Positions 1-32,657 of a stretch of DNA of 32,657 nt are shown here, one piece after another. Both the position numbers and the translations under genes were made by a program. The DNA comes from Actinomycetota bacterium (lineage in GTDB: Bacteria > Actinomycetota > Acidimicrobiia > Acidimicrobiales > Iamiaceae): positions 1-32,657 of the forward strand of contig JBDZVK010000004.1 of the NCBI GenBank assembly GCA_040255725.1. Reading direction: 5' to 3'. The notes under the pieces were generated by a model, which made no database searches, was not told the DNA's origin, and saw only the letters and a program-made list of their open reading frames with translations. The stretch's first letter is position 1. Every line of letters begins with the position of its first letter.

Positions 1-2
1 TC

Positions 3-197
3 GACGAGCACGGTGAGATCATCGACCCGACGCGGGTCGACTGGGAGCCGGGCGGTGCGTTCGTGACCCCGCCGGGGCTGTGGCACGCGCACGTCAACGA
101 GTCGGGTGCGCCCGCGCATCTGTTTCCCGTGCAGGATGCCGGGCTGCAGACCTATCTGCGCTCGCTCGACATCCGGTTCACCGCGCCGCGCCGCTGA
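3..197 (+). CDS. C-terminal fragment of a cupin-fold protein (gentisate 1,2-dioxygenase-like); 5' end lies outside the window
   Basis: Frame 3 from the window edge reads DEHGEIIDPTRVDWEPGGAFVTPPGLWHAHVNESGAPAHLFPVQDAGLQTYLRSLDIRFTAPRR, then TGA at 195-197. The P-x-G-x-W-H-x-H-x-N pattern is typical of cupin dioxygenase C-termini. It is absent from the ORF track because there is no start codon in the window. Confidence 0.55.
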   Translation, partial: DEHGEIIDPTRVDWEPGGAFVTPPGLWHAHVNESGAPAHLFPVQDAGLQTYLRSLDIRFTAPRR

Positions 198-203
198 ACG
201 AAA

Positions 204-244
204 GGTCGGCGCGGCGGGGCCGGTCCTTCGGCACGCGGCCGACC
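204..244. terminator. GC-rich hairpin between convergent genes (possible bidirectional terminator)
   Basis: GGTCGGCGCG (204-213) pairs with CGCGGCCGACC (234-244): 10 bp with one bulged G. It starts 7 nt after the cupin stop and lies about 95 nt past the esterase stop. The minus-strand side is followed by TTTCGTT; there is no clear U-tract on the plus strand. Confidence 0.3.
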
Positions 245-339
245 CTTCGACGCGGTGACGCCGGGTCCGGTCCCCGAGCGGGTCGGCCGGGCCCGACGTC
301 GAGGACGGGTCGAGACGCAGTGATCGTCGTCGGCGACGG

Positions 340-1353
340 TCAGAGGCCGAGGGCGCCCATCAGCTGCGGCCAGGCCCGGTGGAGTTCGTCGTTCCAGGCC
401 GTCCAGTTGTGCCCACCGTCGTAGAAGTGGGTCGTGACGGGGATGCCGAGCGAGTCGAGCTTGGTGGCGAGCCCCTTGGTCTCCTTGTCGACCTGGGCTT
501 CCACGGCGTCGCCCTGGCCGCCCGATGACAGGTACAGCGACAACCCGGCGAGCTTGGCAGCCTGGTTCCACGGGTCGTTGCGTTCCCAGATGGCCCGTTG
601 CGCGGGAACCGCCGGGTCGCCCCAGACCCGCTTCCAGTCCGCGGCGCAGGCCAGACCCGGGGTCGACACGCCGGTGCCGCCGGCGTACTGGTGCAGCGGG
701 TCGACGTCGCCGCTGAACGACGCGGCGGCGACGTAGAGCGACGCGTGGTTTGCGGCGAGCTTCATTGCGCCGAGTCCACCCATGGAGTTGCCGGCGACGG
801 CGCGGGTGGTGTTCGCCCGGTAGCCCCGGCTGAGGATCTGGGGGATCTCGGTGGTGAGGAAGGTCTCCCACTTCGGTCGGCCGCCGTTGCCGTAGTTCCA
901 CCAGTCCGAATAGGCGCTGCACCAGCTCGTGTCTGGCAGGACGACGATCACGTCCTCGTCCGCGGCGAGTGAGGCGACGTCGGTCTTGGAGTACCACGAG
1001 GTGTAGTCGTCGAAGCCGCCGTGGAGCAGGTACAGCGTGGGCCAGGTGCGAGACGCGTCGGCCGACCAACCGGGCGGGAGCAGCAGCCGCACCTTTGCGG
1101 TGGCGTGTTCGGTCGATGGCGAGGTGATGGTGAGGTCGAGGGTGGTGGCGTCGACCCAGTCCTGCGCGGTGACCACGGCGCCGGTGTCGGAGGCGGGCGC
1201 GTCGCTGCCGAGGGGTGGCAGGGGTGTGTCCGGGTCGCATCCGGCGAGCAGCGGCGCCGCGAGCAGCAGCGCGACCACACAGGCGCCGGTGGCACGCCAC
1301 TGGCGTGGTCGTCGGGTGCGAGTCGCGGGTCGGTGGTCGTGTGTGGTCCTCAT
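340..1353 (-). CDS. Secreted alpha/beta-hydrolase, esterase family (esterase D / antigen-85-like), probable lipoprotein
   Basis: The ORF is 340..1422; the likely start is ATG 1353 (MRTTHDH...), preceded by GAGGAG with a 5-nt spacer. The N-terminus has the lipobox LLAGC. LYLLHGG and the nucleophile elbow GNSMGG are typical of this esterase family. Confidence 0.8.
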   Translation of the reverse strand: MRTTHDHRPATRTRRPRQWRATGACVVALLLAAPLLAGCDPDTPLPPLGSDAPASDTGAVVTAQDWVDATTLDLTITSPSTEHATAKVRLLLPPGWSADASRTWPTLYLLHGGFDDYTSWYSKTDVASLAADEDVIVVLPDTSWCSAYSDWWNYGNGGRPKWETFLTTEIPQILSRGYRANTTRAVAGNSMGGLGAMKLAANHASLYVAAASFSGDVDPLHQYAGGTGVSTPGLACAADWKRVWGDPAVPAQRAIWERNDPWNQAAKLAGLSLYLSSGGQGDAVEAQVDKETKGLATKLDSLGIPVTTHFYDGGHNWTAWNDELHRAWPQLMGALGL

Positions 1354-1434
1354 GGTGGCTCCTCGTTTCCCCTGTCGTCCGCGCCGGGCCGGGCCTCCTC
1401 GGCCTTCCCGGGCCGATCTCAATCTACTGACTTC

Positions 1435-1450
1435 CTAGATAGCTGTCTAG
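1435..1450. promoter_or_regulatory. Candidate TetR operator: 16-bp near-perfect palindrome in the divergent esterase/TetR intergenic region
   Basis: CTAGATAGCTGTCTAG is palindromic except for one symmetric mismatch pair. It lies 15 nt upstream of the proposed TetR start and between the divergent genes, a classic TetR autoregulatory layout. Confidence 0.45.
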
Positions 1451-1464
1451 TATCTTTTTGCACC

Positions 1465-2145
1465 GTGCCGAGACCCGCGACGACCGATGGATACCGTGAT
1501 GGTGTGGCGACCGGTCGAGGTGCGCAGACACCGCGCCGTACCCAACGCGAACGGCGGGAGGGGTCCGAGCGGGCGTTGCTGGACGCCGCGGCCACGCTGA
1601 TCGCCGAGCGGGGTTCGTCCAGGACGAGCTTCGCCGACATCGCCGCGTTGGCCGGGTGCAGCCATTCGCATCCCCACTACCTGTTCGGTTCGAAGACGGC
1701 GATGCTCGAAGCGTTGGTGGTGGCCTTCGGCGACCGCTTCAGCGAGCAGGTGATCCACCGTCTCGTCGGTGATGCGGCGGGGCTGGCGGGTCTGACCCGG
1801 TGCGTGTCGGTGTTCCTGCGCAGCCTCGCCGACCCGTGGCCCATGACCCGGGCGCTGTACGTGCTGCTCGGCGAGTCACTGGGCGCCACTCCGGAGTTGC
1901 GTCCGGCGTTGGCCGCGTACCACCGCCGGCTGCGGGGGATGATCGCGGCCTACATCACCCAGGGGATCGACGCCGGTGAGATCGACCCGACGATCGACGC
2001 GGACGCCGAGGCGGCCGCGGTTGTCGCGTTGGTGCGGGGGATCGGCTATCAGGTGCTCAGCGACCCGGACGCGTTCGACCTGGGTGAGCTCGAGGGTCAG
2101 GTCGTGGGCGGCCTCGAGCGTCGGTTGGCCGCGCCGCGTCGCTGA
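1465..2145 (+). CDS. TetR/AcrR family transcriptional regulator
   Basis: The C-terminal two thirds of ORF 1021..2145 carry the TetR HTH signature RALLDAAATLIAERGSSRTSFADIAALAGCSHSHPHYLFGSKTAML. The ORF's N-terminal extension overlaps the esterase gene and is discarded. Start is GTG 1465, or alternatively GTG 1504. Confidence 0.85.
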   Translation: MPRPATTDGYRDGVATGRGAQTPRRTQRERREGSERALLDAAATLIAERGSSRTSFADIAALAGCSHSHPHYLFGSKTAMLEALVVAFGDRFSEQVIHRLVGDAAGLAGLTRCVSVFLRSLADPWPMTRALYVLLGESLGATPELRPALAAYHRRLRGMIAAYITQGIDAGEIDPTIDADAEAAAVVALVRGIGYQVLSDPDAFDLGELEGQVVGGLERRLAAPRR

Positions 2146-2212
2146 CGGGCCTGAAGCACGATGCCAACGGCGTCGGCGGGCAGGAAACGGCCGAACACCT
2201 CGCTGGTACTGG

Positions 2213-2560
2213 TCAGCTCCCCGGGGGTTCGGGCGGATCCGGGAGATCCCAGACCGCGGCGTAGGTGTCGCGCACCCGCGGCCAGATGCGCGCGAGGGCG
2301 TCGTCGAGGTCGACGAGCCGGCCGGCGTCGTCGCCGTCGACGATGAACTCGTGCACGATGATCCGGCCGCTGCGGTCGCACCGCCCTTCGGGGTCGGCGA
2401 GGCGTAGCGCCACTCGGTCACCGACCCGGCGCAGCGACGGTGGGTCGTCGGCGTCGAAAGGGAAGCACCGTTCATAGGTGGGCAGCGGGTCGGCGAGGCC
2501 GCCGGTGCACAGGAACGTGAAGCCCCAGGTGTACCCACGGGTCGCCCAGATCAGGCTCAT
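2213..2560 (-). CDS. 115-aa hypothetical protein, translationally coupled to the upstream GTPase gene
   Basis: The internal ATG at 2560 (MSLIWATRGYTWGF...) overlaps the TGA (2557-2559) of the GTPase ORF as ATGA. The rest of ORF 2213..2887 is an Arg/Pro-rich shadow of the GTPase gene. I recognise no family motif. Confidence 0.6.
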   Translation of the reverse strand: MSLIWATRGYTWGFTFLCTGGLADPLPTYERCFPFDADDPPSLRRVGDRVALRLADPEGRCDRSGRIIVHEFIVDGDDAGRLVDLDDALARIWPRVRDTYAAVWDLPDPPEPPGS

Positions 2561-3807
2561 CGGCGGCTTCGCAGCAGGACGCCAGCGGCTTCGGCACGTT
2601 CCAGAGCCAGTTTGAAGCCGGTGAGGGTGGCGAGCAGGTGGTCGTGGTCGGCGACGGCCCGGTTGTTGAGGTCTTCGAGGTGTTTGCCGGCGAGGTCGAG
2701 CGCGGCCTGGATGTGTTCGGGTTTGATCAGGCCGAGCAGCAGGGTGAGCTTGTTGAGCTTGGCGCTCTTGGTGATGATCATCGGCAGTCGACGTTGCCCG
2801 TCGAGCAGCGCGTGGGCGAGCGTGTCGGCCCGCCCGAGCAGGTCCTGGGCGATGCGCCCGGGCAGCAGCTTCTTCTGTGCCCACCACACGTGACGTTCGA
2901 AGGGCAGGATCGCCGAGAGGGGCAGGATGAGGTCGACGCCGACGCGGCGCTCCACGGCGATGCGGTCGGGTTCGAAGTGCGCGGACGACACCAGCAGGAA
3001 GTCCTCGCCGACGGAGAGCGCGTCGGCGTCGCCGACGAACGCGCCGATCTGTTTGCGCAGCTCGTCCAGGTCGTCTGCCGCGTTTTCGATGACGAGGTCC
3101 CGGAAACCGTAGACGTCGAGGTCGCCCATCAGGTCGGTCTTGGTGAGCGCGAGGATCCAGATGCGGGGGAAGCGGTCGAGGGGTGCACCGGTGCTGGTGA
3201 GGCGGTGTTGCAGGGCGAGCAGACCGGTCCGGTAGTTGTGGAGCAGCGACTTGAGGTACTTGGCTTCTTCGCCGGCGTGCCGGCGCAGCCGTTCACCGTC
3301 GACGAGCAGGAAGGCGATGTCCGAGCGCAGCAGGTTCTCGAACGTCTCGGCCTTGGAGGTGGCTTCGGTGTACCCGGCGGTGTTCTGTTCGAACCATTCA
3401 CCGGGGTAGTCGAACCAGGTGAGCCGGAGCGCGTCGAAGGGTTGCTGTCGTTTGCGCTTCGCGTCGGCCGGGGTGGCCATGGTCACCGAGAAGGTGTAGG
3501 TCTCGGGCCGGAAGCGGGTCGCTTCGGGCCAGGCGGCCTCGTTCTTCATGCCGAGGTAGTACTTGTTCAACCGGTTGCCCTGGCCTGGGTCCTCCGCGGT
3601 GATCCGGAAGGGACTGCGGCCCAGCACGGCGGGTTCCTGGGCCGAGCCGTAGAACGACGACAACAGCACGGTCTTGCCGCTGCCCGATTCGCCGAACACG
3701 GCGATGCGTTGGTCGCGGTAGCGCAGCTGCGGGATCTTCATCGGGGTGAGGCTACGGCGATCCGTGCCGCGATGCGGGCCGATCACCGCGGTGTCGTCGT
3801 GGGGCAT
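2557..3807 (-). CDS. TRAFAC-type P-loop GTPase with a C-terminal helical domain
   Basis: G1 GESGSGKT, G3 DYPGE, G4 TKTD and a G5-like SSA occur in canonical order, followed by a helical tail of about 130 aa. An alternative start is ATG 3741 (MKIPQLRY...). The stop overlaps the start of 2213..2560. Confidence 0.75.
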   Translation of the reverse strand: MPHDDTAVIGPHRGTDRRSLTPMKIPQLRYRDQRIAVFGESGSGKTVLLSSFYGSAQEPAVLGRSPFRITAEDPGQGNRLNKYYLGMKNEAAWPEATRFRPETYTFSVTMATPADAKRKRQQPFDALRLTWFDYPGEWFEQNTAGYTEATSKAETFENLLRSDIAFLLVDGERLRRHAGEEAKYLKSLLHNYRTGLLALQHRLTSTGAPLDRFPRIWILALTKTDLMGDLDVYGFRDLVIENAADDLDELRKQIGAFVGDADALSVGEDFLLVSSAHFEPDRIAVERRVGVDLILPLSAILPFERHVWWAQKKLLPGRIAQDLLGRADTLAHALLDGQRRLPMIITKSAKLNKLTLLLGLIKPEHIQAALDLAGKHLEDLNNRAVADHDHLLATLTGFKLALERAEAAGVLLRSRR

Positions 3808-3863
3808 GGTCGAGCTCTGCGCGGCCGGCTTCGCTGTGGCCGCTCGACGAATGGGGCCGCACG

Positions 3864-4184
3864 ATGCGGCACGTGGTGATCGATGGTCCGGGCAGCGTCA
3901 CGGTGGCGAGCGCGCCGGATCCGGTGCCGCCGGGGCGCGACGGGGTCGTGGTCGAGGTGGATGCCGCGGCGATCTGGTTCGGATCTGCACTTCTACGACA
4001 GCGACCTGGATGTGGGTGGGGGCGTGGCGGTCGGCCACGAGTTCCTGGGCACGATCGTCGAGACCGGCCCCGACGTGTCTCGTTTCGGGGTCGGCGACCG
4101 GGCGCCCTGGACGACGCTGCGGAGGCGGACGCGACCGTCGCCGCCCGAAGCCCCGACTGCATCAGAGTACGGCTGAGACGCTGA
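3864..4184 (+). pseudogene. Remnant of a Zn-dependent alcohol dehydrogenase (MDR family): frameshifted, with most of the gene deleted
   Basis: Frame 0 reads MRHVVIDGPGSVTVASAPDPVPPGRDGVVVEVDAAAI. The conserved continuation (C)GSDLHFYDSDLDVGGGVAVGHEFLGTIVETGPDVSRFGVGDR is in frame 1 from about 3975, where the Cys codon is broken. From 4104, frame 0 reads ALDDAAEADATVAARSPDCIRVRL, an MDR C-terminus. The middle of a normal ADH, a few hundred codons, is absent. Confidence 0.65.
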
Positions 4185-4266
4185 CCCCTCTGCCGGAACT
4201 GCGAACTCGACGCGACCGCTTCGCGGCGAATGGGCGGAGGTCCAGCGTCGTGTCCCTGACGCGGCG

Positions 4267-5247
4267 CTAGCCGGTGTAGGAAGGGTTCGCCGCCACCGGA
4301 CTTGCCGGCTTCGCCGCATGGCTGCTGTGCGATGTGGTCGGAGGAGCTGCGATGGTCGTCGTCGGCCCAGCAGTGGTCGTCGTCGGCTCGGCGCAATCGG
4401 CGACCGGGGTGACCGTCACCGAACCATCGCCCTCGTTCACGCCGGGACTCGTGGAGTCGCCCAGGCTGGAGCCGCCACCGCCGCCACCGCCGGCAGCGAA
4501 GCTTCCTGCCCCACCGCCACCTCCGCCGTAGAGGCCACCTCCGCCTCCGCCGCCATCGAAGTCGGCACCATCGCCACCGGCTCCGAGCGAGCCGTCTCCC
4601 CCGGCCGGATCCCCGGCGCCACCGGTTCCACCGGCACTCGTGGACGCTGCCCCTCCGCCTTCTGAACCCCCGTCGCCTTCACCGGTTCCGGGTGTCGCCG
4701 GGTTTCCACCGTTCCCGCCGACGCCGGAGTCGGGGCCGTCCTCGGAGTAGCCGGCGCCGCCGCCACCGCCCCCGACGATCACGCGTGCGTCCAGTCCGGT
4801 TCCACCCTGACGGACATCCGACGCTCCTCCGCCGCCGCCGGCAGCGATGTCCTCGGGGTCACCCGAGGAACCGTCACCACCGCCGTTCCAGCCGCCCTGT
4901 GCCCCGGCGTCATAGGCTTCGCCTCGACCCCCGACATTCACCTGCAGGGTCTCTCCGGGTGTCACCGCCACCGTCGAGGTCGCCTCGCCTCCCAGACCCG
5001 GCGACGGCTGCCCTAGGTCGGAGTCGTAGTCGCCCTGTCCGCCTTGGGCTCCGGAGGCCACGATCTCGACCGCACAGACCCCGTCGGGCACCACATAGGT
5101 TTGCGCTGCTCCGGTGAAACCGAAGCTCGCCCCGTCTGGCAGTGCGGCGCCGGCCGAAGGGCCGCCCGCCAGCGTCGATCCGAGCAGCAGGCCAATGGTC
5201 GACGCACCGACCACTCCGACATTGCGAATCTTCGAGATCGCCCCCAT
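4267..5247 (-). CDS. Secreted glycine-rich protein (Gly_rich/ALK-LTK-like glycine-rich domain) with a Thr/Pro-rich tail
   Basis: Start ATG 5247 is preceded by AGGAGGAG with a 6-nt spacer, and a signal-like N-terminus follows (MGAISKIRNVGVVGASTIGLLLGSTLAGGPSAGA). FTGAAQTYVVPDGVCAVEIVASGAQGG...TLQVNVGGRG is followed by long poly-Gly tracts. Confidence 0.7.
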   Translation of the reverse strand: MGAISKIRNVGVVGASTIGLLLGSTLAGGPSAGAALPDGASFGFTGAAQTYVVPDGVCAVEIVASGAQGGQGDYDSDLGQPSPGLGGEATSTVAVTPGETLQVNVGGRGEAYDAGAQGGWNGGGDGSSGDPEDIAAGGGGGASDVRQGGTGLDARVIVGGGGGGAGYSEDGPDSGVGGNGGNPATPGTGEGDGGSEGGGAASTSAGGTGGAGDPAGGDGSLGAGGDGADFDGGGGGGGLYGGGGGGAGSFAAGGGGGGGSSLGDSTSPGVNEGDGSVTVTPVADCAEPTTTTAGPTTTIAAPPTTSHSSHAAKPASPVAANPSYTG

Positions 5248-5466
5248 CGCGCACTCCTCCTGAGTTTCCACTGGTCGTTCAAGCGGTCGTTCAAACGGTC
5301 GGGATACGCTACCAGAACACCCAGCTGGCGGCGATGCCCCGTATCCGGCAGCAACACGATCTCCTCCCTGGGCAGGGCCACGACGCCGAGTTCCGTGAGC
5401 TCGAGGCGCGGTGGCCGGACTCGACTCAAACCGGTGCAGCGTGCGCCTCGCGGCGACGGCGTCTGG

Positions 5467-6384
5467 TCAGCCGGCCGTCATCGTCTCGCGCAGTACGGCC
5501 AGTGTGCGGGCCTCTTCGTCGGGGTTGCCGCCGAGGGGCACCGCGGTGAAGTCGGTGGCGCCACTCGCCGCCATCTCACCCAGTGCGTCGCGCACGAACT
5601 CCTCGTTGCCGACGATCGACAGGTCGCCCAGGCCGTGGACGCCTTCGCGGTCGAGCATGGCCCGGTAGCTGGGCAGGGTGGCGTAGTTGGCGAGCATCTC
5701 GGCGAGAAACGTTCGGGCGGGGGCGTCGTCGTCGGTGACCCACACGGGCAGCGACGCGACGATCGCCGGGGCGGGCCGGTCGGCGGCGGCTGCGGCGTCG
5801 GTGATGACCGGTGCGATGTGGCTGCGGATCGTCTTGGGGCCGACGCACCACAGGATCGTGCCGTCGGCCCGACGGCCGGCGACCTTCAGCATCTGTTCGC
5901 CGAGCGCGGCGATCATCACCTTTGGCACGCCGGGGGAGGGTTTGGGGTCCTCACCGGTGTAGGACCACGCCTCCCCCTGGTGGTCGGCGGCGCCAGTCGC
6001 GAGCAGCTCGGTGAGGATGGTGAGGTAGTCGATCATGTGGCGGACCGGCTTGTGCCACGCCATGCGCAACGACCCGGTGACCATCGGTTCGTGGTTGAGC
6101 CCGATGCCGACGACGAGTCGGTCGCCCACGAGGGTCTGGGTGGTCAGCGCCTGGGTGGCGAGGGCGTGGGGGTGACGTTCCCAGGTGGAGATCACCGCGG
6201 TGCCAAGCTCCATCGACGATCCGGTGTCACCGTGGGCGCCGAGCAGGCCGAGCGCGTCGATCAGGCCGACCTGGGCCACCCAGTAGCTGGTGAACCCTGC
6301 CTTCTCGGCGGCGGTGATGTCGTCGAGCACCCCGGCGACCCCGTGGGTGAGCATCCGACCTGATCCGTTGATCCCGTAGCGCAT
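5467..6384 (-). CDS. LLM-class (luciferase-like) flavin/F420-dependent oxidoreductase
   Basis: The start is set at ATG 6384 (MRYGINGSG...) within ORF 5467..6513. The TIM-barrel LLM pattern reads FTSYWVAQV...LGTAVISTWERHP...VVGIGLNH...KVMIAALGEQMLKVAGRRADGTILW. Confidence 0.8.
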   Translation of the reverse strand: MRYGINGSGRMLTHGVAGVLDDITAAEKAGFTSYWVAQVGLIDALGLLGAHGDTGSSMELGTAVISTWERHPHALATQALTTQTLVGDRLVVGIGLNHEPMVTGSLRMAWHKPVRHMIDYLTILTELLATGAADHQGEAWSYTGEDPKPSPGVPKVMIAALGEQMLKVAGRRADGTILWCVGPKTIRSHIAPVITDAAAAADRPAPAIVASLPVWVTDDDAPARTFLAEMLANYATLPSYRAMLDREGVHGLGDLSIVGNEEFVRDALGEMAASGATDFTAVPLGGNPDEEARTLAVLRETMTAG

Positions 6385-6938
6385 GGCAGGTGACGATACG
6401 ACCTCGCTCGACGGTCCGCTCGCACACTGACCGCCGACCGCTACGGGCCCCGACACCGTCTTTGCACATCTTTCCCCGCGTGAACGAGGAAAACCGTGCA
6501 ATGACATGCTCACCGGCCCGGCACGAGCATCGAGCCATCACCTCAGGATTCGATGAGGGCCAGCCTCGGCTCTGGAGTTCCGCGCCCAGGGTCTCGGAGG
6601 GGATCCTGGCAACGGCGCGGGCCTGCGTCGCTGCGGTCCGTTCGGCAGCGGTCACCGGTCTACGAGCCCGCCGCGACCGGGTCGAACCCGTCCCCGTGAC
6701 CTCACTCCCCCCCGCTGCGCGTACGCTGCAGGCGCTGTTAGCCCCGGCTATTCACGGTGGGGGTGGTCTGAGGTCGCGACGCTTCGACCTGGTGAAGGTG
6801 TCGGCAGCGCCGTCGCGCTGATGGCCGAATATCCAACGACCATGACCGAGCGACGTGGGGCAGTGCGAGATCGTCGCCGCCGACGCCGACATTGCCGGTG
6901 CGAATCCGTGACGATGCTTGTGCTGCCAAAATGCATGC

Positions 6939-7172
6939 ATGGCATCGATCACCGTGCGTGATGTTCCTGATGGCGTCCGCGACGAGCTCGCTTCACGGGC
7001 AGCCCGCACGGGGCGTTCGCTGCAGGAGTACCTGCGCAAACAACTGATCGAACTCGCGGGCCGTCCCGATCGGGAGCTGCTCGCCAGCCGGATCGTCGAA
7101 CGCAAAAGTCGCACAGCGACGAAGCTTCCGGCCTCCAAGATTATCGGACATCGAGACGCCGACCGCCAATGA
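6939..7172 (+). CDS. vapB: Ribbon-helix-helix antitoxin (VapB/FitA-like)
   Basis: MASITVRDVPDGVRDELASRAARTGRSLQEYLRKQL is a typical Arc/RHH antitoxin N-terminus. The stop overlaps the vapC ATG (ATGA at 7169-7172). Confidence 0.75.
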   Translation: MASITVRDVPDGVRDELASRAARTGRSLQEYLRKQLIELAGRPDRELLASRIVERKSRTATKLPASKIIGHRDADRQ

Positions 7173-7582
7173 CCCTGGCGGCCGAGGCTTCAGCAGTCGT
7201 TGCTGCACTCGTCGAGACCGGTCCGGCGAGCACCTGGGCTGAAGGGCTGCTCACCTCCAGGCTGGTTGCACCGCAGCTGTTGCATGTTGAAGTCGCCAAC
7301 GTGCTGCGGCGGGCCGCTGGCACTGGTGCGATCATCGACGACATTGCGTCGCTCGCCCACGCCGACCTGGTCGACCTTCGGGTCGAGCTGGTTCCCAATG
7401 AGCCCGTTGCGGCACGGGTCTGGGCGTTGCGCCACGACCTGACGGCGTACGACGCGTGGTACGTGGCCGCCGCCGAGCTCATCGATGCGCCGTTGGCCAC
7501 CCTCGATGAGCGTCTGGCCGCCGCGCCCGGCCCGAGGTGTGCGTTCCAGACGCCGACCGATGCGGCCGGCCGCCAAGACTGA
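7169..7582 (+). CDS. vapC: PIN-domain toxin (VapC family)
   Basis: 137 aa. PIN acidic positions are present in LHVEVANVLRR, TAYDAWYVAAAE and ATLDERL. The first acidic residue is Glu (LAAEASAVV) instead of the usual Asp. There is a 4-nt overlap with the antitoxin gene. Confidence 0.75.
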   Translation: MTLAAEASAVVAALVETGPASTWAEGLLTSRLVAPQLLHVEVANVLRRAAGTGAIIDDIASLAHADLVDLRVELVPNEPVAARVWALRHDLTAYDAWYVAAAELIDAPLATLDERLAAAPGPRCAFQTPTDAAGRQD

Positions 7583-7781
7583 ACCGTTGCGGCACCCGCT
7601 GCGGAAAGCATGCAATGACTCCCTTCATGCATGGGATCGCCGGTCAACGGTCGAAGTCGTCGTGGAGCGTCTGGAAGCGATGTCCGGAGCGCCCGAGCAG
7701 GCGCATCGGCGCGGGCGAACTCGTGGTACTCGATGGCGCATGTCACTCGGAGTGCCGTGCTCGGAGCGATGCGACGCCGGC

Positions 7782-7960
7782 ACTCACCTCGACCGACTGG
7801 CCGAGTGGCCAAACTCCGCAGCGCAGGTCCATCGGGCCGAGGCTGTGTGAACGAGCAGATTGCTGGCCTGGGCGATTTCCCGCAGGTGGTCAGGGACGAC
7901 GTCGTCGGCGACACGGTTGTGGTGGTGGCCATCTATCACGAACGGCGCCGTCCAGGATCG
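7782..7960 (+). pseudogene. Possible decayed RelE/ParE-family toxin gene (frameshifted remnant)
   Basis: One frame ends HLDRLAEWPNSAAQVHRAEAV* at 7850. The next frame continues VNEQIAGLGDFPQVVRDDVVGDTVVVVAIYHERRRPGS (7847-7960), resembling the ParE C-terminus (compare RK2 ParE ...ALVVAILHERMD). No intact ORF covers a full toxin. Confidence 0.35.
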
Positions 7961-8018
7961 GATCCGAGCGCTCCACGTGACCGGGCCGTCCGTCGCTCAA
8001 CGCGGTGTGGCCTTCGGT

Positions 8019-8708
8019 TCAGCGCGTACCGAAGGTGAGGGCGAGTTGCCAGGGGCTCACGTTCCAGCGGAGGATCGCGTCGAGCATGATCATCGGGATC
8101 ACGTCGGTGGTCTCCGGGGTGGCGGGCGCGCTCAGGTTGGCGGTGGCCGCGTCGGGTCGCAGGTGCGGTTCCCAGATCTGCGAGCCGTGCGGTTGGGGCA
8201 GGGTTTCGATCACGTTGACCGGACCGTCGGGCTCGTCGACGGTGACGAACAGGCAGTAGGGCTCATCCGGTGCGTCCCAGCCGCCGAGTTCGACGACGAG
8301 GAACTCACCGGTGCTGGTGCACGTGGTGATCGCCTGGGTGAGCAGGCTGGTGAGGTCGTCGATCGTCGACGCGGTGGGTTCGCCGGGTGGTTCGAGGCGG
8401 ATGGTCTGTGCGTCGAGGGTGGGTTGGTCGTCGGCACCGCGGTGGGCGAAACGTTCGGTCAGGATCAGGGTCGAGCGGGCTTCGACGAGCATGGCGACCT
8501 CGCGGTAGCGCCCTTCTTCGCGCCGAGTGCGCGTCAGGTGGCCTCGACCCTGGGCGAGGCGGAGGGTGTCGGCGTCGGGGGTGGACCAGATCTGGGCCCC
8601 GCCTTCGCTCGTCCAGGTGGCCACGAGCCCGCCGACGCACGGGCTGAGCTGCACCACGGTTCCGGTGTCGCCCGCCTGGATCGGCGGGTCGCCGGCCGGG
8701 TCGGTCAT
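8019..8708 (-). CDS. Hypothetical protein (229 aa)
   Basis: The start is set at ATG 8708 (MTDPAGDPP...) within ORF 8019..8804. The composition is protein-like (EFLVVELGGWDAPDEPYCLFVTVDEPDGPVNVIETLPQPHG), but I can name no family motif. Confidence 0.55.
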   Translation of the reverse strand: MTDPAGDPPIQAGDTGTVVQLSPCVGGLVATWTSEGGAQIWSTPDADTLRLAQGRGHLTRTRREEGRYREVAMLVEARSTLILTERFAHRGADDQPTLDAQTIRLEPPGEPTASTIDDLTSLLTQAITTCTSTGEFLVVELGGWDAPDEPYCLFVTVDEPDGPVNVIETLPQPHGSQIWEPHLRPDAATANLSAPATPETTDVIPMIMLDAILRWNVSPWQLALTFGTR

Positions 8709-8878
8709 GGGACTACATCGATGCGGGCATGCATGGCGACACGCTAGGTGAGCCGGCGTTGGGGCGTGCCCGAAGAGGAGGTGACCGCTGGCGCAGTGGT
8801 TCACCCCGTGGTGGCCCCTGGACCAGAAGCCCCCCGGGTCATGCAGGCGGATCGAGATCGCCGGTCGAACGCGAAAGG

Positions 8879-8908
8879 GATCAGCCCATCCCGAAGGATG
8901 AGCTGATC
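8879..8908. terminator. Hairpin in the backbone/island junction region
   Basis: GATCAGCCCATCC-cgaa-GGATGAGCTGATC forms a 13-bp stem with one mismatch and a 4-nt loop. It lies 86 nt downstream of the DUF3800 stop on the minus strand, followed there by TCCCTTTCG. Confidence 0.3.
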
Positions 8909-8993
8909 CGCGAGCCGAGCTGAAGACCTCGGAGGGTCCACGCCCGATGCATTCAGTGTACGCGAGTCGTGCTGGGGTTGCACGCGGAGATTC

Positions 8994-9659
8994 TCAGGGT
9001 CGCCATGAACCGTGGTTGTAGATCGCAATCGAATGTCGTGATGATCGGAATCCGTCGAGGCAGGAATCCGCTCCGAGTACGTCGCGTACGTGATTCGAGA
9101 GTTCAGTCTTGAGATACGAGCCGGCCAGTCCGTTCGCCGCTCGGAATTCGAAAGCGATGGCAGAAGTGAGGAGGTCGACCAGCTGGAGACCATCGGAGGT
9201 CCGCGAATCAAGGCGGACGACCGAGGTGACGGTCAACCTGTGCATGCGGCGATTCACCGAGCGTCGCAGGGTGGGTTCGAACAGCACATCCTGCGGCGTT
9301 GAGTAGTTGTCGGCGAGGATCGTGAGGAGTTCGTCGGGCGCAGTGACTCCGTGGACCAGTTGTTCGGCGAGCTTCGCGTACGCGTCCCACTGAGTCCCGA
9401 ACCGGGTGACCGGGTCATCACCGGCGCGATCGGCGATGAAGCAGAAGAACTTTGCCGAAGGGTCGGCGAGGATGCAGTCGACGAACCGACGGTAGAAGTC
9501 GAGCTTCTGTTTGGTGACCTTGGTGAACTTGACCTCGTTGTGCCGATTGTGCCGGTCGCGGAGTCGTTGGATCTCCCGGAGGACGACCGAGGGGTCGGGG
9601 AGCTTGAGGCACCCGATGGCGAAATAACGGTCGGCGGACACCGAGCCGGTCTCGTCCAT
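8994..9659 (-). CDS. DUF3800 domain protein
   Basis: Only the last 221 aa of ORF 8994..10640 look like protein: MDETGSVSADRYFAIGCLKL...EVKFTKV...LQLVDLLTSAIAFEF. The N-terminal D-E-(S/T)-G motif and the C-terminal LQ.aD motif are characteristic of DUF3800. The upstream part of the ORF is an Arg/Pro-rich shadow of the Fic gene. Confidence 0.7.
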   Translation of the reverse strand: MDETGSVSADRYFAIGCLKLPDPSVVLREIQRLRDRHNRHNEVKFTKVTKQKLDFYRRFVDCILADPSAKFFCFIADRAGDDPVTRFGTQWDAYAKLAEQLVHGVTAPDELLTILADNYSTPQDVLFEPTLRRSVNRRMHRLTVTSVVRLDSRTSDGLQLVDLLTSAIAFEFRAANGLAGSYLKTELSNHVRDVLGADSCLDGFRSSRHSIAIYNHGSWRP

Positions 9660-9973
9660 GAAGACGGTCGCGACGGGGTGACCGGGCTTGAGGAAGTGCC
9701 GCTTTCCGGTTGTTCGTCGATCGGTGGTCCTGGATGGCGACGAGAGTACCGATGACGTGTGACATCGGGTTCGGGGCGGCCCGGCGGGCGTCGCGGGTAT
9801 GCCCCGCACGAAGTGTTCGGGAGGCCGGACCGCCGCGACCGTGTGCCGATGCCGGTTGCACGATGCGTCGGGCCGGCGGCGACGGGTGAGCATCCTCGGG
9901 TCGGGGTCGCTGGAGCCGGTTGTGGGGCCGGGACGAGCCGGGCGAGTCGATGTTTCGGAGAGCCCGGCAGCTC

Positions 9974-11161
9974 TTACGGTGTCGGGCCGGGTCGGAAGAG
10001 GATTTCGAGCACGTCGGGCGCTTGGAACACCCGGCTGTAGTTGCGGCCGGTGACTTCGCTGAGGATGCCTGCGTCGACGAGCCGGGCGACGGCGACGTTG
10101 GCGGCCTGCTTGCTGACACCGTGTGCCGCGGCGACGTGCTTGACGGTGATCGACGGGTACTCGATGAGTCGTTCGGTGACGGCGACGGCGGTGCCGCTCA
10201 TCCGTCGGCTTCTGATGCGTTCCAGTGCCTGGTCGCGCCAGTCGAGGAGGGCGTGGATGCGCGCCTCGGCGTGCTGGGCCTGGGCGGTGAGCGCTTCGCA
10301 GAAGTAGGTCACCCATTCGTTCGTGGCGCCGGTCGTGCTGACTTCTCGAAGTCGGTGGCGGTACCGGTCCGATTGTGCCTCGAAGTACGGGGAGAGGTTG
10401 ATGAGCGGTGCGCTGAGGAGCCCGTAGTCGATGAGTTGCAGGATCGCCAGGAGGCGGCCGATCCTGCCGTTGCCGTCGGTGAAGGGGTGCAGAGCTTCGA
10501 ACTGATAGTGCGCTGCGGCCACGCGTATGACCGGGTGGATGTCGGATTCCGTGTGGATCCACTGTTCCCAGGCGCGCAGTCCTTCGTCGAGCTCGGGGCC
10601 AGGCGGTGGTGGGACGTAACGCGCCTCGCTGATGCTGCACCCGTGGTAGGGGCCGATGAAGACCTGGGTGCTGCGTACGTTGCCGGCTTGCCAGTCGTCG
10701 CTGGGAGTGCCGGCGACGAGAAGGCCTTGGAGTTCACAGGCGAGCCGCCGGCCGAGGGGAAGGGTGGCGATGCGATCGATCCCGTGTTCGGTGGTGTCGA
10801 TGAAGTTGAGGATCTCGACCATCGCCGCGCTTCGGGGAATGGTCGCATCGATGTCGGAGCTGAGCACGTCGGCTGCTGGGGCGAACGTGCCTTCGAGTGC
10901 CGAGGTGCTCACCGCTTCGCGGCGGATGGTCGGACGAGCGATCAGTATCGGGTTCGGCAGGAGTTCCTTTGCCAGGGCATCGAGCCGCCCGAGGTGATGG
11001 GCCGCGTCGATCGCCGCGCCCCAGGTCTTGGGCGACAGCTCCAGGTCGGCAGGAAGTGGATCGGGAATGAACGCGGCATGCTCGACCGTGCTGCCGCCTT
11101 CGTCGACGGTGACGGGAACGAGCCGACCAGTGGGCGAGTTCCTGAAGATCTCGATGTCCAC
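9974..11161 (-). CDS. Fic family protein (Fic/DOC AMPylase-type) with Fic_N-like N-terminus and C-terminal wHTH
   Basis: The canonical Fic motif HPFTDGNGRIGR is present. The C-terminal region SITVKHVAAAHGVSKQAANVAVARLVDAGIL looks like a winged helix. Start is GTG at 11161. Confidence 0.9.
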   Translation of the reverse strand: MDIEIFRNSPTGRLVPVTVDEGGSTVEHAAFIPDPLPADLELSPKTWGAAIDAAHHLGRLDALAKELLPNPILIARPTIRREAVSTSALEGTFAPAADVLSSDIDATIPRSAAMVEILNFIDTTEHGIDRIATLPLGRRLACELQGLLVAGTPSDDWQAGNVRSTQVFIGPYHGCSISEARYVPPPPGPELDEGLRAWEQWIHTESDIHPVIRVAAAHYQFEALHPFTDGNGRIGRLLAILQLIDYGLLSAPLINLSPYFEAQSDRYRHRLREVSTTGATNEWVTYFCEALTAQAQHAEARIHALLDWRDQALERIRSRRMSGTAVAVTERLIEYPSITVKHVAAAHGVSKQAANVAVARLVDAGILSEVTGRNYSRVFQAPDVLEILFRPGPTP

Positions 11162-11192
11162 AATTCAAGTCTAGACAAGTGCTGCTTGAATT
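11162..11192. promoter_or_regulatory. 8-bp perfect inverted repeat in the divergent Fic/sigma intergenic region (candidate operator)
   Basis: AATTCAAG (11162-11169) and CTTGAATT (11185-11192) are separated by 15 nt containing the TCTAGA palindrome. The repeat lies immediately upstream of the Fic start in an AT-richer 205-bp intergenic region. Confidence 0.3.
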
Positions 11193-11366
11193 TCAGCGGT
11201 GCAATTTCACGTCGAGCGGCCCACGTCCCTCAGAAATCAAGGTCAGTACCCGTGGGCTTGAGGTTCCTCCTGTGGATTTCAACCGTCGAGTGGGGGAGCC
11301 GCAAAGCCGAATGGATGTCGGAGTCGAACAGCGTGATCCAGGGACCCCTCCGGACCTCGATGTCAC

Positions 11367-12572
11367 ATGGTGCAGCTAGTTTGTCGAGGAATGGAGGAGT
11401 TGGAAGGGGGCACTGGGGTGAACACGAATCCACTCGACGTATTGCTGGAGCAGGTGACGTCACTGACGCGGGGTTCGAAGTTTCCTCGATCCGAATTCGA
11501 GACCTTGTTGCGAGAGAACGCACTTCCCGCTGCGGAGTACCGGAAGCTCCGGGAGGCGCTCGACGAGTTGGGTATCGAGATCGTCGACGCCATCGACGGG
11601 GATCAGGATTCACGGGAGGGCGTCGACGGAACGGATCAAGGCGGATGGCACGCCGATGGATTCGGCGAGTTCATGCGGAAGACCACTCACCGGGTTCTCA
11701 CCTTCGAAGAGGAACAAGCACTCGGAATGCGCATCGACGCGGGACGGCTCGCGGCATCGGCGCTGGAGGAAGGCGCAGGAATCTTTGATGGTCGAGCGCG
11801 GCGTGATTTTGAGCGCCGCGTTGCCGACGGCAAGCGTGCTGAGTCAGAACTGGCACTCCACAACATTCGACTCGTGGTCAGCATTGCCACCGAACTCCGG
11901 CAGCGTACGACTCCCGCTCTCGAATTCGAGGATCTCGTGCAGGAAGGCTATGTCGGACTCGCTCGAGCGGTCGCGAAGTGGGAGTACGCGCGGGGGCTGA
12001 AGTTCTCGACGTACGCGACCTGGTGGATACGACAGAGTCTTCAGCGTGCGGTCGCGAACAGAGCATCGACGATACGTTTGCCGATGCATGTCAGGGACGA
12101 CTTGCGGCGCATCCGTACCGCCGAGTGGACGATGAAGCGCAAGGGGAAGACCGTCGATGATGGAGAGATCGCACGCCATTGTGACCTTCCAGTTGCAACG
12201 GTCACCCGACTCCGATCGATGGGTCGTCCGACGCTCTCACTGGACAAGCTGATCGGGAACCGCTCGGTCTCAGTCGGAGACTTCGTCGCCGATGACGAGT
12301 TCGCCCGGCCGGAACGGGTGATGGAAGACCGGATGGTGCGTCATGAGATCCTCGCGGTCATTGCCAAGTTGCCGGAGCGTGAGTGCGAAGTCTTGCTGCG
12401 GCGCTATGGGCTGACTCCGGGACAACGGGCGGAAACCCTTGAACAGATCGGCCATCGATTCGGCGTCACCCGGGAGCGGATCCGGCAGATCGAAAAGAAG
12501 GCGTTGACCAGACTCCGAGAGGCCCATGCCGGGGAACTCCGTGACTTTGCCGAATCATTGATGGAGGTCTGA
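11367..12572 (+). CDS. Sigma-70 family RNA polymerase sigma factor with regions 1.2, 2, 3 and 4 (group 1/2-like, not ECF)
   Basis: Region 1.2 is LTFEEEQALGMRIDAG; region 2 is NIRLVVSIA...FEDLVQEGYVGLARAVAKWEYARGLKFSTYATWWIRQSLQRAV. Region 3 is STIRLPMHV...LSLDKLIG; region 4 is LPERECEVLLRRYGL...LEQIGHRFGVTRERIRQIEKKALTRLRE. An alternative start, GTG 11418, is preceded by GGAAGGGGG. Confidence 0.9.
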   Translation: MVQLVCRGMEELEGGTGVNTNPLDVLLEQVTSLTRGSKFPRSEFETLLRENALPAAEYRKLREALDELGIEIVDAIDGDQDSREGVDGTDQGGWHADGFGEFMRKTTHRVLTFEEEQALGMRIDAGRLAASALEEGAGIFDGRARRDFERRVADGKRAESELALHNIRLVVSIATELRQRTTPALEFEDLVQEGYVGLARAVAKWEYARGLKFSTYATWWIRQSLQRAVANRASTIRLPMHVRDDLRRIRTAEWTMKRKGKTVDDGEIARHCDLPVATVTRLRSMGRPTLSLDKLIGNRSVSVGDFVADDEFARPERVMEDRMVRHEILAVIAKLPERECEVLLRRYGLTPGQRAETLEQIGHRFGVTRERIRQIEKKALTRLREAHAGELRDFAESLMEV

Positions 12573-12578
12573 TTCGAG

Positions 12579-15281
12579 ATGATCGCGTGTTGGGACTGCA
12601 GGAATCTCGAGGCGTTCGTTCAGGTTTCACCGCGTGGTGATGCGCGGCAGGTCACGCAGCTGTCGTCAGGGCTGAAGCCGACGGAGTGGGGTGGGTCTGA
12701 TGCTCGTGAGCCCGGCATCTTCTGCGCGAGGTGCGACAAACCAGTTGATGCGGACCTCGCTGAGCTGGGACTCGTCGATGATCGTGTCGCCTTCGTGTCG
12801 CCGGACGAGTTCGATGCCGATGCCGCGGCGGTCGAGTTGATGGCCCTTCGGCCAGCAGCGGCATGGACGAGGCTCGATCTGCCCGAACGTCTCCCGAGGT
12901 TTGCCGACATCCCGGCCGACCTCCATCCGGATCTGCTCGAGTCGCTCCGTCGAACCAAGCGCGACCGACTGTTCGTTCATCAGGCCGAAGCCACCCAGGC
13001 AGCATTGGACGGGGGTCATGTCGTTCAGGCGACCTCTGCTGGGAGTGGCAAGTCGCTCGGATTCACCCTTCCGGTGCTGGATCGCCTGCTGCGGAACCCC
13101 GAGGCGACAGCGTTGTTTGTGTTCCCCCTCCGGGCCTTGGCGAATGACCAGATGGCGGCGCTCGAGCGCTTCGGCGTCGTGTCGGATCCATGGGTGAACG
13201 CGACGTCGTTCGACTTGAGGGTTGCTGACGCGTCGACGCCGATCCGGGTGGCGCGTCATGACGGATCTACGCAGGATCACGAGCGGTCCGAGGTCCGGCG
13301 CGCCGGTCGCATCATCATCACGACACCCGACTCCTTGCACGCAGCGATCCTCGGGAACATGAACCGGAGCTACAAGGACGGCACGTCCTGGCGCAGGATC
13401 CTCCATGGCCTGCAATTCGTGGTGCTGGATGAATTGCACACCTATCAGGGGGTGTTCGGGAGTGGCGTGGGGAACGTGATTCGTCGGCTGCGCCGGGCAT
13501 GTGCCCGCTTCGATTCGGTGCCACAGTTCCTCGCCGCCTCAGCGACGATCGGGAACCCGGTCGAACTGGCAGAGAATCTCACCGGTCTGTCGCCGTTCGT
13601 GCTCGTCGACGACGACGCCTCACATCGACGCCGACGAGTGTTGTTGGTCTGCAATCCACCGTCTCGGGTCGCGGATGACCCGGCGACCAAGGCCCTGAAG
13701 ACCAAGCGCGCGGCTTCCGGTAGTGAGCAGGAATCGCCTGAAGATCCGATCGACGATCTGTCCGGGCGCATCGCCCCGCAGACCATTGCGATTGATCTGC
13801 TCGCCAAAGGAGCCTTGGCCGGTCAGGGGCACCCTCCGGTCAGGTCGATCGCGTTCTGCCGGAGCCGGAACGCGGTCTTCCAGTTGGCGCAACGCACGAA
13901 GTCGATGCTGGGTGAACTCCACCGAGATGACCTCGTGGCAAGTGTTGCTCCGTATGCGGCGACGTTCCTGGCCGATGACCGTGTCGAGGCCGAGGGCAAG
14001 TTGCGTGACGGGTCGACACTCGCGATCACCTCAACGAACGCCCTCGAGCTCGGTATCGATATTTCGGATCTGTCGATCGCGATCCTCGTGGGCTACCCGG
14101 GTCAGATCTCTTCTTTCCGACAGCGAATCGGCCGCGCGGGCCGCACGGGCGAGGGCTTGGCGGTGTTGATCGTCGGTGACGATCCGCTGCAGCAGTACTT
14201 GGCCCGTGACCCGGACGCGCTTCAGGCATTGCTCGATGCGCCGCCCGAATCGGTGGTCGTGAATCCTGAGGCGCCCGAAGTCGTTCGACGGTACGGGCTT
14301 GCGCCTGCACAGGAGGAAGCAGACGGTATTGCCTTCGAGGATGCTGAGTACTTCGGTGAGGCGGCGGTCCATGCGTGGCTGGCCGACGCGACCGGCGCCC
14401 CCGAAGTCGAACGAAAAGGGGTTGCGTATTGGCGGGTGCCCTGGGAAGGGGAGCCGCACCGAGCCGCGCTTCGTAATGCCGTGTCGTCCAAGACGTACAC
14501 CGTCCTGCACCAGACGGGGAAGGACTTCAAACCCATCGGGACATTGGACGAGGGGACGGCACCGCGGGATGCATTCGTGCCCGCGATCTGGAGCGGTCCT
14601 GAAGGTCAGCTCTACCGAGTGACCGGCTTCGACCAGAAGGCCAGTGAGATCTACTGCGAGGGGCCGGTGAACGTCCAGTACCTGACGAGGGGCATGTCGG
14701 TCGACCACGTGGAGGTCGTCAGCGATCAGCTCGAACCGGTGCATCTTGGGAGCTCGGTGATCGGCTACGGCGAGCTTGCAATCAACCGGCAGGTGTTCTC
14801 CTACAAGGAGCAGCACTTTTCGGGCGCAGAACAGAGCCGCCAGGTCGAGCGCGGCTGGCCGCCGGTCGAGTTCGTCACCGACGGCATGTACGTGCGCATT
14901 GGCGAGGGTCTGTTCGGCGATCACCATCGTGACGATTCGATGCGGGCCCTCGAGCACCTGTTCCTGAGTGTCGCTCCGGCCCTGGTCGCGTGCGACCCGT
15001 ACGACCTCGACAGTGCCTCGGCGGGCTCGTCGTTGTTCCTGTACGACAGCTTCGGCGGCGGGATCGGCCTGTCGGGAGCAGCGGCGAAGCGATTCGGTGA
15101 CCTCGTGGACCTCGCGTACGAGGTTGTGGTGACGTGCCCGTGTGAGAAGGGATGCCCGTCGTGTGTGATGCTGAGCCGCCGGCCGGACGGCAATAGGTCA
15201 TTGTCGAAGGACGGCGCGGTAGCGGTGCTCGAAGCCATCCGCGCGATGGAGGGTGTTCGACGATTACAGTCGTACAAATAG
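12579..15281 (+). CDS. DEAD/DEAH-box helicase with C-terminal DUF1998/MZB zinc domain (MrfA/YprA-like) and an N-terminal CxxC...CxxC zinc ribbon
   Basis: Motifs: LFVHQAEA, Walker A TSAGSGKS, FPLRALANDQ, DELHTYQGVFGS, SATIGNP, and helicase-C TNALELGIDI...QRIGRAGRTG. The C-terminus LYDSFGGGIGLS...TCPCEKGCPSCV is DUF1998-type. The N-terminus has CWDC...CARC. The ATG lies 6 nt after the sigma stop. Confidence 0.9.
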   Translation: MIACWDCRNLEAFVQVSPRGDARQVTQLSSGLKPTEWGGSDAREPGIFCARCDKPVDADLAELGLVDDRVAFVSPDEFDADAAAVELMALRPAAAWTRLDLPERLPRFADIPADLHPDLLESLRRTKRDRLFVHQAEATQAALDGGHVVQATSAGSGKSLGFTLPVLDRLLRNPEATALFVFPLRALANDQMAALERFGVVSDPWVNATSFDLRVADASTPIRVARHDGSTQDHERSEVRRAGRIIITTPDSLHAAILGNMNRSYKDGTSWRRILHGLQFVVLDELHTYQGVFGSGVGNVIRRLRRACARFDSVPQFLAASATIGNPVELAENLTGLSPFVLVDDDASHRRRRVLLVCNPPSRVADDPATKALKTKRAASGSEQESPEDPIDDLSGRIAPQTIAIDLLAKGALAGQGHPPVRSIAFCRSRNAVFQLAQRTKSMLGELHRDDLVASVAPYAATFLADDRVEAEGKLRDGSTLAITSTNALELGIDISDLSIAILVGYPGQISSFRQRIGRAGRTGEGLAVLIVGDDPLQQYLARDPDALQALLDAPPESVVVNPEAPEVVRRYGLAPAQEEADGIAFEDAEYFGEAAVHAWLADATGAPEVERKGVAYWRVPWEGEPHRAALRNAVSSKTYTVLHQTGKDFKPIGTLDEGTAPRDAFVPAIWSGPEGQLYRVTGFDQKASEIYCEGPVNVQYLTRGMSVDHVEVVSDQLEPVHLGSSVIGYGELAINRQVFSYKEQHFSGAEQSRQVERGWPPVEFVTDGMYVRIGEGLFGDHHRDDSMRALEHLFLSVAPALVACDPYDLDSASAGSSLFLYDSFGGGIGLSGAAAKRFGDLVDLAYEVVVTCPCEKGCPSCVMLSRRPDGNRSLSKDGAVAVLEAIRAMEGVRRLQSYK

Positions 15282-15439
15282 ACCGTCGATCTAACGCTCA
15301 CGGCATCTACCCAAAATATCTTGAAATCGCAGCAAATGGGGAGCGCTAGCCCCGGAGTCGAAATCGAACCAGGTCAATCGAGACAATTCGACATCGTAAA
15401 GAATCAGAAGCCCCTCAATGAACGCTCACGGAGGTATTC

Positions 15440-15509
15440 ATGCAAGATGATGATCTGAAGCAACGCGACACTGTGGAACCACCACCGCGCGTTCTTCATC
15501 TATTTACAG
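15440..15509 (+). pseudogene. Probable original 5' end (23 codons) of the gene interrupted by the IS
   Basis: GGAGG with a 5-nt spacer precedes ATG 15440, which reads MQDDDLKQRDTVEPPPRVLHLFT up to the left IS end. It is in the same phase (position mod 3) as the ORF resuming at 16526; the IR-bounded segment is 1017 nt, or 3 x 339. Confidence 0.4.
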
Positions 15510-15532
15510 CGTTGAGAGGCCGCGCGGCTAGG
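15510..15532. repeat. Left terminal inverted repeat of the IS
   Basis: CGTTGAGAGGCCGCGCGGCTAGG matches the reverse complement of 16504-16526 (CGTTCAGTGGCCGAGCGGATAGG) at 19 of 23 positions. Confidence 0.6.
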
Positions 15533-15639
15533 AAAAAGGGTGTTTGACCTGGGGTTTTGTCGCGTTTGTGGTGACCATCCACCAGTCGTCGGGGTCGACC
15601 CGATTTTGATTACGGGGTGAACACGACAAACAACGACCA

Positions 15640-16500
15640 GTGGAGGTCCCCTCTATCATGCGCGCGTTCGACCCTGAAGTGATGGATGCGGTGTGGGCAG
15701 CAGTCGAAGGGCTGATTCCTGAACCCGTGGAGACGCACCCGTTGGGTTGCCATCGGCCCCGGGCATCGGCGAAAGCTTGTTTCAAGATGATCCTGGTGCG
15801 TCTGGTGACCGGGTGCGCCTGGGTTGACGCGGAGTTCCTGTGTGACCGGGAGGTGTCCGATACCACCGCTCGTGCCCGCCGTGACGAATGGATCGCAGCA
15901 GGGGTGTTCGACCGGTTGATCGACGAGGCACTCGCGGGTTACGACCGGATCATCGGGCTGGCTCTCGCCGACGTGTCGGTGGACGGTTCGTTGCACAAAT
16001 CCCCTGCTGGAGGTGGGGGAACCGGACCGAACCCGACCGATCGCGGCAAACTCGGCCACAAGTGGTCGATCCTCGTCGACGAGAACGGTGTTCCGTATGG
16101 GCTGGCACTCGCGGGTGCGAACCGGAACGATTCGATCCTGCTCGAACCCACTCTGGACGACGCCGCGAGGCGCGGTCTGCTGCTCGACACCGAGACGATC
16201 TGGTTGGATCGCGGTTATGACTCGAAAGCCACCCGCGACCGGCTCGATGCCCGCGGGCTGACCGACGCGATCATCGCGAGGAAACGACCGCGTGGGGCGG
16301 CCAAGAGTCCGACACCGAAGCTGCCGATGGGCCTGCGATGGCCAGTTGAACGCACCAACTCGTGGCTGTCGAACTTCGGGCAGCTCCGCCGGAACACCGA
16401 CCGAGACCAGATCCGGCGCCTCGCACAGTTCCAACTCGCCATCGTATTCCTGCTCACCGCGAAACTCATCGACTGGAAAAACCGCTGGTCACGGACCTGA
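15640..16500 (+). CDS. IS5-family DDE transposase (DUF4096-type N-terminus + DDE_Tnp_1)
   Basis: 286-aa ORF with GTG at 15640 and an alternative ATG at 15658. Characteristic stretches include AVWAAVEGLIPEP...HPLGCHRPR...FKMILVRLVTGCAW, and the DDE-region motifs VSVDGSLHKSP, WLDRGYDS and VERTNSWLSNFGQLR. Confidence 0.9.
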   Translation: MEVPSIMRAFDPEVMDAVWAAVEGLIPEPVETHPLGCHRPRASAKACFKMILVRLVTGCAWVDAEFLCDREVSDTTARARRDEWIAAGVFDRLIDEALAGYDRIIGLALADVSVDGSLHKSPAGGGGTGPNPTDRGKLGHKWSILVDENGVPYGLALAGANRNDSILLEPTLDDAARRGLLLDTETIWLDRGYDSKATRDRLDARGLTDAIIARKRPRGAAKSPTPKLPMGLRWPVERTNSWLSNFGQLRRNTDRDQIRRLAQFQLAIVFLLTAKLIDWKNRWSRT

Positions 16501-16503
16501 ACG

Positions 16504-16526
16504 CCTATCCGCTCGGCCACTGAACG
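16504..16526. repeat. Right terminal inverted repeat of the IS
   Basis: CCTATCCGCTCGGCCACTGAACG begins 4 nt after the transposase stop. Confidence 0.6.
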
Positions 16527-17923
16527 AGTTCCGTGATTCACTCGTCGCACTTGAGGAGATTATTGCGGAGCTTGGGCCAAGAGTGGAACGCCTTGACTCG
16601 CTCGAAGCCGCACTTCCTACGGGGCCCCACGACCTTAATCTCACTAGTGGGCAACTGGAGTTTGCGCGCCGAGAACTAGCGCAGCTGGACCCTCAGCTAT
16701 CGAGTAACACGCAGCTCAACCTTGAAGACGTTGATGATTTCCTCGGTCGAGCCGACGAACATGACCTCCCACCCCAAAAAGCAATTCCACTCTATTTTAT
16801 CCTGCAAATGGTCAGTCGTAGATCAAAGCGTACCCAAATACTATCATCGGCGCTATTGGCCTCGGCCGTTGGAAGCTTCGAAGTTCTCGTATCTGAGATT
16901 GCCCGCTATTTCTACAATGCTCGACCGACCGCACTGGCGACAGGTGAGAAGGAGTTTACGCTCGTGGAACTTGAGAGCTTTGAATCTATAGATGACGCGC
17001 GTCAGTCAGCTATCGGAGCACGTGTTGACTCATTGATGTTCAAGTCTACAGCGGGCTGGTTCGATTGGTTGAAGAGGAATGTAGGTTTTGGTTTGGAGGA
17101 GATAGTCGATGACGTAGACAAATTCGTAGAGATCTTTCAACGTCGTCATATTGCGGTTCATAATGGAAGTCGGGTCTCGAGGCGCTATCAAATTAATGCG
17201 CCTCAGGGCAGCGCCCCGAATGAACTCGGGTCAGTCGTCACGATAGACGATCAATATTTAAGAGACTCGCTTGACTCACTTCTATTGGTTGGACTTGTCG
17301 CTAGTCTCGTAGCAATTGTAAGGCTGGATAATGAGTTTGCCGATCTGTCACTGAGTAGGCTAAGTGATGAGTCTTATCAGTCGCTACTAGATAGGAAATG
17401 GGTCCTCGCGAAAGAATTGACGGCCTGCGGATTGAAGTTGAAGATGAAGGAGGCTGACCTAACTCGCTTCAAGGTCAACAACTGGATCGCGAGAGATCGA
17501 CTTGCTGAGCCGATTGCCGCCGAAGTCGAATCGTTAGACGTATCAGCAATGGAACCGGTATTCAGACTAGCGAAGGCGGCATTGCTTCGGGAGGACGGTA
17601 AAGTTGTTGACGCCCTCGAGAATGCAATTAGCCTCCGTCATATGGATTACGTGGAGCTGTGCGAATGGCCACTCTTCTACTATGTGCGCCGGCATGATGA
17701 GTTCGGACGGAAACTGGCAACAATTTACGCATCTCTTGATGAATTCACACGAACAAGACTTACATCGCTTGACGCAACCATTTCCAAGAATAGCAAACGA
17801 TATCACGAGTACGGATGTAAGCGTGCGGGGGCTGAGTCTGTACCCGTATTGGTTCGTACCGCGCAGGATATGGGGCTTGAACCTTGTCAGTTGTGTGCGC
17901 GGGCAGTAGCAGAGACTACCTAG
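16526..17923 (+). CDS. AT-rich HEPN-motif protein (Abi/RiboL-PSP-like candidate RNase), 5' end displaced by the IS
   Basis: This is the part of ORF 16292..17923 lying outside the IS (465 codons). An Rx4-6H motif in a helical context, FVEIFQRRHIAVHNGSRV, sits at nt 17141-17161. A helical C-terminal half follows and ends with an H/C cluster, YHEYGC...PCQLC. The first internal start is GTG 16583. This is the lowest-G+C gene in the window. Confidence 0.55.
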   Translation, partial: EFRDSLVALEEIIAELGPRVERLDSLEAALPTGPHDLNLTSGQLEFARRELAQLDPQLSSNTQLNLEDVDDFLGRADEHDLPPQKAIPLYFILQMVSRRSKRTQILSSALLASAVGSFEVLVSEIARYFYNARPTALATGEKEFTLVELESFESIDDARQSAIGARVDSLMFKSTAGWFDWLKRNVGFGLEEIVDDVDKFVEIFQRRHIAVHNGSRVSRRYQINAPQGSAPNELGSVVTIDDQYLRDSLDSLLLVGLVASLVAIVRLDNEFADLSLSRLSDESYQSLLDRKWVLAKELTACGLKLKMKEADLTRFKVNNWIARDRLAEPIAAEVESLDVSAMEPVFRLAKAALLREDGKVVDALENAISLRHMDYVELCEWPLFYYVRRHDEFGRKLATIYASLDEFTRTRLTSLDATISKNSKRYHEYGCKRAGAESVPVLVRTAQDMGLEPCQLCARAVAETT

Positions 17924-17984
17924 CGATACGGGAGCCTTTGAGTTCTTGTTTGCGGGCTGGAACCGTGGCGGTTGACCAAGGCAG

Positions 17985-18024
17985 AAGGGCTCTTATTTGG
18001 CTTGAGCCTTGCCGGAGATATTTT
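17985..18024. terminator. Weak hairpin plus T-run between the convergent HEPN and ABC ATPase genes
   Basis: AAGGGCTC (17985-17992) pairs with GAGCCTT (18004-18010), giving 7 bp with one bulge and an 11-nt loop. TATTTT follows at 18019-18024. Confidence 0.2.
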
Positions 18025-18087
18025 CAAGGGTGCTGCTCAGTCGTAGTAATCGGATGTGATGCGAGCCGTTGGGATCGTCACTGAGAG

Positions 18088-20040
18088 TCAGCCGCCATAT
18101 GGTTCATACGTTTCGTCATCAGATCGTTCTCCATCGGTTCGATGTGGAAGACGGATTAGACGGTCGTCGGGTGTAAGCGTCGCGACGACTGCGTCGGCCG
18201 CGAAGGCTGGCACGTCGTTATCGAGAGCGATGACCTGTAGACGCCCGGCGTACTCCTTGGTTTCCTCCAGGAGAAGCTTGTAGGTGTCATCTCGCCGAGC
18301 TAAGTCAAATCCTTCGCTTCCCACGTTGTTTGATAGGCCATCCAGTACAAGCAGCGAGGGCAATGGGAGGTTATGGTCTAAGGATACTGTGTGATGAGCG
18401 AGCGCGTGCGCGACGTTAACCAGGACCGTGAGACCCTGGCTGGAGAGTTCGTCGAATGGTCGGCCGCTTACTTCGGGCAAATAGCTCGTTCTATTGATGG
18501 CGGCGGTAAGTGGCAGATCCGACAGTGATACGTGAAGCCTTTGCAGGTAGTCCACGAATCGAGCTTCTAGATCGGTCAGCAGTTGTTCGGACCGATCGCT
18601 CAGTCGTTCATGCTGAGCGAGGGCGTCCATCAAGTCGGCCCGCTTTTCCTCGAGGGCGACGAAGTGCCCTTCAGAGTCGGCGTACCGGGCGAGCAGCTGA
18701 CGATACTCTCCGAGCTGCTCGATGCGGCCTTCAAGAGTTGCTCGCTGCTGCGCAGCGATGACCATCGCCTCTGATCGCTGTGAGACGAATTCGGCGGTGC
18801 GGCGATCAAGTTCCGCGTTGGCGGAGGATGTCTCGTCCCGAATCTGATCGCATTCGGCCTTCAACGCGGCAAGCTCGTCTCGCCGAAGTTCGATGAGCGA
18901 CTGGGTCTCTACAATCTGGCTGGCGATCCGCTCCTGTTCCGCGACGAGCTCATCACGGTGGTTCCCCTGCTGCGGCTCTTGCAGGCAGAGGTAGCAGTGT
19001 CCATCCGCTGAGCGTGACGCCTCAACTCCGGTGCCACATCGGGGGCATACCACGAAGTCAAAATCGACGAGCCACTCATCTGCAACGATCGCCCGCGTGA
19101 GCCGATCGGACTGAGTCATGAGGGTCTGATGGAGTTCGTTCAACTCCAGAAGGTTTCGGGAGGCCGCGCGTTCAGTAGCCGTTGCCGATGCCAGGGCATC
19201 TTCGAGCCTCGCGACCGTGTCGCGAAGCACCTGACTCTGCGTTTGCTCAAGTCCCTCAACCGCTGCTGTCTTGACCCTCGTGTCAAGATCCACGATCATT
19301 CTTTTGGTCAGTGCAACTTGCTCATCGATGTCGTCGAGGCTGGCGAACGGGGTGTCCTTCAGAAACATCCGAACGGCCTCGTTCGATCTGTCGAGGTCTT
19401 CGAGGCGAAGCTCGACGCTACGAAGTCGTGCTTGGAGGGCGGCGGTTTCTGTGTCGTAGATCCCGTAGTTCAGTTCGAACACGGCCCGCCGCTTCCTGTC
19501 CTTGTACGGGTCTCGATGCCCGAACACCGTGGTGTCGATCTCGTCGTCGCGAACGATGCAGTAGAGCAGCCAGTCATTGATCGTGACCGGCGACGCTTCG
19601 CTCGTTGCCTGAGTGCGCGCCCTGGGGACTGCGACTGCGGGAATGGCAAGGCGATCGAGTAGCCACTCGATGTACGTCTCCGGATCCGTCGCGGTGGGGC
19701 GCTCTGCTGGAAGCCGGAGCGTGTCGATAATCCGTTCTGGCTCCCCGTCGTCGCCAGGCCCCCGGCGACTCAGCGAGACCATTGCGGTCTTTGTAGTGAC
19801 GAGAGGTCGATCGATCTCCCACATGCTTTCGCCGAACGACACTCGCCCGTGGACGGATCGGACTGAGCTTGTCTCGGGCGGGAGGTGTTCAGGTACGCGA
19901 CCAAGCAGCGCCCGAATGAGTCTGACGACGGTTGTCTTGCCCGTGGTGATGGATCCGCTGATGACCGAGAAGGCACCAGCGAAGTCGATGGTGCGATTGC
20001 CGCCGACAAGGTCGATGCGGTGAAGTCGAATTTCGTGCAC
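18088..20040 (-). CDS. ABC/SMC-like ATPase with a long coiled-coil insert and central 4-Cys zinc hook (ABC-3C system ATPase)
   Basis: The N-terminal head has Walker A GSITTGKTT. A heptad-rich helical region of roughly 300 aa contains CPRCGTGVEASRSADGHCYLC. The C-terminal head has the signature-like LSSQG and Walker B LLVLDG; the residue after Asp is Gly, not the usual Glu. Start is GTG 20040, preceded by GAAGAAGGGA. Confidence 0.8.
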   Translation of the reverse strand: MHEIRLHRIDLVGGNRTIDFAGAFSVISGSITTGKTTVVRLIRALLGRVPEHLPPETSSVRSVHGRVSFGESMWEIDRPLVTTKTAMVSLSRRGPGDDGEPERIIDTLRLPAERPTATDPETYIEWLLDRLAIPAVAVPRARTQATSEASPVTINDWLLYCIVRDDEIDTTVFGHRDPYKDRKRRAVFELNYGIYDTETAALQARLRSVELRLEDLDRSNEAVRMFLKDTPFASLDDIDEQVALTKRMIVDLDTRVKTAAVEGLEQTQSQVLRDTVARLEDALASATATERAASRNLLELNELHQTLMTQSDRLTRAIVADEWLVDFDFVVCPRCGTGVEASRSADGHCYLCLQEPQQGNHRDELVAEQERIASQIVETQSLIELRRDELAALKAECDQIRDETSSANAELDRRTAEFVSQRSEAMVIAAQQRATLEGRIEQLGEYRQLLARYADSEGHFVALEEKRADLMDALAQHERLSDRSEQLLTDLEARFVDYLQRLHVSLSDLPLTAAINRTSYLPEVSGRPFDELSSQGLTVLVNVAHALAHHTVSLDHNLPLPSLLVLDGLSNNVGSEGFDLARRDDTYKLLLEETKEYAGRLQVIALDNDVPAFAADAVVATLTPDDRLIRLPHRTDGERSDDETYEPYGG

Positions 20041-20057
20041 GTCGGTCCCTTCTTCGG

Positions 20058-20597
20058 TCAGTCGACGGCTGCGTGCCAGTTGGCGTTGGTCATCTCAGGA
20101 ATCGCCTCGTACAGCAGGTTCTTGAGTGTGGAGCCGCTTAGGTCGAGGTGCCGTCTGACCAGGATCGCTCGATGGTTCACCGCTTCCCAGGTCTCGTCAT
20201 CCAGGATGGATCCGACGAGACCCCGCCCGCGATCGGTCACTCGGTAACCGATACCATGTTTGAACGGGATGGGCTCGACGAGCCCCCGACCGATGAGGCT
20301 GCCGAGAACCGCATAATAGGACGGGTCCCGCGGACCGTATCGGTAGCGAATCATTTTGTCTTGCAGTGGTGTCGGTTCAAGCACGACCGACGCAACGATC
20401 TTCGCCGAGACGTTTCGGTTTGCGAGCACACGCGCGAGGTACTTCGGGTAGCGAACGAGGAAGTCCAGCTTCGCGAGTTTGAGGCGCCCCTCGAGTTGCC
20501 TCGGTTTTTCGACTTTTCCGCTGAACGCGTTGATGAGCAGGAGCACGCGTCCTTCGGATTCCGGCAGGGACCGGAACTTTGTCAATCGATCGGTCAT
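20058..20597 (-). CDS. ABC-3C middle-component candidate (179 aa)
   Basis: ATG 20597 (MTDRLTKF...) overlaps the effector stop as ATGA (20594-20597), and the gene ends 17 nt before the ATPase start. Its size and position between effector and ATPase match the ABC-3C layout; I cannot verify a specific family motif. Confidence 0.5.
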   Translation of the reverse strand: MTDRLTKFRSLPESEGRVLLLINAFSGKVEKPRQLEGRLKLAKLDFLVRYPKYLARVLANRNVSAKIVASVVLEPTPLQDKMIRYRYGPRDPSYYAVLGSLIGRGLVEPIPFKHGIGYRVTDRGRGLVGSILDDETWEAVNHRAILVRRHLDLSGSTLKNLLYEAIPEMTNANWHAAVD

Positions 20598-21814
20598 GCC
20601 GACCGCCACTCGAACAGGCACCGATCCGACAGCTCACACACTAGGCCGAGTACGAGCCCACCATCCTCGTCGAGCACGCAGTCGCTGTCCAACGCTCCAA
20701 GCAGGCCCGTCTGTTGGACGAGCCTGCCGTAGATGACTTCGGCCGGCCGTCCCGCTTGTGCGCTTCCGGCGGAAGACCCGACGACGTCAGCGGTCACGGC
20801 GTCAGCGTGTTCGAGCGCTCTGTCCTCGAGAGCGACGAGCTCGTCGTCGACGTCGCCATCGAGCGTCGCACGTTCCGCTAGCCGGATGGCTGTGACTGAC
20901 CGACGTTTCTGCGCTCTGGTGATCGTCTTTTCCTCAGCGCCGGCGACTCTGAGTTTCCACTCCAGATCGGTCATGGCCAACGCTCCGCCGTTTGCCGCTT
21001 CGAGAAGGCGACGCTGCTCTGCCGCGAAGATAGGTACGGGTGGAAGGATCGAGAGGAGCTCCGCCCTGGACAACAGGTGTTCCACAACGGTCTCCTGCTC
21101 CTCAGTGCCTGGGCGCGGCTGAAGAGCCAACGGATGCTCCGGGTCTGCAGAAGCCACCGATCCCAGATGAGCAGCGATCACGCGTGCGAGGAGCTTGTCG
21201 TAGACGTCCTCAATGACCGAGGTGTGACCAGGAACGAGCTTCATCAAGAGCCGGTGGGTGACAGCGTCAATGGAAGCGCGGGAGTAATACTGCGGGGAGA
21301 TTGTCAGCCGGCCGAGGAAGTCAGCGATGTCGCCGGCTGCCAGACCGAGTGCCCTTAGCTTCTTCTTCTGGTCGTTCGTGGCTTTGGAAGGGGTAGCGAA
21401 GAACGTGCGCGTCTCGGGCCGTGTCCCTTCTGGTCCCTCGAGAATGAGCTCGAGTCGAGTGGAGACAGCGACACCGGCCGCCTTCGCGAGCTTGTACGAG
21501 CGGACGAGGGCATCGATTCCACCGCCGTCTTCAAGGACCTTCGCTTGGGTCCAGGAGCCCCTGTCACGCGTCTTCACCTGTGCGAAACAGAGCTCGGTGC
21601 TGGTCGACGTGGTGATGTCGTCGACGAACTCGCATAAGATGAAGGCGTCGGCACCGAGATCGAGCGTCTTGAGCCAGCGCTGAACTCCGACTTTGCACTG
21701 GTAGATGTATCGGGCGAACGTCTCGCTTCCGCTCGTGTCGCCCGGCCCCAGCTCGGCGAGCGCGTCCATTGCACGGACGTGTGGGGACTCCTCACCACCT
21801 GGCGTCGTAGTCAT
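20594..21814 (-). CDS. ABC-3C effector: Cap4-type dsDNA nuclease domain (DUF4297, PD-(D/E)xK) plus a helical C-terminal domain
   Basis: The N-terminus GSETFARYIYQCKVGVQRWLKTL...AFILCEFVDDITT...FAQVKTRD matches the DUF4297 pattern (G..G..YQ ... E..DD ... QVK). The ATG overlaps the stop of the upstream ORF (ATGA at 21811-21814). Confidence 0.7.
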   Translation of the reverse strand: MTTTPGGEESPHVRAMDALAELGPGDTSGSETFARYIYQCKVGVQRWLKTLDLGADAFILCEFVDDITTSTSTELCFAQVKTRDRGSWTQAKVLEDGGGIDALVRSYKLAKAAGVAVSTRLELILEGPEGTRPETRTFFATPSKATNDQKKKLRALGLAAGDIADFLGRLTISPQYYSRASIDAVTHRLLMKLVPGHTSVIEDVYDKLLARVIAAHLGSVASADPEHPLALQPRPGTEEQETVVEHLLSRAELLSILPPVPIFAAEQRRLLEAANGGALAMTDLEWKLRVAGAEEKTITRAQKRRSVTAIRLAERATLDGDVDDELVALEDRALEHADAVTADVVGSSAGSAQAGRPAEVIYGRLVQQTGLLGALDSDCVLDEDGGLVLGLVCELSDRCLFEWRSA

Positions 21815-24036
21815 TCGAATTCGGTGGAGTGGGCGTTGAGGTTGGTGGCGTTTTCGGAGACGATGCGGACGGTGGCGTCGTCGTAGCCGTCGGGGTTGGT
21901 AGCTCGGATCTCCAGGTCAAGCTGGATGTCGGGGCCGAGACGTTGGGTGACGTGTTCGAGGATCTCGCTCAGTTGCTTGATCGCTCGCACCGAGTCGAGG
22001 GTGAACTGGGCGTAGAACTGGGTCTTGCCCGTCCCGGCTCCGGACGCGCCCGCGGGCGCGTCGCCCGGGCTCCCGGCGGTGCCGGGTGTACCGGCGCCAG
22101 CTGCACCTCCGGCGAGGGTTGCCCCGGCACCCGCGCGCGAACCTCGTCCGGACCCAGCCTCACCTGAGCCGGCTGTTCCGTCACGTCCGGAGCCTGCGCC
22201 GTTGACGCCGCCGTGGCCACCGCCTGAGCCGTCGGCGCCGCCGTCACCGCTTCCGTCGCCCGCAGCGGGTTTGGGGACGGCTGATGGCTCGACCAACAAC
22301 CCGCTCACCACGGGGGTGACGTGTTCGCCGGTGTGGATGCCTACCCAGGTGTCGCCGTCCCACGCTTCGGCGTAGGCGAAGGTTTCGGCGGCCCAGTCGA
22401 GGCTGGACGTTCCGTCGCTGATCGCACCACGCAGCACGTCGAACGAGGCCAATCGGGGCATGTGGGGGTAGCGGGCGTAGCCGTTCCACAGGTCGCCGAC
22501 GGCCAGGTCGCCACGCTCCGACCACAACGCGTACCGGTCGATGTCCATCTTCACGCGCACCCCGCCGTACACACCGATGAGCTTCTCTTCGGTGGCGAGT
22601 TTCTTGGAGACCCGGTCGCCGATGTCGCCGGTGGTGCCGACCTTGGTGGTTGCCCAGGTGATCTCAGCGGTGCCGGGTTCCTGAGCAGGGGTGAGTGCCA
22701 TCGTGAACGTCTCGGCGATCAGCGCGTCGACCTGCTGGGACACCTTGGTGATCTGCGTCCGAGCGAGCTTCTGATTCGCGGGCGTCAGATTCAGCGCGTC
22801 GGACTCGTCCAGGATCGACTGCCACGCCAGATACAGCCTCGAAGCGGCCCGCAGGTCGGCCAACCGGTTCGCTGCGGCAGCAACGAACACCAACAGGTTG
22901 CGGTTCAGTCGTGGCCCGGCGTCGCGCTGGTTCAGGATCGACGCAGCCAGCGAAACCGCGTCAGAGTCGGAAGAGTTCCGGTCGTGGGTGACCTCGGGCG
23001 TGAGGATCACCAGCCGGACACCGTCGTCCTCGTCGGGCACGTCGCCGGGTCCGGCGGCGAAGACCTGCACGGTGGTGAACGCACCCCGGCCGCGCTGCGC
23101 AGCCAGGCGGGCACGCACCTCGTCATCAGCATCGTGGTCGGTGTAGTTCGATGCGGCGCGGTCCGCCGCCAGTCGGGTGGCGTTGGGTTGCAGCGAGAAC
23201 CGGTACTGCGCCCCGTCCACATAGAGATGCGTCGCCTCGTCCGACAGGCGCTTCAAAGCGTCGGCGAACTGGCCGGTCGGCTCGCCGGGCTGCACCGAAC
23301 CCAACACGACCCGCTTGATGTCGACCCCACGGCCCTCATCGGCATAGGGGGCCGATCCCATGTACACGGTGCGGGCGGCCCGTCGGCATGCCGAGATTCG
23401 TCCGAAGTGTTTGTTGTCCTTGTCGATCCGCAGCGGCAAGGCGTTCTCGCCGTCCACGTCGGATTTGATGACCGGGTCCCAGCCTTCTTCGAGGTACTTC
23501 TTCATCTCGGACACGAGCGCACCCGAGTCCATGGGCAGGTTGCCGGGCATGATCAACAGCGACTGGTCGCCGCGCTGCCAGAGCTGGGAGATGGCGATCG
23601 CCATGAGCCGCAGCACCCCGCGGGTGCGTTGGAACTTGTCGAGCGCGGACCAGTCGCCGAACAGCCGGTCGAACAACTCGGAGTGGATCGGATACGACAG
23701 TTCCATCCGCCGCCGGTACTCGGCCTCGCCGACCCCGGAGGGAAACACCCGGGCCTGGTCGTGGTACATCTCCGAGAACGCCCGGATGACCCCGTCACGG
23801 ATCCGGGCGTTGCCTTCGGGGGTCGGGTCGAACAGACGGCGGCGCACGATCTCGAACGACTCGTCCGGTGACGCGGGCTGCCATTGCGCGGCTTTGCGGG
23901 TGACGACGTTCTTCAGCTTTTCCAGGGCGTCACGGCCCCGGTCGCCACCGACTTCGATGTCCGACGCGGGATCAATCCTCGGCGGGGTCTGTCGTAGACT
24001 CGCGCTCGTGTTCGATCTGTCGGAGTGCCGGAGGCC
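21811..24036 (-). pseudogene. 5'-truncated DUF499-family (BrxC/PglY-like ATPase) gene lacking the P-loop N-terminal domain
   Basis: The ORF track gives 21811..23847 (GTG start), but the frame stays open and protein-like up to the stop at 24037-24039: ...IEVGGDRGRDALEKLKNVVTRKAAQWQPASPDESFEIVRRRLFDP, with no ATG/GTG/TTG. No Walker A is present anywhere. A Gly/Ala/Ser linker precedes the characteristic C-terminus FYAQFTLD...LDLEIRATNPDGYDDATVRIVSENATNLNAHSTEFE. Confidence 0.6.
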
Positions 24037-24075
24037 TCATAGGACGGCTAAAATCCACCGTGTAATTGCGGGCAG

Positions 24076-25257
24076 ATGAGCAGAGAACCGTCTAAAGCGC
24101 TGTCGGCATTCTCCGGGCTAGGAGGGATGGATCTTGGTTTAGAAGCTGCCGGCTTTGAGATCGTCGGCTGTATTGAACACGATCCGATTGCGCGCCGGTC
24201 GCTAAAGCGAAACCGAGAGCGTTGGATGCTTCTTGACCCACCGGCGATCGAAGGCGTGGCCGACTCGGTGATGCCTATTGACCTCGGCCTCAAGGTTCGC
24301 GAACTCGCGGTTCTCTCTGGCGCACCGCCATGTCAACCGTACTCGAAGGCAGCGATGTGGAGCGACCATGCGTGGAGCGGCTTTGCGGACGAACGAGCGA
24401 AGCCACTGCTGTCGTTTTTCCGACTTGCTGAGACGTTCCTGCCAAGGGTCGTTTTGATGGAGAACGTTCAAGGTTTTGTTGCGGGACCGCACTCTGTTGC
24501 AGCACGAATTGCGAGTGAGTTTGATGCCATCAATCGACGCTGCTCAACCTCCTACAAGGTAAGCACGGCCATCCTGGATGCAGCCGACTTCGGGGTTCCC
24601 CAGCGACGCCGACGCGCGATTATAACGGCCTTTCGTGACGGCGAGGAGATGATCTGGCCGGAGCCCACGCACCGGAAGGCGCCGACTCGGGCGTGGGACG
24701 CGCTCCATGATGTCAAGGTCGCCGAGCCTGCTCCTGCCATCGGGAAATGGGCAGCGCTTCTTCCAAGCATCCCCGAAGGTTCCAACTATATTTGGCACAC
24801 GTCCCACGGTGGAGGGAAGCCTCTGTTCGGCTACCGAACCCGCTATTGGTCCTTCCTGTTGAAGCTGGCGAAAGATCAACCGTCCTGGACGCTGCCAGCT
24901 CAACCCGGCCCATCTGTCGGTCCTTTCCACTGGGACAATCGACCGCTGACTCCTGAGGAGGCGTTGCGCCTTCAGTCGTTCCCATCCGACTGGTACGCCG
25001 AAGGGACCCGTCGTGAGCAAATCCGTCAGATCGGAAACGCCACGCCTCCATTGCTCGCGGAAGTCATAGGACGAGCGATCCGCGCCACTCTCGGCATCGC
25101 CTCTACTAGCGAGCCACTCATGCTGCGGATCAGCCGAAGGAAGACGATTCCAGCGGCTTCACCGGTCGCCGATGTCCCGGACCGGTTCCTCGACCTGGTT
25201 GGTGATCATCCGGATCATCCCGGTACAGGGGCGGGGCCCAAGCCGCGATCCAACTGA
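24076..25257 (+). CDS. DNA (cytosine-5)-methyltransferase
   Basis: C5-MTase motifs occur in order: I FSGLGGMDLG, IV GAPPCQPYS, VI ENVQGF, VIII QRRRRAII, IX-like LTPEEALRLQSFP, X GNATPP. Confidence 0.9.
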   Translation: MSREPSKALSAFSGLGGMDLGLEAAGFEIVGCIEHDPIARRSLKRNRERWMLLDPPAIEGVADSVMPIDLGLKVRELAVLSGAPPCQPYSKAAMWSDHAWSGFADERAKPLLSFFRLAETFLPRVVLMENVQGFVAGPHSVAARIASEFDAINRRCSTSYKVSTAILDAADFGVPQRRRRAIITAFRDGEEMIWPEPTHRKAPTRAWDALHDVKVAEPAPAIGKWAALLPSIPEGSNYIWHTSHGGGKPLFGYRTRYWSFLLKLAKDQPSWTLPAQPGPSVGPFHWDNRPLTPEEALRLQSFPSDWYAEGTRREQIRQIGNATPPLLAEVIGRAIRATLGIASTSEPLMLRISRRKTIPAASPVADVPDRFLDLVGDHPDHPGTGAGPKPRSN

Positions 25258-25270
25258 AGTGGCAGGCGAG

Positions 25271-26308
25271 TCACAGCAGGGCCTCGATACCGCTGCTCCC
25301 GTCGCGCCAGGTGAGTGTAACGGGGTCCTCTGAACGAAGAGCAAGGCCCCACAGGGCCACCTCCGCGCCCTCCTGGAGGCCATCCCCAAGGTCAGCGGGA
25401 ACATCGGTGACGGTCGCGACACCACCAACTGTCCCAACGTCAACGTGCACCTGAACAGCACTGCGGCCGCCAGCAGCGAAGATGACCGGGAGAGTTACCT
25501 CGCCCCGAATCGACTCGCCCCACCCGAGGCGCTCCACTTCACCTCCAGCGAGCGCCTTCCACGCCGGGTCGCAGCGGCCGACGAACCGGCAGGTGCCGCA
25601 GGCCTCCACGGACGGAGTAGCGGGTTGCTCCCCCGGAGCCAGGTCGTTGTACGCGAGCAGGGCATCGAACGCTTCCTCGATGAGCGGCCGTCGTACCGGA
25701 TCGGACACGTCCACTTCAATCAGCCCATTGCGGAGCGAAAACAATGCGGCGTCGTTGACCTCGACTCCCTGCTCTGTGCTTACCAACCACGCATACAGGG
25801 CGAGCTGGCGAGCATACTGGGTCGATGCCGTACCTTCATCGAGTACGACGCCCGTCTTGTGGTCGATGACCGTCGGCCGCTCTCCAAGGACAAGGAGATC
25901 AACAACACCTGCAATCCTTCCATCCGGGCTCGTCAGACGGTGCTCGGTGAGCACTGAGGCGGGGTCTCGACCATCGACGTAAGCGCGCAGCTCCGGCAGA
26001 CGACGCCGCAGCCTCAGTAGGGAGCGCCGAGCGCTCGGTGCCGCGCGGGGGTCGCCATCTCGGGCGGCCAATTCATCACAGGCCTGTTCCCACGCGTCTT
26101 CGAGTTCCGCCGGTGGGTCGCCGAAGCACAGCTCAATCGTCCGATGGATGGCGGTTCCGAGCAAGGCCCATGGAGAGGGACGCGGGCGCTGGCCTCCAGC
26201 GTGAGTTCCTGCCTGCTCGAAGGCGACTCGCAGCGGGCAGCCGAGGAGACGGCTGAGGAGCGAGGGGGACGCGACCTCGATTGGTCTCGACGCCGGAAGC
26301 GGAGGCAT
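25271..26308 (-). CDS. PD-(D/E)xK nuclease with Cas4/AddB-type four-cysteine cluster
   Basis: The catalytic region is GVVDLLVL...VIDHKTG (D...D-x-K), and QLALYAWL gives the QxxxY motif. The cysteine pattern is one N-terminal Cys (LLGCPLR) plus C-terminal CGTCRFVGRC (Cx2Cx5C). The ATG lies 3 nt after the helicase stop. Confidence 0.75.
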   Translation of the reverse strand: MPPLPASRPIEVASPSLLSRLLGCPLRVAFEQAGTHAGGQRPRPSPWALLGTAIHRTIELCFGDPPAELEDAWEQACDELAARDGDPRAAPSARRSLLRLRRRLPELRAYVDGRDPASVLTEHRLTSPDGRIAGVVDLLVLGERPTVIDHKTGVVLDEGTASTQYARQLALYAWLVSTEQGVEVNDAALFSLRNGLIEVDVSDPVRRPLIEEAFDALLAYNDLAPGEQPATPSVEACGTCRFVGRCDPAWKALAGGEVERLGWGESIRGEVTLPVIFAAGGRSAVQVHVDVGTVGGVATVTDVPADLGDGLQEGAEVALWGLALRSEDPVTLTWRDGSSGIEALL

Positions 26309-26311
26309 CCG

Positions 26312-29300
26312 TCAGCCCGATCGAGCGATGACCCAGCCTGGGCGGCGCTGAAGGTCGAAGGAGCTTACGAATCGGATTGGCCGCCCAGCCCCGCGATCTT
26401 CGGCCTCGATGAGCGCTCGATCCATGCGATCCGTGAGGTGGAGAGCTTCCGGGTCGGAGCCATCGACTGGAGCCTCGAAAGGATGCCGAACGACGACGAG
26501 GCCATCGTCGCCATCAATGGCCCATGCACCGCCGTCCAATCTGATGGCATCGCCGTAGAAGTCTTCGGCGAACGCCTCAGCGAGTATGCGCTCATCGTCG
26601 GCCCATCGGTTGGTGTCTAGCGGCCGGTCGAGGATGAGGTCGAGGAGGTCGCGGCCGAGCCGCCAGTCCAGGAGAGGATGAAAGACGAGGTTCGTGAAGT
26701 CACGCAAGCAGTCTGGACAGGAGGAGTCACACTCATCGTGCGGTGGCTTCGCCAGGTCCAATGCGAACCGGTCGGCTCCCTTGAGTAGCGCTTCGAGCTG
26801 GTCTGGAACCCCCAGGCGCGTGCAGTACCCGGCTCCGTTCTCGAGCGCATCAGCGAGGAACACCTCGACGTGGGTCTGGTCGTCGAGGTGTCGGACCGAG
26901 TAGCCCACGGTGAGTTCAGCCGTTCCGATATCGAGCTGACGAGTCGCCTCCGCTCGGAGGAGAAATCCCAGCGAGTACCAGGCACCGCGGCGGCCCGGAT
27001 CGTAAGGTCGAAGGTCCAAGCCCGGGACCGTTCCGGAGCGACCGACGAGCAAGGCGTCGGTCTGCTTGACCATCCCGATCGCCCCTTCCCATTGCTGGTC
27101 CAATTGCAACTCGCTCCCGACGATCCATGGATAAAGCCGCTTTCGCGCGTCTTGGTCTTTCCATAGATCGACCGAGAGCCACGAGTCTCGGGCGCTGTCG
27201 GGGGCGAACCGATAGAGGCGGCCGCCGTTGTCATTCACGATGAAGATGTCTCCCCGGCCGCTGAAGGCTCGTGCGCTACCGGCATCGACAGAGCGCATGC
27301 TCTCCAAGTCCGGAGCGATGCGAGGTGTGGTGGCCCGGGAGCTTCGCGTGAAGGCGCCCTCGAAGTCCTCGGAGCGGAAGGCAGACCGGAATCCCGTGGG
27401 TTCAGCGAGCGAGAACCCTCCGAACTCCGGTGCCGCAGCAGAGCACTCGTCGCAAGCGACTGGTACCACGCCGTCTCGACGGCGGGCCGTTCCGCACCGC
27501 CGGCAGAGCGTGATCTCCAGCGATCTGCTCAATGGGTCATCCGCGACGACACGTGACCCCGCCGGTCGGTACGCGGCCAAGCCGACGGCCGTGTGGACTT
27601 GCTTGTCTCGGACGGTCTCCGAACTCGGTGCGAAGTCGATCACGGCGAGCTCCAGTTGGCGGTCGACGGTGCCTCCCGGGGGCCACGGGTATGGGCGCTT
27701 CGGATGGCGCAAGAACATGTCGCGCACTCGCGTTGGGAATCCAAACATGGGCAGGACTCCGCGCTCAGCGAGGTGCTGGCTCAGCTCATCGTGAGTACTC
27801 GCGACGGCGATGGCGGCATCGACATCGGCAACGATCGAATCGGGACCCGCGGCGGTGGCCCAGTTGAGCAGGTCTGAACGATCGGCGACGAGGTCTTGAC
27901 GTGCCCGTTTCAGCAGCGCGTCGAGGAGTCGCTCGGTCCCTCCCGCTCCTGCTGCGACCAGGCGGGCGATATCAGATTTGACCGCCGGCCAAGAATTGAT
28001 CGTCCCGAACTCTCCGTGCACCGACTGGCCAAGATCGAAGTCAGGTCGCTCGCCCTTGAGTGCTCGGAATGCATCACGGAGCACGGCAGCAGCGAGCGAC
28101 CGTCGGAGGATCTCCTTGCGGCTGAGATCAATGTAGGGGGAAGGCGGCGGATCGTTCGTGATGCGATCGGGGTGGTGGAAGTAGTACTCGTCGTGGGTGC
28201 GGTCGCGGCACACCGTTAGGGCGAACGAGAACGGATCGCGTCGCCGACCCGCGCGTCCGACCCGCTGCTGATAATTGAAGCGCATCGGTGGCATGTTCGA
28301 CATGACGACTGCACGGAGCGAACCGATGTCGACGCCCGCCTCCATGGTGGTGGTGACGCTGAGTAGGTCAACGCCATCGACCAGCTCGCTCTCATCGTCG
28401 ATGAAGATGTCCTGGAACCGGGCCTGTCGACGTGTAGCGTCCTCGTCGTCGGTCTGCCCGGTGAGTTCCTCCGCGTGGAGCCTGAAGCCGCCGTCGCCGA
28501 GGTTTGCTTGATAAGCGTAGTAGTCGTCTTCAGGTCGCCGGGCTTCAATGGGGGTATCGCTGAGAGGGGTAGTGCACGACGTGCAAACGCCGGCAGCCCG
28601 GTCGAGGTGGCGGCGAGCGCAGCTCGGGCACTCCCAATGCGAGTCCCCAGGAGGGCCGAGGCGGAGGAGGGCGGGTTGCACGACGTGGAATAAGACAGCG
28701 GAACCCCATGCGGACTGGACGGCAGCACCAAGACCGTCAGCGGGGACGTCATGGAGTTCAGCCACCTTTTTCCAGTAGCGGCGAACGTTCGCTGGGGGCG
28801 AGTCGGTCTCGTTCTTCACCCCCTGCAGTCGACGATCGTCACCAAGGATGCGGACGCTGGAGCGCACCACCTCGGCGAAGGTCGCCTCGTCCATACCAGC
28901 CGGGGCGGTTCCCAGGTCAACGACGATCGTGGGCTTGGCGAGAGCGAGGCTCTCCAAGTCACGGCCATTCCCCGAGAAGACGTTGAGTAGGCACTCGCGG
29001 AGCAACGCCTGATCGATGCGGCGGCGAAGTCTGTCGTGCTGAGGCGTTGGCTGGTCAGTTTTGCGGCGGGGTCGGGCACCCGAGGGCCACTCGTACAACT
29101 CGTCCCACCGAACACCGTCCTCTTCCCGCGGAGGTTCTCGATTCGCAGAGGGATCCGGCCCTGCTGGCGAGACCCCAAGGGCCACGAGCCTCATCTCGAT
29201 GGCCATCGCCAGCTCGGACACGGTCCGGCCCTGCTGCAACGACGTTGCGACATCCACGACGCGATCGCGCGCTCCTGGCTCGTCATCCCTCACTGCGTTG

Positions 29301-31708
29301 AGCGCGGCGTGGAGATCGGGGAACCGCGCCTGGATGTCCATCCATGCCGCTCGTGCACCGTCCGAACGATCGCCATCGGCCCACGCCAGTGCCCCATCGA
29401 CATCGACACCCGATCCAGTCACGAGTTCCTCCGCAAGGAGTTCACGTATCAGGTCCTGGTAGTGGCGCTTCTCTAGTCCGGCCGACAGCTTCGCGGCGTC
29501 CTGCCTGCTGTCAGAGAAGAGTACGAGACGTCGAGCCTGCTCCCCAGCCACCCGAAGCTCTCGGACCAGGCTGTCAACCAGGACCTGGGCGAGCTTCTCA
29601 TAACCCGTACCCATGGTCCGAATTGATGACCGGGTTCGGCTTCTGTCGTAGACCGGGCGTTGCTTGAAGATCTCCCAGTCCGTTCCGCACTGGGGACAGA
29701 AGATCGGCAGGGGTGGGATGCGGTCGATCTGGGACTCGTCGACGCCGTTGTCGGATACCTCGAACGTCCATCCGGTCTGCCCCTGCCTCGTAACGTTGAT
29801 CCGCCCACTCAAGTGGTCGAAGGTCGCCGGACGGAACTCGAAGGTGTACCCGCCGCGCTTCCACGATCGCTTGGCAGCGAGATCGTCGTCATCTACCGGA
29901 CGGGGCCAGTAGATCGTGAAGTCACGACAGGTCTCGCGCTCTCTGACTTGGTCCGGGAGGCTGTCGAGGTCACCTAGCTCCGCTACCAGGTACCGATCGG
30001 CGTCGTGGAGGCGTTCACCAGGTTGAAGCGACGGAGCGAGGAAGCCGCCTAGGAACAGGTCACCGCAGGTCTGGCAGTACATGAGCCGGAGCACGCGAGC
30101 GCCGCACTCACAGCGGTGGCGTGGCTTGGACCACAGCTTCCCGACAGTACGGTCTGGGTCTCGGAACCTGTCGTCGACCTGAGGGCACTCAGGGTCGCTG
30201 CAGGCCCAGACGCCATCGATGTTGCGGAAGAACAGGTGCGTGCGAATCCGCGGTGGCGCGCTCGTGGCGTCTTCACTCGACGCCGAGATGGAGCGCAGGA
30301 GGCCACGCATCGGCAGCGATACCATCTCACCGGCCTCTCCCTGTCCGGTTGGGAACAAGCGGTCATCGAGATCGGTGAGGGTCAAGGACCTTCCACCAGC
30401 GGCTGCTGCCAGGACATCTTCTGCACGAGCCTCGCTCAGGAGTCTTGCCGCGTCCTCTGACGTCACGGACTCCGCGGCCGCGAGGTCAACGAAGCGCTCC
30501 TCGAACTCGGAGAGGTCAGCGTCCTCAGGGACAGCCAGCGGGCGAAGCTCGCCCTCGTGGATGTCGAAACTCTCTGGCGATGCTCCGAAGAAGTCGGAGA
30601 GAAACTTCTTGCCGATCTCCTGATCACCCAGTGATGCCGAGGTGGCGATGAACCTGACCTGAGGGGAGTCGGGCTCAAGGCCAAGCAAGTGCAGGAGTTG
30701 CCGGAGGAGGTAGGCGACCTCAGTACCCGAAGTTCCCCGGTACATGTGGAGCTCATCGACGACGACGTGGAAAACGTGGCTCTCGTCCGTTTCGAGCCAA
30801 GTCCGTGTTCGCTCGATCAGTCCAGAGTCGACAGATCGCAGGAGCGCTATGTTCAGCATCGAGTAGTTCGTGATGAGGACATCTGGCGGATGGGCCTGCA
30901 TGTCCCATCGGCTCCTCATCTCCGATCCGTCGAGGCGTGGGACGTGGTACCGGCGATCGTCGCCGTCAACCCGCCTCGACCGTCGCTCGACCTCGTTGAG
31001 GTGACGGCGTAGTCGCTGGAGGGCGTTCGAGTTTTGGGGCCGGCCAGGCACCGGGGTCTTTCCGGTGTAGCGGCCGAAGTAGAAGCGATGTCCGCCGCGA
31101 TGCAAGTCAAGGCACTCCCTTGCTTGCGGGCTGTCGAGCGCGCGTCGTAGGCGCACGAGTTGGTCCTCCACAAGCGCGTTCATCGGGTAGAGGATCAGCG
31201 CCCGAATGCCGGGTAGCCGGCCGGTCTCTGCGCTTCGTTGTGCGGACCACCGTCCCTTGGCTTCCCGCCACCAACTGGAGCCGACGGGCGAACCTCCCTT
31301 CCACGTCGTCGACTCCTCCAATAACGCGGCCACGATCGGGAGAAGGAAGGACTCGGTCTTGCCTGAGCCCGTCCCGGCCGTCACTGCGGTGTTCCGACCC
31401 GCCCGCACGCTCGCCAGGGCGTCGATCTGATGGACGAATACGTCGTCGAAGTCGATTAGGCCGCACTTCGCGAAGCCGAGGAGTTCATCGGGCGCCCCCG
31501 CTCGTCGGAAAGCGTCTTCGCTTCCGAGGCCGGTCAGGGCATAGGCGCGCAGGACCTCGACCCAGGGCTGCTGCCAGGCGCCACCCACCCGGTCGAGGAG
31601 CGCTCGACGCTCCTGCATCACTCCACCCAGTCGGAGCCGATAGGGAGTGTCATAGTAGCGAAAGAGGTCCTCCCGGAGGCGGGTGAACGACGAGGCTGGA
31701 CTTGCCAT
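26312..31708 (-). CDS. 1798-aa DEAH-box helicase with C-terminal DUF1998/MZB domain and multiple zinc ribbons (DruE-like or DrmA+DrmB fusion-like)
   Basis: Helicase motifs: Walker A GTGSGKT (aa 112-118), YPMNALVEDQ, DELH (318-321), ATSASLG, FSDSRQDAA (731-739), TTMEAGVDIG and QRVGRAGRR (1148-1156). CxxC pairs lie at aa 503-548, 1027-1045 and 1402-1422. The C-terminus has NGAGYC...CDSSCPDC...LDWRLGRD (about aa 1624-1686). Confidence 0.9.
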   Translation of the reverse strand: MASPASSFTRLREDLFRYYDTPYRLRLGGVMQERRALLDRVGGAWQQPWVEVLRAYALTGLGSEDAFRRAGAPDELLGFAKCGLIDFDDVFVHQIDALASVRAGRNTAVTAGTGSGKTESFLLPIVAALLEESTTWKGGSPVGSSWWREAKGRWSAQRSAETGRLPGIRALILYPMNALVEDQLVRLRRALDSPQARECLDLHRGGHRFYFGRYTGKTPVPGRPQNSNALQRLRRHLNEVERRSRRVDGDDRRYHVPRLDGSEMRSRWDMQAHPPDVLITNYSMLNIALLRSVDSGLIERTRTWLETDESHVFHVVVDELHMYRGTSGTEVAYLLRQLLHLLGLEPDSPQVRFIATSASLGDQEIGKKFLSDFFGASPESFDIHEGELRPLAVPEDADLSEFEERFVDLAAAESVTSEDAARLLSEARAEDVLAAAAGGRSLTLTDLDDRLFPTGQGEAGEMVSLPMRGLLRSISASSEDATSAPPRIRTHLFFRNIDGVWACSDPECPQVDDRFRDPDRTVGKLWSKPRHRCECGARVLRLMYCQTCGDLFLGGFLAPSLQPGERLHDADRYLVAELGDLDSLPDQVRERETCRDFTIYWPRPVDDDDLAAKRSWKRGGYTFEFRPATFDHLSGRINVTRQGQTGWTFEVSDNGVDESQIDRIPPLPIFCPQCGTDWEIFKQRPVYDRSRTRSSIRTMGTGYEKLAQVLVDSLVRELRVAGEQARRLVLFSDSRQDAAKLSAGLEKRHYQDLIRELLAEELVTGSGVDVDGALAWADGDRSDGARAAWMDIQARFPDLHAALNAVRDDEPGARDRVVDVATSLQQGRTVSELAMAIEMRLVALGVSPAGPDPSANREPPREEDGVRWDELYEWPSGARPRRKTDQPTPQHDRLRRRIDQALLRECLLNVFSGNGRDLESLALAKPTIVVDLGTAPAGMDEATFAEVVRSSVRILGDDRRLQGVKNETDSPPANVRRYWKKVAELHDVPADGLGAAVQSAWGSAVLFHVVQPALLRLGPPGDSHWECPSCARRHLDRAAGVCTSCTTPLSDTPIEARRPEDDYYAYQANLGDGGFRLHAEELTGQTDDEDATRRQARFQDIFIDDESELVDGVDLLSVTTTMEAGVDIGSLRAVVMSNMPPMRFNYQQRVGRAGRRRDPFSFALTVCRDRTHDEYYFHHPDRITNDPPPSPYIDLSRKEILRRSLAAAVLRDAFRALKGERPDFDLGQSVHGEFGTINSWPAVKSDIARLVAAGAGGTERLLDALLKRARQDLVADRSDLLNWATAAGPDSIVADVDAAIAVASTHDELSQHLAERGVLPMFGFPTRVRDMFLRHPKRPYPWPPGGTVDRQLELAVIDFAPSSETVRDKQVHTAVGLAAYRPAGSRVVADDPLSRSLEITLCRRCGTARRRDGVVPVACDECSAAAPEFGGFSLAEPTGFRSAFRSEDFEGAFTRSSRATTPRIAPDLESMRSVDAGSARAFSGRGDIFIVNDNGGRLYRFAPDSARDSWLSVDLWKDQDARKRLYPWIVGSELQLDQQWEGAIGMVKQTDALLVGRSGTVPGLDLRPYDPGRRGAWYSLGFLLRAEATRQLDIGTAELTVGYSVRHLDDQTHVEVFLADALENGAGYCTRLGVPDQLEALLKGADRFALDLAKPPHDECDSSCPDCLRDFTNLVFHPLLDWRLGRDLLDLILDRPLDTNRWADDERILAEAFAEDFYGDAIRLDGGAWAIDGDDGLVVVRHPFEAPVDGSDPEALHLTDRMDRALIEAEDRGAGRPIRFVSSFDLQRRPGWVIARSG

Positions 31709-31720
31709 AGTGCGATCCTC

Positions 31721-32629
31721 TCAGGTGGTGGCCACGTGCTGGAGCAATGCCACGCCGATTCGGTTGGCGAGAAGGCGAGGGACGTTGTGGTACCTCCTCC
31801 ACCCTCCTACGCGCTCCGGAGCCAACCCCGATGACACCGTTGCTGCTCGCTCCACGATGACAGGCAGGGACAGCTCTCGTCGGACCTCGAAGCACGGTGG
31901 ATTGCTCGCGCTGCCCGCGTCCCAGCGAAGTACTGGCTCGGCCCGAGACTTCAACGCGAGAAACTGTCCCGCGGGCAAGTCTGTAGCCCACCAGGAGCCG
32001 AACTCATCGAGACGCCGGTGTACGGGCCGACCATGCAGGTCGATCCGGTAGAGCCCCGGTCGACGTTCGTGAGCGGCGTCCCACTTCAAGGTGGCGGCGT
32101 CGAAACGGAGCGCGTCCTCAAGGGACGGCTCGGGTGCTGTCTCGACGGGCTCCTCGTCCACAGGTATGAGCGCGTCGACAAGACGGGCCGCCGGATCGAC
32201 GACAAGCGTCGCGCCGAGCCTCTCGGCGACCCGTCGAGCCACATCGACCGACGCGCACTTGGCGTACCGAGCGGCCGGCAACGGCGGCTGCTCGGTATCG
32301 AACGGGTAGACGTCCTGATCGTTGGTCGCCTCGTCAAAGCGCCGATCGAGATAGTGGGGGCGGCTCCCCGTCAAGACGACGCAAAGGCCAAGTCCAGGGA
32401 CGAGGTTCAAGGCGGGGGGAGCGATGCTCCATGCTCGCGTCTTCCAGTCCACGTCGAGATGACCGAGTGTTGCGAGATCGGACGCGAGTGTCCAGGGCCT
32501 CCTGCGCAGTGAGTGCTTCTGAGCGACGTACGCGCACGCGTCTCGAAGTCGTTCCCACGATCCCGCCCCAGCCTCACTCGCCCAGCGAAGCAGCTCGTCA
32601 CCCGCTGTCTCTGGAGTGTCGCTTGTCAT
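31721..32629 (-). CDS. Hypothetical 302-aa protein, first gene of the giant-helicase operon
   Basis: The ORF has protein-like composition. Its stop lies 12 nt before the helicase ATG, with GAGGA in the gap. I recognise no family motif. Confidence 0.6.
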   Translation of the reverse strand: MTSDTPETAGDELLRWASEAGAGSWERLRDACAYVAQKHSLRRRPWTLASDLATLGHLDVDWKTRAWSIAPPALNLVPGLGLCVVLTGSRPHYLDRRFDEATNDQDVYPFDTEQPPLPAARYAKCASVDVARRVAERLGATLVVDPAARLVDALIPVDEEPVETAPEPSLEDALRFDAATLKWDAAHERRPGLYRIDLHGRPVHRRLDEFGSWWATDLPAGQFLALKSRAEPVLRWDAGSASNPPCFEVRRELSLPVIVERAATVSSGLAPERVGGWRRYHNVPRLLANRIGVALLQHVATT

Positions 32630-32657
32630 GTAGGGGCCCCTGCGGCAGAGCGGTAGC

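Follow-up and report, generated by a model that had tools for sequence, protein, structure and literature searches.

Genes and features of the locus

The window, by which we mean the whole 32.7-kb stretch of DNA analysed, is a complete metagenomic contig. On its plus strand, which carries the promoter, the ribosome-binding site and both genes of the pair, a gene for a sigma factor of 393 amino acids (11391-12572) is followed by a gene for a DExH helicase of 900 amino acids (12579-15281). The sigma stop codon, TGA (12570-12572), is separated by 6 nt from the helicase ATG (12579), and the ribosome-binding site of the helicase gene, GGAGG (12563-12567), can be read directly within the 3' end of the sigma gene; both reading frames and this junction are present as an earlier note on this DNA had described them. 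Neither a consensus -35/-10 promoter nor an internal terminator was found between the two genes. Ahead of the sigma gene lies a predicted promoter of the PafBC/RecA-NDp type (11361-11382), with a -26 element TGTCA (11361-11365), an 11-nt spacer and a -10 hexamer TAGTTT (11377-11382) that ends 8 nt before ATG 11391. The ATG at 11367, previously taken as the sigma start, sits in the spacer of this conserved motif, and the start is likely ATG 11391, which matches the 393-residue gene call P0001, or alternatively GTG 11418.

The defence-island setting recognised earlier is substantiated by a SoFic gene, Lamassu, a Hma/Druantia-like set and a second YprA-family helicase in the window, and the G+C content of the island is 0.61-0.64 against 0.70 in its left flank. 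No tRNA integration site was found, the window holds no Rfam RNA elements, and pafBC genes are absent from the 32.7-kb contig. A HEPN gene 158 nt downstream of the helicase gene had been put forward as a possible third component. It proved to be a 35-codon stub at 15441, separated from the remainder of its low-GC reading frame (about 16530-17923) by an IS4/5 insertion (transposase 15640-16500), and it has no homologue in 72 related loci; on these two grounds we rejected it.

A conserved sigma-helicase unit

Among helicase relatives of at least 53% identity with upstream DNA available, a member of the sigma clade lies directly upstream in all 19 loci. The linkage holds from either side: the helicase lies downstream of every sigma-clade member looked up, the sigma upstream of each clade helicase recovered by separate searches of genomes and metagenomes, and beyond the 19 loci one further, distant pair occurs in L016. 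Sigma homologues without a linked helicase, the refuting case named in the earlier note, were looked for, and the outcome did not refute the linkage. Group-2 sigma paralogues are common in actinobacteria, which might favour an ordinary hrd-type paralogue that came to lie beside a repair helicase by accident, but 19 linked loci of 19, with sigma identities of 34-47% and unrelated flanks, mean that the pairing is not a matter of chance. The sigma clade is moreover distinct from generic RpoD/HrdB matches and monophyletic in a neighbour-joining tree (all 29 members, with a bootstrap support of only 56%), and we give such an accident practically no credence.

Junctions were scored in 14 distinct related loci (18 entries counting the window and duplicate contigs): in 13 of them the gap from sigma stop to helicase start is between -4 and +6 nt, and in the remaining one it is 114 nt. 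Most sigma-helicase junctions are, by their layout, translationally coupled. Across loci, the pairwise identities of sigma and helicase are correlated (r=0.76, Mantel p=1e-4). The earlier proposal that the two genes form one unit is supported by linkage, by mostly coupled junctions and by this correlation, and on such comparative grounds the sigma and helicase genes are a conserved two-gene unit of (mostly uncultured) Actinomycetota. Sister helicases (33-44% identity) are found beside different genes: MUG113, PLD or GmrSD. The pair is rare and patchy, with only 3 close matches and 1 distant pair in representative genomes of 185,579 species, and a kinase-fused variant of the unit adjoins an FHA gene.

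A primary-like sigma factor with conserved promoter-reading residues

Pfam delimits regions 2 (about 11856-12065), 3 (about 12105-12317) and 4 (about 12360-12521) of the sigma factor, and its alignment to HrdB/SigA (E=4e-53) begins at region 1.2 and runs through to the C-terminus. This agrees with its earlier description as a sigma with regions 1.2, 2, 3 and 4, HrdB/RpoD-like in regions 2.4 and 4.2 and not of the ECF type; the two motifs then quoted, YATWWIRQSLQRAV and GVTRERIRQIEKKAL, are both found in the protein. Further upstream lies a 1.1-like domain (about 11415-11588), followed by an acidic linker and region 1.2. An AlphaFold2 model (mean pLDDT 86.8), the best fold matches of which are mycobacterial SigA chains, has a confident helical domain at residues 9-66 and then a disordered acidic stretch, and the N-termini of the clade align by HHalign with region 1.1 of PF03979-bearing sigmas (E=8e-5, 54 columns, probability 61%). 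These comparisons argue with moderate confidence for a region 1.1 domain and acidic linker, a group 1 feature. By its domain content the protein is a primary-like (group 1/2) member of the sigma-70 family, spanning regions 1.1 to 4.2. It falls short of the RpoD/SigA housekeeping equivalog (226 bits against the TIGR02393 cut-off of 354) and of all curated RpoD, SigA and SigB models (NF004561 and others), and its gene is accessory, carried on island DNA.

By region, the mean identity of the sigma reaches 0.57 (region 2) and 0.47 (region 4), compared with 0.27-0.31 for regions 1.1 and 3 and the non-conserved region. The residues that read the -10 (region 2.3/2.4) and -35 (region 4.2) elements are identical to those of SigA/HrdB, and both KFSTYATWWIRQ and VTRERIRQIE are invariant in the clade and identical to HrdB/SigA. 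The clade is fast-evolving while its -10/-35 reading residues stay conserved. The clade also varies (S/A/K) at the position of S446, a residue that contacts PafC and that the published account terms absolutely conserved in SigA. One might therefore suppose a divergent housekeeping copy that sustains transcription when a phage inactivates SigA, or that baits phage anti-sigma proteins; the combination of SigA-identical DNA-reading residues with diverging surfaces (regions 1.1 and 3) and a variable S446 position favours such a surrogate or decoy, but the obligatory helicase is left unexplained, and we regard it as quite improbable.

A YprA/MrfA-family helicase

The helicase has the Pfam domains DEAD, Helicase_C and MZB/DUF1998 and matches the Bacillus subtilis YprA/MrfA structure 6ZNP over residues 107-863 (E=1.4e-86); by these matches it is a member of the YprA/MrfA family, with an SF2 DExH core and a C-terminal MZB/DUF1998 domain. 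Its motifs, among them Walker A AGSGKS (13038-13055) and DELH (13428-13439), and its cysteines are invariant in 8 relatives and again in 49 relatives, and the enzyme, judged by its motifs, is catalytically intact. The N-terminal CxxC...CxxC ribbon and the DUF1998 zinc domain noted earlier are both corroborated: the four-cysteine beta-ribbon (12579-12758, approximately residues 1-60) has C4, C7, C49 and C52 invariant among relatives, Pfam recognises MZB/DUF1998 at 14949-15167, and the cysteines of a C-terminal CxC...CxxC cluster are likewise invariant. Residues 1-125 are modelled with a pLDDT of 92.7. A Foldseek search of the PDB with the ribbon fold gave no match below E=0.86, and solved anti-sigma domains gave no structural match. 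The ribbon is also present in the sigma-less sister helicases L068 and L070, which rules it out as a sigma-specific docking domain. As had been remarked, the helicase gene has no neighbour resembling the MrfB exonuclease here, nor does it in the gene-called related loci.

Neighbours and mobility

No conserved third gene accompanies the pair upstream or downstream; every locus has different neighbours, mostly defence or mobile genes, and the flanks vary by locus. Related loci contain PDC-S11, PDC-S29, HEC-07 and GajB-like genes, and further GmrSD, PLD+MZB, Mrr, methyltransferases, an integrase and an ARMADA-like set. Three loci, L001, L008 and L067, have an AdnAB-like or UvrD-PD-(D/E)XK gene near the pair, although at least one gene intervenes in the latter two. 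In L005 an AlkZ-like crosslink glycosylase gene lies one gene past the helicase. Sister helicase clades sit by BREX or GmrSD genes, their partners being a PLD nuclease, a GmrSD_N-domain gene or a weak MUG113-family match. The unit is a self-contained, horizontally mobile operon. No relative was found in viral contigs and no clade member on PLSDB plasmids, where all hits are at most 31% identical and lack the N-terminus, and plasmids gave no near-identical DNA; none of these three comparisons supports a phage or plasmid origin.

A predicted PafBC-type promoter

In 12 of the 19 loci the motif GTC-N12-TAnnnT precedes the sigma start by 8-43 nt; in the other 7 it is lacking or degenerate. It was found in 10 of 17 loci tested, against 0.16 expected from shuffles, and its frequency in background 120-nt windows is 0.5%. 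In sequence and spacing it agrees with the PafBC/RecA-NDp consensus, tGTCgg(N10)tA(N3)T, which has no -35 element (PMC8635444). Three sister helicases that lack a sigma (L068, L070 and L071) have no such motif upstream of them, and no LexA/SOS box lies upstream of the sigma gene in the 19 loci. Single-stranded DNA activates PafBC (PMC11804915). Because the motif matches the published consensus, it is probable that single-stranded DNA or DNA damage induces the sigma-helicase operon. The predicted promoter further suggests that single-stranded DNA is sensed upstream of the helicase, at operon transcription, which weakens the case for the helicase as the primary sensor gating the sigma.

Among possible roles, the earlier note had named a nucleic-acid-sensing helicase coupled to transcriptional reprogramming. 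In its fullest form, the helicase would hold the sigma inactive in the manner of an anti-sigma factor, perhaps through the zinc ribbon, until foreign nucleic acid freed it to reprogramme or jam transcription, with abortive infection or induction of island genes as the outcome. Obligatory pairing and coupled translation, which suggest a 1:1 complex, speak for this proposal; zinc-binding anti-sigma domains are common, and Druantia III helicases of the YprA family reportedly engage replication intermediates containing single-stranded DNA. Against it, sensing would already take place at transcription if the promoter prediction is correct, the ribbon occurs in sigma-less helicases and resembles no solved anti-sigma domain, the predicted specificity of the sigma is that of a housekeeping factor, and, besides the single copy ahead of each sigma gene, L001 is the one sigma-helicase locus where some other gene is preceded by a PafBC-type motif. 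We hold the scheme to be distinctly unlikely.

Proposed role

In the working that we propose, the operon would stay silent until single-stranded DNA builds up, whether from genotoxic damage or from the replication of an invading phage or plasmid, whereupon host PafBC and host SigA would turn it on. The newly made sigma would form an alternative holoenzyme initiating at SigA-type promoters, as expected because its -10/-35 reading residues are identical to those of SigA and conserved despite fast divergence. The helicase would be produced together with the sigma, probably in a complex with it (assumed only from gene order), and would act as a 3'-5' translocase on DNA with single-stranded stretches. 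For this inducible, mobile sigma-helicase module, defence against phages or mobile elements appears the most likely role, which we propose tentatively because of the defence islands, the patchy and mobile distribution, the fast evolution, the kinase-fused variant and the sister helicases with nucleases.

The main rival to the anti-phage reading is DNA-damage tolerance or repair, with the helicase acting on crosslinks or stalled forks in the manner of MrfA or SftH, the sigma boosting or sustaining housekeeping or repair transcription under genotoxic stress, and the island serving as a shared integration hotspot. The PafBC/RecA-NDp motif is a mark of the actinobacterial DNA-damage regulon (AdnAB, RecA, SigH, SigG), and among solved structures the nearest relative is MrfA, a helicase of mitomycin repair. 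That MrfA is itself a repair helicase counts against defence, and the AdnAB-like, UvrD-PD-(D/E)XK and AlkZ-like neighbours fit repair equally well. Conversely, a repair module sits poorly with the rare, patchy spread, the variable and mostly defence-related or mobile flanks, the fast divergence of the sigma, the missing MrfB-type exonuclease, the kinase-fused variant beside an FHA gene, and sister clades found by BREX or GmrSD genes with the partners listed above; we judge it a rather unlikely account of the pair.

Returning to the defence reading, a bolder version would make the primary-like sigma itself, obligately coupled to the helicase, the active component of a novel immune or stress system, in which a single-stranded-DNA alarm yields a helicase-equipped RNA polymerase holoenzyme that keeps or seizes housekeeping-type promoters, or opens promoters on damaged or relaxed templates, loosely like TFIIH/XPB. 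We think this unlikely; if true, it would be the first defence module built on a full-length SigA mimic. If the pair functions as one unit, it would join promoter recognition by primary sigmas, YprA/MrfA helicases and the PafBC single-stranded-DNA response of actinobacteria, three subjects normally treated separately, and provide a clonable two-gene system for studying a second housekeeping-type sigma in DNA stress or infection. It would also offer a route to asking whether a sigma can recruit a helicase to RNA polymerase, and whether mobile defence genes, too, answer to the PafBC alarm, as they do to WYL-domain regulators in other phyla.

Comparison with known systems

The earlier note knew of no described system pairing such a sigma and helicase. 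Likewise, no description of the pair was found in PADLOC or NCBIfam, the unit giving only generic matches to PADLOC models, the literature offered nothing relevant on a defence pairing of a sigma with DUF1998/MrfA, and the main text of a 2025 survey of the YprA family (PMC12458937) mentions no sigma association. The helicases of MrfAB/YprAB in B. subtilis and mycobacterial SftH are of one family with the present helicase, which shares its core of DEAD, Helicase_C and MZB/DUF1998 domains with 6ZNP; its best NCBIfam match, the SftH-type model TIGR03817, falls short of the cut-off (438 bits against 874). Whereas MrfA is partnered by the 3'-5' exonuclease MrfB, the present helicase has a sigma as its partner, adds an N-terminal four-cysteine ribbon region of about 100 residues and an insert of about 40 residues after RecA1, and, unlike MrfAB and SftH, belongs to a mobile unit in defence islands.

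DISARM, Druantia, Dpd, ARMADA, BRIGADE and TALON likewise combine a YprA-family core with variable partners in defence islands, but, as presented in the main text of the survey, include no sigma factor (PMC12458937). In size the present helicase is of the 'YprA-only/MrfAB' type, with neither a BrxA-like insert nor a nuclease fusion. The DruE, BrxH, SngC and DrmA models match only part of its core; it has no full-length DruE, DrmA or DpdJ match and the pair lacks the partners of Druantia, DISARM and Dpd, to which it does not belong. Should sigma and helicase function as one unit, the range of YprA-family partners would extend past nucleases and methyltransferases.

MZA comprises several genes, and none of the partner genes was found in the window. 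Its sigma-70-family component MzaA (PADLOC PDLC02203, NCBIfam NF041931) is an existing precedent for such a protein within an anti-phage defence system. The present sigma scores 221 bits against the MzaA cut-off of 800, over the generic sigma part alone (model positions 466-716 of 726) and no differently from RpoD, and lacks the large extra N-terminal part of MzaA.

Published PafBC/RecA-NDp promoters have the same layout, with GTC near -26, a spacing of 12 nt, TAnnnT at -10 and no -35 element, and the PafBC regulon includes SigH, SigG, AdnAB, RecA and repair helicase-nucleases (PMC8635444, PMC8223512). The sigmas of that regulon are chromosomal and of the ECF type, whereas the present one is primary-like, is encoded together with a helicase in a mobile operon and is only predicted to be under PafBC control. 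SigN of pBS32 in B. subtilis is an accessory-DNA sigma tied to damage-triggered cell death. The ECF pair DdvS-DdvA controls a CBASS/CRISPR island (PMC11506125), a dedicated sigma being tied to defence there as here. By contrast with DdvS and SigN, which are ECF-type or divergent, have their own promoter specificity and answer to an anti-sigma or to LexA, the present sigma spans regions 1.1 to 4.2 in full, has reading residues of the housekeeping type and is partnered by a helicase.

A conserved, coupled sigma–helicase pair

The sigma gene (11391-12572, 393 amino acids) and the YprA/MrfA-family helicase gene (12579-15281, 900 amino acids) are separated by 6 nt, with GGAGG lying within the sigma 3' end, as the earlier note described. 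The sigma belongs to a clade of proteins (P0002-P0030) that are 37-47% identical to it over ~90% of its length and outscore generic RpoD/HrdB matches, which level off at ~200 bits. A neighbour-joining tree recovers this clade as monophyletic (29 of 29 members, no intruders, 56% bootstrap), with internal distances twice those among ordinary primary sigmas. Directly downstream of the sigma, a DEAD/Helicase_C/MZB protein of 880-895 amino acids is encoded in all seven members looked up on long contigs. Reciprocally, the close relatives of the helicase in species-representative genomes and metagenomes (at least 53% identity, matching from residue 1) all have a sigma gene directly upstream, including the closest one (69%, locus L072). 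Wherever usable upstream sequence was available, the pair is present (19 of 19 distinct loci), and locus L016 holds a distant version (34% and 33% identity). Of 14 distinct related loci scored, 13 have the sigma stop and the helicase start -4 to +6 nt apart and one has them 114 nt apart, consistent with translational coupling, and the genes flanking the pair vary between loci. Across 15 loci, the pairwise identities of the two proteins are correlated (r=0.76, Mantel p=1e-4), the pattern that co-inheritance as one unit would produce. Sigma homologues without the helicase, which the earlier note named as evidence against a link, were not found in this neighbourhood survey; given the pairing at every locus, the coupled junctions and the correlated identities, the proposed link stands. 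Chance adjacency of the two genes is excluded.

A complete primary-like sigma factor

Pfam regions 2, 3 and 4 are found in the sigma, its alignment to Streptomyces HrdB and mycobacterial SigA runs from region 1.2 to the C-terminus (E=4e-53), and in profile-profile comparison its N-terminus matches region 1.1 of ordinary primary sigmas (E=8e-5, 54 columns). In the AlphaFold2 model, residues 9-66 form a small, confidently predicted helical domain, after which comes a disordered acidic linker; the model as a whole is closest in fold to the SigA chains of initiation complexes from mycobacteria and Streptomyces. By profile and model, the first ~70 residues are thus assigned as a region 1.1 homologue, which, together with the Pfam regions and the HrdB/SigA alignment, makes this a complete region 1.1-to-4.2 sigma and agrees with the earlier assertion that it is not an ECF sigma.

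The clade is fast-evolving, with conservation concentrated in three regions: mean pairwise identity is 0.57 in region 2, 0.50 in region 1.2 and 0.47 in region 4, and stands at 0.31 in the non-conserved region, 0.30 in region 3 and 0.27 in region 1.1. Two segments, KFSTYATWWIRQ and VTRERIRQIE, are invariant in the clade and identical to SigA/HrdB; from structural work on sigma-70, we take them to be the residues that capture the -10 element and read the -35 element, respectively. Their invariance indicates that housekeeping-type promoter reading is maintained by selection, which in turn argues that the sigma is a real initiation factor, more than a scaffold. A protein sharing these residues with SigA could also be pictured as a SigA surrogate or decoy, a role we consider very improbable.

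A PafBC-type motif upstream of the pair

Alignment of upstream DNA uncovered a conserved motif, TGTCA-N11-TA(C/G)nnT, in front of the sigma gene in 12 of 19 loci, with 8-43 nt between its end and the start codon. In the form GTC-N12-TAnnnT it occurs in 10 of 17 loci tested versus 0.16 expected from shuffles; its frequency in 120-nt background windows taken from these loci is 0.5%. Most sigma-helicase loci carry it once, at the sigma-upstream place, and three loci beyond the 12 come close to it, either with a spacer shortened by 2 nt in a G-run or with a single difference in the -10 hexamer. The motif corresponds in sequence and spacing to the PafBC consensus tGTCgg(N10)tA(N3)T. Promoters of this class have no -35 element, and PafB recognises an element at -26 in them (PMC8635444); their motif was historically named RecA-NDp, in work on the LexA-independent response of actinobacteria to DNA damage (PMC6789036, PMC8223512). 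Single-stranded DNA triggers PafBC (PMC11804915). No LexA box was found upstream of the sigma genes in the 19 loci, and the sister helicases, which are 33-44% identical and lack the sigma, have no copy of the motif ahead of them. As to the three SigA residues contacted by PafC, both arginines are kept in the clade and the serine position is occupied by S, A or K. Judged from sequence, PafBC would be the likely inducer of the operon.

The window's copy of the motif occupies 11361-11382, so ATG 11367, the sigma start proposed in the earlier note, falls within its spacer and has to be given up; the true start is probably ATG 11391, which would leave the transcript with little or no leader, or else GTG 11418, preceded by GGAGGAG/GGAAGGGGG. 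Two more exact GTCA-N11-TAnnnT matches occur in the window at 24619-24639 (-) and 9743-9763 (-), one of them containing a perfect TATAAT. Of the two, one falls within the methyltransferase gene, on the opposite strand, and the other is downstream of SoFic; neither precedes an obvious gene start, and both may be due to chance (0.64 expected per window). At locus L001, a second PafBC-type motif (4953-4973, -) lies 7 nt upstream of an operon (genes 1-4946, -) adjoining the sigma-helicase pair. Its genes encode proteins of 227, 384, 658 (weak Sigma70_r4 match) and 2238 amino acids, the three tested have no PADLOC match, and the operon may be another sigma-related, damage-inducible module.

The helicase and its sigma-less sisters

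The helicase is a YprA/MrfA-family enzyme that matches the Bacillus subtilis MrfA structure (6ZNP) over residues 107-863 (E=1.4e-86); its Walker A, DELH, SAT and QRxGRxGR motifs are all intact, as is the MZB zinc cluster. Its extra N-terminal region, the ribbon, contains four invariant cysteines (C4, C7, C49 and C52); residues 1-125 are modelled with high confidence (pLDDT 92.7) as a small beta-rich domain resembling no solved structure. Clade helicases form ~85 clusters (90% identity) in a 5.8-billion-protein collection, all from metagenomes or metagenome-assembled genomes. Generic MrfA-type helicases are ~34% identical, ~760 amino acids long and without the ribbon. Named carriers are Actinomycetes and Acidimicrobiia bins, for example Rhabdothermincola, plus one bin labelled Acidobacteriota; no clade member was found among the viral contigs or catalogued plasmids searched. 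At locus L067, a 1196-amino-acid clade helicase (585-4175) is fused at its C-terminus to a Ser/Thr protein kinase and adjoins an FHA-domain gene (4184-5305), with the sigma still upstream. Kinase-domain matches on the same helicase occur in two more clusters (P0159 and P0208).

The ribbon was considered as a sigma-specific module and rejected, because the sister helicases carry it without the sigma. In this wider group, the neighbouring slot is otherwise taken by nuclease-type genes. At L068, a 44% identical sister adjoins a 360-amino-acid upstream gene (6817-7899) with a weak Pfam MUG113 match; at L070, a 33% identical sister stands directly after a BREX type 1 cluster (PglX, PglZ and BrxL) and is followed by a PLD-family nuclease (10697-11323, weak match); and at L071, GmrSD-type genes follow the sister helicase. 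The earlier proposal that the helicase is a sensor gating the sigma is weakened both by the ribbon not being sigma-specific and by the placing of sensing at the promoter, and we regard it as unlikely. Near the L071 sister, which has no primary-like sigma, an ECF sigma gene is paired with a zf-HC2 anti-sigma gene (218-1134, -), and near the pair at L002 an ECF sigma adjoins an unannotated 251-amino-acid gene (12296-13484, -); both may be coincidence.

Genomic setting: defence or repair

The window is apparently an entire metagenomic contig, since the longest contig listed for its sigma gene call (P0001) measures 32,657 bases. Its G+C content falls from 0.70 in the left part to 0.61-0.64 from ~9 kb on. 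The left flank holds ordinary actinobacterial genes (an esterase, a TetR regulator and an F420-dependent LLM oxidoreductase, the last 98% identical to uncultured-actinobacterial proteins); from ~9 kb on, the window is a defence island. The pair stands between SoFic (9974-11161, -) and an IS4/5 insertion sequence (transposase 15640-16500, with DDE_Tnp_1 and DUF4096). Beyond lie a complete Lamassu system (LmuB/LmuC/LmuA, 18088-21814, -; LmuB with PADLOC 5.5e-79, LmuA with a Cap4-type nuclease domain) and a Hma/Druantia-like set (21811-31708). The latter comprises an HmaC-like ATPase (E=5.5e-151, but covering model positions 287-940 only and thus N-terminally short), a divergent C5 methyltransferase, a DruK-like PD-(D/E)XK nuclease and a 1798-amino-acid DEAD+MZB protein, the second YprA-family helicase of the island.

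The insertion sequence cuts a low-G+C (~0.50) open reading frame with an RRHIAVH (Rx4H, HEPN-like) motif (15441-15545 and 16530-17923), which has no match in Pfam, PADLOC or NCBIfam and no homologue among the 72 related loci. The high-G+C left flank also encodes a Double-GTPase 2 (DO-GTPase2) protein and an ALK/LTK-type glycine-rich domain protein (2557-3807, -, and 4267-5271, -).

Defence-signature neighbours accompany the pair in the window and at L002, L005, L009, L012, L067 and L072, and include SoFic, Lamassu, PDC-S11, PDC-S29, HEC-07, GmrSD, PLD+MZB, GajB-like helicases, methyltransferases and an ARMADA-like set; L011 and L012 carry integrase or excisionase-type genes. These neighbours and mobility genes, the island G+C below that of the flank, the patchy distribution and the kinase-fused variant next to an FHA gene count for defence. 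Conversely, the PafBC/RecA-NDp promoter class, the founding position of MrfA in the helicase family, and the presence at four loci of AdnAB-like, UvrD-PD-(D/E)XK or AlkZ-like genes close to the pair speak for a repair or damage-tolerance role, which we deem somewhat unlikely. The two readings are not mutually exclusive. In other bacteria, ssDNA-responsive WYL-domain activators reportedly govern damage responses as well as phage defence. Our tentative overall reading, which we hold to be quite possible, is that accumulation of single-stranded DNA would induce the operon, that the sigma would form an alternative holoenzyme at SigA-type promoters, that the helicase would act together with it on DNA with single-stranded stretches, and that the biological role of the pair is probably defence.

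Comparison with known systems

PADLOC, NCBIfam and Pfam contain no model of the pair. The earlier note knew of no described system joining such a helicase to a housekeeping-like sigma, and full-text literature searches likewise found no description; in its main text, the 2025 survey of defence systems with YprA-family helicases mentions no sigma association (PMC12458937). Catalogued defence systems include a single sigma, MzaA, which matches by its generic sigma domain alone (221 bits versus a cut-off of 800). The pair can be classed with the known YprA-family helicase modules, as one whose partner is without precedent and whose function is a predicted one.

Follow-up and report, generated by a model that had tools for sequence, protein, structure and literature searches.

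A Druantia type IV locus with DruK and a C5 methylase in an Iamiaceae bacterium

Identity and layout of the locus

The locus considered here, from an Iamiaceae bacterium (Acidimicrobiia), lies at the end of the window, that is, the whole 32,657-nt stretch of DNA that was analyzed. It combines a very large DUF1998 helicase with a Cas4-like nuclease, a C5 methylase and a 302-aa protein, and the question it raises is whether these genes form an undescribed module that fits no described subtype, as an earlier note on this DNA proposed, or belong to a system that has already been typed. The gene set is that of Druantia type IV, and the locus is a further copy of this catalogued system. PADLOC-DB models name all four proteins (DruE4, DruL4, DruK and MTase_II/DruM2) and match all of them full-length, so that essentially the entire set is assigned to a typed system. 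Given the full-length matches to DruE4, DruL4 and DruK, the near-top rank of DruM2 for the methylase and the C-terminus of DruF encoded at the window edge, we consider it highly probable that the region is Druantia type IV with DruK. The earlier note had the family right, DruE4 being the best of all DruE models for the helicase, and the PADLOC profile scores also bear out its view that the locus is neither DISARM nor Druantia of types I-III. The apparent novelty arose because the window edge hid druF and because Pfam and NCBIfam do not hold these families.

All four open reading frames are present where that note placed them, with the spacings and motifs it gave for the helicase, the nuclease and the methylase. 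On the minus strand, druL (31721..32629, 302 aa, PADLOC DruL4, PDLC00057) is followed after 12 nt by druE (26312..31708, 1798 aa), this gap containing a GAGGA that ends 7 nt before the druE ATG, and the druE stop is separated by 3 nt from the ATG of druK (25271..26308, 345 aa). The C5 methylase gene (24076..25257, plus strand, 393 aa) is convergent with druK, the two stops being 13 nt apart. The operon had been described as consisting of three genes, which proved incorrect, as a fourth gene, druF, begins beyond the window and ends inside it (32626..32657, minus strand), where its last 9 codons and a TGA that overlaps the druL ATG can be read. This ATGA overlap couples the druF stop with the druL start. 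DruF seemed to be missing because the window stops 28 nt upstream of the druL start and thus cuts the operon; its reported absence is an edge artifact. The window edge encodes YRSAAGAPT followed by a stop, and a related locus, L001, encodes RYRAAAGTPT and a stop at the same place, at the C-terminus of a complete 675-aa DruF (PADLOC DruF4, 168 bits). Of the ~40 related loci that span the respective sequence, almost all have a druF gene or its remains upstream of druL. The order druF-druL-druE-druK is one translationally coupled operon, and the convergent methylase is inherited in the same block of DNA. A tRNA scan found none, and the frequency of promoter-like and terminator-like sites did not exceed that in shuffled sequence.

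Druantia type IV (DruE, DruF and DruL) was published in 2021 by Payne et al., with 168 RefSeq instances in 11 phyla (PMC8565338), and represents one of four DruE clades, comprising 18% of 566 loci (10.64898/2026.05.13.724313). The 2021 description gives the type as lacking DruM and DruG, an absence that is descriptive, with no stated classifier rule, and does not mention DruK (PMC8565338). The present locus shares with this type the druF-druL-druE order and the DruE4, DruL4 and DruF4 profiles, and DruK has a PADLOC model of its own, but the locus, along with its whole DruE sub-clade, differs in carrying DruK and a C5 methylase. The description of type IV as free of DruM and DruG thus fails here, with a methylase that matches DruM2 (190 bits) located 13 nt from druK; DruG models matched none of the proteins scanned with PADLOC. 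The published example locus is 8628 bp long (PMC8565338), which is also what druF, druL and druE add up to in L009, L010 and L017, Streptomyces-like loci without DruK, so that, judging by length only, the published example appears to be the DruK-less form. In the literature searched, we found no experimental test of any type IV Druantia, phage protection included, and nothing on DruK and DruL besides the PADLOC paper.

Among the other types, Druantia type II, defined as DruM-DruF-DruG-DruE (Doron et al. 2018) and called "Type IV CoCoNuT" by Bell et al. 2025 (PMC12458937), also has a C5 methylase, DruF and a closely related DruE (DruE2 scores up to 1664 bits here), but in the present locus DruL takes the place of DruG, the putative trans-acting nuclease DruK is added, and DruE4 outscores DruE2. 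Type III apparently shares the combination of a YprA-family DruE with a separate nuclease partner acting on ssDNA/dsDNA junctions, although its partner is the 3'-5' exonuclease DruH rather than the Cas4/AdnAB-like DruK, it has no methylase, and the DruE described here lacks PLD nuclease domains. No DruH match was obtained among the PADLOC-scanned proteins of the window and the related loci. DISARM class 2 (DrmA, DrmB, DrmC, DrmE and DrmMII) similarly joins a DUF1998 helicase to a C5 methylase, but the helicase here is unsplit, and equivalents of DrmB, DrmC and DrmE are lacking. The DrmA models reach only 36-43 bits, confined to the conserved helicase C motifs at residues 1114-1187, and PADLOC found neither DrmB nor DrmC; assignment to DISARM was accordingly rejected.

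DruE, DruK and DruL

DruE is a DEAH helicase of the YprA/MrfA family that carries several zinc ribbons and, at its C-terminus, an MZB (DUF1998) domain. It contains GTGSGKT at residue 112, DELH at 318 and QRVGRAGR at 1148, along with seven CxxC pairs, among them CPDC at 1664. PADLOC DruE4 (PDLC00051) covers residues 2-1795 at 1926 bits, followed by DruE2 at 1535-1664, DruE1 at 599 and DruE3 at most at 391 bits. Among Pfam profiles, DEAD (56 bits) and Helicase_C (28 bits) match, and MZB/DUF1998 straddles its cutoff of 24.2, with 22.6 bits when the whole protein is searched and 25.1 bits when the domain is searched by itself. The PDB matches include 9wae_A (E 1e-179), the type III DruE 9tu7_Y (E 1.5e-51) and, as a local match, MrfA (6znp; E 1.7e-15, 59 bits). 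A search for the PLD-type HxK(x)4D motif in DruE was negative, and the last 130 aa matched no Pfam family even at E 1, so that the protein contains no recognizable nuclease domain. The DruE proteins of types I and II have been reported to carry an "inactivated Vsr" domain (PMC12458937); comparison of the C-terminal 130 aa with seven genuine Vsr proteins from sister loci using hhalign returned a probability of 0.1%, and sequence comparison did not confirm such a domain here.

The product of druK is modeled as an AdnAB/Cas4-type Fe-S nuclease of the PD-(D/E)XK fold, in which four cysteines form a cluster and the C-terminal domain adopts an OB fold. The motifs are C24, DHK at 149, QLALY at 168 and CGTCRFVGRC at 237, and across 27 DruK homologs, E122, D137, D149, K151, Q168, Y172, C24, C237, C240 and C246 are invariant. 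The dedicated PADLOC model matches the protein over its full length (103 bits), and Pfam PDDEXK_1 reaches 74 bits. In Foldseek comparisons of the AF2 model (pLDDT 89), the best match is the AdnAB nuclease (E 1.7e-7), with Dna2, Cas4, ACE1 and AddAB also found; the values for AddAB, AdnAB, Dna2 and Cas4 range from 2e-7 to 1e-5. Because the catalytic and cysteine residues are invariant, the structural matches are to AdnAB, Dna2 and Cas4, and an OB fold is present, we read DruK as a probably active nuclease. It shares the Fe-S-cluster fold and the catalytic motifs with these enzymes, but differs from them in standing alone, as a protein of 345 aa that includes an OB fold, with no helicase fusion and no link to CRISPR genes. 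The possibility of a CRISPR-associated Cas4 was discarded, given that NCBIfam cas4 (TIGR00372) scores 36.9 bits, under its cutoff of 65, and the PADLOC Cas4 models reach 39 bits, below the dedicated DruK model; no core cas genes were matched among the neighboring ORFs scanned, where an MrfA-like helicase yields weak matches to Cas3-type helicases. The C-terminal domain of the model matches SSB-type OB folds, and a 5mC reader of the EVE or SRA kind was accordingly rejected. That the Cas4-like nuclease belongs with the helicase, as had been suggested, is confirmed by the 3-nt gap and by the existence of a PADLOC model specific for DruK.

The 302-aa protein, previously deemed unrecognizable, is identified as DruL by PADLOC DruL4, with 159 bits over residues 9-301 and profile positions 2-307 of 309. 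It has no match in Pfam or NCBIfam, and none of its 83 homologs carries a precomputed Pfam domain or a functional name. The AF2 model is confident (pLDDT 92, pTM 0.87), but no PDB fold matched below E 0.03; the best PDB match, the winged helix of Zur, at E 0.029 and a TM of only 0.16, allowed no function to be assigned. An exact-match look-up of this particular DruL found no protein on record.

The methylase and the DruK-bearing branch of type IV

The methylase is of the Dcm type and DruM-like, with the motifs FSGLG, PCQ, ENV, QRR and GNA. Pfam DNA_methylase matches at 152 bits over profile positions 3-322 of 324, TIGR00675 (dcm) at 129 bits, above its cutoff, and PADLOC MTase_II at 197 bits, just ahead of DruM2. 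L001 shares a block of DNA at 89% identity, which extends from the end of druF, reaches 18 nt into the 5' end of the methylase gene and stops there; compared with L001, the methylase shows a dN/dS of 0.13, indicative of purifying selection. A candidate origin in an Hma system was rejected because PADLOC ranks MTase_II, DruM2 and DrmMII highest for the methylase, and the gene sits in the block common to the window and L001, where HmaC is absent from L001. When the window was inspected for a Type II restriction-modification (R-M) arrangement, the methylase was found to have druK on one side and a truncated HmaC gene on the other, with no adjacent restriction enzyme.

For comparison, we assembled 49 related loci, built a DruE tree and scanned metagenomes with the DruL alignment. 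The DruE proteins of the DruK-bearing loci form one clade in this tree. In every locus of this clade, found in Acidimicrobiia, Solirubrobacterales, Pirellula and marine metagenomes, druK directly follows druE, and in all 15 evaluable lineages a C5 methylase is encoded within ~3 kb, compared with none of the 7-8 DruK-less type IV lineages, which have neither a C5 methylase nor DruK. This distribution upholds the earlier suggestion that the methylase belongs with the helicase, and the type IV loci with both genes are at odds with the published account of type IV as methylase-free. The place of the methylase gene varies, after druK or before druF, co-directional or convergent. Nine of the 15 lineages also encode Vsr, and five encode a recognizable Type II restriction enzyme; next to the methylase, PADLOC REase_II identifies such enzymes in L008, L025 and the L027 group, and Pfam Endonuc-EcoRV does so in L043 and L049. 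The methylases turn over much faster than DruE, as illustrated by L043, where DruE is 75% identical to that of the window but the methylase only 36%, which is awkward if Dru proteins read a specific methylated motif.

We tentatively propose, at rather less than an even chance, that the DruK-bearing branch is a distinct, monophyletic subtype of type IV, consisting of druF-druL-druE-druK and a C5 methylase, with or without Vsr or a Type II enzyme, whose activity would depend on 5mC. This dependence could take either of two forms, a methylation-guarded split helicase-nuclease or a dedicated processor of DNA ends generated by restriction. If this reading is correct, the statement that type IV has no methylase would be limited to the DruK-less branches. 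Type IV makes up about one fifth of Druantia loci, and it splits in two, one part always having an AdnAB/Cas4-like trans nuclease and 5mC genes, the other having neither. This split offers a handle on how the nuclease-less DruE proteins of types I, II and IV destroy DNA, and on whether these types use methylation to discriminate self from non-self.

Proposed mechanism and competing explanations

Taken as a whole, we lean slightly toward the view that this is a Druantia type IV anti-phage locus with DruE and DruK as the effector and the methylase as the guard of the host. DruE, as a 3'-to-5' translocase of the YprA family, would load on ssDNA/dsDNA junctions or free ends and unwind the invading DNA. 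Because DruE lacks a recognizable nuclease domain, DruK would supply the cutting in trans, its OB fold binding ssDNA, and the two would together constitute a split helicase-nuclease comparable to AddAB, AdnAB or DruE-DruH; the helicase/exonuclease mechanism of DruE-DruH in type III was characterized in 2026 preprints. We regard this effector model as fairly probable. DruF and DruL could be sensor, regulatory or scaffold subunits, which is a guess. The methylase would mark the host chromosome with 5mC and so spare it from attack, and in the sister loci, the same mark would also protect against the Type II restriction enzyme. There is precedent for methylases in Druantia: type II requires DruM (PMC8565338), and type I puts m6A on host DNA (10.1101/2024.04.14.589459). 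Guarding of the Dru machinery itself by methylation, as the earlier note suggested, is plausible, but in several sister loci the methylase is part of an ordinary Type II R-M cassette, and the odds that such guarding occurs fall just short of even.

The main competing explanation, possible though on balance doubtful, is that the methylase is not a subunit of Druantia but the remnant of an adjacent Type II 5mC R-M cassette that travels with the DruK lineage, the methylase having been orphaned in the window and L001 by loss of the restriction enzyme. The link would then be one of synergy, whereby restriction cuts yield ends for DruE and DruK. The restriction enzymes next to the methylase in the five groups of loci named above and the presence of Vsr in nine lineages fit this explanation, as does the decoupling of methylase identity from DruE identity which, together with the several families of restriction enzymes, indicates that whole cassettes have been swapped; in addition, phages sensitive to restriction are cleared by type III Druantia, in whose neighborhoods R-M systems are enriched. 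However, all the partners seen are C5 methylases, never N6 or N4, they occur at several different positions, and their association with DruK is strict. Furthermore, the block shared by the window and L001 contains no candidate restriction enzyme, yet its methylase is under purifying selection, and type II Druantia has a C5 methylase without a restriction enzyme.

Two further explanations are much less probable. Under one of these, Druantia type IV, DruK and the methylase would be independent neighbors in a variable island; the window is indeed a defense island, but the tight junction of druE and druK, its recurrence throughout the DruK clade across distant taxa, the dedicated DruK model in PADLOC and the exclusive co-occurrence with the methylase make such coincidence very improbable. 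Still more improbable is that the locus serves DNA repair, in the manner of MrfAB or AdnAB, and not immunity, notwithstanding that the MZB domain is common to DruE and the repair helicase MrfA and that the top structural match of DruK is the nuclease of the repair enzyme AdnAB, because the DruE4 and DruE2 scores dwarf the local match to MrfA. Moreover, the locus occurs patchily and in association with mobile elements (in sister loci, integrases, TrwC, a resolvase and IS insertions), several sister copies show decay through frameshifts (L005, L012 and L019), and the neighbors are R-M and defense genes.

Elsewhere in the window, a Lamassu-like operon is located at 18088-21814. The window also holds the HmaC fragment, the MrfA-like helicase, a DUF3800/PDC-M04A gene and an IS4/5 transposase.

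The operon and its assignment to Druantia type IV

An ORF scan recovered, at exactly the coordinates of the earlier note, a C5 methylase of 393 aa on the plus strand (24076-25257; Pfam DNA_methylase) and, on the minus strand, a 345-aa nuclease, druK (25271-26308; Pfam PDDEXK_1), a 1798-aa helicase, druE (26312-31708; Pfam DEAD, Helicase_C and MZB), and the 302-aa druL (31721-32629). The spacings were likewise reproduced, with 7 nt between the end of GAGGA and the helicase ATG, 3 nt between the helicase stop and the nuclease ATG, and 13 nt between the convergent stops of druK and the methylase gene, as were the motifs of the helicase (GTGSGKT at 112, DELH at 318, QRVGRAGR at 1148, seven CxxC pairs), the nuclease (C24, DHK at 149, QLALY at 168, CGTCRFVGRC at 237) and the methylase (FSGLG, PCQ, ENV, QRR, GNA). 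The MZB/DUF1998 domain of the helicase passed the Pfam cutoff when scored alone (25.1 bits vs 24.2).

Searches against PADLOC-DB confirmed that the helicase is of the Druantia-type DUF1998 family: residues 2-1795 match DruE4 with 1926 bits, followed by DruE2 (1664), DruE1 (599), DruE3 (391) and DrmA (43). The 302-aa protein, previously considered unrecognisable, matches DruL4 over nearly the entire profile (159 bits; residues 9-301, profile positions 2-307 of 309), the nuclease matches DruK (103 bits, residues 12-337; Cas4 models, at most 39), and the methylase matches MTase_II (197 bits) and DruM2 (190). The proposal of an undescribed module was to fall if profile searches assigned these genes to a typed system, which is essentially what the full-length PADLOC matches do, the system being Druantia type IV. 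This type was defined as DruE and DruF with the hypothetical protein DruL (Payne et al. 2021), with 168 RefSeq instances in 11 phyla (PMC8565338), and a 2026 DruE phylogeny recovered types I-IV, with type IV comprising 18% of 566 loci (10.64898/2026.05.13.724313). The locus seemed unclassifiable because Pfam and NCBIfam contain no model for DruL or DruF, and NCBIfam none specific to DruE, the helicase matching generic helicase and DpdJ families weakly. The locus is a further copy of a known, experimentally untouched type.

The reported lack of DruF is an artefact of the window edge. Upstream of the druL ATG, only 28 nt remain before the window ends; on the minus strand, its final 30 nt specify ...YRSAAGAPT and a TGA stop that shares bases with this ATG (ATGA). 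In L001 (related loci fetched for comparison are denoted by L numbers), a MAG contig of an uncultured Iamiaceae bacterium that aligns with the window in a single block at 89% DNA identity (L001 4412-12975, window 32657-24094), the peptide at the matching position, ...RYRAAAGTPT*, is the terminus of a 675-aa gene recognised by DruF4 (168 bits) and DruF2 (162 bits). Of the ~40 related loci that cover the stretch upstream of druL, nearly all have there a DruF gene (~650-750 aa) or what is left of one, and the operon is therefore most probably druF-druL-druE-druK.

Predicted structures and a possible mechanism

The PD-(D/E)XK residues of DruK (E122, D137, D149, K151, Q168, Y172) and its cysteines C24, C237, C240 and C246 are invariant among 27 homologues. 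In structure comparison, the AF2 model (pLDDT 89) resembles the nuclease domains of AdnAB (E 1.7e-7), Dna2, Cas4, ACE1, MGME1 and AddAB; over the last 90 residues, it resembles OB folds of the SSB type. Among solved structures, the one nearest to the window's DruE is PDB 9wae chain A (1970 aa, E 1e-179, 7 entries), deposited only as ‘Helicase’, of which we found no mention in the literature searched; type III DruE (9tu7) is much more distant. The window's DruE has no PLD motif, and no family was detectable in its last 130 residues; an inactivated Vsr domain has been reported in DruE of types I and II (PMC12458937) and was not confirmed here by sequence comparison. The DruL model is confident (pLDDT 92, pTM 0.87) and has no significant PDB neighbour.

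In Druantia type III, DruE loads at ssDNA/dsDNA junctions, translocates in the 3'-5' direction and acts together with an exonuclease, DruH (2026 preprints). By analogy, DruE of the present system would unwind invading DNA, DruK would degrade the displaced strand in trans, and DruF and DruL might provide regulation or sensing, the chromosome possibly being spared by 5mC or through lack of free ends.

The DruK-bearing branch and C5 methylation

We placed the window's proteins, by tblastn, on 49 loci (19 from species-representative genomes, 23 from metagenomes and 7 from exact-protein look-ups). In loci whose DruE shares at least 44% identity with that of the window, druK comes immediately after druE, and a neighbour-joining tree built from 21 full-length DruE sequences places all DruK-bearing loci in a single clade, with members in Acidimicrobiia, Solirubrobacterales, an Actinomycetes MAG, Pirellula, and marine and soil metagenomes. 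L005 is placed here on the basis of its DruE (75% identical); this copy is in decay and no longer has druK. The DruK-less form, seen in 7-8 lineages (Streptomyces, Spirillospora, Actinomadura, Solirubrobacter, Gaiellales, Dormiibacterota), has DruE proteins 37-39% identical to the window's and neither DruK nor a C5 methylase up to 10 kb on each side. The published type IV example, from S. pratensis, spans 8628 bp, the length of druF, druL and druE in DruK-less Streptomyces-like loci, in keeping with the published account of type IV as lacking a methylase. What is new here is modest: type IV loci with DruK form a monophyletic branch, which is tied to C5 methylation genes in every evaluable lineage sampled, and neither point appears in the published description.

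A C5 methylase gene lies within ~3 kb in all 15 evaluable lineages of the DruK clade (L002, L025 and L031 end too early to judge and are outside this count). It is convergent after druK in the window, L001, L035 and L045, co-directional after druK in L007, L012, L019, L036, L043 and L046, one or two genes further on in the L027 group, L044 and L049, downstream of druL in the rearranged L008, and upstream of druF in L003/4, L005 and L047/48. This co-occurrence argues that the methylase belongs to the system, as do the fact that the partner is always of the C5 type at several independent positions and the DNA block common to the window and L001, which stops 18 nt inside the 5' end of the methylase gene, the flanks differing beyond. 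The dN/dS of the methylase (0.13, vs 0.09-0.18 for the dru genes) indicates purifying selection in both, and type II, a close relative, requires DruM (PMC8565338).

However, the methylase could instead belong to a restriction-modification (R-M) cassette. A Vsr gene adjoins it in nine lineages. A Type II restriction enzyme can be recognised in five (L008, L025 and the L027 group by PADLOC REase_II; L043 and L049 as EcoRV-like), an AspBHI/Mrr-like enzyme occurs in one, and in several others, adjoining unassigned ORFs could encode restriction enzymes. Furthermore, methylase identity does not track that of DruE (DruE/methylase, 75%/36% in L043, 75%/37% in L005 and 69%/26% in L044), from which it appears that whole 5mC R-M cassettes have been exchanged. 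The block common to the window and L001 contains no restriction-enzyme candidate, the neighbours of the methylase gene in the window being druK and a truncated HmaC gene. The link between the locus and 5mC modification is real; the methylase may serve as a guard for the Dru machinery or solely for a restriction enzyme that has been lost here.

Several sister loci are decaying: druL and druE are frameshifted in L005 and L012, druF is interrupted by an IS481-family transposase in L008, and in L019, druF, druL and druE are fragmented, with druK, methylase and Vsr genes apparently intact. Within the DruK clade, L043, L049 and L044 adjoin genes for a TrwC relaxase, serine recombinase/resolvase and phage-type integrases, a sign that integrative or conjugative elements may carry them. 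In four DruK-less loci from Streptomyces, Spirillospora and Actinomadura (L009 16404-20900, L010 16419-20919, L014 8458-12956, L017 16407-20906), three overlapping genes in the same orientation come after druE and may be unrecognised accessory genes of this branch; the first two products (~580-600 and ~380-435 aa) have no PADLOC or Pfam match, and the third is an Hsp70-like ATPase of ~530 aa.

Other genes of the window

The HmaC (DUF499 ATPase) ORF of 678 aa (21811-23847, minus strand; PADLOC, 503 bits) matches only profile positions 287-940 of 941, so that roughly the N-terminal third is missing, and its start is 228 bp from the methylase gene. Because homology with L001 stops at 24094, this gene may have been truncated on arrival of the Druantia block. 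Directly downstream is a Lamassu-like operon (18088-21814, minus strand), comprising LmuA-like (Cap4-nuclease/DUF4297, 20594-21814; its start overlaps the HmaC stop by 4 nt), LmuC-like (20058-20621) and SMC-like LmuB (18088-20040, 264 bits) genes. On the plus strand (11367-15281), a sigma-70-family gene with regions 2, 3 and 4, matching the C-terminal part of PADLOC MzaA, stops 6 nt before a 900-aa MrfA/YprA-like helicase gene (DEAD, Helicase_C, MZB), the second DUF1998 helicase of the window. A DUF3800 protein (PADLOC candidate PDC-M04A) and an IS4/5-family DDE transposase are encoded at 8994-10640 (minus strand) and 15640-16500 (plus strand). No tRNA genes were found within the window. Its GC content, ~0.70 at 1-5 kb, is down to 0.50-0.60 near 15-19 kb, suggesting a mosaic island acquired by horizontal transfer.
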